Shown: piece by piece, positions 1 through 64,000 of the stretch
How the letters are laid out: each line of letters starts with the position of its first letter
Numbering within the stretch: position 1 is the stretch's first letter
Origin: Bacteroidota bacterium
Lineage (GTDB): Bacteria > Bacteroidota > Bacteroidia > Bacteroidales > VadinHA17
Length of the DNA stretch: 64,000 nucleotides
Assembly (NCBI GenBank): GCA_043800695.1
Contig: JAZDMU010000048.1
Coordinates: 4,003 to 68,002, forward strand
Direction of reading: 5' to 3'
The notes under the pieces: model-generated
What the model was told of the DNA's origin: nothing
Databases searched by the model: none
What the model saw: the letters and a program-made list of their open reading frames with translations, nothing else
Translations under genes and position numbers: made by a program

Positions 1-1521
1 CCTCAGAAGATTGACCAGGTTAAGCTGAACCGGATTGACGATATGAGTGGTATATGCGCTTCCGTTCCAGGTATACCCGAATGTTGCATTTGCCATGGTC
101 CTGGCATATGTGGGCATATCCTGGTAGTTATAGGCGGCAAGCAGGGTGGTAGTGGGATTGTATTTTTTTACAAAGTTCTCCTTGTCAAGAAAAGGCAGCA
201 GAAACTTGGGGAACCTCAGGCTTGTTTCAACACCGTACTCCTGTACGCTTCGCAGAGTATCCTGCTGCGACAGTGCTTCGTAGGCCCCTTTGAGCTTTAA
301 GTTGAATAATTCAGCCCCCCGGAAAAGGTTCTTGTTCTGGTATATCAGGTTAAGCGCACCTCCAAGGTATCCTGCCGTGTTTGTACCTTCAAGCTCAACC
401 TTATACGATTGTTTTGCAAGGGGAGTAAGCTGTATGGTGCAGTCAAGGCTCTTCTCATCTGATTCCGGGAATTCGGGATCTGCGACTTCACTGTAAAAAA
501 TATTCACCAGCCTGAATGTCTTCAGTCCAAGAAGATGCGACTGCGTCCGTTCGGTATTCGTTACATTGAACAGGGATCCGGGTTTCAGATAGAGCGACTG
601 GATTATCAGGTCGTTCTTTAACGGGGGCTTTTCCCGTGATGTTATAAAATTATAGTCCCGGTAGTAAATAGTATCGAGACTTTCAATAAATGAAGTTCCG
701 CCTTCCAGTGCGTCCTTTGGAACAAAATCAGGATATATGTACACATTTCTCACCCTGTACATCGAATGGGGAACAGCAATGATCCTGTTATACGGATCCA
801 CGGCTTGTAACTTCTTCACAACGTAATATACATCGACCTGCCTGTTGCCAACCGTACTGTCGACGTTGAAGTAGATATGCTCGCCTGAAAAACCGTAGAA
901 TCCCATGTCCTTGACATATCTTTCAAACCTCGACCTCTCCGCCTGAAGTACATCAACATCATAAGGCTTCCCCCTTTCTATCATGCAGTCGACCGAGTCG
1001 AAATAAAACAATGTTCTAAGTGATGTATCGGCAATCTCGTACCGAAGGTTACGGATGGTATAGGGAGTATTAAGGTCAACATTGAAATAGACTTTTGATT
1101 TACGGTTTGCTGTCTCAATGGTATCCACCACCTGGCTGTCGAAATAACCTTTTGATGAGAGGTACGACCTGATCTGTTCTGTTGATTTTGCCGTGGCGTA
1201 AGGGTCAAATATGACAGGCTCCTCGCCGATCTCCCTGAGCCACCCGTGAGGCCATCTCTTTTTACTGATATTGGAGAGGTTGTACAGCCCGAGGTGAAAT
1301 CTAACACCGAAGATCCTTTTGTTGGGCCGCTGCTTCAGGTAGGGCATAAGCTCTGATCTTTCGATCCCGTCACGGCTCACTGAAACATGTGTCTCGTCAA
1401 GTAAAGTATCGTCATTCGGAACATATTTTGTTGGATTACATGACGATAACAGAAGCAAAAAGAACAGAGAAAAGAGATAATATCCCGGGAAAGAATTTTT
1501 ATTTGATATATTTTTTTCCAA
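1..1521 (-). CDS. BamA/TamA-family outer-membrane protein in lipoprotein form (TamL-like); 3' end lies beyond the window
   Basis: Open minus-strand frame running off the left edge; it is not in the ORF track because it has no stop in the window. Translation includes ...IRSYLSSKGYFDSQVVDTIETANRKSKVYFNVDLNTPYTIRNLRYEI... (POTRA-like), then ...YKVELEGTNTAGYLGGALNLIYQNKNLFRGAELF... (barrel-like). N-terminus ...GYYLFSLFFLLLLSSC is a lipobox. No in-frame ATG; candidate starts are TTG at 1521, TTG at 1533 or GTG at 1542. Confidence 0.7.
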   Translation of the reverse strand, partial: MEKNISNKNSFPGYYLFSLFFLLLLSSCNPTKYVPNDDTLLDETHVSVSRDGIERSELMPYLKQRPNKRIFGVRFHLGLYNLSNISKKRWPHGWLREIGEEPVIFDPYATAKSTEQIRSYLSSKGYFDSQVVDTIETANRKSKVYFNVDLNTPYTIRNLRYEIADTSLRTLFYFDSVDCMIERGKPYDVDVLQAERSRFERYVKDMGFYGFSGEHIYFNVDSTVGNRQVDVYYVVKKLQAVDPYNRIIAVPHSMYRVRNVYIYPDFVPKDALEGGTSFIESLDTIYYRDYNFITSREKPPLKNDLIIQSLYLKPGSLFNVTNTERTQSHLLGLKTFRLVNIFYSEVADPEFPESDEKSLDCTIQLTPLAKQSYKVELEGTNTAGYLGGALNLIYQNKNLFRGAELFNLKLKGAYEALSQQDTLRSVQEYGVETSLRFPKFLLPFLDKENFVKKYNPTTTLLAAYNYQDMPTYARTMANATFGYTWNGSAYTTHIVNPVQLNLVNLLR

Positions 1522-1564
1522 ATTTTGCGGCAAAGAAGTCACACAAATATATCAAAAATTTGCA

Positions 1565-1599
1565 CTGGTTCCTGGTTCCTGGTTCCTGGTTTTGGTTTT
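1565..1599. repeat. Heptamer tandem array: CTGGTTC x3, then CTGGTTT, TGGTTTT
   Basis: Read directly from the sequence. On the minus strand it reads AAAACCA AAACCAG GAACCAG GAACCAG GAACCAG, 22-43 nt upstream of the TamL-like start candidates. Confidence 0.9.
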
Positions 1600-1610
1600 A
1601 GTATATTTGT

Positions 1611-1648
1611 AACTAGCAACAAGCAACTAGCAACAAGCAACTAGCAAC
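1611..1648. repeat. Heptamer tandem array, alternating AACTAGC/AACAAGC, 5.4 units
   Basis: Read directly. C/A-rich on the plus strand, ending 20 nt upstream of the trmH-like ATG at 1669. It is the reverse-complement word family of the GTTGCTG/GTTACTG arrays at 45717, 46933 and 48206. Confidence 0.9.
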
Positions 1649-1668
1649 ATTTAAAATCACCTGCCAGA

Positions 1669-2448
1669 ATGTTAAGCAAAACCAAAACCAGCTTCATCAT
1701 CTCCCTTCAAAAGAAAAAGACACGTGAAGAAGAGCGGTTATATGTGATTGAGGGCGACAAGATGGTAAAAGAATTCCTTGCGGCGAGGATGCCTGTCAGG
1801 ATCCTTATAGCCAAGCCTGAGTTCCTGAACTCCCTGCCGCTTGTTAAAAAGCAGGGAGTTGCGGAGATCATTCCTGCCAGCTATGAAGAGCTTAAGAGGA
1901 TGAGCTCGCTAAAGACACCACATAATGCCATGGCAGTGGTTGAAATGGCAGAAGTCAAAATTGACACCGGCAAGCTGGCTGGTGAATTATCGCTGGCGCT
2001 CGATGGTGTACAGGATCCGGGCAACCTGGGTACTATCATCAGGGCTTCCGCATGGTTCGGGGTCAGGAACATTTACTGCTCAAAAGATTGTGTTGATATA
2101 TATAATCCCAAAGTGATCCAGGCAAGCATGGGAGCTATTCTGCATATAAACGCCTTCTATTCAGATCTTCGAGAACTTCTGGAATCAGCTGCTGAAAAGA
2201 AGGCCAGGATCTTCGGTACCCTTCTCGAGGGAGAATCACTCTATTCCCATAAGCTGAGCAACAACGGTATTATCCTCCTTGGAAATGAATCAAAGGGGAT
2301 CTCGCAAGAGCTGATACCATATATTACCGACAGGATCATGATCCCGAAAAGGACTGATGCAAATGCAGGTATTGATTCGCTGAATGTCGGCATGGCTGCA
2401 TCGGTAATACTTTCCGAATTCACAAGGGTCAGAGGCCGTCAAGGGTGA
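1669..2448 (+). CDS. TrmH/SpoU-family RNA 2'-O-methyltransferase
   Basis: 259 aa with motifs LDGVQDPGNLGTIIRASAWFG, LLGNESKGIS and SLNVGMAASVILSE, typical of the SpoU methylase fold, plus an N-terminal substrate-binding extension. Confidence 0.85.
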   Translation: MLSKTKTSFIISLQKKKTREEERLYVIEGDKMVKEFLAARMPVRILIAKPEFLNSLPLVKKQGVAEIIPASYEELKRMSSLKTPHNAMAVVEMAEVKIDTGKLAGELSLALDGVQDPGNLGTIIRASAWFGVRNIYCSKDCVDIYNPKVIQASMGAILHINAFYSDLRELLESAAEKKARIFGTLLEGESLYSHKLSNNGIILLGNESKGISQELIPYITDRIMIPKRTDANAGIDSLNVGMAASVILSEFTRVRGRQG

Positions 2449-4013
2449 GATATTGACACGGCCCTCTTTAGTGCAATTGCTTCTGCGGCCTTTATGCCGT
2501 CTACTGCCGATGATACAATTCCTCCGGCATAGCCCGATCCCTCGCCGCATGGATAAAGCCCTGAGATCTCAATATGCTCCATTGACTCACTGTTTCGCAG
2601 AATCCTTACCGGTGAAGAGGTACGTGATTCAACACCAAGTACAACTGCCTCATTTGTAAGATATCCCTTCATTGATGATCCGGCGAGGCGTAATCCTTCC
2701 CTGAGCCTTGATCCAAGCGATGAAGAGAGCCATTCATGCAAGGGTGAAGTAACAACACCGGGGAAGTATGAGACCTGGGGCAAAGATGATGATGCTCTGC
2801 CGGAAACGAAGTCTGACAGCCTCTGTGCAGGTGCACTCTGGGTCTGTCCTCCGTTGAGCCAGGCTTCACGTTCAAGCTCCTTCTGGAATTCAAGTCCTGC
2901 AAGCTCTCCGTATTTGCTGAATTCAGCCAGATCTTCAGGCCTGATCTCAACAACCACTCCCGAGTTTGCCCACCTTGAGTTGCGCTGCGACGGCGACATG
3001 CCGTTTACAACAACCTCCTCCTGCGAGGTGGCCGACGGGACAATGAATCCTCCGGGGCACATGCAGAACGAATAGACACCTCTTCCGCTTACCTGCTTCG
3101 CGAAACTATATGATGCTGCCGGCAGGAACTCACCCCGCGGCTGGTCATGGTACTGCATCCTGTCGATAAGCTCCTGGGGATGCTCAACCCTCACTCCCAT
3201 AGCGAAGGCTTTCGGCTCCATTTTTACTCCCCTCCTCCTGCAAATCTCTGTTATTTCTCTTGCCGAATGGCCTGAAGCAAGAATTATATTGCCGGCTATG
3301 AATTTTTCATTTCCGGAGACTACGACTCCCTTAATGATATTGCCTTCAATAATGAGGTCGGTCACTCTTTTTTCCAGATAGAAAAGCCCGCCGGCATCTA
3401 TTATTGATTTTCTGATATTCTGGATAATTCCCGGCAGTTTATCGGTACCGAGATGAGGATGAGCCTCATACATTATGCCACTGTTTGCTCCATGGAGGCA
3501 CAGCAGTTCAAGAACCCTGGAGTTGTCACCCCTCTTTTTTGATCGCGTGTAGAGCTTGCCGTCCGAATAGGTACCAGCACCTCCTTCTCCAAAACAGTAA
3601 TTGCTGTCGGGATCAACTTTATGTTCCCTGCTGATCCTGGCAATATCTTTTTTCCTTGCTGAGACATCCCTTCCCCTCTCAAATATCACCGGTCTCATTC
3701 CGAGCTCTATCAGCCTCAGGGCAGCAAACAATCCTGCAGGTCCGGCACCCACAATAATGATTTCTTGCCGGCAGGATACGTTATTTGAATGGAATGGTTC
3801 CGGCTCAGTAGCAGGCGGTTCACCGATGGTAAAAATCTCAACAGTAAGGTTGATTTTAATGTTTCTCTGCCTCGCATCAACCGAACGTTTTACAATCCTT
3901 AACTCGCTGATTGAAGAAGAGGGGATATTCAGCGCTGCTGCTGCATATCTCCGGATGGTTGTTTCACCGGCTGCCTCTTCAGGCTTAAGAACCAGATTGA
4001 CCAGCCCGGGCAT
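2439..4013 (-). CDS. FAD-dependent oxidoreductase (COG2509-like)
   Basis: 524 aa. Rossmann dinucleotide motif IIIVGAGPAGLFAALRL after a roughly 85-aa N-terminal domain. C-terminal YPCGEGSGYAGGIVSSAVDG is typical of this uncharacterised FAD dehydrogenase family. Confidence 0.75.
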   Translation of the reverse strand: MPGLVNLVLKPEEAAGETTIRRYAAAALNIPSSSISELRIVKRSVDARQRNIKINLTVEIFTIGEPPATEPEPFHSNNVSCRQEIIIVGAGPAGLFAALRLIELGMRPVIFERGRDVSARKKDIARISREHKVDPDSNYCFGEGGAGTYSDGKLYTRSKKRGDNSRVLELLCLHGANSGIMYEAHPHLGTDKLPGIIQNIRKSIIDAGGLFYLEKRVTDLIIEGNIIKGVVVSGNEKFIAGNIILASGHSAREITEICRRRGVKMEPKAFAMGVRVEHPQELIDRMQYHDQPRGEFLPAASYSFAKQVSGRGVYSFCMCPGGFIVPSATSQEEVVVNGMSPSQRNSRWANSGVVVEIRPEDLAEFSKYGELAGLEFQKELEREAWLNGGQTQSAPAQRLSDFVSGRASSSLPQVSYFPGVVTSPLHEWLSSSLGSRLREGLRLAGSSMKGYLTNEAVVLGVESRTSSPVRILRNSESMEHIEISGLYPCGEGSGYAGGIVSSAVDGIKAAEAIALKRAVSISHP

Positions 4014-4015
4014 TC

Positions 4016-4783
4016 TTATTCAAAATGAAATGCAAGAACCCATATCTGTGACCTCATTTTCTCAATAGCATCCCGATACTGCTGGTAACCGGCAACCTTA
4101 TCGTCAACAATCACGTTTCTGATGCCGTTCGACATTTTCAGCTCTACCGAAAGCTTGAAATACATGAGGTAAAAATCTAGTCCGGCGCCTGCCTCATAAT
4201 AAAGGTCAGGCCTCTTGATCCTGATATATACCTGCCTGTCCTCGTCAAACTCTTTTCTTCCTGCCAGGTCGTAGCGATAATTGAGCCCTGTTATAAAGTA
4301 AGGACGGACATTATTGAGCCTGCTGCCCTTGTATTTAAGAAGCAGGGGAAACTCAAGGAAAGATGATTCGAGTCTTTGCTGCTCATTGTAAAGTAGCTGG
4401 TTCTTGTAGTATCTTACATTTCTCTGGCCGAATGAAACACCGGGAAGAAACCTGATGTCAATGTATTTTGAGGGATGATAGTTTGTAACGATCTGGATAT
4501 TGATGCCCGGGTTAAGCTTTGTGACTTCAGGATAGAGCGAATCTGTTTCCAGGTACGCCTGTGAAGGAGTAATATTGAAATCCATTGTATTTAAGCCAAG
4601 GCTGAAACCGAAGTGAAACAGCTTCTCGTCGTACCATGATTTATTCATGGGTTTTTCTTTCTGTCCATACAAATTGTAAGGCAGAAGCAGAAACATCAGC
4701 AATATGGCAATATTGAGAATCAGGTTCTTCAGGCTTCCAGGTTTTTTCAAAGGTACAAGATAGTAAACTGATTTAAAATCCAA
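4016..4783 (-). CDS. PorT-family outer-membrane beta-barrel protein (T9SS-associated family)
   Basis: 255 aa with a signal or hydrophobic N-terminus. HFGFSLGLNTMDFNI motif, alternating beta-strand pattern, C-terminal aromatic residue (..AFHFE). Sits immediately downstream of ubiE, a synteny I recall as common in Bacteroidota. Confidence 0.6.
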   Translation of the reverse strand: MDFKSVYYLVPLKKPGSLKNLILNIAILLMFLLLPYNLYGQKEKPMNKSWYDEKLFHFGFSLGLNTMDFNITPSQAYLETDSLYPEVTKLNPGINIQIVTNYHPSKYIDIRFLPGVSFGQRNVRYYKNQLLYNEQQRLESSFLEFPLLLKYKGSRLNNVRPYFITGLNYRYDLAGRKEFDEDRQVYIRIKRPDLYYEAGAGLDFYLMYFKLSVELKMSNGIRNVIVDDKVAGYQQYRDAIEKMRSQIWVLAFHFE

Positions 4784-5506
4784 TTATTGCTTTGCCTGCT
4801 TGAAGCCTGTATATATGCTGGCTATCCCTCCTGTCAGCTTCCTGCATCTTACATTGTCAAAACCAGTAATTTTCAGCAAATCCAGAAATTGCTCATAATC
4901 AGGAAACTGCATAACAGAATCAGGCAGATATCTGTAGGCGTTCCTGTTGCCTGAAAAGATCCTTCCGATCAGCGGGAGCAGCATCCTGAAGTAGAAGAGG
5001 TACAGTTGTCTGAACGGAAAATGCCGGGGCTTTGAGAATTCCAGTACCATTATCAGTCCATTTTCGTCAAGCACACGGTTCATTTCGGAGAGGCCTTTAA
5101 GCCTGTCGGAAAAATTCCTTACACCGAAAGCCACCATAGCAACATCAAAACTTCCGGCACTGAAAGGAATTTTTTCCGATCCGGCCAGAACAAGATCGAT
5201 CCTCCCTTCGAGTCCCTTCTTTCTAATTTTCTGACGTCCCGACTCAAGCATTTTAGCGGAGATATCTATCCCGGTAATATGCCTGGGATCCAGTCTCATT
5301 GCCGCAATAGCCAGGTCGCAGGTTCCGGTCGCAACATCAAGAATCCTTGTGTTTTTGTGTGTTTCAGAGATAACCCTGACAGCCTGCCTCCTCCACGAGC
5401 GATCGACGCCGAACGACAGGAGGTGATTGAGGAAATCATAACGGGGTGCGATGTCGTCGAACATCGAACCGACATCAGAATATGACTTTTGCGGATTTGT
5501 GCCCAT
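4784..5506 (-). CDS. ubiE: Demethylmenaquinone / ubiquinone-menaquinone C-methyltransferase
   Basis: 240 aa. FDDIAPRYDFLNHLLSFGVDRSWRR and ILDVATGTCDLA (SAM motif I) are hallmark UbiE/MenG sequences. Confidence 0.92.
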   Translation of the reverse strand: MGTNPQKSYSDVGSMFDDIAPRYDFLNHLLSFGVDRSWRRQAVRVISETHKNTRILDVATGTCDLAIAAMRLDPRHITGIDISAKMLESGRQKIRKKGLEGRIDLVLAGSEKIPFSAGSFDVAMVAFGVRNFSDRLKGLSEMNRVLDENGLIMVLEFSKPRHFPFRQLYLFYFRMLLPLIGRIFSGNRNAYRYLPDSVMQFPDYEQFLDLLKITGFDNVRCRKLTGGIASIYTGFKQAKQ

Positions 5507-5570
5507 GCAATGTTAAACCGCAAAGATTTAAATAATTTATATTTTTACAGAACAATTTTAAAAATAATCC

Positions 5571-6332
5571 ATGAGCAAAATTATAATGATAACCGGCGCA
5601 ACGGCGGGTTTTGGCCGGGCAACAGCTAAGATATTCGCAAAGAACGGGTATGATGTGATCATTACGGGCAGGAGAAAGGAGCGTCTGGCAGCTCTTGAAA
5701 AGGAACTTGCGCAATATAATATAAAGGTATTGTCTCTGAATTTTGATGTCAGGAACAGTGATGAGGTTGCCTCGGCTGTCGGCAGCATGCATGAAGAATG
5801 GAAGCAGATAGATATTCTTGTCAATAATGCCGGACTCGCTGTCGGACTTGAAAAGATCGATGCCGGCATCCTCGACGACTGGAACAGGATGGTTGATACC
5901 AACATAAAAGGACTGCTCTATGTATCCAGGGCAGTATCACCTCTAATGGTCGCACGAGGGAAAGGACACATTTTCAATATCGGTTCGATAGCAGGGAAGG
6001 CTGCCTATGAGGGCGGTAATGTTTACTGTGCCACCAAATCGGCTGTTGATTCCCTTACAAGATCGATGAGGATAGATCTTCTGAAGCACAATATAAGGGT
6101 TACACAGATTGCGCCCGGAATGGCTGAGACGGAATTCTCCCTGGTCCGCTTCAAAGGGAATGAGGAAAAAGCAAAGGCAATATATAAAGGTGTTGATGCA
6201 CTTACTGCGGATGATATCGCTGAAGTCATCTGGTTCTGTGCATCCCGTCCCGGCCATGTCTGCATCAACGACCTGGTGATTACTCCGACGCAGCAGGCTG
6301 ATGTATTATTCACAAACAGAAAGGATCACTGA
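5571..6332 (+). CDS. SDR-family NAD(P)-dependent oxidoreductase (YdfG-like)
   Basis: 253 aa. TGATAGFG cofactor motif, NNAG, and catalytic YxxxK (YCATK). Confidence 0.85.
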   Translation: MSKIIMITGATAGFGRATAKIFAKNGYDVIITGRRKERLAALEKELAQYNIKVLSLNFDVRNSDEVASAVGSMHEEWKQIDILVNNAGLAVGLEKIDAGILDDWNRMVDTNIKGLLYVSRAVSPLMVARGKGHIFNIGSIAGKAAYEGGNVYCATKSAVDSLTRSMRIDLLKHNIRVTQIAPGMAETEFSLVRFKGNEEKAKAIYKGVDALTADDIAEVIWFCASRPGHVCINDLVITPTQQADVLFTNRKDH

Positions 6333-7117
6333 TTCATAAAACCTTGTTTATTAAGGACATCCAACAGGGTTTTTGAAAAATGGATATTGTCGGCTTTTTT
6401 ATACCTGACATCTGTAAATACCTGGGCGAGGGTCTCTTTCTTATTTTCAGCAACAAACTGTTTCGAATCAGTCCTGCTCTCCTTTTCTGAATAATACCTG
6501 GTTATCTCCTCTCCACTATAATCAGAATAAACCTCATTGTGCAATATCGCTTCGAGTGGAAGCCTGTCGACCTGATCAGGTTTTTCTTCAGGCCAGCCAG
6601 CTGTTACGGTCGTTACAGGAACAACCCCGGAAGGCAGTCTCAGGGTTTCAATAATTTTGTCGGCTGTATATGTTGTTGTACCAAGGTAACATATACCAAG
6701 TCCTTCTGCTTCAGCCGCTATGCAAAAGGTCTGGGCAACCAGCAGGGCATCAATGGCAGCGGTGAAAAATGACAGGAAGTTGTCGTATCCCGGGTCAGCA
6801 TTCCGCTGACGGCACCACTTGCTGAACCTGTTAAAATCGGCGCAGAAAGTAAGGAGAACAGGTGCCTCAGTCACCATCTTCTGGTTGAAATGACAAGGGG
6901 CAAGCTCTCGCTTCATAGCCGGATCTCTTGTAATAATGATGCTGTAAACCTGCATGTTCCCTGTTGTTGAGGCCCGGCAGGTCATACTTAAAAGATCATT
7001 TAGGAGCTTTTCATCAACAGGCGCAGAGCTGTATTTGCGAATGGTCCGCCGGTTTAAAAGGGTTGCGGAAATCTTATTCATGATTGGAAACTTTTTAATA
7101 TCCCGTAAAGGAAACAA
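6326..7117 (-). CDS. Nitroreductase-family NAD(P)H-flavin oxidoreductase (NfsA-like)
   Basis: 263 aa. N-terminal [15 protein letters not shown] motif plus the length and C-terminal extension typical of the NfsA group. Confidence 0.75.
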
Positions 7118-7180
7118 TTTCCGACAGAACCTGGAGAGAGGTTTAAAAGGATTTTCTATCTTAGTGAAAACTTATTCATC

Positions 7181-8173
7181 ATGGGACGTTATGTAACATT
7201 ATTCACCGGTCAGTGGGCTGACCTGCCTCTTGAGGAGGTGTGCCGGAAAGCAAAGTCGTTCGGATATGACGGACTTGAACTTGCATGCTGGGGTGATCAT
7301 TTTGAGGTTAATATAGCGAATGACGCCTACTGCAGGGCAAAGCGGAAACTGCTTGACAAATACGGGTTGAAGGTGTTTGCGATTTCCAGCCATCTTGTGG
7401 GGCAGGCAGTTGCAGACAGGATCGACGAGCGTCACAAAAGCATACTCCCTGCATATGTGTGGGGTGACGGCGATCCTGAAGGAGTAAGAAAAAGAGCCGC
7501 GGAAGAGATGATAAAAACCGGTGAAGCTGCAAAGCGTCTTGGCGTTTCTGTTGTCAACGGATTCACGGGCAGCCCGATCTGGCACCTGGTTTATTCCTTT
7601 CCTCCTGTTCCATCGAAAATGATTGAGGACGGATACAGGGAGTTCGCCAGAAGATGGAAGCCAATACTTGATGCTTACAAGAAACTGGGAATAAGGTTCG
7701 GACTTGAAGTGCATCCTACAGAAATAGCTTTCGATATATTTTCTGCAGGTAAAGCCCTGAAAGCCCTGAACAATCATCCGTCCTTCGGATTCAACTACGA
7801 TCCATCACACTTCGGATACCAGGGAGTTGACTATGTAGGGTTCATCCACACTTTTGCCGACAGGATATTCCACGTGCACATGAAGGACTCCGGGTGGTCA
7901 GACATCCCGGTTGAGGCCGGCGTTTTCGGAGGACACACCGAGTTCGGTACAAAAGGTCGTTACTGGGATTTCAGGAGCCCGGGGCGCGGTAATATAAACT
8001 TTGAGGAAATTATCCGGGCGTTAAACCGGATCGGTTATAAGGGTCCTCTATCGGTTGAATGGGAAGATAGCGGAATGGACCGTGAACATGGGGCCAGGGA
8101 GGCATGCGATTTTGTAAAAGCTGTCGATTTTGCTCCGTCCGACATTGCGTTTGATTCAGCATTCGAAAAATAG
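7181..8173 (+). CDS. Sugar phosphate isomerase/epimerase (xylose-isomerase-like TIM barrel)
   Basis: 330 aa. Pattern [13 protein letters not shown] ... GLEVHP ... HVHMKD ... SVEWED is typical of AP-endonuclease-2/xylose-isomerase-like TIM barrels. Confidence 0.8.
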
Positions 8174-8180
8174 AAACCAT

Positions 8181-9314
8181 ATGAAAAAAATTAAACTCGG
8201 AATGATCGGCGGCGGTATTGGAGCATTCATTGGTGATGCTCACCGGCGTGCTTCGCGCATCTGCAATGAATTTGAACTTGTTGGCGGTGTTTTTGATGCT
8301 GACTATGCCAGAAGCAAGGAATTTGCAATCAGGGAAGGCATAAACCTTAACCGCTGTTATAACAGTGTTGATTCTCTTATCAAAGGGGAACTTGCATTAC
8401 CAGCAAAAGAGAGAATGGAGGTTGTGGCAATTGTTACACCAAATTCTCTCCACTTCCCTTTTGCAAAAAAATTCCTGAATAACGGGTTTCATCTTATCTG
8501 TGAAAAACCCATGACCATCACGGTTAAGGAGGCACTTGACCTGGAAAAGCTGGTGGCAAAAAGCAAGCTTACTTTTGCCCTTACACACACCTACACAGGC
8601 TACCCGATGATAAGGCAGATGAGAGACATGTTAGCAAAAGGCACTCTCGGAACTATTCAGCGTATTGACGCTCAGTACTACCAGGGGTGGATCAATGCCA
8701 TCATACACGGTACCGGCAGCCGCATCACAGGAGTATGGAGGCTCGATCCGAAATATGCCGGCGCAAGCAGCTGTATGGGAGATATAGGGATACATGCCTT
8801 CAACCTTATTGAATATACTACCGGATTAGAAATCAAAGAGGTTTTATCGGATCTGAACCCGGTCAAGGAAGGCGTGAAACTCGATCTTGACGGAACGGTG
8901 CTTCTGAGGTTCAGCAAGAAGTTGAAAGGAGTGATAAGATCAAGCCAGGTGTGCGCCGGGGAGGAGAACAATCTTACGATAGCTGTATATGGATCAAAAG
9001 GCAGTCTTAAATGGGGACAGGAGAATCCGAATTACCTGTACCTGATAAGCGACTCGGAGCCGATGAAGGTGCTGAAACCGGCTCACGGATACAACGGCAG
9101 GATGGCGGAAGAGGGGCACACGATGCCGGCAGGACATCCGGAGGGGATCTACGAGGCGCTGGCCAACATATATAAAGGTGCGGCTAAATCAATAAGGAAG
9201 GAAAAATTCATTCCCGGAGAGTTTCCGACGGTTCATGACGGTGTACGCGGAATGAAATTCATCCACGCAGTCGTTAACTCGAATGCAAAGGGTAACGTCT
9301 GGATGAAAGTATAA
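8181..9314 (+). CDS. Gfo/Idh/MocA-family oxidoreductase (cytoplasmic, no signal peptide)
   Basis: The ORF track starts at 8130. The in-frame ATG at 8181 gives MKKIKLGMIGGGIGAFIG, the Rossmann N-terminus typical of the family; EKP motif (ICEKPM). A start at 8130 would overlap the upstream gene. Confidence 0.85.
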   Translation: MKKIKLGMIGGGIGAFIGDAHRRASRICNEFELVGGVFDADYARSKEFAIREGINLNRCYNSVDSLIKGELALPAKERMEVVAIVTPNSLHFPFAKKFLNNGFHLICEKPMTITVKEALDLEKLVAKSKLTFALTHTYTGYPMIRQMRDMLAKGTLGTIQRIDAQYYQGWINAIIHGTGSRITGVWRLDPKYAGASSCMGDIGIHAFNLIEYTTGLEIKEVLSDLNPVKEGVKLDLDGTVLLRFSKKLKGVIRSSQVCAGEENNLTIAVYGSKGSLKWGQENPNYLYLISDSEPMKVLKPAHGYNGRMAEEGHTMPAGHPEGIYEALANIYKGAAKSIRKEKFIPGEFPTVHDGVRGMKFIHAVVNSNAKGNVWMKV

Positions 9315-9315
9315 T

Positions 9316-9400
9316 GGCTCAACGGCACAAAGGCACAACGGCGCAACGGCGTAAAGAACGCAAAATTTCAGTATAACAAGACTTTGCGCCCATTGCGGTT
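9316..9400. repeat. Octamer-type array (RCAAMGGC units) with a partially complementary distal arm
   Basis: GGCTCAACGGCACAAAGGCACAACGGCGCAACGGCG at 9316..9351, with partner CTTTGCGCCCATTGCGGTT at 9382..9400. Lies between convergent genes. The same words occur inverted at 35121..35184. Confidence 0.8.
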
Positions 9401-9405
9401 AATTC

Positions 9406-9672
9406 TTATTTCTTTTTCTTCAGAAGAAAGAATAACACTCCGCCAACTACCACAACAGCCCCTGAGATTAATGCGATAAGCACTGCTGAGCTTTTCTCTT
9501 GCGCAGCCTCTGACTTCTCATCCTCAACGGCATAATAGAAAGTCGGTTTGGCATCAGTATCAATATTTACAGTATCCTTTTGGGGTTGCGGTTGCTCCTG
9601 TGCGAAAGCCATGGTCAGTCCGGTCAATAACATTGCTGCTGATAAGGAGAGAAACAAGATCGCTTTTTTCAT
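9406..9672 (-). CDS. Small secreted, C-terminally membrane-anchored protein (hypothetical)
   Basis: 88 aa. Signal peptide (..LTMAFA-QE), a roughly 45-aa acidic ectodomain, one C-terminal TM helix, then KKKK. Last gene of the operon, 18 nt after the GT-C gene. Confidence 0.55.
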   Translation of the reverse strand: MKKAILFLSLSAAMLLTGLTMAFAQEQPQPQKDTVNIDTDAKPTFYYAVEDEKSEAAQEKSSAVLIALISGAVVVVGGVLFFLLKKKK

Positions 9673-9690
9673 TCTTAAATAGTTTTATGA

Positions 9691-11616
9691 TTATTTATCT
9701 TTTTCAGCCATTATTTTATCAAGTTCAACATACGCATCATAGTACTTCCGGTTAATACCTAAAAGCTTTTTGTAATAATCTGCCGCAACATCCATTTTGC
9801 CCTGAAATTTTGCAATATTGCCCAGATACATAAGCACAACCTCAGATTCCGGGTTTATCTCCAGGGCTCTTTTCAAAACGGAATCTGCTTCTGCATACTG
9901 TCCGTCATTGATTAATGCCCGTGCAAAATTATAAAAAATCATTTCATCATCATTAACAATTTTGAGAGCATTCCTGAACAATCTTATCGCATCATCGTTC
10001 CTCCCCTCTTCAAGTGCCAGATAACCGCGATAATCATCCCTGGTTTTTCTTTCAAGCACAGCACACAAAGGCACGCTGTCGGCATAAACGATATGCATGG
10101 CATCATCCGGAGGCCACTTTTCATTTTTGAGCATGAAGGGGGTGATATACCTGTTGGTTATTATTGCATAATCCCAGTCGTTCATACTCCGTTCCTCATT
10201 TCTGACAGAAGATGTACGGATACCGGGAAGATCCCGGAACTGCCATGCCACTGAATATGTGGCCGCTGCCAGGGCTGAATCTATTTTTTTTTCTGACAGA
10301 TGGTTTATCAGCCATTCAGATGCTTCCGTCCGGGCTGTGTAATAATAATCGGTTTCATAATTGCCATGAGCTCCTTTTACCCCTCCGACCAGCTGATTAT
10401 AATATATATAGGAATAAGGGAAATTCACTATCATGAATCTGACCGGATGAAAAGAAAGAATTAACACCGTAACAGTCAATAATATTCTTAATATACTGAC
10501 TTTCTGTATATTAAATGCCGTGCTATACCCCTCTGCAGCCAGAAGGACTATCAGCGGATAAAGAAAAAGGAACTGCCGCCATGAACTGTACAGGTTTGAT
10601 TTTTGAATCATCACAAAGACCAGCGGGAATATTATCGTGAAAGCAATCAATCCATATAAAACAGCTTTTCTGTCCTTAAAAATCTTCCTCATGAAGACCA
10701 GAAAGATTATTAACCCCGCTGTCACTGCAAGTGGGACTGTGATAGCCATTGATTTCGGGATGTAATACCATGGCATGTGATCGGACCACATTACATTACC
10801 TTCAAAGATCTGCCGGAATGTTGATGGGAACTGAGCCATAATACGATAGGATCCGATCACATTACGCATGGGGTCCTGAAGTGCATACGGCCAAAGCAGG
10901 ATACTCATGAAAAATGCAGCAATCGTCACAAACAATAATACGACCAGTGTTTTCCACTCCTCTTTTCCGACCAGCCTCTCTTTTTGCAAAATGGAATAAA
11001 TCAAGCCAGTGATAAAGAAGAAAAAAAGATAACAGATAAGTAGTAAGCCTGTCGCCCTTATGCTCAATGCAACTGCTATGCTTATTGTAAGAAGTATGGC
11101 ACCGGCAAACGTATTCCTCTTTTTGGAAAAAATGAATTTCAGGCTGAAAAAAACTGAAGCGACATATCCAAGCGCAAACGGGACGTCTTTCAGATTATTC
11201 ATGGCATGGCCAATGAATGTGGGTGACACGGCAAAGAGGAACAATACCATAAACCCTGATCCGTAACCCGACAGCCAGACTGCAAAAAGTGCTGTTAATA
11301 AAATAACACTCCAGCCGGCAAGTGCACTCATTATGTGCCGGAACCTGTAAACATCATCTATTCTGAGCCAATGGATGAGTATGGTAGCAATGTTATCGAA
11401 CGACTGGCCGTAGTATTTAAGATGCGAATCCGGCGTATGAAGCGCTGACCTGTCAGTCCCTCCGGAGGCAAAAAAATCAAATACAGCTTCAGAGTGCCCG
11501 TAATGAAGCACCTCATCGCATGAGATACCGGCAAACCTGCTGGAGTAAACCATTGTCACCAGCAGCAAGAGAGCAACGGTATAGAAGATATATTTCAGAC
11601 TTTTCTGTGACATCAC
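9691..11616 (-). CDS. GT-C fold (GT39/PMT/ArnT-like) polyprenyl-phosphate-sugar-dependent glycosyltransferase with C-terminal TPR repeats
   Basis: 641 aa with about 11 predicted TM helices. A CDE (Asp-Glu) motif lies in the first extracytoplasmic loop directly after TM1. The C-terminal roughly 130 aa forms 3-4 TPRs (..AIRLFRNALKI.., ..YAEADSVLKRALEINP.., ..AADYYKKLLGIN..). Confidence 0.65.
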   Translation of the reverse strand: MMSQKSLKYIFYTVALLLLVTMVYSSRFAGISCDEVLHYGHSEAVFDFFASGGTDRSALHTPDSHLKYYGQSFDNIATILIHWLRIDDVYRFRHIMSALAGWSVILLTALFAVWLSGYGSGFMVLFLFAVSPTFIGHAMNNLKDVPFALGYVASVFFSLKFIFSKKRNTFAGAILLTISIAVALSIRATGLLLICYLFFFFITGLIYSILQKERLVGKEEWKTLVVLLFVTIAAFFMSILLWPYALQDPMRNVIGSYRIMAQFPSTFRQIFEGNVMWSDHMPWYYIPKSMAITVPLAVTAGLIIFLVFMRKIFKDRKAVLYGLIAFTIIFPLVFVMIQKSNLYSSWRQFLFLYPLIVLLAAEGYSTAFNIQKVSILRILLTVTVLILSFHPVRFMIVNFPYSYIYYNQLVGGVKGAHGNYETDYYYTARTEASEWLINHLSEKKIDSALAAATYSVAWQFRDLPGIRTSSVRNEERSMNDWDYAIITNRYITPFMLKNEKWPPDDAMHIVYADSVPLCAVLERKTRDDYRGYLALEEGRNDDAIRLFRNALKIVNDDEMIFYNFARALINDGQYAEADSVLKRALEINPESEVVLMYLGNIAKFQGKMDVAADYYKKLLGINRKYYDAYVELDKIMAEKDK

Positions 11617-12542
11617 TGCCCGGAATCGCCGCCGAAGAATTTCCTCACAAAATAGACCGGACGGTTCTGGGATTCCTTGTAGTTCCTGAAGACGTACTCA
11701 CCGAGCACTCCCAGGAACACGAGCTGTACTGAGCCGAGAAAATAGATGCTCAGCAATATCGATGACCATCCCGGAACGGCGATCCCGGTGGCCTTTGCTA
11801 TAAGTACATAAATGCCTGCCCCCAGGAATACTACTGTTCCTATCGTGCCCAGTATGAGGCAGAAACGTATCGGAAACCTTGAAAAGGAAAAAATGGCATC
11901 CGAAGCAAGAATGAAGAGTTTTCTGAAAGTCATCTTCGGCTTGCCCCGGTACCTTTCCTCCCTTACATACTCTACTTCACCATGCCTGAAACCGATATAG
12001 CTTCTCATCCCGGGCAGGTAGCGCACTTTTTCCTTCATCGCAAGAAGGGCATCAACGGCAGCCCGTTTCATCACCGAGTAATTACCGTAATTTCCCATTG
12101 AGCTTATATCGCCTATATTCCTGAAAACAGAATGGAAAATTGATGCGTACAGGTCACGGCTCCTGATGCCTTTCCTGCCTGTCCGCTTTGCACTCACAAT
12201 ATCAAAACCCTCATTAACAATCCTGTGATACATAGCTGAAAGCAGTTCCGGCGGATCCTGAAGGTCGCCGTCCATCATGGCAACGATGTCGCCGGTGCAA
12301 TGCTCAAGTCCGGCAGTGTATGCGGCCTGGTGCCCGAAGTTCTTTGAAAGCGACAATAATTTGATCCTCTTGTTTGTTTTCCTGGCAGCAAGTATAGATC
12401 CAACGCTATTATCCGTACTTCCGTCATCGACAAATATTATCTCATATTCATTTGAAAATGATTCTATTGCGGCAACGGTGCGTTTTAAGAGCTCATCAAC
12501 GAGCTTCTCTTCATTGAAAACCGGGATAACAAGGGAGAACAT
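11613..12542 (-). CDS. GT2 polyprenyl-phosphate glycosyltransferase (ArnC/GtrB/Dpm1-like)
   Basis: 309 aa. VIPVFNEE, FVDDGSTD and MDGDLQDPPE motifs plus two C-terminal TM helices. 4-nt overlap with the downstream GT-C gene. Confidence 0.85.
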   Translation of the reverse strand: MFSLVIPVFNEEKLVDELLKRTVAAIESFSNEYEIIFVDDGSTDNSVGSILAARKTNKRIKLLSLSKNFGHQAAYTAGLEHCTGDIVAMMDGDLQDPPELLSAMYHRIVNEGFDIVSAKRTGRKGIRSRDLYASIFHSVFRNIGDISSMGNYGNYSVMKRAAVDALLAMKEKVRYLPGMRSYIGFRHGEVEYVREERYRGKPKMTFRKLFILASDAIFSFSRFPIRFCLILGTIGTVVFLGAGIYVLIAKATGIAVPGWSSILLSIYFLGSVQLVFLGVLGEYVFRNYKESQNRPVYFVRKFFGGDSGQ

Positions 12543-13636
12543 TACTGTAACCTGTCTAACGCAAACTCAACATCATCAGCCAGCTCCTGAACGGATGAGA
12601 GGGCTTCAATGGCGGGAAGACAATTCTCCGAGCCCATCCAGCTGATCTCTCTCAGAAGAAGTTTTTTTGCTTCTGTCGCAGCCTTATCATCTTCAAGAAC
12701 CTTCACCATTTTCTTCTCGATTTCCAGTAGTTTCTCTTCATCGCCCTCAGCCTTTCGTATCATGCTTTGCAGGCATGCGAAATACTTTGTGCTTTTACTG
12801 ATATCATAATCCCTGATGTTCTCAAATATCTCATCGTATGTAATCTCTGTGAAGTCAGGTCTGAGGACAGGACCGGCCGCTGTAGGGAAGTCAAAAGGCA
12901 CTTCCCGGGTCACAGTCCCCGATGCTGCCCATTCAGCGCCTCGCTGCAATGTCACTATAAACCCTGCACAATGAAGTGCATTGTTCTCATTATCATCAGG
13001 AGTTCCGATCATCGTTGCGAATATTCTCCCCTTCCCAAGATTCCACGCTATCATTACCGGCTCCCTTCTGCCGCTGCCAGAATATGCAGTATCGGAATAA
13101 GCAGTGGCAAGAACTTGTGATCCTTCACCCGTAATTTGCAAACCATTCCGGATCAGATCAGCCTGATGAACCCATCTCACAGGCAATCCTTCAGTTACAG
13201 GATGATTCGTAATGGCATTCCTGATCTCGAAATCGTGCCGTTTCGTAACGGACACTGTCTCTGAAGAGACAGCAACGCGATCACTTAACGAATTATAAAT
13301 TACAAGGCCTCCCCCTTCCTTTACAAATTCAGTCAATGCACTAACAGTGCCTTCATTCAGCGGATCATCGTAATAGTTTGAAACAACCAGGTCGTAATCA
13401 GCAAAAGCCGGAGAAAAAGATGACATATCCCCGCCCTTTTCCGGTGATATAATAATATCCGTTTTAAACAAACCTGTTAAATCAAGTATTTGTTTCGCCG
13501 ACTCCGAGCTGACCTTCCAGTTATATTCACTTTGTCCTGTGATTATCAGTGCTTTATACTTAGGGGCTTTCTTGCATGCAGGGATTATGGAAATCAGTGC
13601 GGCTGCAAGCAGGTATATAAAATGTAGTTTTCTCAT
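12542..13636 (-). CDS. ThuA-domain lipoprotein with a C-terminal HEAT-like helical region
   Basis: The internal ATG at 13636 gives MRKLHFIYLLAAALISIIPAC (lipobox) and avoids overlap with the upstream gene. ALIITGQSEYNWK ... VKEGGGLVIYNS resembles ThuA-like class-I amidotransferase-fold proteins. The last roughly 100 aa are helical repeats. Confidence 0.65.
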   Translation of the reverse strand: MRKLHFIYLLAAALISIIPACKKAPKYKALIITGQSEYNWKVSSESAKQILDLTGLFKTDIIISPEKGGDMSSFSPAFADYDLVVSNYYDDPLNEGTVSALTEFVKEGGGLVIYNSLSDRVAVSSETVSVTKRHDFEIRNAITNHPVTEGLPVRWVHQADLIRNGLQITGEGSQVLATAYSDTAYSGSGRREPVMIAWNLGKGRIFATMIGTPDDNENNALHCAGFIVTLQRGAEWAASGTVTREVPFDFPTAAGPVLRPDFTEITYDEIFENIRDYDISKSTKYFACLQSMIRKAEGDEEKLLEIEKKMVKVLEDDKAATEAKKLLLREISWMGSENCLPAIEALSSVQELADDVEFALDRLQ

Positions 13637-13647
13637 TTCTCTGTATA

Positions 13648-14961
13648 TTAAACTGTTGGGAGAGTCCATGGTTTGCGGTAAGGCCTGCTAAGAAGCCTGG
13701 CTGCCCTTTCATTTCCGGTAATAGTCTCGGTGACTGGGTCCCAGTGGATCGTTTGCCCGGTCGTCATTGCGATTTCGCCGAGAAGAGCAACGGAAATGGC
13801 GCGGTAAGCAGGTTCAATGGGCGCAATTGCCGGAGTACTGGTGCGGACGCTATCGACAAAGTTCTGCCAGTGGTTATCGCTCCTGTAAAGATGTATCTCA
13901 TTCTCCCCTATAACCTCGTCAAGGATTTTCGGATCTGAAGCAGTCAGGATGTTTCCCCTGTCGGTATGCACCCACCCCAGGTCGCCATGCCAGGTGGTGC
14001 CCATTCCGAGCTTCAACCTTGACGCATTGGCAACTCTCATTTCGATCCCGTTGGCATATTTGCATAGAAAATCATACTCAACCGGGACATTGTATAAACC
14101 TTCTGCCGGGTATACTCCGGTTCCTGAAATCTCGACAGGACCTGTATATTCCAGTCCGGCGCCCCAGTTGGCGATATCGATATGGTGCCCTGCCCAGTCG
14201 GTGAGCTGGCCTCCTGAATAATCGAGTATCCACCTCCAGTCCCAGTGCGACACTCCCCTGTACGGAACTTTCGGAGCCGGGCCGAGCCACATTTCCCAGT
14301 TCAGTTCAGGGGGAACCTCCTGCACAGGGGGAGTACCGATACCTCTGCCTCCGTCGGGAAGCCCTACTTCAATATATTTGATATTCCCTATCCTTCCGTT
14401 GATCGCCAACTCAGCTCCCCTGCGGAAATGAGGCTGCGACCGCTGCCAGCTTCCCGTCTGCCAGATGATGTTGTTCTTTTTAACCGCGGCCACTATTGTC
14501 TGCCCGTCATTGATGGTCCGGCAGATGGGCTTTTCACCATAAACATTAAGCTTTTTGTTTATGGCTTCGGTATAGATTATCCCGTGCCAGTGGTCAGGAA
14601 GGGCTATTGATACAGCATCAAGCTTTTCCTTTTCGAGGAGGTCGCGGAAATCACCGTAGGTGCGGCAGTCGCTGTTTTTGTTTGCAGCATCAACCGTCTC
14701 CTTTGCGCCTGCAAGATGTTTTGAATCGACATCGCATACTGCCACGAACTGCACTGCTTTCTTCAGATCCAGGAAGTCGCGCATATTAGACATACCCTGC
14801 GAGCCTGTTCCGATCGCTCCCATCACCACCCGGTCGCCCGGGGGAAGTTTGCCTCCCATTCCAAGTGCAGAAGCGGGAATTATGTTCGGAATAAAAAATG
14901 CCCCGGCAGCTGCAACGGCCGAGCGCTTTACAAAGATTCGTCTGGTTGTTTTTTGTGCCAT
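13648..14961 (-). CDS. Tat-exported Gfo/Idh/MocA-family oxidoreductase
   Basis: 437 aa. Twin-arginine signal MAQKTTRRIFVKRSAVAAAGAF, Rossmann GAIGTGSQG, and EKP motif (YGEKPI). Confidence 0.85.
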   Translation of the reverse strand: MAQKTTRRIFVKRSAVAAAGAFFIPNIIPASALGMGGKLPPGDRVVMGAIGTGSQGMSNMRDFLDLKKAVQFVAVCDVDSKHLAGAKETVDAANKNSDCRTYGDFRDLLEKEKLDAVSIALPDHWHGIIYTEAINKKLNVYGEKPICRTINDGQTIVAAVKKNNIIWQTGSWQRSQPHFRRGAELAINGRIGNIKYIEVGLPDGGRGIGTPPVQEVPPELNWEMWLGPAPKVPYRGVSHWDWRWILDYSGGQLTDWAGHHIDIANWGAGLEYTGPVEISGTGVYPAEGLYNVPVEYDFLCKYANGIEMRVANASRLKLGMGTTWHGDLGWVHTDRGNILTASDPKILDEVIGENEIHLYRSDNHWQNFVDSVRTSTPAIAPIEPAYRAISVALLGEIAMTTGQTIHWDPVTETITGNERAARLLSRPYRKPWTLPTV

Positions 14962-14966
14962 ATATT

Positions 14967-16337
14967 CTATATTATTTGTCCTTTAAATATAGGTTTTACA
15001 TTGCTCAATACAGGGGTACCTGATACCGGCGTTTCAAACACCATGTCAACAGGTCCGAATTCAATCTTTGACGGCCCCAGGTCCATATCCGACTTGAAAA
15101 TCTCATCCCATGTTATTGCACGCCCCGTATATGCCGCTGTCCTTCCCATGATGGCAGTCAGTGTGGAGAGAGCGGTCTGCTCAGCCTCATTGATATAATT
15201 GCCTGTCCTGATGGCCCATACAAGATGCATATGCTCCTGGACATAGGGCGGGATCACCGTCTGATTCATCCGGGTCCCGTTCTCGTCAAGGGGATACTCA
15301 AATTTCCATTTTACGTTCCCCTCCGTGTCCCATATTGTATTCTGGCAATTGGTATATCCTTCTGTTCCCATTACAAGCTCACCGGTCCCGTTTGTACAGC
15401 TGTCGATCTGCCTGCACATGCTGTGCGAACTCACGCCGCTTCCGTAATCATAATCGATGCTGAAGAAATCGTACTGGTCGCCAGTCACTCTTCTGTGACG
15501 GCCTCCGTAACCTATCGCTCTTTCAGGATATTTACCTATGAACCAGTTTATTACATCGATATTGTGAACATGAGTATCAAGTATATGGTCGCCGCAGAGC
15601 CAGCAGAAATTGTTCCAGTTGCGTATCATGTACTCCATGTCGTTCCATCCCGGTTCACGCTCCCTGAACCATACATGGTCCTGGTTCCACCATGCTTTGG
15701 CCGATGTGATCCTTCCAATTGCTCCTCCTGCAACCTGCCTGAATGTATCAATATAATCCTCCTGGTGCCTTCGCTGCGTCCCGGTGACAACATTCAGACC
15801 TATGGCTTCAGCTTTCCTGCCCGAAGTAATTATTGAACGGATGCCGACAGAGTCAACCGCGACTGGTTTCTCCATGAAAACATGCTTTCCCCTGGTAACA
15901 GCTTCAAGGAAATGATCGGGACGGAACTGAGGGGGTGTTGCCAGCAGTACTACATCAAGATCAGGCAGTGCCATCAGCTTTTTGTACCCGTCAAATCCTG
16001 CAAAGCAATTCTCTGCAGGGATTGGAAGATTGAATGATGCGAATCGCTCACGGCAGGCATCGATCTTATCCTGAAAGAGGTCGGAAAGTGCAACAATCTC
16101 CAGGTCAGGGCCCGAGCTTATGAAATTGATCGCTGCACCGGTTCCCCTGGCTCCTGCGCCGACAAGGCCCGCCCTCAGCTTCTTCCCTGAAGGCGCTCCA
16201 TTCAGTATCGGGGGAAGCTTAAGCTCCGTGTTATCAGCTTTCCTTTTGCATCCCGAAGCCACCATACCCGCTCCGGCAATCCCGATCCCGGCCAGCGCTG
16301 CAGCCCCGATGAATTTTCTCCTGTCAATGTTTTTCAT
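14967..16337 (-). CDS. Tat-exported Gfo/Idh/MocA-family oxidoreductase (paralogue)
   Basis: 456 aa. Twin-arginine signal MKNIDRRKFIGAAALAGIG, Rossmann GLVGAGARG, and EKP motif (FMEKPV). 5 nt upstream of the next gene. Confidence 0.85.
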   Translation of the reverse strand: MKNIDRRKFIGAAALAGIGIAGAGMVASGCKRKADNTELKLPPILNGAPSGKKLRAGLVGAGARGTGAAINFISSGPDLEIVALSDLFQDKIDACRERFASFNLPIPAENCFAGFDGYKKLMALPDLDVVLLATPPQFRPDHFLEAVTRGKHVFMEKPVAVDSVGIRSIITSGRKAEAIGLNVVTGTQRRHQEDYIDTFRQVAGGAIGRITSAKAWWNQDHVWFREREPGWNDMEYMIRNWNNFCWLCGDHILDTHVHNIDVINWFIGKYPERAIGYGGRHRRVTGDQYDFFSIDYDYGSGVSSHSMCRQIDSCTNGTGELVMGTEGYTNCQNTIWDTEGNVKWKFEYPLDENGTRMNQTVIPPYVQEHMHLVWAIRTGNYINEAEQTALSTLTAIMGRTAAYTGRAITWDEIFKSDMDLGPSKIEFGPVDMVFETPVSGTPVLSNVKPIFKGQII

Positions 16338-16360
16338 GTTTGTACTATATCTTTAAAAAA

Positions 16361-16387
16361 CCCACCCCTAACCCCTCCAGGGAGGGG
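16361..16387. repeat. G/C-rich hairpin element (CCCCTCC AG GGAGGGG) preceded by CCCACCCCTAA
   Basis: Palindrome read directly. Lies 18 nt after the stop of the cytochrome-FGE gene. On the minus strand the element is followed by a T6 run, so it may act as a weak terminator or attenuator inside the operon. Confidence 0.7.
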
Positions 16388-16404
16388 AATAAGATGTAAA
16401 AACT

Positions 16405-17940
16405 TTATTTTATAACCGAACTGTCAACCTCACATACTACTCTGAAACCCACGTCGATGCAATCTGAATACCACCAGATGCTCTTTGGCATCTGGGGATC
16501 GGTAACCAGCCACTCTTTCGTTTTAGTATAATCGCGTGCCGCGCTTCGGAGATCCCCGGCATCGCTTCTGAACGAGCCTCCCCTGATTACATGTTCCTGT
16601 CCCTTTGCCGGTCCACGCGGGTTTATCCCGGTTGAATCAGTGGAATAGAAATCAGGAGCATAGAAATCGGAACAGAATTCAGCCACATTACCCGGCATGT
16701 TTTTAAGGCCAAACGGATTTCCCTGCACTGATGAGGGCTCTTCAGTCTTCGCGTTGCTGTTAAGGCTGTAGATCACCCTTGAATCTATTATGGCAGTATC
16801 GGGACGGAACAGCTTCCTGAGAAATCCGTCAGAAGAATAGTCCCCTGCATCACCCTCAAAGAAATAAGGAGTCTCCGTACCTCCCCGGCATGCATACTCC
16901 CACTCAGCCTCAGTGGGCAGGCGATATTTTTTTCCTGTAATCCTCGACAGCCATTCGCAGTAAACATTTGCGGCATACCATGTCATCGTAATTGCCGGTC
17001 TTGACCCCTTACCCCAGCCCTGGTCAGGCGCGCCCCAGGGTGGAGTTGGTCCGCTGATAGCATCCACATCTTTCAGGTTTAGAAGCTGTGTTACTTTCGT
17101 CCCGGGCGGCGAACCTGTTTCCCTGAAGAAAGTCATATATTCATCCCATGATACCTCTGCCCTGCCGATCCAGAGCGGTGAAAGAGTAACTGTCCTGACA
17201 GGTCCCTCATCAGGATCCCGGAAAGGCTCATCATCAGGACTTCCCATGCGGAAAGTTCCTCCGGGGATTGCAATCATCTCAAATGAAACCCTCGTCCCGG
17301 GGATCATTTCAGTAAAGTTTTTAAATTCAGCGATTTTTGCAGGTTCACCAAATGGAGGCTCATTTGATGTAACAGTCACACCAAAGTTTGTATCGTGTTC
17401 ATGCAAAACTGCATTCTTATCATAATGTCCTACAGTCAGATGGCAGTTAATACAATTCAGGGGATCCCTGCTTTCAGTATAGAACAGGTGTGCGTTGCCG
17501 CCGTTGACGGATAGAGTTACCGGGAACAGATTTTCGTGGCAGTCAATGCATGATTTCTCATATACTATTTTTTTTGCATACTCAAGAAGCCTCTTTTTTC
17601 CCCATTCAATTTCAGAGGTGTCCTTAAAAAGATAGCCGTACAGATCCTTGAGTCCGTGTTTTGCCTTGGCAACCAGATAGCCCTCTCCTTCAGGAGGAAG
17701 ATGGCATTGGGCGCAGTGGACAATATTACCTGACGCATTATTGTAATGTGATGAGAGCTTCCAGCATTGGTCGGCGTGCGGGTGAACATGGCATGACATG
17801 CATGATTTGTCGGTTGAGGTGGCTTTAATCAGTTTTCCCCCTGAATAAAAAAGCACTGCACATACCAGCAAGCCGGAAATAAAAAACCAGGCTCTGGCTC
17901 TATGCCCCGCAGCAGGCCTTCTTCTAACATTATAATTCAT
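16405..17940 (-). CDS. NapC/NirT-type membrane-anchored tetrahaem cytochrome c fused to an FGE/SUMF1-like domain
   Basis: 511 aa. N-terminal TM helix (WFFISGLLVCAVLFYSGG). Four CxxCH sites (CMSCH, CAQCH, CIDCH, CINCH) within the first roughly 175 aa. Then FGE-sulfatase-family motifs IPGGTFRMGS, YRLPTEAEWEYACRGG, GNVAEF, VIRGGSFRS. Confidence 0.75.
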   Translation of the reverse strand: MNYNVRRRPAAGHRARAWFFISGLLVCAVLFYSGGKLIKATSTDKSCMSCHVHPHADQCWKLSSHYNNASGNIVHCAQCHLPPEGEGYLVAKAKHGLKDLYGYLFKDTSEIEWGKKRLLEYAKKIVYEKSCIDCHENLFPVTLSVNGGNAHLFYTESRDPLNCINCHLTVGHYDKNAVLHEHDTNFGVTVTSNEPPFGEPAKIAEFKNFTEMIPGTRVSFEMIAIPGGTFRMGSPDDEPFRDPDEGPVRTVTLSPLWIGRAEVSWDEYMTFFRETGSPPGTKVTQLLNLKDVDAISGPTPPWGAPDQGWGKGSRPAITMTWYAANVYCEWLSRITGKKYRLPTEAEWEYACRGGTETPYFFEGDAGDYSSDGFLRKLFRPDTAIIDSRVIYSLNSNAKTEEPSSVQGNPFGLKNMPGNVAEFCSDFYAPDFYSTDSTGINPRGPAKGQEHVIRGGSFRSDAGDLRSAARDYTKTKEWLVTDPQMPKSIWWYSDCIDVGFRVVCEVDSSVIK

Positions 17941-17942
17941 CT

Positions 17943-17986
17943 GTCCGGCAGATCAATAACCTGATAAAGTTAATTGATTGCCGGAC
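17943..17986 (-). promoter_or_regulatory. 14-bp stem hairpin ending 2 nt upstream of the cytochrome-FGE start codon
   Basis: GTCCGGCAGATCAAT (17943..17957) pairs with ATTGATTGCCGGAC (17973..17986) with one bulge and a 15-nt loop. No T-tract. Lies between msrAB and the cytochrome gene. Confidence 0.5.
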
Positions 17987-18032
17987 TTAGTAACAAGAAA
18001 TGGTGAAATTTTTAAACCTTTCTAAAACCCTT

Positions 18033-18956
18033 TCAGAATCTTTTTGTATATCCGTGACAGTACGGAGTCTTTCCGTTGTTGAAGTAATAATCCTGGTGGT
18101 AATCCTCGGCTTCAAAGAATTCTGATGCTCCGGTAACTGCCGTTGCAATACGGTATTCCTTGTCAGTCAGTATCTTAAGGTTCTTATCGATGAGTTTTTT
18201 CTGTTCATCATTCATATAGAATATCTCCGACCGGTACTGGTCTCCGATATCGGGACCCTGTCCTCCAGCCTGTGTGGGATCGTGAATCTCGAGAAACAGC
18301 CTGAGAAGCTTTTCATAGTTTGTCTTTTCGGGATCATAAATGATCCTGACCGCTTCCGCATGGCCTGTCTTACCTGTACACACTTCCTTATATGACGGAT
18401 TCTTTACATGGCCTCCCGTGTATCCTGAAGTCACTGAAATGACCCCGGGTTCTTTCTGCATGTAATATTCGACACCCCAAAAACAGCCCCCTGCAAATAT
18501 TGCAGTCCCGTATCTGCCTTCCTCCACTATTGCAGGCACAAAGTCGAGTGAAACTGAATTAACGCAGTGGCGGATGTTCTTCGGGGTCATTCTTTCTCCT
18601 GTGAAAACATGGCCGAGATGGGCTCCGCATGAAGCACATATTATTTCAGTCCTCATTCCGTCGGGATCAGGGAATCTCTTTACTGCTCCTTTTATTTCAT
18701 CATCAAAACTTGGCCAGCCGCAGTCTGACTCAAATTTCGACGACGAATAATAGAGGGCGGCGCCGCATTTTTTGCACAGGTAAGTGCCTTTCTGCCTGCT
18801 GTCGGTAAACTTGCCCGTAAAGGGAGCTTCTGTTCCCTTGTTATTAATGACATGCGCTTCAGCCTTGCTAAGGTTGTTGAGCGGAAGTTTTTCCTGGGCG
18901 AATGATTTTGCTGTCATTGTAAGTAATATTGACAATATTAAAATTATGAACCTCAT
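18033..18956 (-). CDS. msrAB: Secreted bifunctional methionine sulfoxide reductase MsrB-MsrA
   Basis: 307 aa. Signal peptide (..AKSFA-QE). MsrB zinc and catalytic motifs (CKKCGAALY, CGWPSF, CASCGAHLGHVF, RHCVNS), then the MsrA motif GGCFWGVE. Confidence 0.9.
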   Translation of the reverse strand: MRFIILILSILLTMTAKSFAQEKLPLNNLSKAEAHVINNKGTEAPFTGKFTDSRQKGTYLCKKCGAALYYSSSKFESDCGWPSFDDEIKGAVKRFPDPDGMRTEIICASCGAHLGHVFTGERMTPKNIRHCVNSVSLDFVPAIVEEGRYGTAIFAGGCFWGVEYYMQKEPGVISVTSGYTGGHVKNPSYKEVCTGKTGHAEAVRIIYDPEKTNYEKLLRLFLEIHDPTQAGGQGPDIGDQYRSEIFYMNDEQKKLIDKNLKILTDKEYRIATAVTGASEFFEAEDYHQDYYFNNGKTPYCHGYTKRF

Positions 18957-19172
18957 AACAATTTAGTTTATGAAGAAATAACAAATTTATAATAAAAAAG
19001 TTGCAGGAAAAGAATGGTATAATTTTTGAACCATTTTCCACGTTTATTGTTTAATTATCCTGCTGACATACTGAAGGGGAAACCCTTGAAAAAATGTCAG
19101 AAATTAATTTTGGGTCTGAAGGCTGTTTTTTAAATGAAAAGTTTATTTTTGTAATCTATTAATACGATTCTT

Positions 19173-19298
19173 ATGAAAAAGCTTGCTGTTGTCTTTTTAA
19201 TTGCTTTTGCAACTGCACTGGTACTCAGCTCATGCAACAGGGAGACCTGTCCGGCATACAGCCAGGCTGATACAGAACAGGCAGGTCACCTTGGCTGA
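19173..19298 (+). CDS. Small putative lipoprotein (41 aa)
   Basis: Below the ORF-track size cut-off. ATG at 19173 gives MKKLAVVFLIAFATALVLSSCNRETCPAYSQADTEQAGHLG*. Classic lipobox (LSSC). 36 nt upstream of the next signal-peptide gene. Confidence 0.4.
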   Translation: MKKLAVVFLIAFATALVLSSCNRETCPAYSQADTEQAGHLG

Positions 19299-19334
19299 TA
19301 CTTTTTTCTTCCGGTTTTTATAAGTAGGCTGATA

Positions 19335-20138
19335 ATGAAAAAGCTTCTTATAACAGCGGTACTGATAATGCTTTGTGTAGCCGCTCTGACTGCACAGGGG
19401 GAAATAGATGAACAGCAAAAAGTATTCTTCCGTAACGAAAGGTCATTTGCTCTTCTGCTTAACTCTGATGGATACGGCATTAATTACCGTGAAGCAAAGC
19501 GTATCAACTACCTGAACAAGCGCCTCCTTGAGTTAGATCTTGGCACATTGAAGCACCCCAAGGAATACAGGGTATCAAATCCTTATGCCCAGACGGCCGG
19601 CTCTTTTATCTTCGGGAAGCTTAATTCGGTGCTTTATCTCAGGGGTGGCATTGGGTACCAGCATGAAATATTCTCGAAAACCGACATCGGAGGAGTTGCT
19701 GTAAGGTACTTTGTCGCAGGCGGACCCGTGTTGTCGCTCTATAAACCGATTTTCTACAAGGTGCTTTACCTGGTTCAGGGCACTAACTACTATGAGGTAA
19801 AGGAAGAAAAATTCGAAGAGACGATACATACTCCCTTTGACATTTACAGCAGGGCGCCATTCACCAGGGGTCTTGATGAGATAAAAGCCCTTCCCGGCCT
19901 TTATGCCAGAGCAGGCTTCAACTTTGAATACAGCAGGCAGGACAAGGTCATTCATGCCATTGAAATAGGAAGCCAGATAAACGCATTCCCGAAGAAAATC
20001 CCGATCATGGCAAGCCCGGATAACAAAGCAATATACTTCTCATTATTTGTTAGTTACAGGCTTGGTGTAATTGTTGATCCGCTTCATCCCGAAGAAACAA
20101 ACTTTAAAAATCTGTTCCGGAGTAAAAAGGTCCTCTGA
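19335..20138 (+). CDS. Hypothetical secreted / outer-membrane-like protein
   Basis: 267 aa. Signal peptide (..AALTA-QG), alternating beta-strand-like composition, no recognisable catalytic motif. Confidence 0.5.
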   Translation: MKKLLITAVLIMLCVAALTAQGEIDEQQKVFFRNERSFALLLNSDGYGINYREAKRINYLNKRLLELDLGTLKHPKEYRVSNPYAQTAGSFIFGKLNSVLYLRGGIGYQHEIFSKTDIGGVAVRYFVAGGPVLSLYKPIFYKVLYLVQGTNYYEVKEEKFEETIHTPFDIYSRAPFTRGLDEIKALPGLYARAGFNFEYSRQDKVIHAIEIGSQINAFPKKIPIMASPDNKAIYFSLFVSYRLGVIVDPLHPEETNFKNLFRSKKVL

Positions 20139-20149
20139 TCTTAAACAGC

Positions 20150-20180
20150 TTTGTTTTTTTCAGGGAATTTGCTAATTTTG
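20150..20180 (+). promoter_or_regulatory. Bacteroidota-type promoter for gapA (TTTG, 19-nt spacer, TAATTTTG)
   Basis: TTTG at 20150..20153 and TAATTTTG at 20173..20180 match the TTTG / TAnnTTTG (-33/-7) consensus described for Bacteroides promoters. 42 nt upstream of the ATG. Confidence 0.5.
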
Positions 20181-20192
20181 TCGTTCAATTAA

Positions 20193-21230
<1,038 letters not shown>

Positions 21231-21253
21231 CAATTTAAATTGATTTATAAATA

Positions 21254-21283
21254 CGTAGGGACGTTGCATGCAACGTCCCTACG
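21254..21283. terminator. Perfect 30-nt palindrome between convergent gapA and the DUF1987 gene (bidirectional terminator candidate)
   Basis: CGTAGGGACGTTGCA|TGCAACGTCCCTACG read directly, followed by CATTTTA on the plus strand. Confidence 0.6.
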
Positions 21284-21306
21284 CATTTTAACCAAAATAT
21301 TTTTAA

Positions 21307-21687
21307 CTATACTATCATTTCTATCTGCAGGGGTATCCCTGCGGTATCGCGGTAATGCTCCCCGAGCTCCAGCATGGCTTCATCATCCTCCTCGTAAAGC
21401 CACTTCATTTTTACCTCATTGCCCGCCGAGCGCCCGTAACCGGTGAGCCTCTTCAATATCTCATAGAGGTACTTTGAGGAGCCGCTGTTTATATATTCTA
21501 GCTGAACGTTTATGTTCAATGATTTATTCTTTTCAAAATGGAGGGTAATCCATTCATCGAGGCGCCTGAATATCAGCTCGGGATTTTCAGGTATTGACCT
21601 TCCGATCAGTTCAAGCTGATTTGTCTCGGGATAATATGCTATTCCCGGGCAATTCTTTAATTCTTCCTGAATTACATGTTTTTCCAT
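21307..21687 (-). CDS. DUF1987 / SiaC-family regulatory phosphoprotein
   Basis: 126 aa. ..LELIGRSIPENPELIF..L.EW.. / ..LEYINSGSSKYLYEILKRL.. / ..WLYEEDDEAMLELGE.. matches my recollection of the DUF1987 consensus (GRSYPEN, YFNTSSSK, WYYEEDDEDM). Confidence 0.75.
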   Translation of the reverse strand: MEKHVIQEELKNCPGIAYYPETNQLELIGRSIPENPELIFRRLDEWITLHFEKNKSLNINVQLEYINSGSSKYLYEILKRLTGYGRSAGNEVKMKWLYEEDDEAMLELGEHYRDTAGIPLQIEMIV

Positions 21688-21702
21688 ACCATTGTTCTTA
21701 TA

Positions 21703-22965
21703 TCATTCGTACCTTAAAGCTTCTATCGGATCTATATTGGCCGCTTTCAGAGCCGGTGCGTACCCTGACACAACCCCTACTATAAAACATACCACAACTC
21801 CCATCAGCACCCACAGCCACGGAATGATGAAATCCGATTTCATCAGTGAAGATACAATATTGCCGATAAGAATTCCAAGAATTATGCCAAAGACTCCGCC
21901 CAGCTGCCCGATGAGCACCGATTCAAAAAGAAACTGATTCTGGATAGTCCTGGGTTTCGCGCCAATGGCTTTCCTTACTCCTATTTCCCTGGTGCGCTCC
22001 GATACCGACACCAGCATTATATTCATCAGGCCCACTGCGGCGCCGAACAGGGTCACAAGACCTATGATGGTGGCAGCAAGGGTTACATATTTGATGTTTT
22101 TAAGAAGAAGCTGGACTATATTGTCGCTCTTTGTCACATTGAAATCCGATTCATCCCTCGGATCAAGATTGCGCACTATCCTGAACACGCCCTCGGCCTC
22201 ACCCGTCAGAATATCAAGGGAGGCAGGATTAACCGGCATAACCGTTATATTAAAATTCATGTTGGGCCTCGGGAAATACTGGCGTGCCGTTGTAATGGGT
22301 ATGAAACATATATTATCGGAGCTTATCGCGGTTGCACCTTTGGTCTTAAGTACACCTGCAACAACAAATTTAAGTCCTGCAACGGATATCTCCTTTCCAA
22401 GAGGCTCAATACCTGTCTTGAAGATATCCCCGACCACTTCCGACCCGAGGATAATAAGGCGGCGGCTGAGCTGGATCTCATCGGGACTGAAGTTTCTTCC
22501 GGTATTGATATCGTAGCCTGACACTGAAAAGTAATTCTCATCGATCCCCCTGATAGAGACAGTTGGGTTAGTCTCCTCCGTTCCGTACTTAAGAGTAGCT
22601 CCCCCTGAGGCATTGAAAGATACTGAGACTATCGCCGGCTCCGTGAACTTCTCCCTGAACTCAATTGCCTCGCGATAGGATATCCTTGAGTGATTCTTCA
22701 CCCTGTAAGAAGTCTGTCCTCCAAATATAATATTCATCCCGCGCGAGGTGATGGTGAATGAATTGGCTCCCATCATGGTAAACTGGTTCGTGAGCGATGA
22801 TTTTATGGAATCAATGGCGGTCAGTATCCCTACAAGGGCCATAATGCCGATGGCGATGATGCAGATAGTAAGAATAGTTCGTACCCTGTTCGACCTTATG
22901 GCTCTGACGGAGATCCTGAGATTCTCCCAGAACAATCCTATTCTCAAATATCTTCGCTTCTGCAT
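21703..22965 (-). CDS. ABC transporter permease, MacB/FtsX family
   Basis: The ORF track starts at 22998. The in-frame ATG at 22965 ([33 protein letters not shown]..) fits the usual N-terminus. TM1, a large periplasmic domain, then three C-terminal TMs ending ..[16 protein letters not shown]. Confidence 0.85.
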
Positions 22966-23119
22966 AAGTGCCTTCCGCAATAAAAAATAAAAGTACAATT
23001 TTTTTCCTTCAGACTCAAATGTGGCATACTATTTTATATATACAGCATTGATGGAACTCCCTATTGAATCGCGGAGCGGTTCCATAATAATTTCATTTTT
23101 TTGTAAAATAATTAAGAAT

Positions 23120-23154
23120 TTAGTTGCATAACTAACATTTTCGTTGTATCTTTG
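23120..23154 (+). promoter_or_regulatory. Candidate blaI promoter (TATCTTTG -7 box) with an overlapping 6-4-6 inverted repeat (possible BlaI operator)
   Basis: TTAGTT-GCAT-AACTAA at 23120..23135 covers the expected -33 position. TATCTTTG at 23147..23154 matches TAnnTTTG. 52 nt upstream of the blaI ATG. Confidence 0.4.
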
Positions 23155-23205
23155 TAAGTATGGAGTAATAAACAGGAAATAGCTATTATTTTACACATAT
23201 TGATA

Positions 23206-23586
23206 ATGAGAGAATTAACAAGGGCAGAGGAACAGGTGATGCAGGTGCTATGGAAGATCAAAAAGGGCTTCGTGAAGGATGTCCTGGAACATTTTAATGA
23301 ACCAAAGCCTGCATATAACACAGTAAGCACCATTATCCGCATCCTCCAGGATAAAGGATTCGTGACCCACAAAGCCTACGGAAGGACACACGAATATTAT
23401 CCCATAATAACAAAGGATGATTATTCAAAATCGCACCTCAGCTCCTTTGTGAGTGATTATTTTTCAAATTCGTTCGGCAAGATGGTAAGCTTCTTCGCAA
23501 AAGAGAGAGAGATCTCGATAAGGGAGATGGAGGAGATAATGAAGATTATGGACGGCGAAATGAAAAAGATAAAAGCTGAAAAATGA
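23206..23586 (+). CDS. BlaI/MecI/CopY-family transcriptional repressor
   Basis: The ORF track starts at a TTG (23200); the ATG at 23206 gives MRELTRAEEQVMQVLW.. Winged-helix penicillinase-repressor pattern (..YNTVSTIIRILQDKGFV..). Confidence 0.85.
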   Translation: MRELTRAEEQVMQVLWKIKKGFVKDVLEHFNEPKPAYNTVSTIIRILQDKGFVTHKAYGRTHEYYPIITKDDYSKSHLSSFVSDYFSNSFGKMVSFFAKEREISIREMEEIMKIMDGEMKKIKAEK

Positions 23587-24857
23587 ATACCTTATTAATA
23601 TACATGATCAAGGCTGCTTTATACCTGGCAGCATTCTACCTGGTATATGCTTTGTTCCTTAGCAGGGATACCCTCTATCGGCGCAATAGGGCTTATATCC
23701 TTTTCTCGGTCACGGCAGCATTCATTCTGCCCCTGATAACGATCCGGACAAACACACCGGTAAATCTGTTCTCTGGAAAGACACTTAATGAAGTACTGAT
23801 AACCGGCGTATATAATGGCCCCGTGAGTGCGATCCCGGGGAATGAGGGACACACGCTGCCGGAACTTTTTCTGATAATATATCTTTCAGGACTCCTTTTA
23901 TTTGCCGGCAAGCTGATCCTGGATATATTGGAACTGGTGATCGTGGTACTGAAAAACAGAAACCATGAAAATCACGTAATAAGATTCAGCGGACTTGGCA
24001 CATCGGGGTTCTCAGCGCTCGGCTTTGTTTTCGTCAATTCATCCCTGCCGGAAGAGGATGAACAGGAGATATTGAAGCATGAGCAAAACCATCTCGACCA
24101 CCTTCATTTCATTGATATCATCCTGATTGAGGTACTGAAGGCATTTCAGTGGTTCAATCCGTTCATCCACCTTTTCAACAGGTCGCTGCGCGCGGTGCAT
24201 GAATTCCAGGCAGATGAAGGGTGCCTGAGAACAGGCATTCCCGTAGTAAGCTACCAGAGGCTGATAATGAACCAGGTTTTCAGATCAAGGACATTTACAG
24301 TGACAAACAGTTTTTCCAATCCTACACTTCTTAAAAAACGAATGATCATGATGACAAAAGAACGCTCAAGGATGCTGGCAAACCTCAAACTGCTGATGGT
24401 TCTGCCGGTGATAGCAGTTGTGATGATTGCTTTCTCATCCTGCAAGGGTAAGACAACCGGAACTGAAACCACAACTGAAGAGATTGCTCCTCCTCCACCG
24501 CCTCCGCCGCCACCACCTCCACCACCAATTGAAGCTGATACACCATGGGTTAAAGTTGATGTAATGCCGCAATTCCCTGGCGGCGACGCCGGACTTTTGG
24601 AATATATTGCTAAAAACACAATTTACCCGGAAGATTCAAAAACCAAAGGTGTGCAAGGCAGAGTAGTTGTCAGATTCGCAGTGGAAAAAGATGGAAGTAT
24701 CAATCAGATAAGCATTCTTAAAGGCGTTGCTCCCGATCTTGATGCTGAAGCACTTAGAGTTGTAAAGACACTCCCTGCATATGATAAACCAGGACTCGTG
24801 AATGGCAAACCTGTTGCGGTCTGGTATATGGTTCCAATAACATTTACCCTTAAATAG
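23583..24857 (+). CDS. BlaR1-like M56 peptidase-domain membrane sensor fused to a proline-rich linker and a TonB C-terminal domain
   Basis: 424 aa. 4-nt overlap with blaI. TM helices, HEQNHLDHLH (HExxH), P14 linker, then a TonB_C-like region (VMPQFPGGDAGLLEYI..GVQGRVVVRFAVEKDGSI..PGLVNGKPVAVWYMVPITF). Confidence 0.8.
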   Translation: MNTLLIYMIKAALYLAAFYLVYALFLSRDTLYRRNRAYILFSVTAAFILPLITIRTNTPVNLFSGKTLNEVLITGVYNGPVSAIPGNEGHTLPELFLIIYLSGLLLFAGKLILDILELVIVVLKNRNHENHVIRFSGLGTSGFSALGFVFVNSSLPEEDEQEILKHEQNHLDHLHFIDIILIEVLKAFQWFNPFIHLFNRSLRAVHEFQADEGCLRTGIPVVSYQRLIMNQVFRSRTFTVTNSFSNPTLLKKRMIMMTKERSRMLANLKLLMVLPVIAVVMIAFSSCKGKTTGTETTTEEIAPPPPPPPPPPPPPIEADTPWVKVDVMPQFPGGDAGLLEYIAKNTIYPEDSKTKGVQGRVVVRFAVEKDGSINQISILKGVAPDLDAEALRVVKTLPAYDKPGLVNGKPVAVWYMVPITFTLK

Positions 24858-24883
24858 AATCATTTCTGATTTTTTAACTTCCG

Positions 24884-24917
24884 AAATCCTGATCCTTAAA
24901 ACGGTCAGGATTTTTTT
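24884..24917 (+). terminator. Intrinsic terminator after the blaR1-tonB gene
   Basis: AAATCCTGA stem, loop, TCAGGATTT, followed by T7 (24911..24917). Confidence 0.8.
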
Positions 24918-24925
24918 ATGAATTT

Positions 24926-25047
24926 CATGTACCCATCCCCCAACCCCCTTCCCTGCTTCGCAAGGAAGGGGGCTTTAATAGATTGAATATGACCCATTTC
25001 CCCCTCCTTGCGATAGCAGGGAGGGGGATTAAGGGGGTGGGTACGTG
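24926..25047. repeat. Roughly 120-nt G/C-rich composite palindrome (MITE/REP-like): outer inverted repeat CAYGTACCCA enclosing two inverted copies of a 29-30-nt hairpin unit
   Basis: Hairpin units at 24944..24972 and 24999..25028 (CCCCCTyCC-TGC-loop-GCA-GGrAGGGGG). Outer arms at 24926..24950 and 25028..25047. A third copy of the hairpin unit lies at 48758..48785. Confidence 0.8.
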
Positions 25048-25140
25048 TGACTCAGGAGCAGGAATAATGAATATGTCCATATGCAAAAAAATAAAAAAGG
25101 GAGTACTAAAATTCCTATTTTTATCCCCATATAATCTGAC

Positions 25141-26184
25141 ATGAACCTTCATACCCGTATCTCAGCATTCTCATCCCTTGGCGAAACACTAAGAGACGCT
25201 CTGGTGGGGAAACAGACAGGTTTTACAGACAGGATCAGTCATCTCATTGAAACACAGTATCTCAAAAACCCATGGTTCACTCCGGATAATGTCAGGATGG
25301 CAATAGGTGCAATAGCCGGTGAGCTGACGCAGGAAAATCTGACCAGATGGTGTTCGGCATATCCCGCACTTGATATCGCCATCAAGCCTCTGAATGCCGG
25401 CGTGGTTATGGCAGGCAATATTCCTCTTGCGGGTTTTCACGATCTGTTATGCGTGTTGATTTCCGGGAACAGGCTCATTGCCAGGACAAGCTCCAAGGAT
25501 AATGAACTGGTGGTGCTTATCAGCGATGTGCTCCGCAAGACAGAGCCGGGATTTTCTTCTATGATAACAATCACTGAAGGAACCATTTCAGATTTTAACG
25601 TTATCATTGCCACCGGCAGCGATAACAGCTCCCGCTATTTTGAGTATTACTTCGGAAAATACCCGCATATAATCAGAAAAAACCGAAACAGCGTCGCTGT
25701 GCTTGACGGTACTGAGATCAGGGCAGAGCTTGAAAATTTAGGAACTGATATATTTTCATATTTCGGCCTTGGCTGCAGGAACGTGTCAAAGCTCTATATC
25801 CCGGCAGGATATGATCTGAAAAGCCTGATAAGCTGCTGGGATCAATTTACGGGAATAATAAAACAGAACAAGTACGCCAATAACTATGATTTTCACAAAG
25901 CTGTCCTTATGGTCAACAAGGATAGGTTCCTGGATACGGGTTACCTGCTGATGAAAGAGCATCCGGGTCTCTCCTCCCCTGTCGCGGTTCTGTACTATGA
26001 AGCTTATAGCAGCAGGGATTCTTTTATACGAATAACAAAACAGAACAGCAACAAAATCCAGTGCATCATTGGGAGAGAATATGTTCCTTTCGGCAAAGCA
26101 CAGATGCCTGCCCTGTGGGATTATGCGGACGGTGTTGACACGATAGCATTTCTTCTAAAAAAAAACAGCCCGGGAATATTGTAA
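25141..26184 (+). CDS. Acyl-CoA reductase (LuxC-like) family protein
   Basis: 347 aa. NPWFT, MAGNIPLAGFHD, ATGSDNSSRYFEYYFGKYPHIIRKNRNSVAVL and FGLGCRNVSKLYIP are strings I recognise from the Bacteroidota protein family annotated as acyl-CoA reductase. Confidence 0.7.
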   Translation: MNLHTRISAFSSLGETLRDALVGKQTGFTDRISHLIETQYLKNPWFTPDNVRMAIGAIAGELTQENLTRWCSAYPALDIAIKPLNAGVVMAGNIPLAGFHDLLCVLISGNRLIARTSSKDNELVVLISDVLRKTEPGFSSMITITEGTISDFNVIIATGSDNSSRYFEYYFGKYPHIIRKNRNSVAVLDGTEIRAELENLGTDIFSYFGLGCRNVSKLYIPAGYDLKSLISCWDQFTGIIKQNKYANNYDFHKAVLMVNKDRFLDTGYLLMKEHPGLSSPVAVLYYEAYSSRDSFIRITKQNSNKIQCIIGREYVPFGKAQMPALWDYADGVDTIAFLLKKNSPGIL

Positions 26185-26226
26185 TATAAAAAATACTATA
26201 TTGCACCCGTTGAATTCAAATATGTC

Positions 26227-26784
26227 ATGGTCTACAGATTTGTTGTATTATCGGATGAGGATGAGTCGTTTGTGAGGGAATTTGAATTTTTAGATTCTCA
26301 CACTCTGCTGGATTTCCATAATGCACTGCAGGACGAACTGGAGTTCGACAAATCACAAATGGCATCATTTTACCTTGCTACTGATAACTGGGAAAAGGAA
26401 GAAGAGTTTACGCTGTTCGATATGGGAACAGGTTCCTCAACAATGGAGGTGGCCCTGCTTGAAGATATCATTTTCAGGAAAAACCAGAAACTTCTTTACG
26501 TGTTTGATTTCTTCAACGAAAGAGCGCTATTCGTTGAATATACGGGTGAAGTAAAAGAGATTGACGGCCGGGAATACCCTGCCTGCACCAATTCAAAAGG
26601 CATTCCCCCTAAACAGGTCATATTCGGAAGCAGCTCAAGGAAACTTTACAATAACATCGTCGTTTCAGATGATGATGATGAGGATGATGAACCTGAAGTA
26701 GACGACCTGTTCCTTAACGGCGAAGATGAAGAATCGCTTCCCGACTTCGAGAACGAAGAACCCGTGAACGAGGAAGAAGAGTAG
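26227..26784 (+). CDS. Hypothetical protein, pRiA4b ORF-3-like fold with a poly-acidic C-terminal tail
   Basis: 185 aa. MVYRFVVLSDEDESFVREFEF..LLDFHNALQDELEFD..LLYVFDFFNERALFVE resembles the PF07929-type domain. The last roughly 45 aa are D/E-rich. Confidence 0.45.
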   Translation: MVYRFVVLSDEDESFVREFEFLDSHTLLDFHNALQDELEFDKSQMASFYLATDNWEKEEEFTLFDMGTGSSTMEVALLEDIIFRKNQKLLYVFDFFNERALFVEYTGEVKEIDGREYPACTNSKGIPPKQVIFGSSSRKLYNNIVVSDDDDEDDEPEVDDLFLNGEDEESLPDFENEEPVNEEEE

Positions 26785-26806
26785 CTTCCTCACGGAAAAA
26801 TACCTG

Positions 26807-27706
26807 ATGAAAAACCTTCTGATAGTACTTGCCGGACCGACATGCGTCGGGAAGACCGATGTTTCCATATCCATTGCCGGCCATTTCGGATGCGAAATCA
26901 TATCGGCCGATTCGCGCCAGTTCTACAGGGAGATGAAGACCGGTACTGCAGTACCGTCAGAGGGTCAGCTTACAGAGATAAAACATCATTTTATCAGGTT
27001 CATAAGTGTTAATCAGTATTACAGCGCAAGCCTCTTCGAACGCGATGTTCTGAAAATTCTGCCGGGACTGTTCAGAAAAAATAATCTCGCGCTTATGACA
27101 GGCGGTTCGGGATTATATTTAAATGCTGTATGCTCGGGCATTGACGACATACCTGATGTTGATCAGGTAATAAGGGACAAATATCTTGCAAAGTATAAGG
27201 AAGAAGGAATTGCCGGACTGAGAATTGCCCTGAAGATGCTTGATCCGAAACAATATGACAGGGTTGATCTCAAAAACCCGAAAAGGATCATCAGGGCTCT
27301 TGAGATTTGCGAAACCACGGGACGCCCCTATTCGTCTTTCCTCACGAAGCAAAAGCAGGAAAGAGATTTCAGGATATTGAAGATTGGGCTTGAGAGGCCG
27401 AGGGAAGAGCTCTATGAAAGGATTAACACAAGGGTTGACACCATGATCGAAAACGGTCTTGAAAATGAAGCACGTGATCTTTTCGGATCAAGGAACCTGA
27501 ATGCTCTGAACAGTGTCGGCTATCGCGAGTTCTTTGATTATTTCGAAGGGAAGATAACAAGGGATAAAGCTGTTGAGCTTATCAGGCGCAACACACGGCG
27601 CTACGCCAAACGACAGATGACGTGGTGGGCACGGGACAGGGAGATCATGTGGTTCGGGGCGGAGGATATCGCGGGAATCATCAGTTATATTGAAATGAAG
27701 CTGTAA
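26807..27706 (+). CDS. miaA: tRNA dimethylallyltransferase
   Basis: 299 aa. P-loop GPTCVGKT, IISADSRQFYREM, GGSGLY and RRYAKRQMTWW. Confidence 0.93.
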   Translation: MKNLLIVLAGPTCVGKTDVSISIAGHFGCEIISADSRQFYREMKTGTAVPSEGQLTEIKHHFIRFISVNQYYSASLFERDVLKILPGLFRKNNLALMTGGSGLYLNAVCSGIDDIPDVDQVIRDKYLAKYKEEGIAGLRIALKMLDPKQYDRVDLKNPKRIIRALEICETTGRPYSSFLTKQKQERDFRILKIGLERPREELYERINTRVDTMIENGLENEARDLFGSRNLNALNSVGYREFFDYFEGKITRDKAVELIRRNTRRYAKRQMTWWARDREIMWFGAEDIAGIISYIEMKL

Positions 27707-28360
27707 TTATTTAAGATGTTTAAGTCTTCTTATCGTTTCGACCGGATCTTTTGAGCTGAAAACAGTGTTTCCGGCAACAAGCACATCGACGCCTGTTTCA
27801 ATCAGCCTGGCGGCGTTATTAAGGTCAACGCCGCCATCGACTTCAATAAGAACCTTATATCCGCCTTCATCGATCATCTTCCTCAGTTCAGCTATCTTGC
27901 TGTAACTCTCCATGATGAATGACTGTCCCCCAAAGCCCGGGTTGACGGTCATGATAAGCACCATATCCAGATAAGGAAGTATATTCTTCAGAAGCATTAC
28001 AGGTGTATGAGGATTGATTGCCACTCCGGCTTTCATGCTCAGTTTACGGATCTCGGTAATGGTCCTCTGCAGATGGACACATGCTTCGTACTGGACAGTA
28101 AGCACTGATGCTCCCGCATCCTGAAAACGGGTAAGATACCTGTCGGGGTCCACGATCATAAGGTGCACGTCGAGAGGTTTTTCTGCAGCTTTCCTTACTC
28201 GCTCCACCACCGGGAAGCCGAAAGAAATATTGGGTACAAAGACACCGTCCATGATATCGAGATGGATCCAGTCGGCTTCACTGCTATTCAGCATCCTGAC
28301 TTCCTTTTCCAGATTTCCAAGATCGGCAGTAAGTATGGAAGGAGAAACAAGGTGCTTCAT
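27707..28360 (-). CDS. rpe: Ribulose-phosphate 3-epimerase
   Basis: 217 aa. PSILTADLGNL, HLDIMDGVFVPNISFG, MTVNPGFGGQ and VDGGV. Confidence 0.93.
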   Translation of the reverse strand: MKHLVSPSILTADLGNLEKEVRMLNSSEADWIHLDIMDGVFVPNISFGFPVVERVRKAAEKPLDVHLMIVDPDRYLTRFQDAGASVLTVQYEACVHLQRTITEIRKLSMKAGVAINPHTPVMLLKNILPYLDMVLIMTVNPGFGGQSFIMESYSKIAELRKMIDEGGYKVLIEVDGGVDLNNAARLIETGVDVLVAGNTVFSSKDPVETIRRLKHLK

Positions 28361-28370
28361 TTTTTAAAAG

Positions 28371-29234
28371 TTAACCCAGGTATGTTTTAAGTATTCTGCA
28401 GCGTGTGGTGAACTGTATCCTTTTAATTGCCTTTTCCTTTATCTGGCGCACTCTCTCCCGGGTGAGGTTCAGCTCCTCTCCTATCTCTTCGAGAGTGAAC
28501 GGATGCTTCATTCCGAGGCCGAAATAAAGCTTCAGGACTTTCGATTCGCGCGATGAGAGGGTGCTGAGAGCCCTCTCTATCTCAAAGGCAAGCGACTCGT
28601 TTATCAGGTTCCTGTCAGGACTCGGTGCATCATCGCTCTGAAGTACGTCGTACATCGTATTATCCTCCTCAGAGCTCAGCGGAGCATCCATGCTCACTGT
28701 CCGGCCGTTGGTTTTCAGCGATTCCTTAACATCTTCCGGGATCATCTCAAGCATGTCGGCTATCTCCGCCGATGAGGGTTCGCGCTCATATTCCTGTTCG
28801 AGCCGCGCGAAAGCCCTGTTTATCCTGTTTATCGATCCGATCTTGTTTACCGGAAGCCTCACTATCCTGGCCTGCTCTGCCAGGGACTGAAGTATAGCCT
28901 GACGGATCCACCATACGGCATACGATATGAATTTGAATCCCCTCGTCTCGTCAAACCGCTGTGCTGCTTTCATCAGCCCGAGGTTCCCCTCGTTGATGAG
29001 GTCAGGAAGGCTCATTCCCTGGTTCTGGTATTGCTTGGCCACAGAAACGACAAAGCGGAGATTTGCCTTTACAAGCTTTTTCAGTGCATCACAATCGCCG
29101 GATTTTATTTTCCGCGCAAGAATAACCTCATCTTCGGGTGATATAAGGTCAACCTTTCCTATCTCCTGAAGGTATTTGTCAAGAGAAGGGGTATCGCGGT
29201 TGGTAACCTGCTTGGTAATCTTTAATTGCCGCAT
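28371..29234 (-). CDS. rpoD: Primary RNA polymerase sigma factor (sigma-A, Bacteroidota short form)
   Basis: 287 aa. Regions 2-4 are recognisable: [51 protein letters not shown]. Confidence 0.92.
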
Positions 29235-29579
29235 TTACAGGCTAAGGTTAGGTAATCCATTGCATCCCCGGCAAGAAGTACAATTTTAATAAAAAAAACA
29301 TCTGTTTTGACCTGTTGATAAACTTTTTTTTGATAAATCACAGTTTATTTCGTATATTGCACAATTGTTTTTCATCCTGAAAATCAAATTATTAATTGAT
29401 TTGATTTAAAAACCGTTGCATTTTTATAACATTTGACAGGAAATAATTGATCATTTTTATTTAATATTGACCCGGTTTTTGGATTCGTGATACATATCCA
29501 CCGGGCCTATCACCAAATCATAATCCGGATTTCCATTAAAATCATTAAGACCTTTTAAGTTCCAATTATCATTTATAGT

Positions 29580-31412
29580 ATGTATGACATTCTTGAATTA
29601 AGTAAGATGCTTCTGCCCGAGCTAAGGGAGATAGCTAAAGAACTTTACATTAAAAAGGCTGAGACTCTGAAGAAGCAGGATCTTATTTACAAAATCCTTG
29701 ACCAGCAGGCAATTGATGCCACTGAGAAAAAGAGCCTGCCGCTCCAGGAGGATAACGGATTAAGCAGGCCTTCGGAGAAAACGAACCAGGATCGTGATCC
29801 CGGCCAGAGAAGAGGCAAAAGACCAAGGACACACAAACCTCTCTTCAGCCGTCCGCCTGAATCTGTAATATCTGTTTCACCAGATGACCTGAAACGTCCG
29901 GTTGACTCGCAGGATGACCAGAAAGAAAGTTCACAGGCAACAGAGAAGAAGGAAGAAAAACCTGACCTTTTCATGATAAACGAACAACCGTCAGAGGAGA
30001 GCAGTGTTCTTTCCCGGATGGCGGACAATAAAAACGAAAATATGTTGGAAAAAACGGAAGAAACTGAACCAGAAAAAATAGAGCAGCCTGAGGAAAAGAT
30101 CCCTGAACCTGTGAACATAATTGAGGTCGCACCCGAAAGTGCTCCTGCAGTCAATAATGATCTTCCCCCTGAATATTTCAGCCCCGAAGTTGAAGCTCCG
30201 CCGGAAGAACTGCTGCCGGCACCACCAGTACCTGAGATTATCGCACCACATATCCCTGAGCGGGAGGAAAAGAAGGAAAAACCATATGATTTTGAAGGTA
30301 TAATCTATAACACAGGTGTTCTTGAAATAATGCCTGACGGATACGGCTTCCTCAGATCGGCCGACTATAATTACCTGAATTCACCCGACGACATCTATGT
30401 CTCACAGTCGCAGATCAAGCTATTCGGGCTGAAAACGGGTGATACCATCAAGGGCACTATCCGTCCTCCCAAAGAGGGTGAAAAATACTTCCCTCTTATC
30501 AAGGTGGACGAGATCAACGGAAGAAGTCCCGATTTTATTAGGGACAGGGTTCCGTTCGACTTCCTCACTCCTCTTTTCCCGAATGAAAAATTCACACTCT
30601 GCACTCCAGGCGAAGGAACATTGTCAGTAAGGGTTATTGACATGTTCACCCCGATAGGCAAAGGACAGAGAGGCCTTATCGTGGCACAGCCAAAGACAGG
30701 TAAGACAATCCTTCTCCAGGAGATCGCCAACGCCATCGCCAGGTACCATCCGGAAGTTTACCTCATGATACTTCTTATTGATGAAAGACCTGAGGAGGTA
30801 ACCGATATGGCCAGGAATGTGAAGGCTGAAGTTATTGCCTCAACGTTTGACGAACCTGCCGAACGCCACTGCCGTGTGGCCAACATAGTGCTTGAAAAGG
30901 CCAAGAGACTTGTTGAATGCGGGCACGATGTGGTGATACTTCTTGACTCTATCACCAGGCTTGCAAGAGCATTTAATACCACTGCCCCGGCTTCAGGCAA
31001 GGTGCTTTCGGGCGGAGTTGACTCCAATGCGCTCCATAAACCGAAGAGATTTTTCGGCGCAGCACGTAACATTGAGGATGGAGGCTCACTGACGATCCTT
31101 GCCACGGCACTCACCGAAACTGGCTCAAAGATGGATGACGTGATCTTTGAGGAATTCAAGGGAACCGGCAATATGGAACTGCAGCTTGACCGCAAGTTGT
31201 CGAACAGAAGGATCTTTCCGTCAATTGACATTCCTGCCTCAAGCACACGCCGCGAAGATCTTCTTCTGAATAAGAGCATTATGCAGAAGATATGGGTACT
31301 CCGCAATTACCTGGCCGACATGAATGCAGTTGAAGCGATGGAATTCCTGCGCGACAGGCTCCTGCAGTCCAAGTCGAATGAAGAGTTCCTGATTTCAATG
31401 AACGGAAGCTAA
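29580..31412 (+). CDS. rho: Transcription termination factor Rho with a roughly 190-aa disordered insertion after the N-terminal helix bundle
   Basis: 610 aa. Rho_N ([22 protein letters not shown]), an acidic and proline-rich low-complexity segment at aa 46-236, a CSD-like RNA-binding domain ([15 protein letters not shown]), Walker [16 protein letters not shown], and the RecA-like core. Confidence 0.93.
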
Positions 31413-31429
31413 CAGATATCTGTTTTTAA

Positions 31430-31437
31430 TAAATTTG
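31430..31437 (+). promoter_or_regulatory. Possible -7 promoter box (TAAATTTG) for nifJ
   Basis: Matches TAnnTTTG, 47 nt upstream of the ATG. No clear TTTG -33 partner was seen. Confidence 0.3.
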
Positions 31438-31484
31438 CAATCTGTTAATTAATTAACAATAAACCATAAAATATACTTAACAAA

Positions 31485-34400
31485 ATGGCAACAAAAAAAT
31501 TTATAACATGCGACGGTAACCAGGCCGCGTCGCACATTGCATATATGTTCAGCGAGGTTGCTGCCATATATCCGATCACACCGTCGTCAACCATGGCCGA
31601 ACTGGTTGATGAATGGTCAGCAAACGGGCTTAAGAATATTTTCGGCGAGCAGGTGAAGGTTGTTGAGATGCAGTCGGAAGGCGGAGCGTCAGGAGCTCTT
31701 CACGGGGCACTGCAGTCAGGTGCACTCTGCAGCACGTTTACTGCATCGCAGGGACTCCTGCTGATGATACCGAACATGTATAAAATTGCCGCCGAGCTTC
31801 TTCCGGGAGTATTCCATGTTAGCGCCCGTTCCATTGCAGCACACGCCCTCTCGATCTTCGGCGACCATAGCGACATCTATGCAACCCGCCAGACAGGGTT
31901 CGCGCTGCTTGCCAGTGGAAGCGTTCAGGAGATAATGGACCTTGCCGGAGTGGCACACCTGTCAGCCATCAAATCAAGAATACCTTTCCTTCATTTCTTC
32001 GACGGATTCCGCTCATCGGCTGAAGTTCAGAAAATAGAGGTAATTGAAATGGAAGACATGACGAAATTGCTCGACTGGGACGCGGTGAAGAGATTCCGCG
32101 ACAATGCCCTTAATCCTGAGCATCCCGTAACAAGGGGTACTGCCCAGAACCCGGATATCTTCTTCCAGGCCAAGGAGGCCGTAAACAAATTCTACGAGCC
32201 GGTTCCCGATATAGTGAACTCATACATGGCTGAAATATCAAAGCTTACCGGAAGGGAATACAAGCCGTTCACATATTACGGCGCCCCTGATGCTGAAAAT
32301 ATAATTGTTGCCATGGGTTCAATAACCGATACCACAAAGGAAGTTATTGATTACCTGAGGGCTAAAGGCGAAAAAGTCGGACTCATTTCAGTTCACCTCT
32401 ACCGCCCCTTCTCCTTAAAATATTTCTTTAATGTCTACCCGAAATCAGTTAAAAGGATAACCGTCCTCGATAGGACCAAAGAACCGGGAGCCCCCGGAGA
32501 ACCTCTCTATCTCGATATTAAGGATATGTTCTATGACAGAGCTGAAAGACCCCTTATAGTAGGCGGCCGCTACGGACTGAGCTCAAAGGATACAACCCCG
32601 GCTCACATGCTTTCAGTATTTGATAACATGAAGATGAAAGACCCGAAAAACCAGTTCTCTGTTGGTATCGTAGACGATGTTACTTTCCAATCACTCCCTA
32701 TACTTCCTGAAATACATGTTGCACTCCCGGGCACCTATTCTGCAAAATTCTACGGCCTCGGCTCAGACGGTACCGTTGGAGCAAACAAGAACTCGATAAA
32801 GATCATAGGCGATACCACAGATAAATACTGCCAGGCTTACTTCGCATACGATTCAAAGAAATCAGGAGGGATTACAACTTCAAATCTCAGGTTTGGTGAC
32901 AAACCTATCCGCTCACCCTACCTGGTGAACACGCCTGACTTTGTTGCATGCCATGTGCCCTCATATCTCGACAAATATGATATGCTCAAAGGGTTGAAAA
33001 AAGGCGGGACATTCCTTCTTAACTCAATATGGGATGTTGAGGAGACAAAGAACCGGCTTCCGGACAGCATGAAGAAGTATATGGCTGAGAACGATATCAA
33101 ATTCTACATCATCAATGCAACAGCCATTGCAGAGGAGATAGGACTTGGCAACAGAACCAATACAATAATGCAGGCTGCATTTTTCAGAGTGGCAAACGTC
33201 ATCCCGTACGAGAAGGCTGAATCTGAAATGAAGAAAGCAATTGCCAAGACGTACGGCAAAAAAGGCGAGAATGTCGTCAAGATGAACTATGCAGCAATTG
33301 ACAAAGGCACAGAAGTTATAAAGGTTGATATTCCAGCCGGATGGGCAGACCTGAAGGTTGAAAAGAAAACTGATACCCGCGATATTCCGGAGTTCATCCG
33401 TGAAGTGATGGAGCCTATCAATCACCTCAAGGGAGACGACCTGCCTGTAAGTGCATTCGTCAACCGGGAGGATGGCACATTCCCGGCCGGTACAACAGCA
33501 TATGAAAAGAGGGGAATTGCCGTGAATGTTCCCGAATGGCAGCCGGGTGAGTGCATCCAGTGCAACCAGTGTGCATATGTATGCCCTCATGCTGCAATAC
33601 GTCCTTTCCTTCTTACCGAAGAAGAGACTAAAAATGCACCCGAAGGAACAAAGACAATACAGGGCATACCCGGAGTTCTGAAACAGTACAGGTTCAAAAT
33701 ACAGTTAAGCGTATACGACTGTACAGGTTGCGGCAACTGCGCTGATGTTTGTCCATCGAAGAACAAAGCCCTGATAATGAAGCCTTTTGAAACACAATTG
33801 GCCGAAGCTGAGCGGTGGGTCTACATGAATGATAAAGTAGGTTATAAGGATACCGTTGTTGACAGGTTTGTGAATGTCAAGAACAGCCAGTTTGCCCAGC
33901 CCCTGTTTGAATTCTCGGGTGCCTGTGCAGGATGCGGCGAAACTCCTTATATAAAAGCGATAACTCAGCTCTTCGGAGAGAGGATGACAGTGTCAAACGC
34001 TACGGGGTGTTCATCAATATTCGGTGGGTCTGCACCTTCAACACCCTATACGTTCAATAAGAAGAGCGGACATGGAGTTGCCTGGGCAAACTCGCTGTTT
34101 GAAGACAATGCGGAATACGGATTCGGAATGGCTATCGGATCAAACAAAATGAGGGAAAGAATAGCTTTGAGGATGAAAGAATCTGCGGCTTCCGTAAATC
34201 CCGAAACAAAGGCAGCTTTTGATGAATGGCTTGCAGGCATGGACAAAGCTGAAGCCTCAAAGACAGCTTCTGCAAAAGTTATTTCAGCATGCGAAAAGGA
34301 AAAATCGCCGGTTGCCGGAGAGATACTGGAACTGAAGCAATATCTTATTAAGAAATCACACTGGATCTTCGGTGGAGACGGATGGGCCTACGACATTGGC

Positions 34401-35036
34401 TTTGGCGGTCTCGACCACGTTCTGGCTTCAGGAGAAGATATCAATGTGCTCGTTCTTGATACGGAAGTTTACTCAAACACGGGAGGACAGGCATCAAAAT
34501 CGACACCTGCCGGAGCCGTGGCAAAATTTGCAGCATCTGGTAAAAAGATTCGTAAGAAGGATCTCGGGCAGATGGCAATGACCTACGGATATGTTTATGT
34601 AGCACAGGTAGCAATGGGTGCAAGCAACGCGCAGTATCTCAAGGCTGTGAAGGAAGCTGAAGCTTATCCTGGCCCGTCGCTCATTATAGCTTACTCTCCT
34701 TGTATCAACCACGGACTGCGTGAAGGAATGGGCAAGACACAGGAGCAGGAGAAACTGGCGGTAGGATCGGGTTACTGGCATTTGTACAGGTTCAATCCGC
34801 TTGTTGAGGCTGAAGGGAAGAATCCGTTCACTCTCGACTCCAAGGAGCCCGACTGGAACAAGTTCCAGGCATTCCTCAACTCCGAAGTGAGGTATACCTC
34901 GCTTATAAAATCGTTCCCTGGCGAAGCTGAAGTGCTCTTCAAGGCTGCCGAGGAAAACTCAAAGTGGAGGTATAACTCCTACAAACGCCTTGCGGCTATG
35001 GAATACGCTCCCAAAACAGAGCAGACAGCAATCTGA
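31485..35036 (+). CDS. nifJ: Pyruvate:ferredoxin (flavodoxin) oxidoreductase
   Basis: 1183 aa single-chain PFOR. Two ferredoxin-type clusters (CIQCNQCAYVCPHAAIRP; CTGCGNCADVCPS) and the TPP domain GGDGWAYDIGFGGLDH. Confidence 0.95.
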   Translation: MATKKFITCDGNQAASHIAYMFSEVAAIYPITPSSTMAELVDEWSANGLKNIFGEQVKVVEMQSEGGASGALHGALQSGALCSTFTASQGLLLMIPNMYKIAAELLPGVFHVSARSIAAHALSIFGDHSDIYATRQTGFALLASGSVQEIMDLAGVAHLSAIKSRIPFLHFFDGFRSSAEVQKIEVIEMEDMTKLLDWDAVKRFRDNALNPEHPVTRGTAQNPDIFFQAKEAVNKFYEPVPDIVNSYMAEISKLTGREYKPFTYYGAPDAENIIVAMGSITDTTKEVIDYLRAKGEKVGLISVHLYRPFSLKYFFNVYPKSVKRITVLDRTKEPGAPGEPLYLDIKDMFYDRAERPLIVGGRYGLSSKDTTPAHMLSVFDNMKMKDPKNQFSVGIVDDVTFQSLPILPEIHVALPGTYSAKFYGLGSDGTVGANKNSIKIIGDTTDKYCQAYFAYDSKKSGGITTSNLRFGDKPIRSPYLVNTPDFVACHVPSYLDKYDMLKGLKKGGTFLLNSIWDVEETKNRLPDSMKKYMAENDIKFYIINATAIAEEIGLGNRTNTIMQAAFFRVANVIPYEKAESEMKKAIAKTYGKKGENVVKMNYAAIDKGTEVIKVDIPAGWADLKVEKKTDTRDIPEFIREVMEPINHLKGDDLPVSAFVNREDGTFPAGTTAYEKRGIAVNVPEWQPGECIQCNQCAYVCPHAAIRPFLLTEEETKNAPEGTKTIQGIPGVLKQYRFKIQLSVYDCTGCGNCADVCPSKNKALIMKPFETQLAEAERWVYMNDKVGYKDTVVDRFVNVKNSQFAQPLFEFSGACAGCGETPYIKAITQLFGERMTVSNATGCSSIFGGSAPSTPYTFNKKSGHGVAWANSLFEDNAEYGFGMAIGSNKMRERIALRMKESAASVNPETKAAFDEWLAGMDKAEASKTASAKVISACEKEKSPVAGEILELKQYLIKKSHWIFGGDGWAYDIGFGGLDHVLASGEDINVLVLDTEVYSNTGGQASKSTPAGAVAKFAASGKKIRKKDLGQMAMTYGYVYVAQVAMGASNAQYLKAVKEAEAYPGPSLIIAYSPCINHGLREGMGKTQEQEKLAVGSGYWHLYRFNPLVEAEGKNPFTLDSKEPDWNKFQAFLNSEVRYTSLIKSFPGEAEVLFKAAEENSKWRYNSYKRLAAMEYAPKTEQTAI

Positions 35037-35060
35037 AGACCATAATCTGATAGATATGGA

Positions 35061-35087
35061 AGCCATCCGCAAGGGTGGCTTTTTTTG
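35061..35087 (+). terminator. Intrinsic terminator after nifJ
   Basis: AGCCATCC-GCAA-GGGTGGCT stem-loop followed by T7. Confidence 0.8.
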
Positions 35088-35120
35088 TCTTGCAGTCTTG
35101 AAGTTGTTCAACATGGAAAA

Positions 35121-35184
35121 TGCCGTTGTACCGTTGAGCCCTTAAGCCCCCGAGGCTACGCCCGGGGTAAGCCGTTGCGCCTTT
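35121..35184. repeat. Inverted-orientation copy of the CAACGGC word family seen at 9316
   Basis: GCCGTTGTACCGTTGAGCC ... GCCGTTGCGCC. The reverse complement GGCTCAACGGTACAACGGCA closely matches GGCTCAACGGCACAAAGGCA at 9316. Confidence 0.7.
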
Positions 35185-35209
35185 CCAATATTATTAGTAT
35201 TTTTACCCC

Positions 35210-35764
35210 GTGAATAAAATATGCAGGATAATCGGCATAGATTACGGCACTAAACGAGTCGGACTGGCAGTTACAGATCCCCTGAGGATAATTGCCTCGC
35301 CGCTTGAGACAGTAACCGTAAATGACTTTGATGCCTGGATTGAAAATTACATGAAGAGTGAGCAGGTTGATGAATTTGTTATAGGTTACCCGGTTCAGAT
35401 GAACAATAAACCCAGTGAATCTGTTAAGGTTATTGACCCGTTCATCAGGAAGCTGAGGAAGAGATTTCCAGATAAGCCTGTTCACCTCGCTGATGAGAGG
35501 TTTACCTCAAAAATTGCTTCCAGGGCAATGATTGAGGGAGGATTGAAAAAGATGAAAAGAAGAGATAGATCGATAGTGGACAAGGTAAGCGCCGCATTAA
35601 TATTGCAGTCGTTTATTGATATGAGTAAAAGGGCAAAAAAACCCCCTACCCTGCCCTCCCCCCCGGGGGGAGGGTCTGAGCATTTCCCCCTTGGGGGAAA
35701 CGGGAAAGGGGGTAAATTAAATGGAATAAAAAATGACATACCCGATAGTTGTATACGGTCATGA
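35210..35764 (+). CDS. ruvX: Holliday-junction resolvase-like RuvX/YqgF, with a reading frame about 40 aa longer than usual because it runs through a G/C-rich repeat
   Basis: IIGIDYGTKRVGLAVTD, DERFTS and AALILQSFID are the usual YqgF motifs, and the family normally ends shortly after the last. Here the frame continues (..KRAKKPPTLPSPPGGGSEHFPLGGNGKGG..) to 35764, overlapping def by 32 nt. Confidence 0.85.
   Translation: MNKICRIIGIDYGTKRVGLAVTDPLRIIASPLETVTVNDFDAWIENYMKSEQVDEFVIGYPVQMNNKPSESVKVIDPFIRKLRKRFPDKPVHLADERFTSKIASRAMIEGGLKKMKRRDRSIVDKVSAALILQSFIDMSKRAKKPPTLPSPPGGGSEHFPLGGNGKGGKLNGIKNDIPDSCIRS
35641..35713. repeat. G/C-rich nested hairpin element: outer stem plus two inner hairpins
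   Basis: Outer stem ACCCCCTACCC / GGGAAAGGGGGT. Inner CCCTCCCCCC|GGGGGGAGGG (35655..35674, perfect 20-nt palindrome) and TTTCCCCC-TT-GGGGGAAA (35683..35700). Confidence 0.8.
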
Positions 35765-36305
35765 GGTTTTAAGAAAGATTGCCGCGGAAATAGACAAGAA
35801 TTACCCTGATCTTCAGCAACTTATTGCCGATCTTTTCGAAACAATGTATAAATCTGAAGGAATGGGATTAGCCGCCCCGCAGATCGGGAAGTCAATAAGG
35901 ATATTTATCATTGACGGAACTCCAATAGCTGAAGACGAACCTTCGCTATCCGGTTTCAGGAAGGTATTCATCAACCCGCATATCGTTGAAAAGAGCGGCG
36001 AGATGAAACTGATGAACGAAGGGTGCCTGAGCATCCCGAACATCAGGGAAGAGGTCAACCGCGAAGGCAATATAAGGATACAGTACTATGACGAAAACTT
36101 GGAGTATCATGATGAGATTTTTGACGGCTACAAGGCAAGAATTATTCAGCATGAGTACGACCATCTCGACGGTGTCCTTTTCACCGACAAGGTAAGCCCG
36201 TTAAAAAGAAGACTGCTCAGAAGCAAGCTTCTGGCCATCACAAAGGGTAAATTCGAGGCTGATTACAGGACTATACTTCCGGGGCAGAAGATAAAGAGTG
36301 CTTAG
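35733..36305 (+). CDS. def: Peptide deformylase
   Basis: 190 aa. GMGLAAPQIG, EGCLSIP and QHEYDHLDG motifs. Confidence 0.93.
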   Translation: MTYPIVVYGHEVLRKIAAEIDKNYPDLQQLIADLFETMYKSEGMGLAAPQIGKSIRIFIIDGTPIAEDEPSLSGFRKVFINPHIVEKSGEMKLMNEGCLSIPNIREEVNREGNIRIQYYDENLEYHDEIFDGYKARIIQHEYDHLDGVLFTDKVSPLKRRLLRSKLLAITKGKFEADYRTILPGQKIKSA

Positions 36306-36435
36306 AGTGCCTAAAGTACTTAGAGTACTTAGAGTTAGAGAGTATTCTTTTAACTTTAAGTACTCCAAACTTTAGTCACTCTAAGTACTTCTCCTTAACT
36401 TTAAGTACTCCAAACTTTAGGCACTCTAAGTACTT
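36301..36435. repeat. Composite repeat: two 41-nt direct copies (36350..36390, 36395..36435; 1 mismatch) plus an inverted arm at 36301..36345
   Basis: CTTAGAGTGCCTAAAGT (36301..36317) is the exact reverse complement of 36414..36430. Internal 7-9-nt periodic words (CTTAGAGTA). Starts at the def stop codon. Confidence 0.85.
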
Positions 36436-36471
36436 TTTTGTAACTTTATCCAGTCTCAAAAGCTGCAGGCT

Positions 36472-38481
36472 GTGCTTAACAAGGAAGTTCCTTTTCTTCG
36501 CATTGTCGTACCACTTTGCCTTGGCATCATCTCAGGAGCATATTTTGCTCCGGGAAATCTGTTTTTTGCAGTTTCAGGAGCCTTAATCCTGATCCTCTTC
36601 TGTATAAGTCTGTTTTTCAACAGACAGCTGACCAATCATTTTTTTGGCTTTTCGATGATCCTGTCTCTTTTTCTCTGCGGTCAGTTTCTTTATACCATGG
36701 AGAAAACGCGCCTGTCGGTTCTTGACATCAATGAGAGCCTCTTTTATGGCATTCTGGATGATTATCCCGAAGAAAAGGAAAACAGCTGGCGGATGATTTT
36801 CAGGATGGAAGAATCAATAATGAGCGGCCGGAAAGAAAAGGTGAATGGCTCCCTGCTTATCTACTGCAGAAAGGGGGAGGATCTTCCTTCATTTACTCCC
36901 GGAGACTGCCTCTTGATCAGATGCACGCCGCAGGAAATTGCCAGCAGGGGCAATCCCCATGAATTCGATTACAGGTTCTACATGGAGAACAACGGCACTA
37001 AATATTTCGCATTCATTGACCGTGGCGACATAGTTTTCCATTCATCCCCGGAACACAGAAAACCTGCTCACAGGGCCCTGATTGTTCGTCAGAGGATCAT
37101 CAGCATGTTCAGGGAGAGAGGCATTGAGGGCGACAGGCTGGCGCTGGTTGCTGCAATCACGCTTGGGCAGAAAAGCCTGCTTGATCCTGAGCAGAAACAG
37201 CATTTCATCAAAGCCGGGGTAATGCACATAATGGCTGTGTCGGGTCTTCATGCAGTGATACTGAGCATGTTCATCTTCAGGATATTGTTTTTCTTAAAGG
37301 GCAGGCTAAACATTATCAGGGTAATTGTAACAATTTTTTCATTGTGGATATTTGCTTTTATTACCGGATTGACCCCTTCCGTATTAAGGGCCGCTATCAT
37401 GTATTCATTCCTGCAGGCAGGTAATACCATGAGAAGGCCTGTAAACGGAATTAATTCAGTTCTGGCATCTGCTTTTGTCCTCATAATAGCAAAGCCATCA
37501 GTTATATTTGATGCAGGGTTCCAGCTATCATACGCAGCAGTCATATATATTATATTGTTTTACCGCCAATTGTACATTAAGATACAATTCAGGCGCCACA
37601 TTCCGGATCTGATCTGGCAATCGGCAGCAGTCACCATAATAGCCCAGGCAGGAACACTCCCGCTTACAGTCATGCTCTTCAACCGCTTCCCGACATGGTT
37701 TATAATATCCAATGTAATAATCGTTCCCCTCTCCTCCCTCGTTGTCATACTCGGATTCATTTTCCCAATGACATATCCCATTGCATCCGTTTCCCGTTTG
37801 ATTGCATGGCTGCTGGGTTTCACGACCGGCCTTACGGAAAGCCTGACGGAGATCGCCTCGGAACTTCCTTTGTCTTCAATAGAGAACATGGGGATAACCG
37901 GAATTGAATGTGTTTTCCTGACTATTGCCGTTTTCCTGTTCACAAAATATCTGCTTGACAGGAAATCCATATCAGTATTCTATCCGCTTTTCGCCATCCT
38001 GCTGTTTACATCTGCTGTTACCGCAAAAGAGATATCTGCAAGAAAGTCGGCTGAGCTTATTGTTTTCAACTCTATAAATTCATCAACCACAGGCATCAGA
38101 AACGGGAAATATCTTACCATCTTTTCGGATTCCCTGCCTGCCGGCCAGGAAGTTACCAGGCATGCTGCCATCCTTAACCTCAGGATAATCGAAAAAAGAC
38201 CGGAAAAGGATGTGACAATCTTGAAGATATCGGGAAAGAACATACTGATAACAAACACATTAAACAGTTATCTCCTTGAAGCAGCATCACCCGATATTGT
38301 CATTCTTACAGGAAAAAAGCCCCGGATAGAGCACAGCATTATATATAAGGTATATATTGAAGCGATCGTTGTCTCTTCTGAAGTCTCCGGGTATTACAGG
38401 ATACCCGGTTCCACAGCCGGTTTGAATGCAGGTAAGGTACATTACGTTGAGAAAGAGGGCGCTTTTTACTGCAGGCTCTGA
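36472..38481 (+). CDS. comEC: ComEC/Rec2-family DNA internalisation channel protein (no metallo-beta-lactamase motif seen)
   Basis: 669 aa, GTG start. N-terminal DUF4131-like region and the competence domain (..FIKAGVMHIMAVSGLHAVILS..). No HxHxDH motif in the C-terminal roughly 170 aa. Confidence 0.8.
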   Translation: MLNKEVPFLRIVVPLCLGIISGAYFAPGNLFFAVSGALILILFCISLFFNRQLTNHFFGFSMILSLFLCGQFLYTMEKTRLSVLDINESLFYGILDDYPEEKENSWRMIFRMEESIMSGRKEKVNGSLLIYCRKGEDLPSFTPGDCLLIRCTPQEIASRGNPHEFDYRFYMENNGTKYFAFIDRGDIVFHSSPEHRKPAHRALIVRQRIISMFRERGIEGDRLALVAAITLGQKSLLDPEQKQHFIKAGVMHIMAVSGLHAVILSMFIFRILFFLKGRLNIIRVIVTIFSLWIFAFITGLTPSVLRAAIMYSFLQAGNTMRRPVNGINSVLASAFVLIIAKPSVIFDAGFQLSYAAVIYIILFYRQLYIKIQFRRHIPDLIWQSAAVTIIAQAGTLPLTVMLFNRFPTWFIISNVIIVPLSSLVVILGFIFPMTYPIASVSRLIAWLLGFTTGLTESLTEIASELPLSSIENMGITGIECVFLTIAVFLFTKYLLDRKSISVFYPLFAILLFTSAVTAKEISARKSAELIVFNSINSSTTGIRNGKYLTIFSDSLPAGQEVTRHAAILNLRIIEKRPEKDVTILKISGKNILITNTLNSYLLEAASPDIVILTGKKPRIEHSIIYKVYIEAIVVSSEVSGYYRIPGSTAGLNAGKVHYVEKEGAFYCRL

Positions 38482-38535
38482 TGATGCCTGAAAATAAATA
38501 TGCTAAAAAACATGATCAATCTGCTATTTATAGTA

Positions 38536-38543
38536 TAATTTTG
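38536..38543 (+). promoter_or_regulatory. Possible -7 promoter box (TAATTTTG) for trkA
   Basis: Matches TAnnTTTG, 22 nt upstream of the ATG. No clear -33 TTTG. Confidence 0.3.
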
Positions 38544-38565
38544 TGCTGTTTTTTATTTTAACGCG

Positions 38566-39906
38566 ATGAGAATAGTAATAGCAGGAGCAGGCGAAGTTGG
38601 AACACATCTGGCAAAGATGCTCTCAAATGAGGACCATGAGATAATCCTGATCGATCCTGAAGATTCAAGGCTCGATCCTATAAAATCATCGCTTGATGTT
38701 CTTACGATCAACGGATCCGCCACCTCTATCAGGATACTCAGGGATGTGCTGCAGAAGAAGACCGATCTGTTCATTGCGGTCACCCATTCTGAAGACACCA
38801 ACGTCACATCGTGCATCCTTGCCAGGAGATTTGGAGCGAACAAAACCATCGCCCGGATTGATAACATTGACTACCTGGAGCAGTCGACTCCCGAATTCTT
38901 CAGAACCATAGGCATTGATTCGCTGATATATCCTGAGCTTATTGCGGCAAGGGAAGTGCTCGGCCTGCTTCATGAGACCGGGACTTCTGAATTCATGGAG
39001 TTTTCAAACGGTCAGCTTTCGCTCTATGTGCAGAAGCTGGATGAAAATGCACCCATCATAAATAAAAGCCTTGCCGAGATAGCTGTTTCCAACAAGACCG
39101 ACAGATACAGGGCTGTTGCCATAAAGCGCAACGATAAAACCATCATACCAAGAGGTAACGAGGAATTTCAGGTTGGAGACCTGGTTTACGTGATTACTAC
39201 CCGTGAGGGCATCGAGGAGATGATGAAATCATCAGGCAAGGAGGTTATCGAAGCCCGGAACCTGATGATCATCGGTGGAAGCAGGATAGGCAAGCATATT
39301 GCCCTATACATGCAGAACACCTGCGGAGTAAAACTTATAGACTCTGATCCCGGAAAATGTGAATACCTGGCCGAGATCCTCGACAATACCCTCATTATAA
39401 ACGGTGATGCACGAAATGCCGACCTTCTTGAACAGGAGGGAATATCGAAAATGGATACTTTCGTGGCAGTGACCGGTAATTCCGAAACAAACATACTTTC
39501 ATGCCTACTTGCCAAGAAAATGGGAGTCAGAAGAACAATAGCCGAGGTTGAGAACATGGAGTATATAAATCTTGCCGAGAACTCCGGTATTGATACTATA
39601 ATAAACAAGAAGATCTCAGCGGCAAGCAGGATTTTCAGGCATACCCTCAACCCGAATGTCACACAGGTCAAATACATGACAGGTACTGAAGCTGAAGTTA
39701 TCGAATTCATCGTTCCGGAAAATTCAAAGATAACCAGGGGCACTCTTCGCGGTATCGACTTTCCAAAAGATGCTATTGTAGGTGGAGGTACAAGGGAAGG
39801 CGTGCCTTTCATTGCGACAGGTGATACTGTTATTAAGGCAAATGACAGGGTTGTAGTATTTACCCTTCCGTCAGCCTATGACAGGCTCTCTAAATTCTTT
39901 ACCTGA
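38566..39906 (+). CDS. trkA: Trk system potassium uptake protein TrkA
   Basis: 446 aa. Duplicated RCK/NAD-binding modules (MRIVIAGAGEVG.. and LMIIGGSRIG..). Confidence 0.9.
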   Translation: MRIVIAGAGEVGTHLAKMLSNEDHEIILIDPEDSRLDPIKSSLDVLTINGSATSIRILRDVLQKKTDLFIAVTHSEDTNVTSCILARRFGANKTIARIDNIDYLEQSTPEFFRTIGIDSLIYPELIAAREVLGLLHETGTSEFMEFSNGQLSLYVQKLDENAPIINKSLAEIAVSNKTDRYRAVAIKRNDKTIIPRGNEEFQVGDLVYVITTREGIEEMMKSSGKEVIEARNLMIIGGSRIGKHIALYMQNTCGVKLIDSDPGKCEYLAEILDNTLIINGDARNADLLEQEGISKMDTFVAVTGNSETNILSCLLAKKMGVRRTIAEVENMEYINLAENSGIDTIINKKISAASRIFRHTLNPNVTQVKYMTGTEAEVIEFIVPENSKITRGTLRGIDFPKDAIVGGGTREGVPFIATGDTVIKANDRVVVFTLPSAYDRLSKFFT

Positions 39907-39913
39907 TAAAGGG

Positions 39914-41362
39914 ATGGTCAATTTCAGAGTCATTGCCAGGATATTCAGCCTGATCCTCATTGTTGAAAGTCTGTTCATGCTGCTTTCTTCAGCCGTTTCT
40001 TTTCTGTATGGGGAAGAGGCTGCAACAAGGTTGTTGCTGTCAGGCATAATCACTTTGGTAACAGGCGTACTAGTATTTACTCCTTTGAGGAACGAGGAAA
40101 AGCTGTCGGGCCACAAAGAGGGCTATATTATTATTACCGGCATATGGCTGATCATCAGCCTTTTTGGAACACTCCCCTATTTGCTGACAGGAACCATCAA
40201 ACCTTTTACGGATGCTTTCTTTGAATCTATCTCAGGGTTCACTACGACAGGTGCGACTATCCTTACCGGCATTGATTCGCTTCCACGCGGAGTACTGTTC
40301 TGGAGAAGCATCACACAATGGCTCGGAGGCATTGGTTTTATTACAATTTCCCTTTCACTCATACCTGTAGTAAGATCAATAAATGTACAACTTTCACTAA
40401 CAGATTTTACCGGACAGACAACCGACAAGATCAATCCGAGGATCGGCGGTTCGGCAAAACGCATGATAACTCTGTTTGCACTCTTCACCCTTGCAGAAGC
40501 AATCCTGCTTGCAATAAGCGGCATGCCGTTGTTCGATGCTGTATGTAATTCATTTGCAACGATGTCAACAGGAGGCTTCACGACCAGCGATAACAGCATG
40601 GCATCCCTGGGCTCGCCCCTGATACTGTTAATAATGACACTGTTCATGTTTATCGCGGGTACTAATATGTCGCATATCTATTTTGCAGTTAAAAACGATT
40701 TTAAAAAAGCCTTTGGCAATCTTGAATTCATATTTTACGGAATAACCTGCCTGGTTTTTGCAATAGCCGTCTCATCAGCCCTGTGGATAAAACCAGGGGT
40801 CACTGCAGGACAGGCCTTCGTTGAAGGCACTTTCCAGGTAGTTTCAATTATTACAACCACGGGCTTTTATCACTCAGATTTCAACCAGTGGGGAAGCTTC
40901 CTTATACTGATGCTCTTCATACTTATGTTCACCGGCGGTACATCGGGTTCGCCGGGAGGCAGTCTGAAATTCATCAGGCTGCTGCTGACCACCAAGAACT
41001 CGCGGCACGAAATGAGAAGGATGATCCATCCGAATGCATATCTGCCTCTAAGAATGGATAAAAAGATAATACCTGAGGGTATTGTACACAATGTACTGAT
41101 TTTCATTATATTATATTTCATGACGATCTGTCTTAGCTCGCTGGTGATCTCACTGATGGGCTACGATATCATAACTTCATTCAGCACATCTGCGGCTATG
41201 CTCGGGAACATAGGCCCCGGGATCGGGGCTTTCGGACCCTATTCAACCTATGCCTCCGTTCCGGTTGCGGGCAAATGGTTCTTTGCTTTCCTGATGCTTC
41301 TCGGAAGGCTTGAGCTGCTGTCGGTACTCACTTTCTTTACAAGGGATTTCTACAGGAGATAG
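39914..41362 (+). CDS. trkH: TrkH-family potassium uptake permease
   Basis: The ATG at 39914 lies just after the trkA stop; the ORF-track start at 39878 would overlap trkA. Multi-pass membrane protein with selectivity-filter-like TTGATI, STGGFT, TTTGFY and GPGIGAFGP segments. Confidence 0.9.
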   Translation: MVNFRVIARIFSLILIVESLFMLLSSAVSFLYGEEAATRLLLSGIITLVTGVLVFTPLRNEEKLSGHKEGYIIITGIWLIISLFGTLPYLLTGTIKPFTDAFFESISGFTTTGATILTGIDSLPRGVLFWRSITQWLGGIGFITISLSLIPVVRSINVQLSLTDFTGQTTDKINPRIGGSAKRMITLFALFTLAEAILLAISGMPLFDAVCNSFATMSTGGFTTSDNSMASLGSPLILLIMTLFMFIAGTNMSHIYFAVKNDFKKAFGNLEFIFYGITCLVFAIAVSSALWIKPGVTAGQAFVEGTFQVVSIITTTGFYHSDFNQWGSFLILMLFILMFTGGTSGSPGGSLKFIRLLLTTKNSRHEMRRMIHPNAYLPLRMDKKIIPEGIVHNVLIFIILYFMTICLSSLVISLMGYDIITSFSTSAAMLGNIGPGIGAFGPYSTYASVPVAGKWFFAFLMLLGRLELLSVLTFFTRDFYRR

Positions 41363-41379
41363 AAATGACCCCCTCCCAA

Positions 41380-41397
41380 CCTCCCCCAGGGGGGAGG
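41380..41397. repeat. G/C-rich hairpin (CCTCCCCC A GGGGGGAGG) between convergent trkH and tsaC
   Basis: Read directly. Preceded by CCCCCTCCCAA, the same style as the 16361 element. No T-tract. Confidence 0.7.
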
Positions 41398-41408
41398 AGC
41401 AACAAACC

Positions 41409-42023
41409 TCACTGTTCCAGGATTCCCAGGCCCTGGCGAAGGATGACAGGCTCTTCGCCTGTGCAGTCTACAATTGTTGATGCTTCATTCTTACCATAGC
41501 CGCCGTCAATCACTATATCAGCAAAATCGCGGTACTTTTCGTGGATCAGTTCCGGGTCGGTAGTGTATTCAATTACTTCGTCCTGGTCGTGGATAGACGT
41601 GGTTATAATAGGACGGCCAAGTTCACTGATGATCGCGTGCACAATTGAGTTATCCGGGATCCTGATTCCTACTGTTTTCTTCCTGTTCTTGAACATCCTG
41701 GGAATCTGGTTATTTGCCTTTACAATAAAAGTAAAAGGTCCTGGCAGGTTTCGCTTCAGAAGCTTAAAGACAGAGTTGTCCCTGATGACAGTATATTCGG
41801 AGAGCTGACTCATGTTGAGGAATATAAGCGAAAGATCGGGGTTGTCGGGGTTCATCCCTTTGAGCTTTGCGATCCTCTCGATAGGTTTATTTGCCTTTAT
41901 ATCACATCCCATTGCATAAACGGTATCCGTGGGATAAATGATTATACCTCCTGCATCAAGGAGGTCGACCACCTGTCTGATGTGGCGGGGATTGGGGTTC
42001 TCGGGGTATATTCTGATCAGCAT
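41409..42023 (-). CDS. tsaC: L-threonylcarbamoyladenylate synthase (TsaC/YrdC family)
   Basis: 204 aa. IIIYPTDTVYAMGCD, KGM..N..LSLIF, PGPFTFI and VGIRIPD are typical YrdC-domain motifs. Confidence 0.88.
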   Translation of the reverse strand: MLIRIYPENPNPRHIRQVVDLLDAGGIIIYPTDTVYAMGCDIKANKPIERIAKLKGMNPDNPDLSLIFLNMSQLSEYTVIRDNSVFKLLKRNLPGPFTFIVKANNQIPRMFKNRKKTVGIRIPDNSIVHAIISELGRPIITTSIHDQDEVIEYTTDPELIHEKYRDFADIVIDGGYGKNEASTIVDCTGEEPVILRQGLGILEQ

Positions 42024-42037
42024 GCATTAAGGTATCT

Positions 42038-42131
42038 ACCCCCCATCCCCCCTAAAGGGGGGCTATAAACCCATTACTACCGGTGACCTCAGAGTCGGGT
42101 TTTAACCCTCCTTCAGGGGGGCCTGGGGGGT
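42038..42131. repeat. G/C-rich nested hairpin element (outer stem ACCCCCCA/TGGGGGGT with inner hairpins)
   Basis: Inner hairpins are CCCCCC-TAAA-GGGGGG (42047..42062), AAACCC..GGGTTT, and CCCTCC-TTCA-GGGGGG. Lies between the tsaC start and the SRP RNA 3' end. Confidence 0.7.
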
Positions 42132-42146
42132 CTTTATAAAAAAAAA

Positions 42147-42243
42147 GGGTAAGCTACTTATATCGCACCGCTACAACTGCCTGCCCTTGCTACCTTCCGA
42201 TCCTGGGGGAGTTCAGCAGGAGCTGGTCGTATAAGACTTACCC
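42147..42243 (-). ncRNA. ffs: Signal recognition particle RNA (small 4.5S type)
   Basis: The minus strand reads GGGTAAGTCTTATACGACCAGCTCCTGCTGAACTCCCCCAGGATCGGAAGGTAGCAAGGGCAGGCAGTTGTAGCGGTGCGATATAAGTAGCTTACCC followed by T9. It contains the conserved domain IV core (CAGG..GGAAGG.AGCA), and the closing helix pairs the 5' and 3' ends. Confidence 0.85.
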
Positions 42244-42373
42244 TATGCAAAAATACAATAATTTGTCATGCCCTCCAAATTATTATTCACTGCTCATCAG
42301 ATAAATCATTCGTGAATTTTATCTTATATTTGTTATGATTCACCAAACTGATACAAAACAAATATTCAAGTCA

Positions 42374-42919
42374 ATGGAAACAAATGTTAATGTCTGGAAA
42401 GCAAATCTTGTTAACGGATTGATACTTGGACTTATAGGGGTTGTGTACTCCCTGGTTATGTATTTTCTTGATCTCACATTTAATCAGCTTCAGGGGTGGA
42501 TATTCTATCTCCTTTTAATTGTTGTGCTGTTTTTCCTGGTCAAATCGTACCGTGATAGTTACAGAAACGGATATATAACATTTGGGCAGGCTCTCGGAGC
42601 AGGAATGGTAATCTGCCTTTACTATGCAATAATTGCAGCCATATTTGCATATCTTCTATATGCGGTCATTGACACTAATTTAATGGATAAACAGCTGGCA
42701 TTCGTTGAAGGAAAAATGCTGGAAAGAGGATTGCCGCAGGAAGCTGTAGACATGAGTATGAATATACAGAGAAAGATCATGATACCTGAAGTGATGGCGC
42801 CAATAAGCATATTTGGCTCAATGTTTTTCGGATTGATTTCTTCCCTGATCGTTGCTGCATTCGTCCGCAAGGAAGGAAATCCGCTTATTGAGACACCTGC
42901 TGCTGAACCCGGAAAGTAA
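42374..42919 (+). CDS. DUF4199-family membrane protein
   Basis: The ATG at 42374 (METNVNVWKANLVNGLILGLIGVVYSLVMYFL..) fits the family N-terminus. Four TM helices. Lies upstream of a GT2 gene, as I recall being usual in Bacteroidota. Confidence 0.6.
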   Translation: METNVNVWKANLVNGLILGLIGVVYSLVMYFLDLTFNQLQGWIFYLLLIVVLFFLVKSYRDSYRNGYITFGQALGAGMVICLYYAIIAAIFAYLLYAVIDTNLMDKQLAFVEGKMLERGLPQEAVDMSMNIQRKIMIPEVMAPISIFGSMFFGLISSLIVAAFVRKEGNPLIETPAAEPGK

Positions 42920-42920
42920 T

Positions 42921-43874
42921 ATGGACGTTTCGGTTGTAATTCCTGTTTATAACGAAGAGGATTCAATCCGTGAACTGTCGGAGTGGATTGAAAAGGTATG
43001 CCCGGGAGCAGGACTTTCATTTGAAATTATTTTTATAGATGACGGCAGTTCTGATGCTTCCTGGAAAAGGATCTGTGAATTGTCGGAGAATAAGACACAT
43101 GTAAAGGGGTTAAGGTTCCGCAGGAATTACGGCAAGGCTGCCGCACTTCATACAGGATTCACGGAGTCGTCCGGCGATGTGGTGATAACCATGGATTCGG
43201 ACCTGCAGGACAGTCCTGATGAAATACCTGAACTGGTACGGATGATCCGGGAAGATGGTTATGATCTTGTGTCGGGATGGAAAAGGAAGCGTTTTGATCC
43301 ATTCATAAAACGCTCCACCAGCAGATTTTACAACACAACAGCAAGGTTGTCCTCGGGAATCAGGCTTCATGATTTTAATTGCGGACTGAAAGCATACCGT
43401 AGCGAGGTAGTGAAGAGCATTGAGGTGTACGGCGAGATGCACAGGTATATCCCGATGCTTGCCAGAGAAGCAGGATTCAGGAAGATCGGCGAAAAGATCG
43501 TTGAGCATCGCCCAAGGAAATACGGAGTTACAAAGTACGGGCTCGACCGTTTTATGAAGGGATATCTCGATATGCTTACTATAGGGTTCATCACCCGCTT
43601 CGGCAAGAGCCCCATGCATCTTTTCGGATCGCTGGGCACCCTGATGTTCGTAATTGGATTCTTAATGGCTTTATACCTGGGCATAAGGAAGCTGGTGTTC
43701 GTGCATAATCATCTCAGGGCTCCGCTGGTGACCGACAGCCCCTATTTCTACATTGCACTGACAGTGATGGTAATCGGTTCACTGCTGTTCCTCACAGGCT
43801 TTCTGGGTGAACTCATCAACAGGAATTCATCTGAGAGGAACAGGTATCTGATCAGGGATAAGGTCAATATTTAA
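42921..43874 (+). CDS. GT2 glycosyltransferase with C-terminal TM helices (polyprenyl-phosphate glycosyltransferase-like)
   Basis: The ATG at 42921 gives MDVSVVIPVYNEEDSI. FIDDGSSD and MDSDLQDSPDE motifs, plus two C-terminal TM helices. Confidence 0.85.
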   Translation: MDVSVVIPVYNEEDSIRELSEWIEKVCPGAGLSFEIIFIDDGSSDASWKRICELSENKTHVKGLRFRRNYGKAAALHTGFTESSGDVVITMDSDLQDSPDEIPELVRMIREDGYDLVSGWKRKRFDPFIKRSTSRFYNTTARLSSGIRLHDFNCGLKAYRSEVVKSIEVYGEMHRYIPMLAREAGFRKIGEKIVEHRPRKYGVTKYGLDRFMKGYLDMLTIGFITRFGKSPMHLFGSLGTLMFVIGFLMALYLGIRKLVFVHNHLRAPLVTDSPYFYIALTVMVIGSLLFLTGFLGELINRNSSERNRYLIRDKVNI

Positions 43875-43887
43875 TCAGAAAATAAGA

Positions 43888-43980
43888 ACTTACACAGAGT
43901 TACACGGAGAAGACACAGAGCTACACAGAGTCATAATTCTCTGTGGCACTCTGTGGATCCTCTGTGGACCTCTGTGTAAC
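43888..43980. repeat. Periodic inverted repeat: four nnnCACAGAG units facing four CTCTGTGnnn units
   Basis: CTTACACAGAG TTACACGGAG AAGACACAGAG CTACACAGAG / CTCTGTGGCA CTCTGTGGATC CTCTGTGGAC CTCTGTGTAAC, read directly. 10-11-nt period. Lies between convergent GT2 and gmhB and overlaps the last roughly 20 codons of the gmhB ORF. Confidence 0.9.
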
Positions 43981-44424
43981 CAATACAAGATTTCTCTCTA
44001 AAATTCCGGCCCTTCTTCCGGCTTCGAGATCGGTTTCCTTGTCACCGATTAAAACACACTGCGAAATGTCAAGATTAAAATCAATGATCGCCTGCAGTAT
44101 CATCCCGGGAGCCGGCTTGCGGCATCCGCAGATGCCTGTATTTTCAGAATGATGAGGACAGTGGTACACTTTTGATATATTGACGCCTTCACTGCTGAAC
44201 CGATCCAGCATCCATGAGGTAAGGTCGCAGAAATCTTTTTCAGTATAAATTCCTTTTGCAATCCCGGCCTGGTTGGTGACTATTATAATTAGGTATCCTT
44301 CAAAGGCATATCGCCTGCAGAGATCAAATATCCCGGGCATAAATTCAAATTGTACCCTGAGATAAACGTGCCCTTTGTCGATGTTTATCACACCATCACG
44401 ATCAAGAAAAAGCGCTTTATTCAT
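43921..44424 (-). CDS. gmhB: D-glycero-D-manno-heptose 1,7-bisphosphate phosphatase (HAD-IIIA)
   Basis: 167 aa. FLDRDGVIN, VTNQAGIAKG, zinc motif CPHH..C.CRKP and GDKETD. The C-terminal tail (..TQRSTEDPQSATENYDSV) is encoded by the repeat and may not be native. Confidence 0.85.
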   Translation of the reverse strand: MNKALFLDRDGVINIDKGHVYLRVQFEFMPGIFDLCRRYAFEGYLIIIVTNQAGIAKGIYTEKDFCDLTSWMLDRFSSEGVNISKVYHCPHHSENTGICGCRKPAPGMILQAIIDFNLDISQCVLIGDKETDLEAGRRAGILERNLVLVTQRSTEDPQSATENYDSV

Positions 44425-45106
44425 TACATATTACTGATCGTGCCCTGTGGTAATCTTCCGGAACTCCTATATCGATGAAAGGTTCATTAAAAACTACACC
44501 TTTAAATACATCGGATCCTGCCTCCATAGCGAGGATATCATCTTCAAGAGAAAATACTTCAGGAAATTGCCGGGATTCAAAAAAATGTCTGTTAACCAGA
44601 TAAATACCTCCGTTTATCACTCCATTTTCACAATACTTCTTTTCATTAAAACCTGTTATTGTGTCTCCCGAAATTTCCACCGAGCCATATCTTGAAAACC
44701 TCTCCAGCCGTTTTAATGCAATTGTAAACAGATGGTTATTCTTAACATGATGAGAATAAAATTTATTCAGATCTATGGGGAACCAGGTATCTCCATTCAA
44801 TATCAGTATATTGCATCCTGTTGTTTCCTTAACAGCGTTAACAATTGCACCGCCGGTACCCAGAGGTTTTTCCTCTTTCGCATATTCCAGCGGAATACAG
44901 CCGAATGAATGTCCGAAATAATTTATTATGGTTTCGGACTTATATCCGACTGAGAGGATAATCTTATCAACCGGGAATTCCCTGATCCGTTGAAGAAGAT
45001 AAAACAGAAATGGTTTATCATGTATCACGGCCATGGGTTTGGGAACATCAGAGACAACTTCTTTCAGTCTGATCCCTTTTCCCCCGGCCAGAATTATTGC
45101 ATCCAT
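44417..45106 (-). CDS. hddC: Sugar-1-phosphate nucleotidyltransferase, probable D-glycero-alpha-D-manno-heptose 1-phosphate guanylyltransferase
   Basis: 229 aa. MDAIILAGGKGIRL..PKPM N-terminal nucleotidyltransferase motif. Lies between gmhA and gmhB and overlaps both neighbours. Confidence 0.7.
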   Translation of the reverse strand: MDAIILAGGKGIRLKEVVSDVPKPMAVIHDKPFLFYLLQRIREFPVDKIILSVGYKSETIINYFGHSFGCIPLEYAKEEKPLGTGGAIVNAVKETTGCNILILNGDTWFPIDLNKFYSHHVKNNHLFTIALKRLERFSRYGSVEISGDTITGFNEKKYCENGVINGGIYLVNRHFFESRQFPEVFSLEDDILAMEAGSDVFKGVVFNEPFIDIGVPEDYHRARSVICNE

Positions 45107-45699
45107 TATTTTACATCTTTAAACCTTTTAAAAAGTTCTTCCTCGACCAGGTTGCATATGATATGCCCGATGAGTATGTGCGCTTCCTGGATCCTGGGCG
45201 TTTCGCCCGATGGGATTTTAATGCAGATGCTGCACAGGTCTTTCATCTGCCCACCGTAAATACCTGTGAGTCCGATGGTTTCTATCTTCTGCTTCCGGCA
45301 TGCATTCAGCGCTTCTACCAGGTTATGAGAAGTACCTGATGTGGAGATCCCGAGAAAGATGTCTCCCGGGCTTCCTATCGCTTCGATCTGTCTTGAAAAG
45401 ACTTTATCGAAGGCTGAGTCATTGCCCACCGCGGTAAGGACAGAGGTATCGGTTGTAAGCGAAATTGCCGGCAGTCCGGGGCGGTCAAAGCCGAACCTGT
45501 TCACAAACTCGGCTGCCAGGTGCTGGGCATCTGCCGCGCTTCCTCCGTTGCCTGCAAGAAGCAACTTCCTTTTATTCCTGAAAGCATTTATTATTGCTTT
45601 GGCTGCATTCTCAACAGCCGACAAAATCTCTTCTGATTCAAGAAGCTTCTGTTTAAGTTCAAGAGAATTCTTAATCTGGGCTTTTATCCTATCCTGCAT
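45106..45699 (-). CDS. gmhA: Phosphoheptose (sedoheptulose-7-phosphate) isomerase
   Basis: 197 aa SIS domain. LLAGNGGSAADAQHLAAEF and GISTSGTSHN. Confidence 0.9.
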   Translation of the reverse strand: MQDRIKAQIKNSLELKQKLLESEEILSAVENAAKAIINAFRNKRKLLLAGNGGSAADAQHLAAEFVNRFGFDRPGLPAISLTTDTSVLTAVGNDSAFDKVFSRQIEAIGSPGDIFLGISTSGTSHNLVEALNACRKQKIETIGLTGIYGGQMKDLCSICIKIPSGETPRIQEAHILIGHIICNLVEEELFKRFKDVK

Positions 45700-45716
45700 T
45701 TGAATTTATCTAAAAT

Positions 45717-45747
45717 GTTGCTGGTTGCTTGTTACTGGTTGCTGGTT
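45717..45747. repeat. Heptamer array GTTGCTG GTTGCTT GTTACTG GTTGCTG GTT
   Basis: Read directly. On the minus (sense) strand it is CAACCAG-type, ending 17 nt upstream of the gmhA ATG. Confidence 0.9.
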
Positions 45748-45790
45748 AAAACCTTAAAATTTAATCTTTTATCTTTTTACCTTGAACACT

Positions 45791-45903
45791 GTACCCTGCA
45801 CCTCCCTGCCTGCACCCCTGAGCCCCAAGGGGGCCCACCGCGCACTCCGTACCCTGCACCTTGTACCCTGTACCTTGCGTCGTGTGTCATGAGTCGTGCG
45901 TCT
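45791..45903. repeat. C-rich low-complexity periodic spacer (GTACCCTGCACC x2, CCTGYAC words, CGTCGTG words)
   Basis: Read directly. Abuts the hddA stop codon. On the minus strand it is G-rich (GGTACAGGGTACAAGGTGCAGGGTAC), related to the CAGGG words at 60366 and 61926. Confidence 0.75.
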
Positions 45904-46932
45904 TTAATTTATTTTCCAGGCTTCGCAGCCGTTTTCGCTGAAATGGAAGCTGATCACATTACCGTTAAACCTGCTGAGAGCTTTTATCAGGCCGAGGCGT
46001 TTTACAGGATCGATTGTAAAGAACATGAATCCGCCCCCTCCTGCGCCAGATACTTTACCTCCGTAAGCGCCTGCCTTAATAGCTGCCCGGTATATCTTCT
46101 CTATAGCAGGATTGGTGATCACCGATGCCATTTTCTTCTTGTTCTCCCACTCTTTTCCCAGTTCCCTGGCAAATTTTAATATGTCGCCCTTCAGAAGATA
46201 ATCCTTCATGACATACGAATTCTTCTTGAGGCGGTGTGTGGCTTCGAGAGGAGCCTTTCTTCCGCTGCTCGTATTGTTCTGTTGTTCCTTTATTATCCGG
46301 TCCGACGACCTTGAAGCGCCGGTGTAGAACAGTACCATTGACACTTCCAGCTCATCAATAGTTTCACGCTTAATCCTGAGAGGGTTTACGATGACCCTGT
46401 CGTCCTTATAGAACTCTATGAAATTGAAGCCCCCGAATGTAGCGGCATACTGGTCCTGCTTTCCGCCGCGGAATCCCAGGTCGTTCCTCTCAATGCGGCA
46501 TGCAAGATGGGCCATGTCATAGTCGCCAAGCGGGAGGTTCAGCCATTCGGTGAATGCCCTGAGAATTGCCACTACCATTGTGGACGAGGAACCTAGACCA
46601 CTTCCCGGAAGCGCATCACACCAGGTTGTTACCATGAACGAGAGCGGTCTTGTGATCTTAAAATCCTTTATTATCCTGTTATACACACCTTTGTGAAGAT
46701 CAAGCATGCCGTCAATAGGCAGCTCTCTCAGAGACGGGTATCTCTTCTTCAGGTTCAGATCAGCAGCATTGATGATAATTGATCCCGTAGCTGTCTCCTC
46801 AATGGTGCAGTATGCATACTGGTCGATGGTGGCATTAAGAACTGCACCGCCATAAATGTCGGAGTACGGCGAAACATCGGTTCCGCCGCCGGCAAGGCCA
46901 AGACGCAGGGGGGCTTTGCTTCTATAGATCAT
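45904..46932 (-). CDS. hddA: GHMP-family kinase, probable D-glycero-alpha-D-manno-heptose 7-phosphate kinase
   Basis: 342 aa. GHMP motif [10 protein letters not shown]-terminal [14 protein letters not shown]-terminal [18 protein letters not shown]. In context with gmhA, gmhB and the nucleotidyltransferase. Confidence 0.75.
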
Positions 46933-46992
46933 GTTGCTGGTTACTGGTTGCTGGTTGCTGGTTGCTGGTTACTGGTTGCTGGTTACTGGTTG
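46933..46992. repeat. Heptamer array, 8.6 units of GTTGCTG/GTTACTG
   Basis: Read directly. Begins at the base immediately adjacent to the hddA start codon, so on the sense strand (CAACCAG/TAACCAG)n runs straight into the ATG. Confidence 0.95.
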
Positions 46993-47002
46993 TTTGTCAG
47001 TC

Positions 47003-47036
47003 ATTGCGAGTCCCGCCTCAGGCGGGACGAAGCAAT
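47003..47036. repeat. Hairpin ATTGC-GA-GTCCCGCC-TCA-GGCGGGAC-GAA-GCAAT just after the GT4 stop
   Basis: 8-bp inner stem and 5-bp outer stem read directly. The CATTGCGAG...CGAAGCAATC frame is a word pair I recall as recurrent in Bacteroidota intergenic DNA. Confidence 0.7.
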
Positions 47037-47038
47037 CC

Positions 47039-48166
47039 TTATCTTTCATTAGATATTTTCATTATAGACTCCGTTAGTTTATTCCAGGTAAATTTAGCTT
47101 TTTCTTCCTTAACACCTGTTGTGAACAACTCCTTACGGTTGTTGGTGAAATAATCATCAATGGAATCTGCCACAGCCTTTGCATCGGGTTCCACAACATA
47201 ACCGCATTTTCCATGGGGTACGATCTCACTCAATCCTCCGACATCGGTCACCAGCATCGGCTTTTCGAAATGGAAAGCTATCTGTGTCACGCCGCTCTGG
47301 GTAGCACTTCTGTAAGGCTGTACAATCAGGTCAGCAGCACTGAAGAACAGTGCAACCTCATCTTCATCGATAAAGCGGTCGTACAGGATCACATCATCAG
47401 CAAGACCATGTTTCTCAATAATCGCCTTGTAGGGCTTGTCACTCTCATAGAACTCGCCGGCGATAATCAGTTTCAGTTTCTTGCTCCTCAGCGTTCTGTC
47501 TGCAAATGCTTCCAGAAGAAGATCAAGTCCCTTGTATGCCCTTATGAATCCAAAAAAGAGCAGGTATGAATTCCCTTTATCAAGGTTAAGACTCTTCAGA
47601 GCCTCATCCCTCCCAACCTTTTCACCATAATTGTCGTATAAAGGATGAGGGTTGAAGGCAACCGGAATATCTACATTGAATGTTCTGAGGTCATCGCCAA
47701 CGCTTTTCGACATGACAACTGCCCCGTGAATAGCTCTCACAAAATAGCGGGTAAGGAGCCTATCGATGAAGCTTTCTTCGTGCGGTATAACATTATCGAA
47801 TATGCAAATTACCCTGGTACTTTTCTTACCTGCAATCCGGGCAACAGTACCGAAACAGGGCGACATGAAAGGATGCCAGTACTTTATCACAAGAAGATCA
47901 GGCTGCTTCCTTTTTATGCTCCGTCCGGTTTTTATCCAGTTGAAAGGATTAACTGAACTCAGCACCCTGCTGATCTTTAATCCCTGAGGTGCAGGAGTTT
48001 CAGTATATTGTGTTTTGCCGGGGAAAAGAAATCCGGGATACTGAAGTGTAAATGTAAGTATCTCAACATCATGACCTTCGTCAATGAACTGCCGGGCCAG
48101 GCGCTCATTGTATGAAGCCAGTCCGCCGCGGTAAGGGTGTGCAGTTCCCAGTATTACAATCCTCAT
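47039..48166 (-). CDS. GT4-family (GT-B fold) glycosyltransferase
   Basis: 375 aa. MRIVILGTAHPYRGG N-terminus and a C-terminal EX7E-like region (..QPYRSATQSGVTQIAFHFEKPMLVTDVGGLSEIV..). Confidence 0.8.
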   Translation of the reverse strand: MRIVILGTAHPYRGGLASYNERLARQFIDEGHDVEILTFTLQYPGFLFPGKTQYTETPAPQGLKISRVLSSVNPFNWIKTGRSIKRKQPDLLVIKYWHPFMSPCFGTVARIAGKKSTRVICIFDNVIPHEESFIDRLLTRYFVRAIHGAVVMSKSVGDDLRTFNVDIPVAFNPHPLYDNYGEKVGRDEALKSLNLDKGNSYLLFFGFIRAYKGLDLLLEAFADRTLRSKKLKLIIAGEFYESDKPYKAIIEKHGLADDVILYDRFIDEDEVALFFSAADLIVQPYRSATQSGVTQIAFHFEKPMLVTDVGGLSEIVPHGKCGYVVEPDAKAVADSIDDYFTNNRKELFTTGVKEEKAKFTWNKLTESIMKISNER

Positions 48167-48205
48167 AATCCCTTAAAAGTCCAAATTTAATGAAAATGAG
48201 GGATT

Positions 48206-48247
48206 GTTACTAGTTACTGGTTACAGGTTGCTGGTTGCTGGTTTACT
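48206..48247. repeat. Heptamer array GTTACTA GTTACTG GTTACAG GTTGCTG GTTGCTG GTTTACT
   Basis: Read directly. 39 nt upstream of the GT4 ATG in CAACCAG sense orientation. Overlaps the stop codon of the upstream DUF5362-like gene. Confidence 0.9.
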
Positions 48248-48617
48248 AAAACAGGGAACCTGAGGCAAGCAGTCCGATAATAACTATCAGGTAGATGCCA
48301 AAGAAAGCAAGTCCTATTATCGTTAGTACAAACTGGATGAAGAAGGCTCTGGTCTGTTTGTCAATCGTATAGATGAGATCATCTTTGGAACCGGATGCAA
48401 GGTATTTTTTAAACCCATCTGCGGCTTCCCTGAGCCTGATGCCCATGTAAATTACCGGCACTCCGATGAGGGCTCCGATGATCGTGAGGCAATACAGGGC
48501 CCCCCCTATTATCTGAAGCAGCCCGATGAAATTCATATACTTTGCCAGGTTTGGTATATTCGATGATAATAAATTATCGGTCTGGCCGCCGGTTGTAACT
48601 GATTCCTGTTCTGACAT
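48246..48617 (-). CDS. Small membrane protein (DUF5362-like)
   Basis: The ATG at 48617 (MSEQESVTTGG..) is preceded by AGGAGG. Two long hydrophobic helices flank ..GIRLREAADGFKKYL.. Confidence 0.5.
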   Translation of the reverse strand: MSEQESVTTGGQTDNLLSSNIPNLAKYMNFIGLLQIIGGALYCLTIIGALIGVPVIYMGIRLREAADGFKKYLASGSKDDLIYTIDKQTRAFFIQFVLTIIGLAFFGIYLIVIIGLLASGSLF

Positions 48618-48757
48618 GTTTGATCCTCCTTTGGTTAAGTGAATAATATAAAGTACTATTTTACTCCAGTGAAAAACTAATATAGATATAATTCCTGACA
48701 AAAAAGGACAGGCGTGAGGAATTATGTTGTTTTTAATTGCACGTACTCACCCCCCAG

Positions 48758-48785
48758 CCCCCTCTCTGCTGAAGCAAAGAGGGGG
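48758..48785. repeat. Third copy of the CCCCCTyCy-TGC-loop-GCA-rGrAGGGGG hairpin unit
   Basis: CCCCCTCTCTGC-TGAA-GCAAAGAGGGGG. It has a C.A mismatch at the same stem position as the copy at 24944..24972. Confidence 0.75.
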
Positions 48786-48792
48786 AGTGACT

Positions 48793-50007
48793 CTATTGAA
48801 GATAATCTTTAAGGTAGCTGAATCCCGGGGTAAGCTCGCCAGCCCTCAGTATCGATGCCCTCTCCAGCATCAGGCTTGTTTTTCCGGTGAGCAGGTCATG
48901 CAAAGCGTTTTGCATCAGCTGCCTGCCGAAATCATGAGATGCATCCCGCGGAAGCTCGCCGGGGAGATTATCAATAGCCATCACAGTAATATTTGTCGGC
49001 CTGCTGAATGCAGGTTCTTCAGTTTCTAGATGCGGATTATATCCATAGAAAGGATCTGCAATCGTGGTCGCCCGTAATGTCGATGGAACCGGACCATTGA
49101 CATCACAGCTTATGTCGGCTATGACAGATATCCTGAAATCAGGCCTCCTCATATCCTCTCTGTTAAAAAAAACCGGTGACTTCGGATTCCAGAAGTGACC
49201 TGTTACGAGTAAATCGGTAACCCTTGTAAAAGGGATAAATGCTGATTCATATTCTTCAGGGTGCCTGGAGAAATGGGCAAAACTGTACTTCTGTCCATCC
49301 CTGCGCCGGGTGTAGTGCTCAGGACCTATCTGGCATACGACAGGGACATCGAAATCGCGGGTAAGGAACTCTTCAGGTGCAACCTGCACGAGATTGCAGA
49401 TACTGAGTGTTTCCATTGCCCCGTTCGCAACCCTCCCCTGCCCTGTAACCAGTATCTTCAGTCCGGGTGTAAGCTGGATAAGTCTGAGCCCTGCCCACAT
49501 CTCATCAAGGTCGTGGCACTGATGCGCCGGCTTCAGCCTGAACCTGTTTGTCTTTATTCCCCTTGCCCTCAGTCCGTTATATGCTCCGACGATCCCTGCA
49601 TAGCGCCCGAATGCAACCACCCTGTCACCCTTATCCGTAGTTAGATATTCATAATCTATAAGGCTAATCTGTCTGGCAGCCATCTCGCGGAACATCTCCC
49701 TGTTATGCGGCTGTCTCTTGCCCACATGTGCAAAAAACAGGTATGTTTTGGCGGGAATGAAGGTTCGCCTGTCAACTTCCTTGATACCCATAAGGATATC
49801 ACAATCATGCAGATCCTCTTTCAGCGGGATATCAAGGTATTCATACTCTTCATCAGAATAGCACCTTATATCGCTTGGCTGTACGTAGAATTCAACAAAC
49901 GGATACTGCTCTTGCAGGACTATTATCTGCGGCGGAGTCAGGGGAACCCTCCTGTCGGGCGGATTCTTTGTCTCGCGCAATATTCCTATCCTGAGTGTTT
50001 TTTCCAT
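48793..50007 (-). CDS. Alanine dehydrogenase/PNT-fold NAD(P)-dependent oxidoreductase (saccharopine/lysine dehydrogenase-like)
   Basis: The ATG at 50007 (MEKTLRIGILRETKNPPDRRVPLTP..) lies just after the GH9 stop; the ORF-track start at 50091 overlaps GH9. Rossmann VTGQGRVANG. Confidence 0.6.
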   Translation of the reverse strand: MEKTLRIGILRETKNPPDRRVPLTPPQIIVLQEQYPFVEFYVQPSDIRCYSDEEYEYLDIPLKEDLHDCDILMGIKEVDRRTFIPAKTYLFFAHVGKRQPHNREMFREMAARQISLIDYEYLTTDKGDRVVAFGRYAGIVGAYNGLRARGIKTNRFRLKPAHQCHDLDEMWAGLRLIQLTPGLKILVTGQGRVANGAMETLSICNLVQVAPEEFLTRDFDVPVVCQIGPEHYTRRRDGQKYSFAHFSRHPEEYESAFIPFTRVTDLLVTGHFWNPKSPVFFNREDMRRPDFRISVIADISCDVNGPVPSTLRATTIADPFYGYNPHLETEEPAFSRPTNITVMAIDNLPGELPRDASHDFGRQLMQNALHDLLTGKTSLMLERASILRAGELTPGFSYLKDYLQ

Positions 50008-50020
50008 AACTGGGCCGGTT

Positions 50021-52465
50021 TTATTCTTCCAGCAGCTGGTCCGCCGCCAGGACAAGGAACATGAAGTTGGTTGCACCTCCTCCCATAACATATTCCTGCT
50101 GCTGCCAGAGGTAGGGCCACTCGAGCAGTTCCGGGAAATCGGGGCGTATCAGTGCGGTCCCTGAGGAGACACCGCCCGGAATGTACGACCAGTCAGCCCT
50201 GTTGACTCCGTAAGCTATTGTTGTGGACCTGGCACCAACTCCGGAAGCAAATGATGAGGTATTTATCCCGGGATGCACTCCCAGGATGAAATTCAACGCA
50301 TTGAAAATGTAATCTGAGGGAAAGATATCAGGGAAAGCCCTGTGCAGGAAATATTGTCTAACTCCAAAACTCTGGATATCCCATCCGGCGCCCCATATAT
50401 AAGGACGGTAAGGCACCCCGAAAGGAGTTTCGGCACCCTGTTTTATTATATCTGCAGAAATTGCCCTGACAGCTTCCCTTACCGACCGGGTTAACAGATC
50501 ATTATTGATCTTTGGAAGAGCGGGACCTATGAGCCAGGCAAGACTCCTTATGTCCTTCAGGATAAATGACTCATTATTAAGAACATAATCCTTGTACGAC
50601 TGTTTCCCTGTTGTCAGATAAAGCTCAGTTGCAGCATGGATCTTTGATGATATAGCACGTCCGTTTATGGGTCTGTCAAGAGCAAAAATCGCTTCAGCAA
50701 GCTCAAGGCACAGGAGGCTTAGGGTATCGTTGAATCCTTTCAGGACTCTTGAAGCGGCTGCCATGTGAGCTGCCGTACTTAGTTCTCTTCCAGGATTATC
50801 CTCGGTGAACACCCACCTGTCGTCAGGTTGTGCCGGTTTATTGATCAGACCATCAGTCATTGCAGCACCGTCGCCCAGAAGGACATACTGCCTAAGCGTG
50901 GGACAGATGATGCCTCTGTATAGTCTTTCCATATTGTGGTACCCTCCCACAACAGAGAGTGCTCCGTGCTCAATCTGCTGAAGGATATCGGGCTTACCAT
51001 CGGGTTGATGGATCTCCACTATCCTGGAATGCTGATCGATTGATGTCTCATCATATTTAATCTTGAAAGCCTCGTAAGCCTGTACAAGAATATAAACCTC
51101 ACCGCTTTGTGACTCAACCCTCAGGTCATAGTCGCCGGCATCGTGCCAACCTCCGATATTAAGTCCGGGAACATGTTCTCCGGATTTATATTTTGTGAGT
51201 GTGGATGGACCCTGAAGGTATCCGTCGAAGTGATTGGTATCGGTTGGCGCCATGCGTGCATCGTCCATATGGCAGAGGTCGTGCCATACGCGGTACTTTT
51301 CATTAATCCTCATATGGCACATCTGAACAGGAAGAAAGTATTCCAGTGTCGGTTGCCAGACATCCCTTTTAAAAACGTCCTCAGCGATCCTGAAAGACTG
51401 TGATTCATAAGTGCCATATCTCATCATGTAAATACCTTCCTTATTGACTGAAGTAAAATCGAATTTCAGGTAATTATATCTGAGAAATTTACCCCATTCT
51501 TCAGGTTTGATGGATTTTACGATCTGCATTTTACCATCTGCCCCGATATTGAGAAGTTCCGCATCGTGTCTTTCCTGGTCATTCTTATCCAGTTCAATAA
51601 GTGCATATTTCTGCTGTGAGGGTTTATAACCTATCTGTGATACATGAATAACAGGATCGCTCCTCCATCCGCTAACAACATTGGGAGTTATTATCCATTC
51701 GATAGCATTCTTTGTTGTGCCTGGCGAAACAAGGGTTCTGATGACGAACCAGCCATTATTGTGAGTGTACCGGCCGTCAATCAGCTTAATATCTCCAGTC
51801 CTCGACATGATTGACAGCCTCAGGAGGTCGTCTTCAGGAGCAACTGTAATTTGTTTTCCGGCAGCCATTGGTTCAGCTGCAACAAGGTTACCGTTTTTGT
51901 CAAATATACCCGGACCGTTTGCCTGCTGCGGGAAGATTCCTGACTTGTTATCCAGTATCCATGTTTTTCCGAACAGGATCCCCGGGAACAGTTCCATATT
52001 GAATCCCACCTTGCCGATAAACTCTTCAGGCACCGGCCGGTCAATATCTACAGTTATTATTATTGACCCGCCCTCAGCACGTGTTTTTACTATATAATTA
52101 AAATAGAGATCGGGATAGGTTATCGGGTTGAATCCTTTCCTGTTTATTGCAGAATCGGGATACGTAAGATAAGCCGTGATCAGGTTTCCGTTTTTATCGA
52201 CTGTTCTTTTTTTCTGTTTCGGGATCGGCTGCCACTGCCCTGGTGTTTCATCAAGCCTGAGGTCGCCGTTTGTAGCTATCCTCATCCCATGCATTATCAC
52301 GGCAACACCTCCCTGGTGGCCTTCGGGATAGATATCCTGGAATGCCATCACGTTAACTCCCCCGTTCTCAAAATATTCCAGATCATTTAACCGGAAACCC
52401 GGTTGCTGTGAAATGCCATTAAGAATAAGTGTAATAAATACACTTATTATGATGATCTTTTTCAT
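50021..52465 (-). CDS. Glycoside hydrolase family 9 protein with a large N-terminal beta-rich extension
   Basis: 814 aa with a signal peptide. GGWHDAGDYDLRV matches the GH9 DAGD catalytic motif. The (alpha/alpha)6-like C-terminal half carries a conserved acidic residue in ..YLWQQQEYVMGGG.. Confidence 0.7.
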   Translation of the reverse strand: MKKIIIISVFITLILNGISQQPGFRLNDLEYFENGGVNVMAFQDIYPEGHQGGVAVIMHGMRIATNGDLRLDETPGQWQPIPKQKKRTVDKNGNLITAYLTYPDSAINRKGFNPITYPDLYFNYIVKTRAEGGSIIITVDIDRPVPEEFIGKVGFNMELFPGILFGKTWILDNKSGIFPQQANGPGIFDKNGNLVAAEPMAAGKQITVAPEDDLLRLSIMSRTGDIKLIDGRYTHNNGWFVIRTLVSPGTTKNAIEWIITPNVVSGWRSDPVIHVSQIGYKPSQQKYALIELDKNDQERHDAELLNIGADGKMQIVKSIKPEEWGKFLRYNYLKFDFTSVNKEGIYMMRYGTYESQSFRIAEDVFKRDVWQPTLEYFLPVQMCHMRINEKYRVWHDLCHMDDARMAPTDTNHFDGYLQGPSTLTKYKSGEHVPGLNIGGWHDAGDYDLRVESQSGEVYILVQAYEAFKIKYDETSIDQHSRIVEIHQPDGKPDILQQIEHGALSVVGGYHNMERLYRGIICPTLRQYVLLGDGAAMTDGLINKPAQPDDRWVFTEDNPGRELSTAAHMAAASRVLKGFNDTLSLLCLELAEAIFALDRPINGRAISSKIHAATELYLTTGKQSYKDYVLNNESFILKDIRSLAWLIGPALPKINNDLLTRSVREAVRAISADIIKQGAETPFGVPYRPYIWGAGWDIQSFGVRQYFLHRAFPDIFPSDYIFNALNFILGVHPGINTSSFASGVGARSTTIAYGVNRADWSYIPGGVSSGTALIRPDFPELLEWPYLWQQQEYVMGGGATNFMFLVLAADQLLEE

Positions 52466-52613
52466 GCGTCTTGCTCAGTTGTGTTTATAATGTGAAGATA
52501 AAAACTATCCGACTAATAAAGAAACATATTTGCTGGTACTTCCCACATTATGAATTTACTGTTTCACATAACGAAACTTTAGTTTTCGGACTATTGTGGT
52601 CAGCCTTTTACAA

Positions 52614-53972
52614 TTATGACTGGAATTTTAAGGTAATCCATGTCCCTTTACCCGGAGTAGAGTTTACCGAGATTGTTCCATTATGATTTTGCATTATTTG
52701 TTTCGCCAGGCTTAATCCTATTCCCGATCCGTTTTCTTTTGTTGTATAAAATGGAACAAAAATATCCCCGATAATATCCTCTGATATCCCGGTACCATTA
52801 TCTTCAACCTGAATTATTTTACATCCTTCACCATAAAAGGCCTTCAACAGAATAACTCCGTTATCATTGTTGTCTAAAGCCTCAACAGAGTTTTTTATCA
52901 GATTGATCAGGATTTGTTCAACCTGGGCATAGTCTGCAGTTAATACAATATCTTCAGGGTTAATGTGTGATCTGATTTTCAGGTTATCCGGTATATTTGA
53001 TTCCATGAGGAGTTTGCATTTTCCGAAAAGGCTGTCAATAGTGAATCTTGTTAGCTTTGGTTTTGGCAATAATGTTAAGTTTCTGTACTTTTCAACAAAA
53101 TTCAGTAATCCTTTTCCGGTTTCTTCAATAGTATTTAACCCGGATATCGTTTTAAATATTGTCTGATTATTTATTTGTTCCGGATGAACCGGATTATCAT
53201 TATCTTTAAAATAGCCTGAAATAACCGAGGTAAGCGAAGTAATAGGACTTACAGAATTCATAATCTCATGGGTTAACACCCGGATTAGTCTTTGCCAGGA
53301 ATCCAGTTCTTTCTTATCGAGTTCATTGGTAATATCCTGAAAAGAAACCAGCTTAATTACATTCCTTTCAAATTTCAGTTCGGTGGCTTTTAATAAAATA
53401 CTTTGTAAAAGATTGTCTATCTTCATTTTATGCAAAACCTCCTTTCCCGGTTTGATAGTATTTACAGTTTTAAACATTTCATCATCAATGGTTTCTAAAG
53501 ATGATAGTTGCCAGAGTTGTTGAACGTTTAAATACCTTTTTGCAGTCCTGTTTAAAATTCCTATCCTTCCATTCGTATCAAATGATAATAGTCCAGTGTC
53601 AACATGGTCAACCACACTTTGTAAGAATTGGCTCGTTCTCTCATTTTCAATTTTTGTATTCTGAATGACAATATTGACCTGATTCATTTTATAATGTAGT
53701 TTTTTGAATGAAGTATTCATAGCCCTTTCAGAAAACCGAACGGATGTATCATGGTCCTGAACCGATGAAAAGAACTTTTCCAGATCTGCATTTGTTTTGT
53801 TAACCTGGTTTACCAGTAACCAGGTCTGTAACACAATAAGAAAAATAATACCTGCCAGTGTAAAATAGTATCCCCTGTCAAGATGTTGAAATATTATCCC
53901 TAGTGCAATACAGGATAAAACGATCATAATTACCCGGATGAGCACATTGATGAAGAATTTATTTAATACCAT
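52614..53972 (-). CDS. Sensor histidine kinase (two TM helices, PAS-like, HisKA, HATPase_c)
   Basis: 452 aa. H-box VLTHEIMNSVSPI, N-box LINLIKNSVEA, G-boxes DNGTGI and GSGIGLSL. Confidence 0.85.
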   Translation of the reverse strand: MVLNKFFINVLIRVIMIVLSCIALGIIFQHLDRGYYFTLAGIIFLIVLQTWLLVNQVNKTNADLEKFFSSVQDHDTSVRFSERAMNTSFKKLHYKMNQVNIVIQNTKIENERTSQFLQSVVDHVDTGLLSFDTNGRIGILNRTAKRYLNVQQLWQLSSLETIDDEMFKTVNTIKPGKEVLHKMKIDNLLQSILLKATELKFERNVIKLVSFQDITNELDKKELDSWQRLIRVLTHEIMNSVSPITSLTSVISGYFKDNDNPVHPEQINNQTIFKTISGLNTIEETGKGLLNFVEKYRNLTLLPKPKLTRFTIDSLFGKCKLLMESNIPDNLKIRSHINPEDIVLTADYAQVEQILINLIKNSVEALDNNDNGVILLKAFYGEGCKIIQVEDNGTGISEDIIGDIFVPFYTTKENGSGIGLSLAKQIMQNHNGTISVNSTPGKGTWITLKFQS

Positions 53973-53983
53973 ATTTAAAGTTT

Positions 53984-55348
53984 CTAAAGGTTATACTTTT
54001 GCATCTTGTTGTACATGGTTTGCCGTGCTAATCCCAATTCTCTTGATGCTTTTAATACACTCCCGTTATTGTTATTCAGAGCATTTAGCAGGGCTTGTTT
54101 TTCTATTCCTGCAAATGTTGGTGGCTTTTCCTGATGGATTGTTTGTTGTGTCGTATGCAAGATGATAAAGTCATCGGGCGTTAATGCATCAGAATCACAT
54201 AATATAACAGCCTTTTCTATTGTATGCCGCAACTCTCTCACATTTCCCGGCCAGTTATATTTCATGAGTTTATCCAGGGTTTTACTGTTAAATTTCAGGT
54301 AATATTTTTCGTATTTGTTTGCATATTCCTTTAAGAAATGCTCTGCAAGCAAAATAATATCCTCACCGCGGTCACGCAAAGGAGGGATTTCGATAACAAT
54401 TGTGTTAATCCGGTAATACAAATCCTCGCGAAAGAGATTCTTCAAAACCATTTCTTCGAGATTTTTATTCGTTGCACAGACAAGCCGTATATCAAAATGG
54501 ATAGGAGTTTTTGAACCTACCTTATAAATTATACGATTTTGAATGGCTGCCAGCAGTTTTGATTGCATGGTAAGAGAAAGGTTGCCTATTTCATCCAGAA
54601 ACAAGGTGCCTCCTGAAGCCGTTTCAAACCACCCGGTTTTATCTTCCCTGGCATCGGTAAATGCCCCTTTAATGTGCCCGAACATTTCACTCTCAAATAA
54701 TGTATCAGTAATTGTGCCTATGTCAATGCCGATAAAGACTTCATCTGTTCTGCCCGAATTATTATGGATTTCTCTTACAATTAATTCTTTTCCTGTCCCA
54801 TTCTCGCCAATGACTAAAACATTTGCATCTGTCCTGGCTACCTTGTTTATTACCTTCAATACATTTCCCATTACCTGTGATTTGCCAATCAAAGGACCAT
54901 CTTTTTTAGTAAGCCCTTTGTTTATCTGCTTTTGCCTGTCGCGGAGCTTCTTAGTTTCAATCTTTGATTGCCTGAGTTTAAATGCTGATTGCATGGTGGC
55001 GATAAGTTTATTATTGTCCCATGGCTTAGCCACAAAATCAGTGGCACCTTCTTTTATAGCCCTGACAGCAAGATTAACATCGGAATAAGCAGTTATCATC
55101 ACAACAGCAGCTATCGGATCTGTTTTTAATATACGGTTAAGCCAGTATATACCTTCATTGCCCGTATTAACACCTGCTGAAAAGTTCATGTCCAATAAGA
55201 TCACATCAAACTCCTCCTTGTTAATATAACTAATGATTTGATTAGGATTTGATAATCCTGTAATACTTTCAAATTCCGGTTCAAGCAACTGAATCAATGC
55301 TTTTAAAACCTGTTTGTGATCGTCAATAATCAACAATTTGCCATTCAT
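53984..55348 (-). CDS. Sigma-54-dependent response regulator (NtrC family)
   Basis: 454 aa. Receiver (LLIIDDH..ILLDMNF), AAA+ domain (GENGTGKE, GAFTDA loop, LFLDEIG) and a C-terminal Fis-type HTH. Confidence 0.9.
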   Translation of the reverse strand: MNGKLLIIDDHKQVLKALIQLLEPEFESITGLSNPNQIISYINKEEFDVILLDMNFSAGVNTGNEGIYWLNRILKTDPIAAVVMITAYSDVNLAVRAIKEGATDFVAKPWDNNKLIATMQSAFKLRQSKIETKKLRDRQKQINKGLTKKDGPLIGKSQVMGNVLKVINKVARTDANVLVIGENGTGKELIVREIHNNSGRTDEVFIGIDIGTITDTLFESEMFGHIKGAFTDAREDKTGWFETASGGTLFLDEIGNLSLTMQSKLLAAIQNRIIYKVGSKTPIHFDIRLVCATNKNLEEMVLKNLFREDLYYRINTIVIEIPPLRDRGEDIILLAEHFLKEYANKYEKYYLKFNSKTLDKLMKYNWPGNVRELRHTIEKAVILCDSDALTPDDFIILHTTQQTIHQEKPPTFAGIEKQALLNALNNNNGSVLKASRELGLARQTMYNKMQKYNL

Positions 55349-55394
55349 CTTATATGCTTAATATTTCTAATTATGTCTATATTATGGACATCTG

Positions 55395-55482
55395 ATGCCC
55401 TTATATTAGACAAATATAAATAATATTCTTAGCAGAATATTCCTTAAATAACTAATTTTCAGAAAGTAATATATAAGGGCAT
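55395..55482. promoter_or_regulatory. 12-bp perfect inverted repeat pair, ATGCCCTTATAT ... ATATAAGGGCAT, in the divergent regulator/permease intergenic region
   Basis: Arms at 55395..55406 and 55471..55482, 64 bp apart, read directly. Possible activator binding sites. Confidence 0.35.
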
Positions 55483-55537
55483 GATAATTGAAAATTACAG
55501 CTGAAATTCATAAATTGTAATTAATATGAGTTAAATT

Positions 55538-57901
55538 ATGATCAGGAACTACTTTAAAATAGCCCTTCGGAATATCCAAAGGTATCCTGTTTATTCCATT
55601 TTGAATATCACTGGTCTGGCTATTGGCATGACCTGTTCAATCCTGCTTCTTATATGGGTGCAGTATCAGTTCAGTTATGACAGGTTCCATAAAAACGCCG
55701 ATTACCTGTTTCGTGTGCTTGTAAGAAATAATGCAGATGGCGAGTCAAAGGGAATGGCTCTTACAATGTATCCGCTGTCTGATGTACTGAAAGAAGAGTT
55801 TCCGGAAATAATACGTTCCTCCAGGTACCAGAATTTCTGGGAAACATTCCCGAAAGGGGATGATATTGTCGAAGGATCACTTGCCACAGTTGACAAGGAT
55901 TTCCTGGATATGTTCAATTTCGGATTTATTCAGGGTGATAAGAAAAGTGCACTGACCGGACCATACGATATTATCATTACAGAAGATATGGCAGAAAGAT
56001 ATTTCGGAGACGAGGATCCTCTGGGGAAAAGTATGACTGTCTGGCCAGATAATCTGTTTACTGTAGCCGGAGTTATAAAGAACGTACCTCGCAACAGTCA
56101 CTTTTATATTGACTGTATAGTTTCGAGTGAGTTTTTACATATGAAAAATGGGATGAATCTGAAGGACTGGAAAAATGCAAGTAATTACACCTTTATTGAA
56201 CTTGCAAGGGGAGCTGACAGCAAATCAGTTGAAGGAAAAATTAAAAATACCATCCAAAGAAACATGGAGGAATCTGAATCAGAATTATTTCTTCAGAATT
56301 TAAAGAAGATCCATTTATATTCCAGGGGACAGTATGCCATGGATATTGAGCGCGGCAATATCACCCAGGTCAGGATCGCGATCCTGGTGGCATCATTGAT
56401 CCTCACAATTGCATGCGTCAACTTCATGAATATGTTTACGGCTCTTTCATCCGGGAGGTATAAAGAAATAGGTCTGCGAAAAATAGCAGGGGCAGACAAG
56501 TACAGAATTATGCTTCAGTTCCTTGGGGAATCCCTGATTGTGGTAACAGTGTCCATGGCTGTTGCAATGATACTTGTTGAGTTACTGTTGCCTGGTTTCA
56601 ATAATCTTATGTTGATGGAAACAAAGATTAATTATAAGAGTCCGGGAATATATGCAGGTCTGATAACTATTGTATTGGCATGCGGTTTGCTTGCAGGCAC
56701 TTACCCTGCTTTATATCTTTCATCTTTAGAACCGATGAAGATCATGAAAGGCATGATCTTCCGGAATACTGGCTATTCCAGATTCAGAAAAATACTAGTC
56801 ATTACACAGTTCACACTCGCCTTTATGTTCATTATTTGCACTTTAATCATCAGATCTCAACTTAATTATGTTCAGAATAAAAACTTTGGTGTCAATATAA
56901 AGAACATAGGTCATTTTGAATTCACGGAAGGGATAACACGGGAGACTTTAAGAAATGAGATCAGCAGGAATCCTGACATTGAGAGCATTACAATTACAGA
57001 CCACCAGTGGGTCGTGAATAACTGGTCGGCCACAGGAGGTATATCATGGGAGGGAAAGAAGGAAAGTGAAGAGGTAACATTCAGCCTCCTTCTTACAGAC
57101 AGCGGATATGCCAACACTTTTGGTCTTGAACTGACAGAAGGAAAATTCTTAAACACTGATGAAAGCTCAACAGGCAGTTCAGAAGCAGTGATCAACGAGA
57201 GAGCGGCAAAAATAATGGGGCTTGACGATCCGGTCGGAAAAATTCTTTCAACCACATCGGGTGATAAATTTACAATAATAGGAGTGGTAAAAGATTTCCA
57301 CTTTAAATCATTTCATTTTGCAATTGACCCGCTGATAATTGTGCCGATACACGAGTCTGCAAAAGGGGGAAGATGTTATATCAGAATGAAGCCTGACAAT
57401 ATTCCTTCAACTGTAAAATTTATAAGGAATATTTTCAAAACTCATAATCTTGATTATGCTCTGGCTCTGGGATTTGTTGAAGATAATCTGAATGACCATT
57501 ACAGGATTGAACAGATAGCAGGGACAGTGTTCAGTTTGTTGGCCGTTCTGGCTATTGTCATTTCATGCCTGGGTCTCATAGGTTTATCAGCGTTTATGAC
57601 GATCAGGAGAACAAAAGAGATCGGAATAAGAAAAGTGAACGGGTCAGAGTCAGCAGAAATATTCACCATGCTGTTAAAAGAGCACACTAAGCTTATTCTT
57701 ATTTCATTTACTATTGCCTGTCCCATCTCATTCCTTATAATGAATATTTGGCTGCAGGGTTTTGCTTTCCGGATAAACATGAACTGGTGGTTATTTGCAC
57801 TGGCCTGGATTATTGTTATGGTGATCACCATTCTGGCAGTAGGTTTTCAATCTTATAAAGCAGCTATGAAAAATCCGGTTGAAGCTTTGAGATATGAATA
57901 A
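55538..57901 (+). CDS. FtsX/MacB-family ABC transporter permease, duplicated (8-TM) type
   Basis: 787 aa. Two FtsX modules, each preceded by a large extracytoplasmic domain. Ends ..AAMKNPVEALRYE, like the permease at 21703. Confidence 0.85.
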   Translation: MIRNYFKIALRNIQRYPVYSILNITGLAIGMTCSILLLIWVQYQFSYDRFHKNADYLFRVLVRNNADGESKGMALTMYPLSDVLKEEFPEIIRSSRYQNFWETFPKGDDIVEGSLATVDKDFLDMFNFGFIQGDKKSALTGPYDIIITEDMAERYFGDEDPLGKSMTVWPDNLFTVAGVIKNVPRNSHFYIDCIVSSEFLHMKNGMNLKDWKNASNYTFIELARGADSKSVEGKIKNTIQRNMEESESELFLQNLKKIHLYSRGQYAMDIERGNITQVRIAILVASLILTIACVNFMNMFTALSSGRYKEIGLRKIAGADKYRIMLQFLGESLIVVTVSMAVAMILVELLLPGFNNLMLMETKINYKSPGIYAGLITIVLACGLLAGTYPALYLSSLEPMKIMKGMIFRNTGYSRFRKILVITQFTLAFMFIICTLIIRSQLNYVQNKNFGVNIKNIGHFEFTEGITRETLRNEISRNPDIESITITDHQWVVNNWSATGGISWEGKKESEEVTFSLLLTDSGYANTFGLELTEGKFLNTDESSTGSSEAVINERAAKIMGLDDPVGKILSTTSGDKFTIIGVVKDFHFKSFHFAIDPLIIVPIHESAKGGRCYIRMKPDNIPSTVKFIRNIFKTHNLDYALALGFVEDNLNDHYRIEQIAGTVFSLLAVLAIVISCLGLIGLSAFMTIRRTKEIGIRKVNGSESAEIFTMLLKEHTKLILISFTIACPISFLIMNIWLQGFAFRINMNWWLFALAWIIVMVITILAVGFQSYKAAMKNPVEALRYE

Positions 57902-57934
57902 AAGCTAAGGTTTAAGGTTGTTACTGATCTGCAG

Positions 57935-60208
57935 TTATTTAACCGTTACCTGCTTTGTAATCTTTATATCTCCTGCTGATGCACCCACAAGTAATTCAAT
58001 ATCACAGGGATCATCATCCCATCCATGAATTTCTACGTTCCAGTAACGAAGCTCCGTTACAGGTATCTCAAGAGTGATACTTTTGCTTTCACCAGGCTCA
58101 AGATCTACCCGCGAAAATGCTTTCAACTCTTTATAAGGCCACTCCACGGAAGGATTGATACGATGCACGTATGCCTGTACAACCTCGTCAGCTGCCATTG
58201 CGCCGCTGTTCTTCAGTTCAAAGGATAATGAAATAACATCCTTCTTTCCGTATTTTTCTTTATCTGTAGATAATGATGAATATTCAAAAGTGGTATATGT
58301 AAGCCCGTGACCAAAGGGATACATCACCGGAATATTCTTTGTATCGAACCACCGGTATCCCACAAGTGACTCCTCGGAATAGTATGCTATGTTAGGATCT
58401 TCAGTAGGTTTTGAATCTTTCTCCATGGTTTTTAAAGTATCGGTCCCGGCTACAAGACCTGCAAAGATATCTTCCATTCGCGGACCCGGAGAATAGTTAT
58501 CAAGGAAATATGCCGGTGAATCCTCAAGCTTCACAGGCAACGTAAACGGCAAACGACCAGAGGGCGAGATATTCCCCACGAGCACATCAGCCAGGGCATT
58601 ACCGCCTTCAGTACCGTTAAACCATGAGATCAAAAGTGCCTTTGACAGAGGCTCAATAACATTCAGGTCGCTTGGTGCTCCGCTGACAAGAACAGTCACG
58701 ATCGCAGAATTTACTTCAGCGATTTTACTGATAAGATCATCCTGACCTGAAGGTAACTTTATATCTCTCCTGTCGCTGCCCTCTGTTTCAACAGCACGGT
58801 TATTACCTCCTATAAAAAGCACAATATCAGCCTTTTCTGCAATCTCCACAGCCTCCCTGGTGAGTTTTATAAGGGTTAATTGCTTTTCATGCTCTTCCTT
58901 CTCAATCTCCTCAGGGGTTCTCCTTCGGAACATCCTGGCAAAATCAAAAACTTCAGGAATATAGCCCTGTGCATAAATTATCTCAGCCTTATCCCCGATC
59001 CTGTTTTTTAATCCCTCAAGAGGAGTAATCTCATACAGCGTTTTCACACCTGCCCCCATGCCACCAAGACCCATTGTCTGTACAGCATTAGCTCCAATAA
59101 CTGCAATCACAGGTTTTTTCCCGGGGCCAAGAGGAAGTATACCCTCATTTTTAAGCAGAACTATCGATTTGGAGGCAACATCATAGGATATTTTCTGTTG
59201 CTCCGGTTTGGAGGTAACTTCCTTGTTCGCCTGGTCCGCCGGAACCGGTTTTATTGCCATCCTTACTCTTAAAATCTCACGAACACGCTGGTTGATCACT
59301 TCTTCCGGAATAATACCAGCCTTTACCGAATCAAGAAGTGCCTCTCCATGGAACCTGCTGCCGGGCATTTCAACATTGAGCCCGTTTATTACCGTTTGTA
59401 CAGTATGATGCGTACCGCCCCAGTCGGAGACAGTAATACCTGCAAACCCCCACTCATCTCTGAGTATCTTGTTAAGCAGCATATCATTCTCTGAGCACCA
59501 CCATCCGTTAACCTTATTATATGCAGGCATAACGCCGTAAGCATCGGCTTCTTCCACTGCTGCCCTAAAGGTAGGAAGGTATATTTCACGCATTGCACGC
59601 TCTCCGATAATCACGTTGACATTTCCGCGGTTGTTCTCCTGATTGTTCAACGCATAATGCTTTATACATGCAGCCACACCGTTATCCTGTACCCCCCTGG
59701 TATATTCCGCTGCAAGCCTTGAACTCAGAAAGGGATCTTCGCTCAGGTATTCATAAGTACGTCCGCCTGTCGGAATTCTCTGAATATTGATAGCAGGTCC
59801 GAGAAGCATATCTTTCCCGCGCAGCCTGGCTTCCCTTGCCATACCTGTGCCATAGGAATATGCCAGTTCCGGGCTCCAGGTTGCCGCCAGTGCCGAGCCT
59901 GTGGGGAAAAACGTTGCCCTGTCTGTCTCCCATCCTAGAGGGGTCCAGCTGTTGGGTTCCATCTCCTCACGTATACCGAAAGGCCCGTCCGTATATACCA
60001 AATCGGTAATGCCAAGTCTTTCAATGCCGGCTGATGTAAACATGTGTTTTCCATGGAGCATGTTTACCTTTTCTTCAATTGTCATCTGTGAAATAATACC
60101 GTCTATTTCGGAATCATATTTCAGTAATGCCGATTTATGCACTTTATCTTCGGTGCAGCTGACGAGTAATAATGTGCAGATCACTGCACTTATAAGTCTC
60201 TGGTTCAT
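57935..60208 (-). CDS. Glycoside hydrolase family 3 beta-glucosidase (BglX-like) with a C-terminal Fn3-like domain
   Basis: 757 aa with a signal or lipoprotein N-terminus (..LLVSC). KHYALNNQE, and GITVSDWGG carrying the GH3 nucleophile motif. Confidence 0.9.
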   Translation of the reverse strand: MNQRLISAVICTLLLVSCTEDKVHKSALLKYDSEIDGIISQMTIEEKVNMLHGKHMFTSAGIERLGITDLVYTDGPFGIREEMEPNSWTPLGWETDRATFFPTGSALAATWSPELAYSYGTGMAREARLRGKDMLLGPAINIQRIPTGGRTYEYLSEDPFLSSRLAAEYTRGVQDNGVAACIKHYALNNQENNRGNVNVIIGERAMREIYLPTFRAAVEEADAYGVMPAYNKVNGWWCSENDMLLNKILRDEWGFAGITVSDWGGTHHTVQTVINGLNVEMPGSRFHGEALLDSVKAGIIPEEVINQRVREILRVRMAIKPVPADQANKEVTSKPEQQKISYDVASKSIVLLKNEGILPLGPGKKPVIAVIGANAVQTMGLGGMGAGVKTLYEITPLEGLKNRIGDKAEIIYAQGYIPEVFDFARMFRRRTPEEIEKEEHEKQLTLIKLTREAVEIAEKADIVLFIGGNNRAVETEGSDRRDIKLPSGQDDLISKIAEVNSAIVTVLVSGAPSDLNVIEPLSKALLISWFNGTEGGNALADVLVGNISPSGRLPFTLPVKLEDSPAYFLDNYSPGPRMEDIFAGLVAGTDTLKTMEKDSKPTEDPNIAYYSEESLVGYRWFDTKNIPVMYPFGHGLTYTTFEYSSLSTDKEKYGKKDVISLSFELKNSGAMAADEVVQAYVHRINPSVEWPYKELKAFSRVDLEPGESKSITLEIPVTELRYWNVEIHGWDDDPCDIELLVGASAGDIKITKQVTVK

Positions 60209-60365
60209 CCTGATATAATTTAAATTAATATTTTATTTAAGGTATTTTATCGTCTTACAGAATTGTCAAATTTAATCAATTGAACAAAACGAAAAGCCTG
60301 ATTTTTAAGAAAGATATCACAGATGTAGAACAATGTTGTATCTTTGTATTTGAAAAGGCGCATTG

Positions 60366-60436
60366 CACAGGGTTCAGGGCGCAGGGCAAGAAAAAAATAA
60401 CTTTTGCTCTGTGCTCTGAGCACTGAGCTCTGAGCT
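60366..60436 (+). repeat. Heptamer inverted repeat (CAGGGnn x3 facing GCTCTGn x4) forming a roughly 22-bp stem directly upstream of tmRNA
   Basis: Pairing checked base by base: 16 Watson-Crick pairs, 4 G.U pairs and 2 mismatches between 60366..60387 and 60406..60427. The G.U pairs exist only in the plus-strand RNA. Confidence 0.8.
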
Positions 60437-60442
60437 ATCCCC

Positions 60443-60835
60443 GGGGCTGACATGGTTTTGACAGCACGAGGGGTGTTATGTAAGCATGCAGGATGTGGTG
60501 ACGCGTTCCTTGAACAGTGTTACAAAACAATAACTGGCGAATCTAATTACGCTCTCGCTGCTTAAGTGAATAAAGTAACTTAAGCTTCATCCCGGCACAT
60601 GTGCCGGGACGAGACGTCTCCCGGGCGGTCATGCCCTGATCCAACCCGATACGGAGGCGCACGCAATCCGGGGTTAGCCGGAGGGGCTCTCTTCCCTGAA
60701 GGCGAAGCAAGCAATGAGATAAGGAGATGTCTGGTCGTTCTGCACCTTACCTTTCCCGACAATCAAGCAGGACTAAGCATGTAGAAAGCATATGGCTTCC
60801 GTGACTGGACCGGGGTTCGACTCCCCGCAGCTCCA
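60443..60835 (+). ncRNA. ssrA: Transfer-messenger RNA
   Basis: 5' GGGGCTGA pairs with 3' CAGCTCCA, including the G.U alanine identity pair. T-arm GGGGTTCGACTCCCC. Tag reading frame GGC GAA TCT AAT TAC GCT CTC GCT GCT TAA encodes GESNYALAA (60536..60565). Confidence 0.93.
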
Positions 60836-60855
60836 CATAAAAAAGAGCGAGAGTG

Positions 60856-60881
60856 AGAGCGAGAGCGAATAGTCTCGCTCT
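60856..60881. terminator. Hairpin AGAGCGAGA-N8-TCTCGCTCT after tmRNA, within a GAGCGAGA-type short repeat
   Basis: 9-bp stem read directly. No T-tract. Lies between the convergent tmRNA and methyltransferase genes. Confidence 0.4.
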
Positions 60882-61754
60882 TCATGCCGGTAAAGGTTTG
60901 ACCCCGCTGAAGATGAGGTACTGTTTATTTTTTCTCAGATTGCGGACACTCAGTATCAGGTTAGTGAGATAGAAAAACCTGAAGATGGCGGTATGAACAA
61001 GATTTCTCTTTTTCATTTGCCTGAAGTACGATCTATAGTTCAGGAAGCCCTTAATTATACTCTGGGTAATATTGTCAGAAGCCAGTACTTCCAGACCGGC
61101 ATTCCTGATTCCCTCATTATATTGATCGAGGGTCCAGTGGTGCATTTTCATCCTTTTCTTCCAGGTATTTCTCTTATATCTGTTCGGGTCTGCTGTTGAG
61201 ACTATATCAGCAATAATGAAACTGCCTCCCGGTGAAAGAACCCTTTTTATCTCATGAAAGAAGGCCTGCTTGTCGGGATAATGGAACGCACTTTCAATAT
61301 TGATTACGACATCGAAATAGTTGTCTTTTATCTTCTTCATATTCTGAGCATCGTCAACCAGAAAGTGGACATTCGCAAGGCCCCTTCGGCTCTTTTCCCG
61401 GTTAGCTATGGAGATATTAGATCTGTTAAGGTCTATGCCTGTAATTAATCCTGGGTTATAATTCGTTGCAATGAATTTCGTCTGCACGCCATTTCCGCAA
61501 CCTATTTCAAGCACAGTTTTACCTTCGAGTGGTTCAATGAAGCTTATGCAATGGCGCGTCAGATTTTCCTGGGCTGCTAAAAAATCTTCCTTGTCATTTA
61601 CAAAGAGCGGATAATGAAGCATGGTGTATTCATCCTTCATTTTATACAACGCATGGTTCATAGATTTGTAGTACTGTCCCGTTGAGGAACCTGATCTGAC
61701 CAACCCGATCAGTTGGGAAATGATACCACTCTCCCGTTTTACTGCATCTTCCAT
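60882..61754 (-). CDS. Class I SAM-dependent methyltransferase
   Basis: 290 aa. SAM motif I VLEIGCGNG, and post-I/II acidic residues (GIDLN, VDDAQ). Confidence 0.8.
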   Translation of the reverse strand: MEDAVKRESGIISQLIGLVRSGSSTGQYYKSMNHALYKMKDEYTMLHYPLFVNDKEDFLAAQENLTRHCISFIEPLEGKTVLEIGCGNGVQTKFIATNYNPGLITGIDLNRSNISIANREKSRRGLANVHFLVDDAQNMKKIKDNYFDVVINIESAFHYPDKQAFFHEIKRVLSPGGSFIIADIVSTADPNRYKRNTWKKRMKMHHWTLDQYNEGIRNAGLEVLASDNITQSIIKGFLNYRSYFRQMKKRNLVHTAIFRFFYLTNLILSVRNLRKNKQYLIFSGVKPLPA

Positions 61755-61925
61755 TTATTCAGTTTTAAAATCGGCCAAAGTTAAGTATTATTTCGAACCT
61801 TTGTCTGCATCAAAAAAAACGAATTTAAACGAATTACTATGAATTACTACGATTCCCACCTCCTTACAGCCGCTGCCAGCTTAGGTGTCAGGTAGAGGTT
61901 TTATATATGCTTCTGCCAACCATAA

Positions 61926-61967
61926 AGGCGACAGGCAAAAGGCAACAGGGCTCAGGGCGGAGGGCGA
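61926..61967. repeat. Heptamer array of six AGG[C/G]NNN units
   Basis: AGGCGAC AGGCAAA AGGCAAC AGGGCTC AGGGCGG AGGGCGA, read directly. 41 nt beyond the tannase-family stop codon. Confidence 0.85.
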
Positions 61968-62007
61968 AGATAGTTTCCGGAAAATGGATGATTACATAAG
62001 TACAGTT

Positions 62008-63489
62008 CTAATGCTGATACGGTTTGACTATTTTACCAGGATTATTATTTTTCATAGTATTCAGATATTCAGGGGCTTTACCTTCTTCAACCCACCGAAT
62101 GAGGGCATCGAGATTTCCGACAGGGGAAGGTCCGGCACCATTTAGGCTGTGATCTGTACCTGGAACCAGAAACAACCTGACAAATTTTGAAGTTTCTTTG
62201 CGACCTCCCATCCTGTCTTGCACCTTCCCGAAGTAGTCAATCGTTCCCTGCGGAGGTACAAGCTGATCAGCCAGCCCGTGGATAATGATCAGTTTACCAC
62301 CATGACCTTTGAAGCCTGTAAGATCAGGATTTTCTGTTCCGATAACCTCCGTGAACTGATCAACGGACTGATTAAAAAGCAGTTCGAATTCAGCCCATGT
62401 AAGAGATTTTACATCGTAATGCGGATCGAGCAGCAGAAAGTAACGGATCCAGTCTAATGAGACATCGAATGGGACTCCGATGAGAGGCTTTCCTTTTGTT
62501 CCGGCAAGATCTGTCAGTCTTGCACCCCTGGTTGGTCCGTACCACATGAATTTTCCGTCATGTGTCCGGGGACCTTCCCAAATCCTGTTAACGACAGTTG
62601 CATCGGCACTGGTAAAAACCTCATCACCTATTGCTGTGCCTGTGAATTCTCCGGGATCCCATTTAGAGCTTATGGGGTCATCGATTACTCCGTCAATCAC
62701 GTTATCATTTCCGTCAGATGCTTCTATCACCGCCCTTGTCACTGCTTCGAGTTTGGCTTTTGAGACATAGTTTCCCTCATCGTTCATAACAACCTGAGGC
62801 CAGAGGTCAGCAACCAGGAGCCGGCTCCAGTTAATTGCCGGGTAATATGATATAATACCATCATAATCACCCGGGAAACGTTGTGCTTCCATCATCCCCT
62901 GTCTCCCGCCGGTGGAGCCGCCGACAAAATATGAAAACCCTGCTGGTTTCCCGTAAAAAGCCTTTATCACCTCTTTTCCGGTGACTGTCATATCATGAAT
63001 ACCCTGATAAGCAAAATCACGTATCTCCTGCCACCTCAAACGGTGATTTGCGGTATCGAGTGCAAAGCTGCCGCTTCCTCCGGAGTGTCCGGCATCTGTC
63101 ACGGCTGAAGCAAAACCCTGTGAAACGGGAAGGTTGAGAAACAATGGAATGCCAGCCATAAAGCCTCCGCCGCCCATCCCGTAAAACCTTCCGTTCCATT
63201 TCTTCAGGGGAAGTGCAATGTAAACAGTTACACGATCGTTTGAAGGCGGATGATTCACAACAGCCGTCACCCTGCAGGAATTATCATCAGCCCTGAAGAG
63301 AGCCGACTCAATAGTTGTATTAGGCAATGACAGCTTTTTAAGATCTTCACAACTGCAGACCGGCACAATACCGCTGTAAACCGGATTCAGGATTTTATCA
63401 TCACTTACTTTAAATAATGCTGTCCAATCCTGTGCAGTGAGGCAGGAGACAAGGAGTGAGGTTGTTAAAACCAGAAATAATCTTTTCAT
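62008..63489 (-). CDS. Tannase / feruloyl esterase-family alpha/beta hydrolase
   Basis: 493 aa with a signal peptide. FVGGSTGGRQGMMEAQRFPGDYDGIISYYPAINW is the characteristic nucleophile region of this family. HGLADQLVPP and PGTDHS carry the acid and histidine residues. Confidence 0.8.
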   Translation of the reverse strand: MKRLFLVLTTSLLVSCLTAQDWTALFKVSDDKILNPVYSGIVPVCSCEDLKKLSLPNTTIESALFRADDNSCRVTAVVNHPPSNDRVTVYIALPLKKWNGRFYGMGGGGFMAGIPLFLNLPVSQGFASAVTDAGHSGGSGSFALDTANHRLRWQEIRDFAYQGIHDMTVTGKEVIKAFYGKPAGFSYFVGGSTGGRQGMMEAQRFPGDYDGIISYYPAINWSRLLVADLWPQVVMNDEGNYVSKAKLEAVTRAVIEASDGNDNVIDGVIDDPISSKWDPGEFTGTAIGDEVFTSADATVVNRIWEGPRTHDGKFMWYGPTRGARLTDLAGTKGKPLIGVPFDVSLDWIRYFLLLDPHYDVKSLTWAEFELLFNQSVDQFTEVIGTENPDLTGFKGHGGKLIIIHGLADQLVPPQGTIDYFGKVQDRMGGRKETSKFVRLFLVPGTDHSLNGAGPSPVGNLDALIRWVEEGKAPEYLNTMKNNNPGKIVKPYQH

Positions 63490-63522
63490 TGCAATTGACC
63501 GTTTTAGTTAACAGTTCTTTCC

Positions 63523-63613
63523 GTCTTGGGTCTTGAGTCTTGGGTCTTGGGTCTTGAGTCTTGGGTCCTGGGTCTTGGGTCTTGGGTCTTGAATCTTGGG
63601 TCTTGGGTCTTGG
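63523..63613. repeat. 13-unit heptamer tandem array (GTCTTGG, with variants GTCTTGA, GTCCTGG, ATCTTGG)
   Basis: 13 x 7 = 91 nt read directly. On the minus strand it reads (CCAAGAC)n, ending 33 nt upstream of the tannase-family ATG and 6 nt after the upstream hydrolase stop. Confidence 0.95.
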
Positions 63614-63619
63614 CTCGTC

Positions 63620-64000
63620 TTAGAACCCTGATGCCTTCACCCAGTCATAAAATCTTTCTATCCAGCTGTCGACCGGCATTCCCCTTTGAGCCATACCAAA
63701 TCCATGACCACCTTTTGAATAGATATGAAGTTCCGCAGATTTTCCTGCAGCTCTCCATGCCTTATAGAGATCAGGACATCCGGCAGAGATCGGGTCGTCG
63801 GCTGCAGCCAGGATGAAAAGCGGAGGAGCATTTTCGGGTATTTTAGAATCGCCAAGCCATCCGCCATAGATAGGAGCTGCAAAATTTGGTTGTTTATCTG
63901 GTTGAGAGTTAATTATCACATGCATGGTCACCCCTGCCCCGGCTGAAAATCCCATGATGCCAACTTTTCTCGGGTCAATGCCAAACTCTGCCTGGTGTTC
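63620..64000 (-). CDS. Alpha/beta hydrolase (esterase); 5' end lies beyond the window
   Basis: The frame stays open to the window edge (..EHQAEFGIDPRKVGIMGFSAGAG..), giving the GxSxG nucleophile elbow. ..ILAAADDP.. and ..KGGHGF.. supply the acid and histidine. Confidence 0.8.
   Translation of the reverse strand, partial: EHQAEFGIDPRKVGIMGFSAGAGVTMHVIINSQPDKQPNFAAPIYGGWLGDSKIPENAPPLFILAAADDPISAGCPDLYKAWRAAGKSAELHIYSKGGHGFGMAQRGMPVDSWIERFYDWVKASGF

Follow-up and report, generated by a model that had tools for sequence, protein, structure and literature searches.

A conserved Bacteroidota operon combining a tetrahaem cytochrome, exported sugar dehydrogenases and lipid-linked glycosylation genes

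The operon and its genes

Seven genes lie in a single co-directional, tightly packed unit on the minus strand of the window (the whole stretch of 64,000 nucleotides that was analysed), with a conserved promoter/operator-like element located 5' of the first gene, which encodes a cytochrome fusion (Table 1). All seven open reading frames were found at the coordinates of the initial annotation, and its gaps of 67, 5, 11, -1, -4 and 18 nt were reproduced, provided that the ThuA-like gene starts at the second Met. That is, the start of the GT2 gene overlaps the stop of the ThuA-like gene by 1 nt, and the start of the GT-C gene overlaps the stop of the GT2 gene. The operon, which joins a cytochrome and exported sugar dehydrogenases with lipid-linked glycosylation, is real and is conserved in sediment and peat Bacteroidota. 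It is a composite of a core pair (cytochrome and GFO1), an accessory pair (GFO2 and the ThuA-like lipoprotein) and a glycosylation trio (GT2, GT-C and a small protein). The overall interpretation in the initial annotation is supported in part: the single packed unit and the co-occurrence of its genes stand, whereas the indivisible seven-gene unit and a true formylglycine-generating enzyme (FGE) do not.

Table 1. Location of the operon genes, neighbouring genes and candidate regulatory elements in the window
Feature	Position	Strand	Size	Basis or remark
Tetrahaem NapC/NirT-type cytochrome with cysteine-less FGE/PvdO-like periplasmic domain	16405..17940	-	511 aa	PF03264 2.6e-21; PF03781 7.7e-42; motifs; TM
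GFO1, putative Tat-exported lipoprotein Gfo/Idh/MocA dehydrogenase	14967..16337	-	456 aa	PF01408 + PF22725
GFO2, putative Tat-exported soluble Gfo/Idh/MocA dehydrogenase	13648..14961	-	437 aa	PF19051 4.9e-20 + PF01408
ThuA-like lipoprotein	12542..13636	-	364 aa from second Met	PF06283 3e-11; longest ORF runs to 13669
GT2, GtrB/ArnC/PgfS-type polyprenyl-phosphate glycosyltransferase	11613..12542	-	309 aa	PF00535 3.6e-32
Predicted GT-C-fold membrane glycosyltransferase, small periplasmic domain and C-terminal TPR tail	9691..11616	-	641 aa	Model, Foldseek
Small protein	9406..9672	-	88 aa	Cleavable signal peptide, periplasmic peptide, C-terminal TM helix, KKKK
Periplasmic MsrB/MsrA fusion	18033..18956	-		92 nt upstream of operon; NCBIfam NF004042 1.4e-130
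Cytoplasmic pair, convergent	7181..9314	+		Xylose-isomerase-like TIM barrel 7181-8173; Gfo/Idh/MocA GFO3, longest ORF 8130-9314
Candidate promoter/operator	17951..17980	-		Reads CAATCAATTAACTTTATCAGGTTATTGATC
GC-rich hairpin then T-run, terminator-like, lineage-specific	16365..16383	-		In the 67-nt spacer 3' of the cytochrome gene

The first product is indeed a fusion of a NapC/NirT domain with an FGE-sulfatase domain. It is anchored by one N-terminal TM helix and contains four CxxCH haem motifs, at residues 47, 76, 131 and 163, all of which are invariant in 20 homologues and across clades; its Thr/Ser-rich linker shows no conservation across clades. The label of formylglycine-generating enzyme was not borne out, since the two cysteines that bind copper in genuine FGE are replaced in the window domain (GGSFRSDAGDL versus GGSFLCHESYC, which we take to be the reference motif) and are absent also in five distant representatives. 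The domain bears an invariant tryptophan-rich C-terminal motif, DPQxPKSxWWYSD, and may therefore bind a sugar or a partner.

Both Gfo/Idh/MocA proteins contain the proposed RRxF motifs. In GFO1, a lipobox follows the Tat motif (RR), and a scan of 96 orthologues found both in almost all of them; the protein is therefore better described as a Tat lipoprotein, which corrects the initial annotation. Its catalytic motifs EKP and GDHI...HVHN.D are invariant down to 45% identity. GFO1 is the next gene after the cytochrome fusion wherever the sequence of a locus continues beyond it, at GFO1 identities from 96% to 43%, and, judged by sequence and context, it is the fixed partner of the fusion. GFO2 has a Tat motif and lacks a lipobox. 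By sequence similarity it is related to the BT2158-type glycoside 3-dehydrogenases: it matches PDB 8tdf at 2e-26 and the NCBIfam family BT_2158_fam at 8e-43, although its score for the latter, 147 bits, lies below the cut-off of 750. The ThuA domain lies, as proposed, behind a conserved lipobox and matches PDB 4e5v at 2.7e-50. Among the family assignments of the initial annotation, only the ‘HEAT-like tail’ of this protein failed, with no Pfam match at E <= 0.1; the tail comprises about 110 aa and looks helical. GFO2 and the ThuA-like protein, which are missing together in five-gene loci, constitute a putative ThuB/ThuA-like accessory pair that was probably lost at least three times.

The glycosylation trio starts with a membrane-anchored GT2, which matches GtrB (PDB 5ekp, 4.2e-63) across residues 2-304 and bears two TM helices at its C terminus; the NCBIfam matches to PgfS (2.7e-66) and ArnC (9.3e-50) are both under the equivalog cut-offs. 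For the next product, GT-C membership was detected neither by Pfam nor by the PDB sequence profile. Its AlphaFold2 model (pLDDT 81.5) found STT3, ArnT and DPY19 as the best non-TPR matches in Foldseek, and D33-E34 just past the first TM helix, as well as an NLKD-PF motif, is invariant between clades at 30-32% identity. The proposed GT-C glycosyltransferase with TPRs, which were found, is thereby retained as a model-based prediction. The third product is a tail-anchored protein as described; it has a signal peptide, and KKKK comes after its C-terminal TM helix. Its periplasmic part includes a conserved stretch of about 30 aa, KDTVNIDTDAKPTFYYAVEDE, whose motif is kept in the sequences, 61 of them distinct, that were recovered from 63 loci. 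In Prolixibacteraceae, a positional counterpart of the same architecture occurs after the GT-C gene, and the motif differs by clade (KDTVNxDT...YY versus GTYIDNLG.QDSSYM). The cluster has no gene for a GtrA-like flippase. Signal and TM-helix scans found membrane anchors on all five core proteins, and the best explanation is that the operon products are all located on, or face, the periplasmic side of the inner membrane.

Conservation, modularity and neighbouring genes

The best 80 genome matches are Bacteroidales-type MAGs, while the named relatives are Prolixibacteraceae. All the taxonomically labelled relatives belong to Bacteroidota; the distant metagenome loci carry no label, and the search was not aimed at other phyla. 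Co-occurrence of the seven genes, as suggested in the initial annotation, was confirmed: they are present in order in 55 of the 59 loci of the Bacteroidales MAG clade with enough sequence to score gene order, and three further loci have five genes. However, 43-48 of 50 Bacteroidales loci also retain upstream genes that are unrelated to the cluster, which is about as often as the cluster itself is retained; gene order within this clade is consequently weak evidence by itself.

The five-gene order cytochrome-GFO1-GT2-GTC-small occurs both in the uncultured Bacteroidales clade and in cultured Prolixibacteraceae (Mariniphaga and Maribellus; loci L088 and L170-L173, including Mariniphaga sediminis and Maribellus sediminis). 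In the latter, the gaps are -8 to +31 nt, the flanks are entirely different from those in Bacteroidales, and the GT-C protein has 30-34% identity to that of the window. As the unit stays compact in both lineages although its flanks are unrelated, the linkage is selected rather than leftover synteny. None of the 59 Bacteroidales and five Prolixibacteraceae loci has the redox pair but lacks the trio downstream.

The seven genes are nevertheless not one indivisible unit, as GFO2 and the ThuA-like gene are missing from several lineages. Nor is the linkage of redox and glycosylation genes obligatory, as each set occurs without the other. One genome, L165, has only GT2-GTC-small at the equivalent chromosomal site, a state that arose by deletion, because the conserved upstream spacer is still present. 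Conversely, no glycosyltransferases lie near the cytochrome and GFO1 genes of L092, L095, L098 and L085. In distant lineages, the gene after this pair encodes a xylose-isomerase-like TIM barrel with a Tat or lipoprotein signal, and in the distant locus L085 a Tat-signal sulfatase lies directly 3' of the pair.

The TIM-barrel and Gfo pair noted previously is present, converging on the operon end. In relatives, a gene for an MFS sugar transporter lies beside the TIM-barrel/GFO3 pair, and in some of them a DUF1080 3-keto-disaccharide hydrolase is encoded there as well. On the other side, the MsrB/MsrA gene is found in 41 of 50 Bacteroidales loci and is absent in Prolixibacteraceae. With a TAAATTTG box of its own at 18982-18989, it is probably a separate transcription unit.

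Possible function

The joining of redox genes with a lipid-linked glycosylation system is a combination undescribed so far, for which we infer a shared purpose. Based on the observed gene order, family memberships, signals, conservation and modularity, we tentatively propose, with a probability of roughly 0.38, that a menaquinone-linked periplasmic sugar dehydrogenase acts on a sugar displayed at the membrane by the glycosylation module. The redox module would consist of the N-terminally anchored tetrahaem cytochrome, bearing a non-catalytic FGE/PvdO-like domain, and of GFO1, which is exported folded by Tat and therefore presumably with NAD(P) bound. GFO1 would oxidise a secondary hydroxyl of the sugar, probably at C3, and the electrons would leave through the haems to menaquinone; in the window operon, GFO2 and the ThuA-like lipoprotein would supplement this pair. 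The GtrB-type GT2 would load a sugar onto polyprenyl phosphate at the cytoplasmic face, and after flipping, the TPR-tailed GT-C enzyme would pass it to a periplasmic acceptor. The small tethered peptide could be this acceptor, a TPR ligand or a subunit. The substrate of the dehydrogenase would then be the lipid-linked donor or the newly made glycoconjugate. If so, the redox genes would provide a periplasmic redox tailoring step on the sugar of the glycosylation module.

An analogy is offered by DprE1, which acts upstream of GT-C arabinosyltransferases by oxidising decaprenyl-phosphoribose, a lipid-linked sugar. Lipid-linked sugars are also the substrates of auxiliary epimerases that work before GT-C enzymes, and how a step of this kind is supplied with cofactors in the periplasm is unsolved (PMC11127046), as is the identity of the acceptor that re-oxidises the Tat-exported BT2158 (PMC8121099). 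The earlier idea of a periplasmic sugar oxidation coupled to quinones fits the wider pattern, namely the exported TIM barrels of distant lineages and the MFS, TIM-barrel and DUF1080 neighbours of relatives, which are of 3-keto-sugar type. Genes for a UbiE/MenG methyltransferase and a pyruvate:ferredoxin oxidoreductase are found within the window and would suit the quinone link. No flavin or other converter from hydride to one-electron transfer, between the NAD(P)H of GFO1 and the haems, is obvious in the operon.

Against the coupling of the two modules stand their separability, the distant relatives without glycosylation genes and the lack of a cluster-encoded flippase; moreover, the catabolic-looking neighbours suit a degradative role equally well. 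Possible, if on the unlikely side, are thus two independent functions under one promoter: a catabolic quinone-linked periplasmic 3-keto-glycoside dehydrogenase, feeding the adjoining transporter and cytoplasmic TIM/Gfo genes, and an unrelated envelope glycosylation, with no common substrate. Besides the separable modules, the catabolic set alongside in relatives (GFO3, MFS transporter, TIM barrel and DUF1080), the exported TIM barrel accompanying the pair as in 3-keto-glycoside pathways, and the high background synteny in the Bacteroidales clade point in this direction. However, the closely spaced five-gene order in two families with unrelated flanks and diverged GT-C proteins, the constant presence of the trio beside the redox pair in both, and the overlapping start and stop codons at the module boundary in the window all argue for coupling.

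It is improbable that the trio instead serves the redox complex, with GT-C O-glycosylating the small tethered peptide or a lipoprotein, and a lectin-like FGE domain or the TPR tail using the glycan or peptide to assemble or stabilise a dehydrogenase complex at the membrane surface. The invariant hydroxyl- and Tyr-rich peptide motif in 63 loci, where a Thr to Ser change at the DTV position keeps the hydroxyl group, would agree with this, as would the invariant motif of the FGE-like domain and the NCBIfam match of GT2 to PgfS-like enzymes, which act in protein glycosylation. The GT-C TPR tail would also agree, as such tails are reportedly a mark of protein O-mannosyltransferases such as TMTC. 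Yet the peptide motif differs between clades, the Thr/Ser-rich linker of the cytochrome is not conserved, the trio of L165 persists without any redox genes, and distant lineages hold the redox pair without the trio.

A reverse electron flow, in which the cytochrome oxidises menaquinol and, together with its FGE-like domain and the Gfo proteins, drives a periplasmic reduction, for example of a keto-sugar or some other oxidised substrate, seems quite improbable. Most characterised NapC/NirT, CymA and NrfH proteins, with which the cytochrome shares family matches, are quinol dehydrogenases, Gfo/Idh/MocA enzymes are reversible, and a periplasmic MsrBA reductase is encoded just upstream in one clade. 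However, judging from standard potentials, menaquinol would be a poor reductant for ketone/alcohol or NAD(P) couples, the Prolixibacteraceae unit has no MsrBA, and the neighbours indicate an oxidative 3-keto-type sugar metabolism. Finally, a true quinol-powered FGE maturing periplasmic sulfatases, suggested by the Pfam match of 7.7e-42 and the sulfatase of L085, has hardly any chance, being already contradicted by the missing catalytic cysteines, and no sulfatase is found in the window cluster or the remaining examined loci.

Spacer hairpin and promoter-like element

The hairpin near 16361 is real, with -17.1 kcal/mol, a value no better than that of shuffled sequence (z = -0.25). It is common to the nearest relatives only, and the median spacer is 24.5 nt among 94 loci.

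Upstream of the cytochrome gene, a TAACTTTA box is located at 17965-17972 in the window, about 24 nt 5' of the start codon, and the same box occurs 35-40 nt 5' of the start in 84 of 97 loci. Because it resembles the Bacteroidota -7 box, TAnnTTTG, it is a candidate promoter. The box of the window sits within a degenerate inverted repeat that is 82% complementary, while a perfect one, AATCAATTAA-N12-TTAATTGATT, is present in L001 and L004.

Layout of the operon

The seven co-directional minus-strand genes reported in the initial annotation were recovered from the ORF listing, and the spacings given there (67, 5, 11, -1, -4 and 18 nt) were reproduced. In order, they encode a cytochrome fusion, two Gfo/Idh/MocA proteins (GFO1 and GFO2), a ThuA protein, the glycosyltransferase GT2, a GT-C protein and a small protein of 88 aa. 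Here, the cytochrome fusion and GFO1 are termed the redox pair, GFO2 and ThuA the accessory pair, and the last three genes the trio; the redox pair and the trio together constitute the five-gene unit. Most of the domain labels proposed earlier were upheld by the domain searches, the exceptions being the GT-C label at the sequence level and the ThuA tail. The ThuA domain itself is clear (PF06283, 44.4 bits; cut-off 33.4), and the longest ORF of its gene reaches 13669. For the last 112 residues, which had been called HEAT-like, no Pfam family was matched at E <= 0.1 and no repeat family could be recognised.

Features of the operon and of other parts of the window
Feature	Position	Strand	Description
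Cytochrome fusion	16405-17940	-	NapC/NirT and FGE-sulfatase domains, four CxxCH motifs, one N-terminal TM helix
GFO1	14967-16337	-	Gfo/Idh/MocA domains, RRxF Tat motif
GFO2	13648-14961	-	Gfo/Idh/MocA domains, RRxF Tat motif
ThuA	12542-13636	-	ThuA domain; PDB 4e5v 2.7e-50
GT2	11613-12542	-	full-length match to GtrB (5ekp, 4e-63) and ArnC; two C-terminal TM helices
GT-C protein	9691-11616	-	putative GT-C domain with TPR tail
88-aa protein	9406-9672	-	signal peptide and C-terminal TM helix
Promoter/operator-like element	17951-17980	-	counterparts at L001 9955-9986 and L004 9958-9989
Outer 8-nt inverted repeat	17943-17950, 17979-17986		flanks the element
Spacer hairpin	~16365-16383		between the cytochrome and GFO1 genes
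MsrB/MsrA fusion (msrBA)	18033-18956	-	signal peptide
UbiE/MenG-type methyltransferase	4784-5506
Pyruvate:ferredoxin oxidoreductase	31485-35036
Low-GC stretch	52001-58000		GC 0.36-0.39

The cytochrome fusion

The N-terminal part of the fusion, a haem domain of ~170 aa, matches NapC/NirT (PF03264) with 76.6 bits (cut-off 24.1). The CxxCH motifs, at residues 47, 76, 131 and 163, are invariant across two homologue alignments, and the single N-terminal anchor corresponds to a hydrophobic segment at residues 15-33. In these respects, and in its Pfam and NCBIfam matches, the protein resembles the quinol dehydrogenases NapC, NirT, CymA and NrfH, and such family membership would tie its haems to the quinone pool. 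However, it scores under every NCBIfam equivalog cut-off, carries an additional FGE-like domain of 300 aa, and has a Gfo dehydrogenase as its partner rather than a reductase.

The additional domain has the FGE-sulfatase fold (PF03781, 144 bits) and shares most framework motifs with the FGE/PvdO/GldK-PorK proteins, the best PDB matches being Thermomonospora FGE (6s07, 1.5e-26) and PvdO (1.3e-20). The copper site of a real FGE presumably reads GGSFLCHESYC, whereas the window reads RGGSFRSDAGDL there, with both copper-binding catalytic cysteines that follow the RGGS motif missing, as they also are in five distant fusion representatives. The reading as a true formylglycine-generating enzyme was therefore rejected, and by its sequence the domain is a non-canonical family member of the PvdO/GldK-like kind, which differs from the others in being tethered to haems and in an invariant C-terminal motif of its own, DPQxPKSxWWYSD. 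A Thr/Ser-rich linker in the cytochrome was considered as a glycosylation site and discarded, as it is unconserved between clades. The AlphaFold2 model of the fusion, built on a 20-sequence alignment, was unusable (pLDDT 30.6). Database names of its relatives are generic (“SUMF1/EgtB/PvdO family” or “TPR protein”).

GFO1, GFO2 and ThuA

Both GFO1 and GFO2 consist of an N-terminal Rossmann domain and a C-terminal alpha/beta domain with Pfam matches above cut-off, and the EKP motif and the His-rich catalytic motif are invariant among GFO1 orthologues. Each protein carries a twin-arginine motif and a hydrophobic stretch (DRRKFIG in GFO1, TRRIFVK in GFO2) that are conserved among orthologues, although RK replaces RR in the distant GFO1 of locus L092. 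GFO1 is a predicted Tat-exported lipoprotein, since the twin-arginine motif is followed by a lipobox in almost every one of 96 scanned orthologues; none is found in GFO2. Tat-exported Gfo enzymes leave the cytoplasm with the nicotinamide cofactor bound, as for glucose-fructose oxidoreductase (PMC8121099), and therefore the cofactor would already be in place at export. A CxxC motif in GFO1 is unconserved and was ruled out as a redox site.

The accessory pair recalls BT2156-BT2160 of Bacteroides thetaiotaomicron and the rhizobial ThuAB, which share with it a Tat-exported dehydrogenase of GFO2 type and a ThuA partner; these 3-keto-glycoside pathways also have xylose-isomerase-like TIM barrels and DUF1080 hydrolases nearby, as seen around the operon and in its relatives. 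However, GFO2 falls far under the cut-off of the BT_2158 glycoside 3-dehydrogenase equivalog (NCBIfam NF058561; 146.7 against 750 bits, with 28.2 bits for GFO1), so that, at the sequence level, GFO1 and GFO2 are relatives and not equivalogs of BT_2158. In addition, those pathways are without glycosyltransferases, unlike the operon here, and a dedicated cytochrome acceptor is missing from B. thetaiotaomicron (PMC8121099). Extra GFO2-like paralogues occur in some relatives, between ThuA and GT2 in L091 (12750-14075), and ~920 nt downstream of the small gene in L046, L052, L068 and L084.

The glycosylation trio

GT2, which has a GT-A catalytic domain (PF00535), aligns through residues 2-304 with the polyprenyl-phosphate glucosyltransferase GtrB (4.2e-63) and also matches ArnC (2.7e-46). 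It has TM helices at 230-248 and 262-280 and stays below the NCBIfam PgfS and ArnC equivalog cut-offs. Enzymes of GtrB type make polyprenyl-phosphate sugars for GT-C transferases working outside the cytoplasm (PMC11127046).

For the next gene, the GT-C label of the initial annotation could not be recovered from sequence, and is retained on structural grounds. Neither Pfam nor NCBIfam families (PMT, PMT_2, ArnT, STT3 etc.) match the membrane domain, and a PDB sequence-profile search with the GT-C alignment returned TPR proteins only. The AlphaFold2 model (pLDDT 81.5) does support the assignment, for the best non-TPR Foldseek matches are STT3 (6s7t, 5e-6), ArnT (5f15, 8e-5) and DPY19 (7zli, 6e-4), with TM-scores of only 0.36-0.43. 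The region just after the first TM helix is the first periplasmic loop in GT-C enzymes. In the present protein, D33-E34 are located directly past that helix, as in GT-C enzymes, and are invariant in 22 homologues as well as between clades at 30-32% identity. The eukaryotic O-mannosyltransferases TMTC1-4 likewise combine a GT-C domain, an acidic D-E near the first TM helix and C-terminal TPRs, a likeness that is architectural only. It should be noted that the window protein (641 aa) and its closest relatives are without ~47 C-terminal TPR residues, most clade members being 687-689 aa long.

The periplasmic segment of the small protein is its most conserved part, reading KKDTVN[MI]DT[DN]AKPxxYYxxEDE in sequences from 63 loci; at the DTV position, Thr to Ser swaps keep the hydroxyl group. 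In Prolixibacteraceae the architecture is kept and the motif differs (GTYI[DE]xLxxxDSSY[ML]), which weakens the idea of D-T-V as a universal O-glycosylation sequon. The peptide may be an acceptor, a TPR ligand or a subunit.

A GT2 gene for a polyprenyl-phosphate sugar synthase beside a gene for a periplasmic-face GT-C enzyme is the arrangement of the Gtr, Arn and Pgf systems (GtrA/GtrB/GtrC, ArnC/ArnT and PgfS/PgfM). The operon differs from these systems in three respects. First, it has no flippase gene of GtrA or ArnE/F type, the sole extra gene encoded with the GT2/GT-C pair being that of the single-pass 88-aa protein. Second, its GT-C protein is TPR-tailed and outside the Pfam GT-C families. 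Third, it unites the glycosyltransferase genes with those of a cytochrome and a dehydrogenase.

Distribution and modularity

A relative of the fusion is encoded in at least 496 species-level genomes, from anoxic soils, peat and sediments, and constitutes an unannotated family. The best 80 of these all belong to uncultured Bacteroidales-type MAGs (peat, sediments, digesters). Clustering at 50% identity leaves only about five full-length fusion representatives. For the gene-order census, the window proteins were searched by tblastn, and the 59 loci that extend at least 7.5 kb past the cytochrome gene on its downstream side were compared. All seven genes are present in order in 55 of these 59 Bacteroidales-type loci, so the co-occurrence extends beyond this genome; one further locus has six genes, the small protein being without a detected tblastn match, and three have five, without GFO2 and ThuA. 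Five unrelated upstream genes, taken as a flank control, are kept in 43-48 of 50 loci. Consequently, gene order alone is uninformative on function within the Bacteroidales clade, and its conservation in the 80 Bacteroidales loci was dropped as proof of function.

Prolixibacteraceae represent a second lineage with the order cytochrome-GFO1-GT2-GTC-small, including the cultured Mariniphaga sediminis and Maribellus sediminis, in which the unit is amenable to test; Draconibacterium, too, has annotated proteins closely related to the fusion. Within the unit, the gaps range from -8 to +31 nt, and the flanks are wholly different: a LamG protein is divergently encoded upstream, the downstream genes vary, and msrBA, GFO2 and ThuA are absent. 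Compared with the window, the cytochrome is 51-54% identical, GFO1 ~60% and GT2 ~50%, and the GT-C protein reaches only 30-34%, with the catalytic-looking residues still invariant. Selection on the five-gene linkage is argued chiefly from the fact that order and spacing persist over such a distance between unrelated flanks. In all five Prolixibacteraceae loci (L088 and L170-L173), the divergent gene adjoining the unit encodes a Laminin_G_3/ConA-like lectin protein of ~840 aa, which may belong to the system.

The modules can nevertheless be separated. In a neighbour-joining tree of GT2 and GTC, which carries no bootstrap support, five-gene loci appear in at least three places among the seven-gene loci; therefore GFO2 and ThuA have probably been lost repeatedly, and the accessory pair is dispensable. 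In one genome, locus L165 (7868-12360) reads msrBA-GT2-GTC-small at the same syntenic site, with no redox genes. The msrBA-GT2 spacer there aligns with the spacer normally 5' of the cytochrome gene, which indicates that this locus arose by deletion of the redox genes. Conversely, at distant loci a xylose-isomerase-like TIM barrel follows the redox pair (L098, with a Tat signal; L092, with a Tat-like signal and lipobox; and L095), and in L085 a Tat-signal sulfatase does so directly (3282-4862), a curious neighbour for an FGE-like domain, although this domain lacks the catalytic cysteines. No glycosyltransferases were found near these four redox-pair loci. By sequence comparison, the only fully conserved association is that of the cytochrome fusion with GFO1, an invariant core of two genes. 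In L092, ResB/CcsB-like and CcsA cytochrome c biogenesis genes (14621-16749) come after the cytochrome-GFO1-TIM cluster.

Promoter-like element and spacers

A conserved non-coding element, CAATCAATTAACTTTA..GTTTTAATTGAT, is located 35-40 nt 5' of the cytochrome start. Its TAACTTTA box, which 84 of 97 loci have at this place, is one position off what we take to be the Bacteroidota -7 promoter box, and lies within a 10-nt inverted repeat (AATCAATTAA-N12-TTAATTGATT). L001 and L004 have perfect copies of this repeat; the window copy is degenerate, and the element there is enclosed by a further inverted repeat of 8 nt without mismatches (GTCCGGCA/TGCCGGAC). Across the whole window TAnnTTTG occurs at chance level, and only its positional conservation 5' of the cytochrome gene is informative. 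We read the element as a candidate promoter and operator of the operon itself, which would make msrBA a separate upstream unit. Accordingly, msrBA is unlikely to be the first operon gene, as the promoter-like element intervenes and the gene is absent in Prolixibacteraceae. Other signals were sought with little return: the Rfam scan of 9000-19600 gave no riboswitch or leader and one sub-threshold sRNA match, and the sigma-70 promoter and terminator scan gave counts at the level of shuffled sequence. The hairpin in the cytochrome-GFO1 spacer is confined to the nearest relatives and folds no better than shuffled sequence; most relatives have a spacer of ~25 nt instead. In L167, L011, L014 and L015, tandem GTTGAA(G/A)n units occupy the place of the hairpin.

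Proposed function

The redox pair could be a membrane-surface sugar dehydrogenase that would dispose of its electrons into menaquinone. The UbiE/MenG-type methyltransferase and the pyruvate:ferredoxin oxidoreductase encoded in the window fit a menaquinone-containing anaerobe, and a sugar context is suggested by the TIM-barrel partners in distant lineages and by MFS, TIM, Gfo and DUF1080 neighbours in relatives. We favour a coupling of the redox pair to the trio, because the products of the five core genes are all anchored in the membrane and the five-gene unit has been kept over a long evolutionary distance. The dehydrogenase would then act on the sugar presented by the trio, either lipid-linked or freshly transferred, in parallel with DprE1 acting ahead of GT-C arabinosyltransferases.

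Only slightly less probable is the chief alternative, in which the two modules share a transcript but have independent functions. Counting against the coupling are the separability of the modules, the lack of an evident flavin or other mediator between NAD(P)H and the haems, and the lack of a flippase gene.

In its most specific form, the favoured coupling would be as follows. The NAD(P)-loaded, Tat-exported Gfo lipoprotein, wired via a dedicated tetrahaem cytochrome to menaquinone, would oxidise or epimerise an undecaprenyl-phosphate-linked sugar, or one just transferred by the GT-C protein, extracytoplasmically, and the small tethered peptide would be a dedicated acceptor or adaptor. This detailed version is tentative, and we give it roughly one chance in five. 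If true, it would represent a new class of periplasmic glycan tailoring, and would show redox cofactor supply and recycling on the far side of the membrane.

In mycobacteria, DprE1 hands electrons to menaquinone. DprE1/DprE2 with GT-C arabinosyltransferases, together with the epimerase-assisted three-component systems of Kelly et al. 2024 (PMC11127046), provide precedents for redox tailoring of a lipid-linked sugar before the GT-C step. However, DprE1 is a flavoenzyme without signal peptide, in contrast to the Tat-exported NAD(P)-type Gfo proteins and tetrahaem cytochrome here, for which the reaction is proposed only; no FAD-binding domain was found in any cluster protein (Pfam, NCBIfam), and the analogy is functional only.

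Two questions from the literature bear on this operon. The acceptor that re-oxidises the Tat-exported BT2158 is a stated open point (PMC8121099), and a membrane cytochrome that is dedicated to a periplasmic Gfo/Idh/MocA dehydrogenase, and invariably occurs with it, is a concrete candidate for such an acceptor. Likewise, when lipid-linked sugars undergo a redox or epimerase step in the periplasm, there is no known route of cofactor supply (PMC11127046); every component required for such a route is encoded in the operon. All of the components come from known families. In the literature, NirT was not found combined with a formylglycine-generating enzyme, nor a Tat oxidoreductase with GtrB/GT-C, and we found no description of the cytochrome/FGE-like fusion, of its fixed Tat-lipoprotein Gfo partner or of the operon fusion to a GtrB/GT-C system.

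Other features of the window

The MsrB/MsrA fusion is a predicted periplasmic methionine sulfoxide reductase, because it carries a signal peptide; it adjoins the cluster in 41 of 50 Bacteroidales-clade loci and not in Prolixibacteraceae. In addition, the low-GC stretch (~0.45 elsewhere) encodes a histidine kinase, a sigma-54 response regulator and a MacB/FtsX-type permease, and may be an island.

Follow-up and report, generated by a model that had tools for sequence, protein, structure and literature searches.

The ORF under study lies on the minus strand of the window, by which we mean the whole 64-kb stretch of DNA that was analyzed, and consists of one uninterrupted frame with an ATG start, encoding 511 amino acids. 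The original prediction had placed it at the same coordinates without assigning a strand, and had described a single ORF with three parts in order: a transmembrane (TM) anchor, four CxxCH sites and an FGE-like region, all of which were present. The gene directly downstream encodes a Gfo/Idh/MocA oxidoreductase of 456 residues, here called Gfo456. The window also contains a PFOR gene, and the host looks anaerobic. The genes and features at the locus are as follows:

16405–17940, minus strand: fusion ORF, 511 aa, with TM anchor, NapC/NirT tetrahaem domain, linker and FGE-like domain
17836–17892, minus strand: N-terminal membrane anchor, approximately residues 17–35 (sequence and AlphaFold2 helix)
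17422–17889, minus strand: NapC/NirT (Cytochrom_NNT) domain, residues 18–173 (Pfam)
17788–17802, minus strand: haem 1 motif CMSCH, C47–H51, followed by invariant H53 (motif scan and alignment)
17701–17715, minus strand: haem 2 motif CAQCH, C76–H80 (motif scan and alignment)
17644–17667, minus strand: K92 and D99, predicted menaquinol site (alignment to NrfH, 2j7a_C)
17536–17550, minus strand: haem 3 motif CIDCH, C131–H135 (motif scan and alignment)
17440–17454, minus strand: haem 4 motif CINCH, C163–H167, followed by invariant G171-H172 (motif scan and alignment)
17281–17421, minus strand: variable linker, residues 174–220 (low pLDDT, no consensus in the alignment)
16426–17280, minus strand: FGE-sulfatase-fold domain of a distinct subfamily, residues 221 to ≈505 (Pfam, Foldseek)
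17044–17064, minus strand: predicted ApbE motif D293-A-I-S-G-P-T299, with FMN predicted on T299 (conservation, motif match)
16549–16566, minus strand: sites of the two FGE catalytic cysteines, here S459 and L464 (alignment to 6s07)
16471–16500, minus strand: subfamily signature D481-P-Q-x-P-K-S-x-W-W490 (invariant in the alignment)
14967–16337, minus strand: Gfo456, Gfo/Idh/MocA oxidoreductase, 456 aa, directly downstream of the fusion
13648–14961, minus strand: accessory second Gfo/Idh/MocA protein with Tat signal, 437 aa, resembling the glycoside 3-dehydrogenase BT_2158
12542–13669, minus strand: accessory ThuA-like lipoprotein, 375 aa

Pfam recognized two domains in the fusion protein and no others, so that both halves of the proposed architecture are backed by HMMs: Cytochrom_NNT (PF03264; E 2.6e-21, 76.6 bits against a cutoff of 24.1) and FGE-sulfatase (PF03781, residues 221–471; E 7.7e-42, 144 bits against a cutoff of 23.3). 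A protein labeled "MAG Bacteroidota bacterium" (P0001) was 100% identical to it. At least 120 clusters (at 90% identity) that are 67–100% identical to the fusion, and roughly 100 more at ≈45–55% identity, had the same length (≈510 aa) and both Pfam domains. The fusion was confirmed in more than 531 stretches from species-representative genomes, and full-length homologues, numbering in the hundreds, were found in Bacteroidota, Acidobacteriota and KSB1. Because hundreds of collinear full-length homologues exist, a frameshift, missed stop or mis-assembly, the first two of which the original prediction had allowed for, could be ruled out. No description of a NapC/NirT–FGE fusion, of a link between Gfo/Idh/MocA proteins and formylglycine, or, among the papers listed, of a link between ApbE and FGE was found in a literature search, and the earlier statement that no characterized example was known still stands. 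The names under which these proteins are currently deposited ("SUMF1/EgtB/PvdO family nonheme iron enzyme", "sulfatase modifying factor 1" and "cytochrome c nitrite reductase small subunit") are mis-annotations of a family present in more than 500 species-level genomes.

The NapC/NirT tetrahaem half

The anchor consists of the hydrophobic segment AWFFISGLLVCAVLFYSGG, preceded by the basic stretch RRRPAAGHRAR, and residues 11–41 form a single helix in the AlphaFold2 model; the predicted topology, with the N-terminus in and the C-terminus out, is an inference. In addition to the four CxxCH motifs, four further histidines (H53, H65, H151 and H172) were invariant among 70 homologues, and there are thus enough histidines for bis-His ligation. 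K92 and D99, also invariant in the 70 sequences, aligned with K82 and D89 of NrfH, the residues at its menaquinol site. Haem attachment and quinone activity of this half are inferences from such sequence features.

The NCBIfam equivalog models for this half scored 66 bits for NrfH (cutoff 134), 51 for TorC (cutoff 478) and 37–45 for NapC (37 with a cutoff of 349), and a comparison with PDB sequences yielded only a marginal match to NrfH (E 0.074). With scores under the equivalog cutoffs, and with a Gfo/Idh/MocA gene adjoining in place of a cognate reductase, membership of the NrfH, NapC and TorC orthologous groups was rejected. The protein shares with the NapC/NirT family (NrfH, CymA and NapC) the single N-terminal TM helix, the four CxxCH motifs, PF03264, and the Lys and Asp of the NrfH site. 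It differs from the family in carrying an additional C-terminal FGE-like domain of ≈300 aa, in falling below every NCBIfam equivalog cutoff, in having an NAD(P)-type dehydrogenase as its partner rather than a multihaem or molybdo-enzyme, and in that electrons probably flow into the quinone pool; its haem 1 motif is CxxCHxH, whereas that of NrfH is CxxCHxM. The overall design, a tetrahaem membrane module with a fused C-terminal domain facing a Tat-exported partner, is shared with TorC/DorC, and TorC is reported to anchor TorA (PMC11727998). However, TorC ends in a monohaem cytochrome, while the fusion ends in an FGE fold for which a covalent FMN is predicted.

A cysteine-less FGE fold with a predicted flavinylation motif

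The two halves are joined by a variable linker that ends in a conserved lead-in, F-x-x-[YF]-T-E-x-I-P-G-T. Its variability, together with low model confidence (pLDDT <50 for residues 169–190 in AlphaFold2), is more in keeping with a tether than with a rigid joint. The FGE signatures cited in the original prediction (IPGGTFRMGS, RLPTEAEWEYACRGG and RGGSFRS) were all found in the second half. GGSFRS aligned with GGSFLC of the Thermomonospora curvata FGE (6s07), which places Ser459 at the first catalytic cysteine and Leu464 five residues on, so the absence of paired active-site cysteines noted there was borne out by the alignment. Of 70 diverse homologues, at least 90% have Ser459, and no cysteine in the FGE-like half is conserved among them. 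The D481–W490 signature, which was modeled with low confidence by AlphaFold2 despite its invariance, served as the subfamily marker in our scans of loci and metagenomes.

The best Foldseek match for this half was PvdO (5hha; TM score 0.75–0.77, normalized to the target), with FGEs next, and FGE structures were matched at E ≈1e-16. The fold is present, but neither the catalytic cysteine pair nor an association with sulfatases (homologues in 5 of ≈177 loci by a single-query BLAST of limited sensitivity) found support, and identity as an FGE/SUMF1 enzyme was rejected. PvdO, named dihydropyoverdine dehydrogenase in NCBIfam, was also the best NCBIfam match, at 112 bits against a cutoff of 500; with this score, and with neighbors unrelated to pyoverdine synthesis, the domain cannot be called PvdO. 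As the closest structural match, PvdO is likewise a cysteine-less FGE fold that acts in periplasmic oxidation; it differs in lacking the flavinylation loop described below, as judged from the alignment, and we did not see it paired with a Gfo protein or a cytochrome. We know of no oxidizing partner for PvdO. The type IX secretion (T9SS) proteins GldK/PorK and GldJ were also rejected (GldK, 96.7 bits with a cutoff of 350; GldJ, 42 with a cutoff of 458); the fusion has a TM-anchored cytochrome where these proteins would have a lipoprotein signal.

A loop specific to the subfamily (pLDDT <50 in AlphaFold2) carries the sequence DAISGPT, which matches the ApbE motif, D-x-x-[S/T]-G-A-[S/T] (PMC12052999), at six of seven positions, with Pro instead of Ala before the target Thr. 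The canonical D-x-x-[S/T]-G-A-T was found at the same position in 113 of the 120 closest clusters; among the 70 diverse homologues, G297 and T299 were invariant and D293 was conserved in at least 90%. Many subfamily members, the fusion included, have Pro (or Arg-Pro) in place of Ala (or Gly-Ala). Substitution of the motif Ala by Val in the Klebsiella pneumoniae fumarate reductase still allowed ≈50% flavinylation (Bertsova et al.; PMC12052999); acceptance of G-P-T or R-P-T by ApbE is without support in our data, and this is a caveat to the flavinylation proposal.

No apbE gene was detected by tblastn in the window or within 10 kb of any of 85 Bacteroidota loci, so that a housekeeping ApbE encoded elsewhere in the genome must be assumed for these organisms. 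Every apbE that did occur in the loci examined directly adjoined an FGE-like gene of the subfamily, and none lay elsewhere in those loci. This was observed in at least 13 loci from diverse non-Bacteroidota lineages, in three different arrangements and with ApbE identities of 35–100%. In addition, the motif-bearing FGE-like domain was found separately fused to a PSCyt1 cytochrome c (loci L122, 88.9 bits; L134, 38.5 bits; L132; and L147), which speaks for electron exchange between the domain and haem c. Two genes of 393 and 86 aa beside apbE in Gemmataceae were considered as a substitute for the cytochrome and rejected, since they have no haem motif, signal peptide or Pfam domain.

Going by the ApbE motif and the adjacent apbE genes in other phyla, the FGE-like domain probably has a redox role itself; covalent FMN on T299 is inferred, and we have no flavin data. 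FGE is not among the folds known to be ApbE substrates. The main texts of two flavinylation surveys do not mention FGE, sulfatase or formylglycine, and neither PF03781 nor FGE-sulfatase was found in those parts of the supplements to the eLife survey that were accessible. No known substrate fold (FMN_bind, NqrB/RnfD, DUF2271 or DUF3570) was recognized in the fusion by Pfam. The extracytosolic motif, which the fusion itself matches at only six of seven positions, is shared with flavinylated proteins such as NqrC, RnfG, NosR, PplA, the FMN_bind domains of fumarate and urocanate reductases, DUF2271 and DUF3570, as are the association with a membrane electron-transfer module and, in several lineages though not in the Bacteroidota loci, the presence of apbE in the gene cluster, which is typical of such proteins without being obligatory; the difference is that the motif is carried by an FGE-sulfatase fold in the fusion.

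The adjacent Gfo/Idh/MocA dehydrogenase

Gfo456 has a Tat signal and lipobox (RRKF...ASGC), a GxGxRG Rossmann motif and an EKP motif. A gene of this type lay directly downstream of the fusion on the same strand, usually with a gap of 4–30 nt, in 79 of 84 genome loci; the five exceptions were contig ends or broken genes. Some of this synteny comes from genomes that are related to each other. Where the loci were furthest removed (≈50% identity), the pair was the sole conserved part, and it was also found in Acidobacteriota, KSB1 and other lineages, as well as with all 12 of 12 metagenome fusions. The survey thus found the architecture to be widespread, and the adjacent Tat-exported Gfo/Idh/MocA dehydrogenase is an obligate partner of the module. 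A terminator-like hairpin between the two genes in the window (16365–16383) counts against a two-gene unit; however, a consensus scan gave no more sites than shuffled sequence. For this reason, and because the gaps in most loci are 4–30 nt, the hairpin was not taken as evidence against a shared function.

Stand-alone FGE-like proteins of the same subfamily are likewise found beside Gfo456-type genes. When metagenomic ORFs were compared, 26 of 35 motif-bearing FGE ORFs had a Gfo neighbor, as against 2 of 35 generic FGE ORFs (Fisher p = 3e-9). Since the stand-alone copies keep the same neighbor, the pairing follows the FGE-like domain and not the cytochrome. That the FGE-like domain serves to dock the dehydrogenase is an inference.

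Among 79 Gfo456 partners, the RR Tat motif was present in 78, the lipobox in 72, GxGxRG in 78 and EKP in all 79; on these motifs, Gfo456 looks like an exported dehydrogenase. Its best solved relatives score only 38–48 bits, and any assignment of a substrate is therefore a guess. Identity as a GH109-like NAD-dependent glycosidase found no support, with 2ixa scoring only 23.8 bits. Retention of NAD(P) by Gfo456, and its contact with the FGE-like domain, are inferred without supporting data. Genes for ThuA, a BT_2158-like Gfo and 3keto-disac_hyd recur near the loci: the BT_2158-like gene occupied position +2 in 46 loci and the ThuA-like lipoprotein was present in 38, while AP_endonuc_2-like genes lay no more than two genes away in 7 of 35 motif-bearing loci and in none of 35 without the motif.

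Proposed electron transfer and alternative explanations

The reading we favor, if only by a little over an even chance, is that two genes make up a periplasmic dehydrogenase and that the fusion ORF supplies its membrane-anchored subunit for electron transfer, which passes electrons through a tethered FMN and haems to menaquinone. Gfo456 would be exported folded via Tat, probably with NAD(P) bound, and would oxidize a hydroxyl group on a substrate in the periplasm, for which a sugar or glycoside is the likeliest candidate. Its reduced nicotinamide would be re-oxidized by FMN, attached by ApbE to Thr299 on the flexible FGE-like loop. The FMN would split the two-electron hydride into one-electron steps, and the electrons would travel over the four c-haems of the NapC/NirT half to menaquinone at the predicted Lys92/Asp99 site near the membrane.

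The details of the cofactor chemistry are put forward more tentatively, as something possible that may well prove wrong: the repurposed FGE fold would be an ApbE-flavinylated "swinging-arm" carrier, whose FMN acts as the second ping-pong substrate in the Gfo active site and re-oxidizes a permanently bound NAD(P)H before electrons pass to the c-haems and the quinone pool. As part of the same tentative proposal, the acceptors would be the NapC/NirT haems in Bacteroidota, Acidobacteriota and KSB1, and PSCyt1 or a separate acceptor in Planctomycetota-like lineages.

Such a chain resembles known systems in part. The glucose–fructose oxidoreductase (GFOR) of Zymomonas is a periplasmic Gfo/Idh/MocA protein that is exported with tightly bound NADP and works by a ping-pong mechanism; there, however, the cofactor is recycled by a second sugar and not by a protein-bound flavin, as we propose here. 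In complexes of membrane-bound FAD sugar dehydrogenases, such as the FAD glucoside 3-dehydrogenase, electrons reach quinone by way of a multihaem c subunit. Their catalytic subunit is a flavoprotein and their haem subunit is of the class I trihaem type, in contrast to the NAD(P), tethered FMN and NapC-type cytochrome proposed for the fusion system. The idea in the original prediction, a novel periplasmic module for redox chemistry or docking, is upheld and can be stated much more specifically. The arrangement seems to be an undescribed means of connecting an enzyme in the periplasm with the quinone pool of respiration.

NapC/NirT proteins usually oxidize quinol, which counts against a quinone-reducing direction. 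The label "quinol dehydrogenase" may nevertheless have the direction wrong: when the partner is a dehydrogenase of the NAD(P) type, electrons are on thermodynamic grounds likelier to enter the quinone pool than to leave it, although this is an inference. Some NapC/NirT proteins, cM552 and ImoA, have been proposed to be quinone reductases (ImoA preprint; PMC6295460). The same complex might nevertheless run in reverse, with the NapC/NirT half oxidizing menaquinol and the haems, perhaps with FMN, supplying Gfo456 for the reduction of a periplasmic carbonyl or other acceptor, as a new anaerobic respiratory reductase. NrfH, CymA and NapC oxidize menaquinol in this way, and the preponderance of quinol dehydrogenases among characterized NapC/NirT members, the conservation of K92 and D99, and the anaerobic-looking host with its PFOR gene all fit this arrangement, and the gene pairing is neutral on direction. 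We consider it unlikely, since transfer from menaquinol (≈−75 mV) to FMN and bound NAD(P) (≈−200 to −320 mV) would be uphill, by inference from established potentials, and since Gfo/Idh/MocA proteins in neighborhoods with AP_endonuc_2, ThuA and BT_2158-like genes belong to oxidative 3-keto-sugar routes. A cofactor-less FGE-like domain, serving for docking or as a lectin-like module, with the motif as merely a conserved loop and electrons passing between Gfo456 and haem IV by another route, is similarly doubtful. FGE folds without the cysteines are in wide use as scaffolds, with PorK, EgtB, the TDE variable protein and ToxD among the structural matches, FGE-like T6SS immunity proteins have been reported (bioRxiv preprint), the motif in the window is the non-canonical G-P-T, and the Bacteroidota loci have no nearby apbE. 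Against this stand the canonical motif in 113 of the 120 closest relatives with its invariant target Thr, and the apbE genes directly adjoining in at least 13 loci of diverse lineages and nowhere else in them; moreover, transfer from NAD(P)H to haem normally needs a converter of two-electron to one-electron steps, such as a flavin, as established biochemistry has it.

Two further explanations were weighed. The retained FGE fold might point to an oxygen-independent maturation of periplasmic sulfatases, in which the FGE-like domain binds the S/C-x-P-x-R motif and Gfo456 makes formylglycine from serine, the electrons leaving via the haems; this step is a dehydrogenation of an alcohol to an aldehyde, which by inference would suit an NAD(P) enzyme, and sulfatase genes do lie near three loci of the subfamily (L088, L093 and L097). 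Yet sulfatase homologues were found in only 5 of ≈177 loci, two of them with generic FGEs, by a single-query BLAST of limited sensitivity, and the recurring neighbors are genes of sugar metabolism, leaving this explanation very improbable. Hardly any weight can be given to the idea that the cytochrome fusion feeds a periplasmic MsrB/A in a quinol-driven repair like that of MsrPQ. An MsrB/A gene with a Sec signal peptide does lie directly upstream on the same strand, but this neighbor is confined to 26 closely related loci and is absent from the Prolixibacteraceae-type, distant Bacteroidota, Acidobacteriota, KSB1 and Planctomycetota loci. MsrA and MsrB are known for thiol chemistry and not for haem or flavin donors. 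With the linkage kept only among close relatives, a functional link to MsrB/A was rejected.

Glycan degraders among the Bacteroidota, Planctomycetota and Acidobacteriota are rich in Gfo/Idh/MocA oxidoreductases of the periplasm. Because the periplasm has no NAD(P) pool, the turnover of these enzymes is unexplained unless each cycle is redox-neutral. If the proposed electron transfer from Gfo456 through a tethered flavin and haems to menaquinone is true, such a wire would let these enzymes act as true respiratory dehydrogenases, and would explain how periplasmic NAD(P) enzymes with a locked-in cofactor feed respiration. The FGE fold would join the list of ApbE flavinylation substrates, providing a concrete cofactor hypothesis for cysteine-less FGE-like proteins, and the extracytoplasmic oxidation of sugars or glycosides would be tied directly to energy conservation in anaerobic bacteria of sediments, peat and lakes.

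The fusion ORF and its distribution

The original prediction described one ORF encoding a TM anchor, four CxxCH motifs and an FGE half. All three parts were recovered, with only the strand needing correction:

16405-17940, minus strand, fusion ORF, 511 aa

The N-terminus consists of a basic stretch followed by a hydrophobic helix (residues 11–41 are helical in the AF2 model), and the CxxCH motifs are found at residues 47, 76, 131 and 163. Both halves were supported by Pfam, which assigned residues 18–173 to Cytochrom_NNT, the NapC/NirT family (E 2.6e-21), and residues 221–471 to FGE-sulfatase (E 7.7e-42). That the fusion is genuine was confirmed in the protein database by at least 120 clusters at 67–100% identity, all of ≈510 aa and all carrying both domains. 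A second search gave ≈100 more homologues at ≈45–55% identity, some labeled Acidobacteriota, Terriglobia or candidate division KSB1, and a scan of species-representative genomes yielded more than 531 confirmed stretches, from which 80 loci were retained, all from Bacteroidota MAGs (Bacteroidales, Prolixibacteraceae and others). The NapC/NirT–FGE fusion is real and widespread. In the databases it is labeled "SUMF1/EgtB/PvdO family nonheme iron enzyme", "sulfatase modifying factor 1" or "cytochrome c nitrite reductase small subunit".

The NCBIfam models nearest to the haem half were NrfH, TorC and NapC, every score being far under the curated cutoff. When 70 diverse homologues were aligned, 11 of the 12 CxxCH Cys and His residues were invariant and C131 was conserved in at least 90%; H53, H65, H151, H172, K92 and D99 were also invariant. 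The counterparts of K92 and D99 in Desulfovibrio NrfH are K82 and D89, which line the menaquinol site at haem 1. Judged by these residues, the haem half still has the characteristic features of a NapC/NirT module that interacts with quinone.

The FGE-like domain, its loop motif and apbE

The FGE-like half was nearest to the NCBIfam models PvdO and GldK, again with scores far under the curated cutoffs. Its GGSFRS aligned opposite GGSFLC of T. curvata FGE; the catalytic cysteine positions are therefore occupied by Ser459 and Leu464, bearing out the claim that the FGE catalytic cysteines are missing. Ser459 was conserved in at least 90% of the 70 diverse homologues, and no conserved Cys was found in this half of their alignment.

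The subfamily, which includes stand-alone, signal-peptide-bearing members of ≈345 aa, is defined by two invariant, subfamily-specific elements: a loop, D-A-x-[ST]-G-[AP]-T-P-P-[YW]-G-x-P-D-Q-G-W-G, and a C-terminal D-P-Q-x-P-K-S-x-W-W. ApbE attaches FMN to the last residue of D-x-x-[S/T]-G-A-[S/T] (2025 review, PMC12052999). The window protein has D293-A-I-S-G-P-T299 in the loop; among the 120 closest clusters listed, 113 have the canonical [ST]-G-A-T and 7 have S-G-P-T, while T-G-P-T or [ST]-R-P-T occur in other lineages. In K. pneumoniae fumarate reductase, an Ala-to-Val change in the motif is reported still to allow ≈50% modification (Bertsova et al., via PMC12052999). G297 and T299 were invariant in the 70 homologues, and none of the remaining module proteins carries an ApbE-type motif. 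Conservation of the motif is solid; covalent FMN is a prediction. The AF2 model of the FGE fold was otherwise confident (mean pLDDT 79, pTM 0.78), low confidence being limited to the loop (residues 278–314) and the D-P-Q-x-P segment, which fits, as an inference from the model, surfaces that need a cofactor or partner.

Four loci encode a motif-bearing FGE-like domain that is joined not to a NapC/NirT module but to PSCyt1 ("Planctomycete cytochrome C") domains, either one or two:

L122:6215-7972, PSCyt1–FGE fusion, PSCyt1 88.9 bits
L134:6647-7829, PSCyt1–FGE fusion, PSCyt1 38.5 bits
L132:1264-2583, PSCyt1–FGE fusion
L147:5864-7957, PSCyt1–FGE fusion

The occurrence of two unrelated haem c modules on the same domain argues, from architecture alone, that the FGE-like domain exchanges electrons with haem. 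Four further proteins with a C-terminal domain of the subfamily (P0228, P0249, P0261 and P0264; ≈724 aa) have an N-terminal region of ≈415 aa before the FGE-like domain; the P0228 motif is DAVTRPS, and the P0249 N-terminal region has a weak FG-GAP-like match. A weak FG-GAP_3 protein lies near the fusion–Gfo pair in L088.

At least 13 loci have apbE and the FGE-like gene side by side:

L088, L095, L096 (Acidobacteriota-type), ApbE, fusion and Gfo on one strand
L091-L093 (Gemmataceae), divergent
L114, L130 (metagenome), upstream, same strand
L110, L116, L140 (metagenome), divergent
L132, L145 (metagenome), downstream

Pairwise identity among the linked ApbE proteins ranges from 35 to 100%, which rules out one single inherited arrangement. 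Among the 646 ORFs of L086–L176, every apbE detected directly adjoins a subfamily FGE-like gene where the neighbour is visible. Searches of the window and of 85 Bacteroidota loci, out to 10 kb, found no apbE; modification there would depend on a housekeeping ApbE, a plausible but hypothetical source in Bacteroidota that have Nqr or Rnf. In L086–L176 and the genome loci, apbE adjacency occurred only at Pro-variant motifs, [ST]-[GR]-P-[TS], and never at canonical G-A-T. Such variants may have an ApbE paralogue of their own, but phylogeny is a confounder here. In Gemmataceae L091–L093 (e.g., L092:4288-5794), a conserved 393-aa protein and an 86-aa protein lie beside apbE, opposite the FGE-like/Gfo pair; the former has no Pfam domain, signal peptide or haem motif.

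Pairing with a Gfo/Idh/MocA oxidoreductase and other neighbours

ORFs were called in all fetched loci and clustered. In 79 of 84 loci, the next gene downstream, co-oriented with the fusion and usually 4–30 nt from it, encodes a Gfo/Idh/MocA oxidoreductase of ≈445–458 aa; in the remaining five, the contig ends or a gene is broken. A single subtype accounts for all 79, which are 48–100% identical to the 456-aa protein of the window (Gfo456) and only ≈20% identical to the second Gfo that is often next in line. In the most distant Bacteroidota loci, the pair were the sole conserved genes. It was also present in Acidobacteriota (L088, L095, L096), KSB1 (L089), L094 of unassigned lineage, with two peptidase genes inserted, and all 12 full-length metagenome fusions. 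In the window, the gap is 67 nt and contains a terminator-like GC hairpin with a T-run (16365-16383, minus strand).

Stand-alone FGE-like genes likewise had a Gfo456-type gene next in line in L090, Gemmataceae L092 and L093 and many metagenome loci, and a Gfo/Idh/MocA gene in L091; that of L086 was of a different subtype. With generic FGE genes from the same metagenome scan as control, a Gfo456-type neighbour was found for 26/35 FGE ORFs with the loop motif versus 2/35 without (Fisher p 3e-9), and an AP_endonuc_2-like gene within two genes for 7/35 versus 0/35 (p 0.011). The gene pairing is solid, and belongs to the FGE-like domain rather than the cytochrome.

The Gfo456-type partners have a twin-arginine signal (78/79), a lipobox (72/79), a GxGxRG Rossmann motif (78/79) and an EKP motif (79/79), and therefore look like active dehydrogenases exported folded, probably with cofactor already bound, by analogy with Zymomonas GFOR.

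Other neighbours were less constant, including a GT2 gene, a TPR membrane gene, ThuA and the second Gfo. Those of the window include:

18033-18956, minus strand, fused MsrB/MsrA methionine sulfoxide reductase
9691-12542, minus strand, GT2 polyprenyl-phosphate sugar synthase-like gene (PgfS, ArnC matches), then 640-aa multi-TM protein
8130-9314, plus strand, third Gfo/Idh/MocA oxidoreductase, 394 aa

MsrB/MsrA carries a Sec-type signal peptide, which predicts a periplasmic location; there is no obvious reductant for it, and it is retained upstream only in 26 close relatives of the window locus. The GT2 pair, whose 640-aa member has C-terminal TPRs and a GT-C-like appearance, follows the module in ≈57–61 of the 84 Bacteroidota loci, possibly as a system for periplasmic glycosylation. 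The third Gfo, just beyond the cluster, has weak levoglucosan and xylose dehydrogenase-like matches. In 24 Prolixibacteraceae-type loci, among them L034 (166-2724), the gene directly preceding the fusion, in the same orientation, encodes an 852-aa Laminin_G_3 protein (concanavalin-like lectin or glucanase).

Proposed electron path and relation to known systems

We propose that substrate oxidation would deliver electrons to NAD(P)+ bound to Gfo456, from which they would pass to FMN on Thr299, acting as a two-electron to one-electron converter, then through haems IV to I and on to menaquinone at the K92/D99 site. This direction is inferred from redox potentials and from published proposals of a quinone reductase role for NapC/NirT proteins. 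A sugar or glycoside hydroxyl is the inferred substrate class, because of the recurring neighbours AP_endonuc_2, ThuA, 3keto-disac_hyd and the BT_2158-like protein, a glycoside 3-dehydrogenase homologue (8tdf, 8tdh), and because Gfo456 is weakly similar to inositol dehydrogenases and DgpA. With PFOR, GH9 and GH3 genes in the window, the host appears to be an anaerobe that degrades glycans. Docking, electron direction and substrate, like the flavin, are predictions.

By domain criteria the fusion is a NapC/NirT family member, but it is not an orthologue of NrfH, NapC or TorC. It shares the fold of FGE without its defining two cysteines, and no link to sulfatases was found in the loci examined; PvdO is the nearest structure to the FGE-like half, yet the fusion is not PvdO. 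TorC follows a similar logic, a NapC module with a fused partner-facing redox domain, as do ApbE-dependent extracytosolic electron-transfer systems, but here the motif is on an FGE fold, which the flavinylation papers examined do not mention. The original prediction knew of no characterised example, and we found no literature linking the fusion, Gfo/Idh/MocA and ApbE components, subscription journals not being covered. Its reading of a novel redox or docking module is supported and sharpened by the Gfo pairing and motif conservation. On this reading, the fusion would combine two known frameworks, NapC/NirT-anchored and ApbE-flavin-dependent periplasmic electron transfer, and there is a substantial chance that the system represents a new and separate class of respiratory dehydrogenases.

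Follow-up and report, generated by a model that had tools for sequence, protein, structure and literature searches.

Heptamer tandem arrays beside gmhA, hddA and a glycosyltransferase gene belong to a genome-wide class whose strand orientation depends on the adjoining gene boundary

Why bacterial spacers carry tandem repeats of 7-nt units, and to what effect, has been a question since the STRR and LSSR repeats were described. It arises at a heptose/glycosyltransferase locus in the 64,000-nucleotide stretch of Bacteroidales DNA analysed here (the window), where the original prediction had placed CAACCAG-type arrays in the 5′ leaders of three consecutive genes and proposed that they act as unstructured leaders, binding platforms or length-variable switches. 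The genes concerned, on the minus strand like every feature of the locus described below, are gmhA (sedoheptulose-7-phosphate isomerase, SIS domain, 45106..45699; Pfam SIS_2, NCBIfam phosphoheptose isomerase/gmhA), hddA (D-glycero-D-manno-heptose 7-phosphate kinase, a GHMP kinase, 45904..46932; Pfam and NCBIfam NF049969, E=2e-133), a GT4-family glycosyltransferase gene with its own promoter (47039..48166; Pfam Glycos_transf_1/Glyco_transf_4) and its upstream neighbour, a DUF5362 gene (48246..48701; Pfam PF17319) whose stop abuts the third array. The gene identities are supported by Pfam for GT4 and by the top NCBIfam matches (GmhA, HddA, HddC and GmhB), all of which fall under the curated equivalog cut-offs. 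The hddA start is conserved across more than 100 homologous loci.

All three arrays are real: Tandem Repeats Finder (TRF) makes period-7 calls at each site, and on the minus strand the sequences read (C/T)AACCAG, as predicted. The gmhA-side array (AACCAGC/AACAAGC, 45717..45747, 4.4 units) is the final module of the 204-nt hddA-gmhA spacer, its edge lying 17 nt from the gmhA ATG, which ends at 45699. The hddA-side array (CAACCAG/TAACCAG, 46933..46992, 8.6 units), additionally called by TRF as a 14-nt GTTGCTGGTTACTG super-unit, is separated by 0 nt from the hddA ATG (46930-46932), in the phase ...CCAGCAAC|ATG. The GT4-side array (AACCAGC/AACCAGT) begins 2 nt past the DUF5362 stop, ends 16 nt short of the GT4 -7 box and has its edge 39 nt from the GT4 ATG, which ends at 48166. 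The distances of 17, 0 and 39 nt were correctly predicted; the extent of the GT4-side array was not, since TRF delimits it to 48206..48243 (5.4 units) rather than to 48247 and 6 units, the rest being a degenerate edge. None of the three arrays overlaps an ORF, and their own spacers contain neither a complementary partner arm nor an enclosed ORF. Throughout the window, six of six arrays next to a start (at 1565, 1611, 45717, 46933, 48206 and 63523) are C/A-rich on the sense strand of that start, in line with the earlier count.

The spacers hold other elements as well. A mosaic of further heptamer families occupies 45764..45902, between hddA and the gmhA-side array (sequence; TRF row 45849-45877). 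In sense order after the hddA stop, GACGCAC-type units (45877-45902) come first, then AGGGTAC/AAGGTGC-type units (45849-45877, continuing to about 45790) and AAAAGAT-type units (45764-45779); these families are found again at other sites of the genome. Directly 3′ of the GT4 stop, a REP-like sequence, GGATTGCTTCGTCCCGCCTGAGGCGGGACTCGCAATGAC (47000..47038), folds into a stem-loop with an 8-bp GC stem. The genome contains seven copies of this hairpin, with a shared outer stem and a variable inner stem, and six relatives have it with compensatory changes; it may be a 3′-end stabiliser or partial terminator. Rfam families were found in none of the spacers, the sole matches being tmRNA and the Bacteroidales small SRP RNA.

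The three arrays are members of a genome-wide class, and there is nothing special about this operon. The genome contains about 204 clean period-7 arrays and 74 period-8 arrays, some 280 in total and nearly all intergenic; the period-7 arrays sum to about 9 kb, and only 7 lie deep inside ORFs. At a TRF score of 40 or more, the real genome yields 213 period-7 rows and a random genome of equal size, generated by a third-order Markov model, yields 0, which rules out a chance origin. Arrays are borne by about 5% of all spacers, beside genes of every kind (genes and start codons being the output of our own crude ORF caller), and array-bearing spacers cluster, 17 adjacent pairs being found where 7.6 would be expected (P=0.002). 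CAACCAG/CAACAAG is the commonest family (70 of 361 TRF rows) and is accompanied by at least 20 others, some of which have GGG every 7 nt (GGGCTCA, GGGTACA, GGGCGCA). The period-7 and period-8 excess was reproduced in 400 kb of a congener. A phylum-wide scan for (AACCAGC)3 gave sporadic matches, in 14 of 401 genomes, a result that says little on heptamer arrays generally.

The orientation bias noted in the window extends to the whole genome. For arrays no farther than 20 nt from a start, the sense strand is the C/A-rich one in a ratio of 38:7 (p=3e-6), with 28:5 for distances of 0-10 nt and 10:2 for 11-20 nt; the next bins outward give 13:6, 12:9, 11:14 and 13:12, and mean array G climbs from 0.12 to 0.27 with distance from the start. 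When a -7 box stands between array and ATG, the ratio is 7:7. This bias is not a signature of leaders in particular, as a mirror rule operates after stops: stop-abutting arrays have G>C on the sense strand in a ratio of 56:13, or 27:1 in convergent spacers. The mirror orientation is also seen at tRNA ends (5:1), to which the rule probably extends. Orientation alone is therefore no proof of leader function. In the 400 kb of the congener the stop rule stands at 6:0 and the start rule at 3:2, the latter sample being too small. Amplified local composition was rejected as a source of the stop-side rule, since spacers free of arrays have no excess of G over C behind stops; a pure transcription-strand mutational bias was rejected because both polarities are present within one transcription unit, depending on position.

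Inverted pairs of arrays obey a stricter order still. The G/T-arm always precedes the C/A-arm, in 19:0 period-7 and 5:0 period-8 pairs (24:0 together), and does so in all spacer types, convergent ones included. Where a lone array fills a short co-directional spacer, neither orientation prevails (4:6). One geometric rule, by which the strand leading away from any gene boundary into the spacer is the G-rich one, fits these data as well as two functional rules; acting at start, stop and perhaps tRNA boundaries, it entails that inverted pairs are always arranged G/T-arm then C/A-arm.

Start-side arrays resemble ordinary leaders in composition (A 0.40 and G 0.13, against A 0.38-0.41 and G 0.12-0.14). 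Compared with the mirror image of stop-side arrays, they are richer in A (0.40 vs 0.28, p=0.006) and poorer in G (0.12 vs 0.20, p=1.5e-4). At least 10 unit families obey the start rule in this genome, and composition alone is common to them. Residue A is found at -3 in 21 of 38 start-side arrays and at -6 in 21 of 38, and all four independent CAACCAG arrays that are flush with a start share the phase ...AAC|ATG. Operon-like, co-directional junctions account for 39 of 48 start-proximal arrays, and 44 of the 48 lack a TAnnTTTG box in the preceding 100 nt. Start sites behind C/A-rich arrays have a predicted accessibility of 0.64, compared with 0.55 in intercistronic controls and 0.47 at promoter-validated starts. 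In RNA folds of the three spacers all arrays are predicted to be unpaired, and the gmhA-side array region folds worse than 197 of 200 shuffles. Bacteroidetes do without Shine-Dalgarno (SD) sequences; they adjust initiation through the structure of the mRNA and through A residues at -3 and -6, and AUG triplets are under-represented close to their starts (PMC6847099). Given that the hddA array stands flush with its ATG, behind the hairpin, and the gmhA array 17 nt from its ATG, the two are most likely unstructured intercistronic leaders, or are tolerated as such.

The GT4-side array does not lie in a 5′ leader, contrary to the original prediction. A conserved Bacteroidetes-type -7 box, TAAATTTG (48182..48189, 23 nt before the GT4 ATG; consensus from PMC7366714), separates array from ATG and is kept at -22..-28 in eight relatives. 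Across this genome the TAnnTTTG motif is most frequent at -21..-40 relative to starts, a peak confined to the sense strand. Placed between the upstream stop and the -7 box, the array is spacer, 3′-UTR or promoter-upstream DNA. It spans the -33 region and does not separate the -33 from the -7 element. It is also one of 6 exceptions to the G>C-after-stop rule among 30 co-directional spacers, and several relatives have C>G sense strands in arrays that precede the GT4 promoter, though these fall outside the leader.

The GT4-hddA junction could be followed through relatives, in counts that are not phylogenetically independent, since orientation can be inherited while units turn over: an array lies no more than 30 nt from the hddA ATG in 42 of 87 distinct orthologous junctions and is missing from 45. 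Among the 42 arrays there are at least 13 unit families, unrelated in sequence; 40 arrays are C/A-rich and the other 2 T-rich yet G-poor (G 0-0.06), with a mean G of 0.12. Array and own -7 box are nearly mutually exclusive, the box being present in 1 of 42 array junctions vs 8 of 45 array-free ones. Unit number varies between lineages, as had been anticipated, CAACCAG ranging from 2.5 to 8.6 copies, and related contigs differ at this junction by single units or by the order of unit variants. The hddA-flush CAACCAG phase is repeated in six relatives. The best match in genome and metagenome scans had 92% identity in HddA, and the nearest genome about 70% in DNA; an exact look-up of the HddA protein gave no match.

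Could the arrays owe their polarity to the way they are built? They might be intrinsic palindromic modules, born as inverted pairs or as the arms of hairpin or IVS-like cassettes with the G/T arm 5′, the C/A strand at starts being a by-product; single arrays, these three included, would then be surviving halves devoid of leader function, and fold-back self-priming is a possible route. We regard this as doubtful, although it draws on a good deal of the data. Arm order is invariant whatever the spacer type, the arms mostly fold at -20 to -52 kcal/mol (one pair at -0.5), and 8 of 19 pairs show 6 bp plus 1 mismatch per unit. The inward-G rule holds at stops and tRNA ends, where translation initiation is irrelevant, and array-free spacers lack it after stops. 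Moreover, complementary 8-nt arrays stand on both sides of a PF05635 (23S-IVS-protein-like) ORF at C33:45420-45773, and ATTGCGG...AATCCGC pairs are found at the hddA junction of many relatives. However, start-side arms are no mirror of stop-side arms, being A-richer, G-poorer and leader-like; none of the three arrays is accompanied by a complementary partner in its spacer; and about 2 ORF-containing cassettes are to be set against some 280 arrays. The loops and flanks of the pairs are unrelated to one another, which also eliminates copies of a MITE or mobile element. With two PF05635 ORFs in the genome and few long-range complementary pairs, cassette arms fail as a general explanation, and none of the three arrays belongs to a complementary set around such an ORF. 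It also seems unlikely to us that the geometric rule reflects array birth and not filtering, for example through self-priming fold-back of a G/T-rich 3′ end or obligatory hairpin modules.

Explanations that tie the arrays to regulation fare worse. The predominance of CAACCAG/CAACAAG, by far the most frequent family, the fixed CAACCAG phase at the ATG and the clustering of array-bearing spacers would suit a putative protein or sRNA that recognises CAACCAG repeats and co-regulates the downstream genes, a platform for which the hypothesis advanced for TAACTGA repeats in Beggiatoaceae is a precedent (PMC4679880). Such a platform is improbable in view of the unrelated units found at one orthologous junction and of the many families that follow the rule within the genome; units that have their composition in common, but not their sequence, speak against a single sequence-specific binder. 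We are similarly sceptical of a contingency locus, a switch or rheostat in which slippage would alter unit number and thus heptose and glycosyltransferase expression. Unit number does vary between related lineages at one site with flanks and phase conserved, and the genes serve to make a surface-sugar precursor, the kind of function that phase variation typically affects; but the arrays lie outside ORFs and not between -33 and -7 elements, so that gain or loss of 7 nt can alter neither reading frame nor promoter spacing, and arrays adjoin genes of all kinds. An on/off switch does not fit this anatomy. Very improbable, finally, is that C-rich, G-poor intercistronic RNA recruits Rho and sets polarity or attenuation. 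The sense strand (C 0.28-0.31, G 0.12-0.13, lengths of 30-90 nt) is rut-like by what is generally known of Rho, and the array after the DUF5362 stop directly precedes a new promoter. Yet the polarity is limited to the last ~20 nt before starts, being absent or reversed farther off, and directly after stops, Rho's loading place, arrays are G>C, not C>G.

The array class is already known from other bacteria, and a formal description in Bacteroidota, of which the original prediction was not aware, exists. TAACTGA repeats are known from Beggiatoaceae, cyanobacteria and five Bacteroidetes, and a role in translation initiation was proposed for them; with other heptamers they stand "forward", 1-43 nt before starts, in Flexibacter litoralis and four other Bacteroidetes (MacGregor 2015, PMC4679880). 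The likeness is close: tandem 7-nt intergenic units, mostly forward, from a few to 43 nt before SD-less starts, mixed with other heptamers in Gramella, Aequorivita and Elizabethkingia and absent at the same junction in close relatives. With at least two tandem intergenic copies in one orientation, 17, 0 and 39 nt upstream of starts, the three arrays are of the same kind but of another family, the units here being CAACCAG/TAACCAG/CAACAAG and the many others, not TAACTGA. The mirror rule after stops and the fixed order of inverted pairs, both seen here, do not figure in that report. We know of no experiment linking repeats to initiation in any Bacteroidota.

Among the cyanobacterial STRR, the consensus units of STRR1-3 are CCCCAGT, TTGGTCA and CAACAGT. 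STRR likewise comprise several heptamer families per genome, intergenic and forming hairpins between co-transcribed genes such as hupS-hupL, with suggested roles in transcript stability, translational coupling or termination (PMC2670836). They differ in phylum and units, the present host being an uncultured member of the Bacteroidales by its small SRP RNA and its relatives among Bacteroidales MAGs; the portions of the STRR literature available to us describe no boundary-proximal orientation pattern. Surveys of prokaryotic long simple-sequence repeats (LSSR), whose most abundant class has heptanucleotide units (Mrazek et al. 2007, as summarised in PMC4679880), and of G-rich GGGNATC-type heptamers in Xanthomonas and Nostoc (Rehm 2015, PMC4692102), which recall our GGG-containing families, report, in the parts accessible to us, an excess of 5-11-nt tandem repeats that peaks at 7 nt, is mostly non-coding and sporadic among phyla, and is ascribed to polymerase slippage. 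The excess over the Markov genome is of this type; those same parts do not relate strand orientation to start or stop codons or highlight Bacteroidales. Unstructured ribosome-standby or enhancer leaders (PMC5934652) and the A-rich Kozak-like regions of Bacteroidetes (PMC6847099) are also single-stranded and G-poor, with A at -3/-6 and no nearby AUG, but are unique sequences, not tandem repeats. Start-side arrays most likely work like such leaders; here the leader function is putative.

The reading that we favour, with a probability of about one half, is that the arrays are a fast-turnover, clade-wide population whose strand is set by the neighbour, those of hddA and gmhA being leaders (or tolerated as such) and that of GT4 not, dispensable and dependent on composition for any effect. 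Arrays of 7-nt (and 8-nt) units would arise and turn over fast in spacers, most simply by slipped-strand expansion and contraction, and the orientation that persists would be set by whatever adjoins the array. Within ~20 nt upstream of starts, the strand kept would be G-poor, A/C-rich, non-self-pairing and free of AUG, GUG and UUG, and would often supply A at -3 and -6, the type of initiation region that SD-less Bacteroidota use. As unstructured leaders, the hddA and gmhA arrays may ensure that the start codon of a cistron inside the polycistronic mRNA stays accessible. The effect would be exerted through composition and structure, independently of unit sequence; the arrays would be dispensable and their length would drift between lineages. 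Of the functional leader originally proposed, this retains the G-poor, unstructured sense strand before starts; the GT4 array does not conform, nor are arrays required, given the 45 of 87 junctions that lack one.

With some 280 arrays and a position-dependent strand rule at both gene ends, this genome provides unusually clean statistics, and its start-side arrays have converged on the base composition of the regions where SD-less Bacteroidota begin translation. In practice, the arrays lead to distorted ORF and start-codon calls and to broken assemblies of Bacteroidales MAGs. If the arrays were intrinsic modules, the fixed arm order would constrain the repeat-making mechanism. A birth-driven rule, if true, would provide a mechanistic handle on the long-unexplained excess of bacterial heptamer repeats, the C/A-rich arm having been recruited later as a leader for SD-less translation. 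Should the leader reading be correct, slippage-prone repeats would be a cheap, evolvable insulation of internal operon start codons.

Scanning the whole genome (3.53 Mb in 58 contigs, 44% G+C; the window corresponds to C23:4003-68002) with Tandem Repeats Finder (TRF) yielded 361 period-7 rows, 213 of them at a score of at least 40. At this score, periods 6 and 8 account for 10 and 90 rows, respectively, and periods 14 and 21 are enriched too; a random genome of equal size, drawn from a third-order Markov model, gave no period-7 row. The merged set comprises 204 clean period-7 arrays, about 9 kb in total, of which only 7 lie deep inside ORFs; a further 74 arrays have period 8. AACCAGC (49 rows) and AACAAGC (21 rows) lead the list of units, followed by AAAAGAT, AGCCCTG, AACCAAT, AACCAGT, AATCCGC and dozens of rarer ones. 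Arrays are found in about 5% of co-directional and divergent spacers and in 7.8% of convergent ones. Since array-bearing spacers cluster (17 adjacent pairs against 7.6 expected, P = 0.002), three such junctions in one operon are typical, not special. The host is an uncultured Bacteroidales that carries the Bacteroidales small SRP RNA; its relatives are MAGs from fen, lake sediment and wetland.

Other repeats stand out in the window and beyond. The longest window array, (GTCTTGG)x13 at 63523-63613, reads CCAAGAC on the sense strand and lies 33 nt before a start codon. Facing arrays of 10-nt period, TTACACAGAG x4 and CTCTGTGGAC x3.7, occupy the convergent junction at the gmhB 3′ end (43890-43976), and a complex repeat at 36295-36448 (AGAGTACTT) combines periodicities of 9, 16, 25 and 45 nt, the 45-nt unit being present 2.2 times at 90-97% identity. 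Several families carry GGG every 7 nt (GGGTACA, GGGCTCA, GGGCGCA; e.g., C21:35480-35586, C58:52915-53007 and C21:60849-60925) and could on paper form G-quadruplexes, which have been described for Xanthomonas and Nostoc heptamers.

Genes and start codons were called with a simple script of our own (ORF plus codon usage); promoters are assigned by motif and all statements on structure are predictions. The Bacteroidetes -7 box, TAnnTTTG (consensus from PMC7366714), served as promoter marker because in this genome it is strongly enriched 21-40 nt before starts, on the sense strand only. The genes behind the three arrays of interest are gmhA (45106-45699), hddA (45904-46932) and a GT4 glycosyltransferase gene (47039-48166), all on the minus strand, with a DUF5362 gene upstream of GT4 and hddC and gmhB after gmhA. 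Gene and family calls agree with the names in the original prediction; best NCBIfam matches of the heptose genes score under the curated equivalog cut-offs. TRF places the period-7 arrays at 45717-45747 (4.4 units), 46933-46992 (8.6 units, also called as a 14-nt super-unit) and 48206-48243 (5.4 units), ending 17, 0 and 39 nt before the ATGs of gmhA, hddA and GT4; these distances are as first described. On the minus strand the unit reads (C/T)AACCAG or CAACAAG. None of the three has a complementary partner arm.

At the GT4 junction, the array starts 2 nt past the DUF5362 stop and a box, TAAATTTG (48189-48182, position -23), lies between array and ATG. Many relatives keep this putative -7 box, at -22 to -28, and all of their arrays, which differ in unit type, lie upstream of it. 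The GT4 array therefore precedes the probable transcription start, at variance with its earlier placement in a 5′ leader. At the hddA junction, a REP-like stem-loop (47000-47038) comes after the GT4 stop, and the array then extends to the ATG; the spacer contains no TAnnTTTG box and the array is unpaired in the predicted fold. The stem-loop belongs to a family of seven copies in the genome (the six others including C49:97107-97144 and C47:21827-21868) with constant outer arms, GGATTGCTTCG...CTCGCAATGAC, and a variable GC-rich inner stem; it is found again at the GT4-hddA junction of several related species, with compensatory changes. The 204-nt hddA-gmhA spacer holds four or five heptamer families, the AACCAGC array being the last, and its final 146 nt have a predicted fold worse than 197 of 200 shuffles.

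All six window heptamer arrays lying just before a start had been noted to be C/A-rich on the sense strand, a count that stands and that the genome-wide scan turns into a general bias. With distance taken from arrays at 5′ gene ends to the first start codon past the array, C/A-rich arrays outnumber G/T-rich ones 38:7 within 20 nt (p = 3e-6) and 63:22 within 50 nt. The ratio is 28:5 at 0-10 nt, 10:2 at 11-20 nt, 13:6 at 21-35 nt, 12:9 at 36-50 nt, 11:14 at 51-80 nt and 13:12 at 81-150 nt, while mean sense-strand G climbs from 0.12 in the nearest interval to 0.27 in the farthest. At least 10 unit families follow this orientation, which is a strong tendency near starts, not a law. Of the 48 start-proximal arrays, 39 are in co-directional junctions and 44 have no promoter box in the 100 nt upstream, so that most of them look intercistronic.

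Stop codons have a rule of their own. Among arrays at -15 to +5 nt of a stop, G exceeds C on that gene's sense strand 56:13; the ratio is 27:1 in convergent and 24:6 in co-directional spacers, the GT4 array being one of the 6 exceptions among the latter 30. In array-free spacers, G does not outweigh C after stops (C 0.21, G 0.18); therefore, the stop-side rule is specific to arrays. The start and stop rules equal a single statement: an array is G-rich on whichever strand leads, 5′ to 3′, away from the gene boundary and into the spacer. Arrays adjoining tRNA genes follow it 5:1 (n = 6). In the window, a GCTCTGA-type heptamer array (60366-60436) ends 7 nt before the tmRNA gene (60443-60838). Neighbouring arrays of opposite skew always present the G/T-rich arm followed by the C/A-rich arm, on either strand and in all spacer types (19:0 for period 7, 5:0 for period 8). 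These inverted pairs form predicted hairpins, mostly of -20 to -52 kcal/mol; in 8 of 19, each unit contributes six base pairs and a single mismatch. Stop-side or inverted arrays are exemplified by C2:76862-76949, C9:45207-45323, C25:167883-167985 and window positions 1565-1649.

Both rules extend to period-8 arrays (10:2 at starts, 27:11 at stops). A congener, sampled over 400 kb, also has period-7 and period-8 arrays in excess, and the stop rule holds there 6:0; the start rule stands at 3:2, with five cases only. A PF05635 ORF (23S rRNA intervening-sequence protein-like; C33:45420-45773) has complementary 8-nt tandem arrays on either side (GGCNNTAA-type to its left, GCCNTAAC-type to its right), so that C33:45288-45925 resembles an IVS-like cassette whose arms are repeats. 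Another PF05635 ORF (C26:194990-195304) comes after a 16-unit TGGATAA array.

To a degree, the start side is special relative to the stop side. Start-side arrays differ in composition from mirrored stop-side ones, being richer in A (0.40 vs 0.28, p = 0.006) and poorer in G (0.12 vs 0.20, p = 1.5e-4). Both values are those of ordinary array-free leaders (A 0.38-0.41, G 0.12-0.14), with C replacing T. Predicted accessibility of the -20 to +10 region is 0.64 behind C/A-rich arrays, compared with 0.55 at ordinary intercistronic starts and 0.47 at promoter-box-validated ones. The four arrays flush with an ATG share one phase, ...CCAG(C/T)AAC|ATG (4/4); A occurs at -3 in 21 of 38 start-side arrays and at -6 in 21 of 38, and ATG, GTG and TTG are all absent from the C/A-rich units. 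Work in Flavobacterium johnsoniae showed that Bacteroidetes do without Shine-Dalgarno sites, that mRNA structure and A residues at -3 and -6 modulate initiation, and that AUG is avoided near starts (PMC6847099).

The comparison of the GT4-hddA junction covered 112 loci, taken from related genomes and from contigs of metagenomes, with 87 distinct junction sequences among them. A period-7 array lies within 30 nt of the hddA ATG in 42 of the 87, drawn from at least 13 unit families (including CAACCAG, AATCCGC, ACCCAGA, ACCTTGA, AAACTCC, CCGCAAG, TTTTATC, AAACCCG, ACTCACT and AACCCTG). Forty of the 42 are C/A-rich and two T-rich but G-poor (G 0-0.06), the mean G being 0.12; these counts are phylogenetically non-independent, as orientation can be inherited while the unit changes. 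Many of these arrays have a complementary arm upstream (ATTGCGG...AATCCGC) or the REP-like hairpin. An own promoter box is found in 1 of 42 junctions with an array versus 8 of 45 without, making the two almost mutually exclusive. In some relatives the spacer is just 1-23 nt long, and array, own promoter box and short spacer are three alternative solutions at this junction. Among loci L014, L015, L091, L092, L096 and L099, some hddA copies have their own box (TAAATTTGCATCAAAAC...ATG) and no array, others the 1-23-nt spacer. Lineages with CAACCAG have 2.5 to 8.6 units, with the phase relative to the ATG unchanged; close contigs differ by one unit or by a spread unit variant (L076 vs L078, L077 vs L084, L127 vs L030). 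On the other side of hddA, past its stop codon, arrays are present in 19 of 76 distinct junctions; they are purine-rich (G>C in 14, C>G in 4). Across the relatives, then, arrays persist at the site, change fast in both sequence and length, and are dispensable.

Heptamer repeats of this kind are known, also in Bacteroidota, of which the original prediction was unaware. MacGregor (2015) described "forward" TAACTGA repeats a few nucleotides from starts in Beggiatoaceae, 15 cyanobacteria and five Bacteroidetes, where they occur together with other heptamer repeats and are missing from close relatives, and proposed a role in translation (PMC4679880). In cyanobacteria, the STRR heptamers fold into hairpins between co-transcribed genes, with suggested effects on transcript stability, translational coupling or termination (PMC2670836). 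According to a survey by Mrazek, as cited in PMC4679880, no class of long simple repeat is commoner in prokaryotes than that with heptanucleotide units. Neither the two-sided strand pattern nor the fixed order of arms was found in the literature searched on heptamer repeats.

Unit-number differences and variant homogenisation suggest that the arrays are satellite-like DNA made by slippage. The main rival to a role at starts, clearly less probable, is that arrays are born as inverted modules of fixed arm order, making the start-side pattern largely geometric. The stop-side, convergent-spacer and tRNA data speak for it; that start-side arms are additionally rich in A and poor in G, and that the three arrays have no partner arms, argues against it as a complete explanation. 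The many unit sequences at one junction render a sequence-specific protein-binding platform, one of the roles first proposed, unlikely. Another, a length-variable on/off switch, is less likely given the array anatomy. So is Rho loading, which fits neither the distance dependence nor the G over C skew after stops.

The arrays are thus a further case of a known kind of heptamer repeat, in an uncultured Bacteroidales genus. Next to starts, only the orientation fitting an initiation region devoid of Shine-Dalgarno pairing would persist. With a probability that we put at about one half, start-side arrays would thereby provide an internal cistron with an unstructured, G-poor, AUG-free leader.
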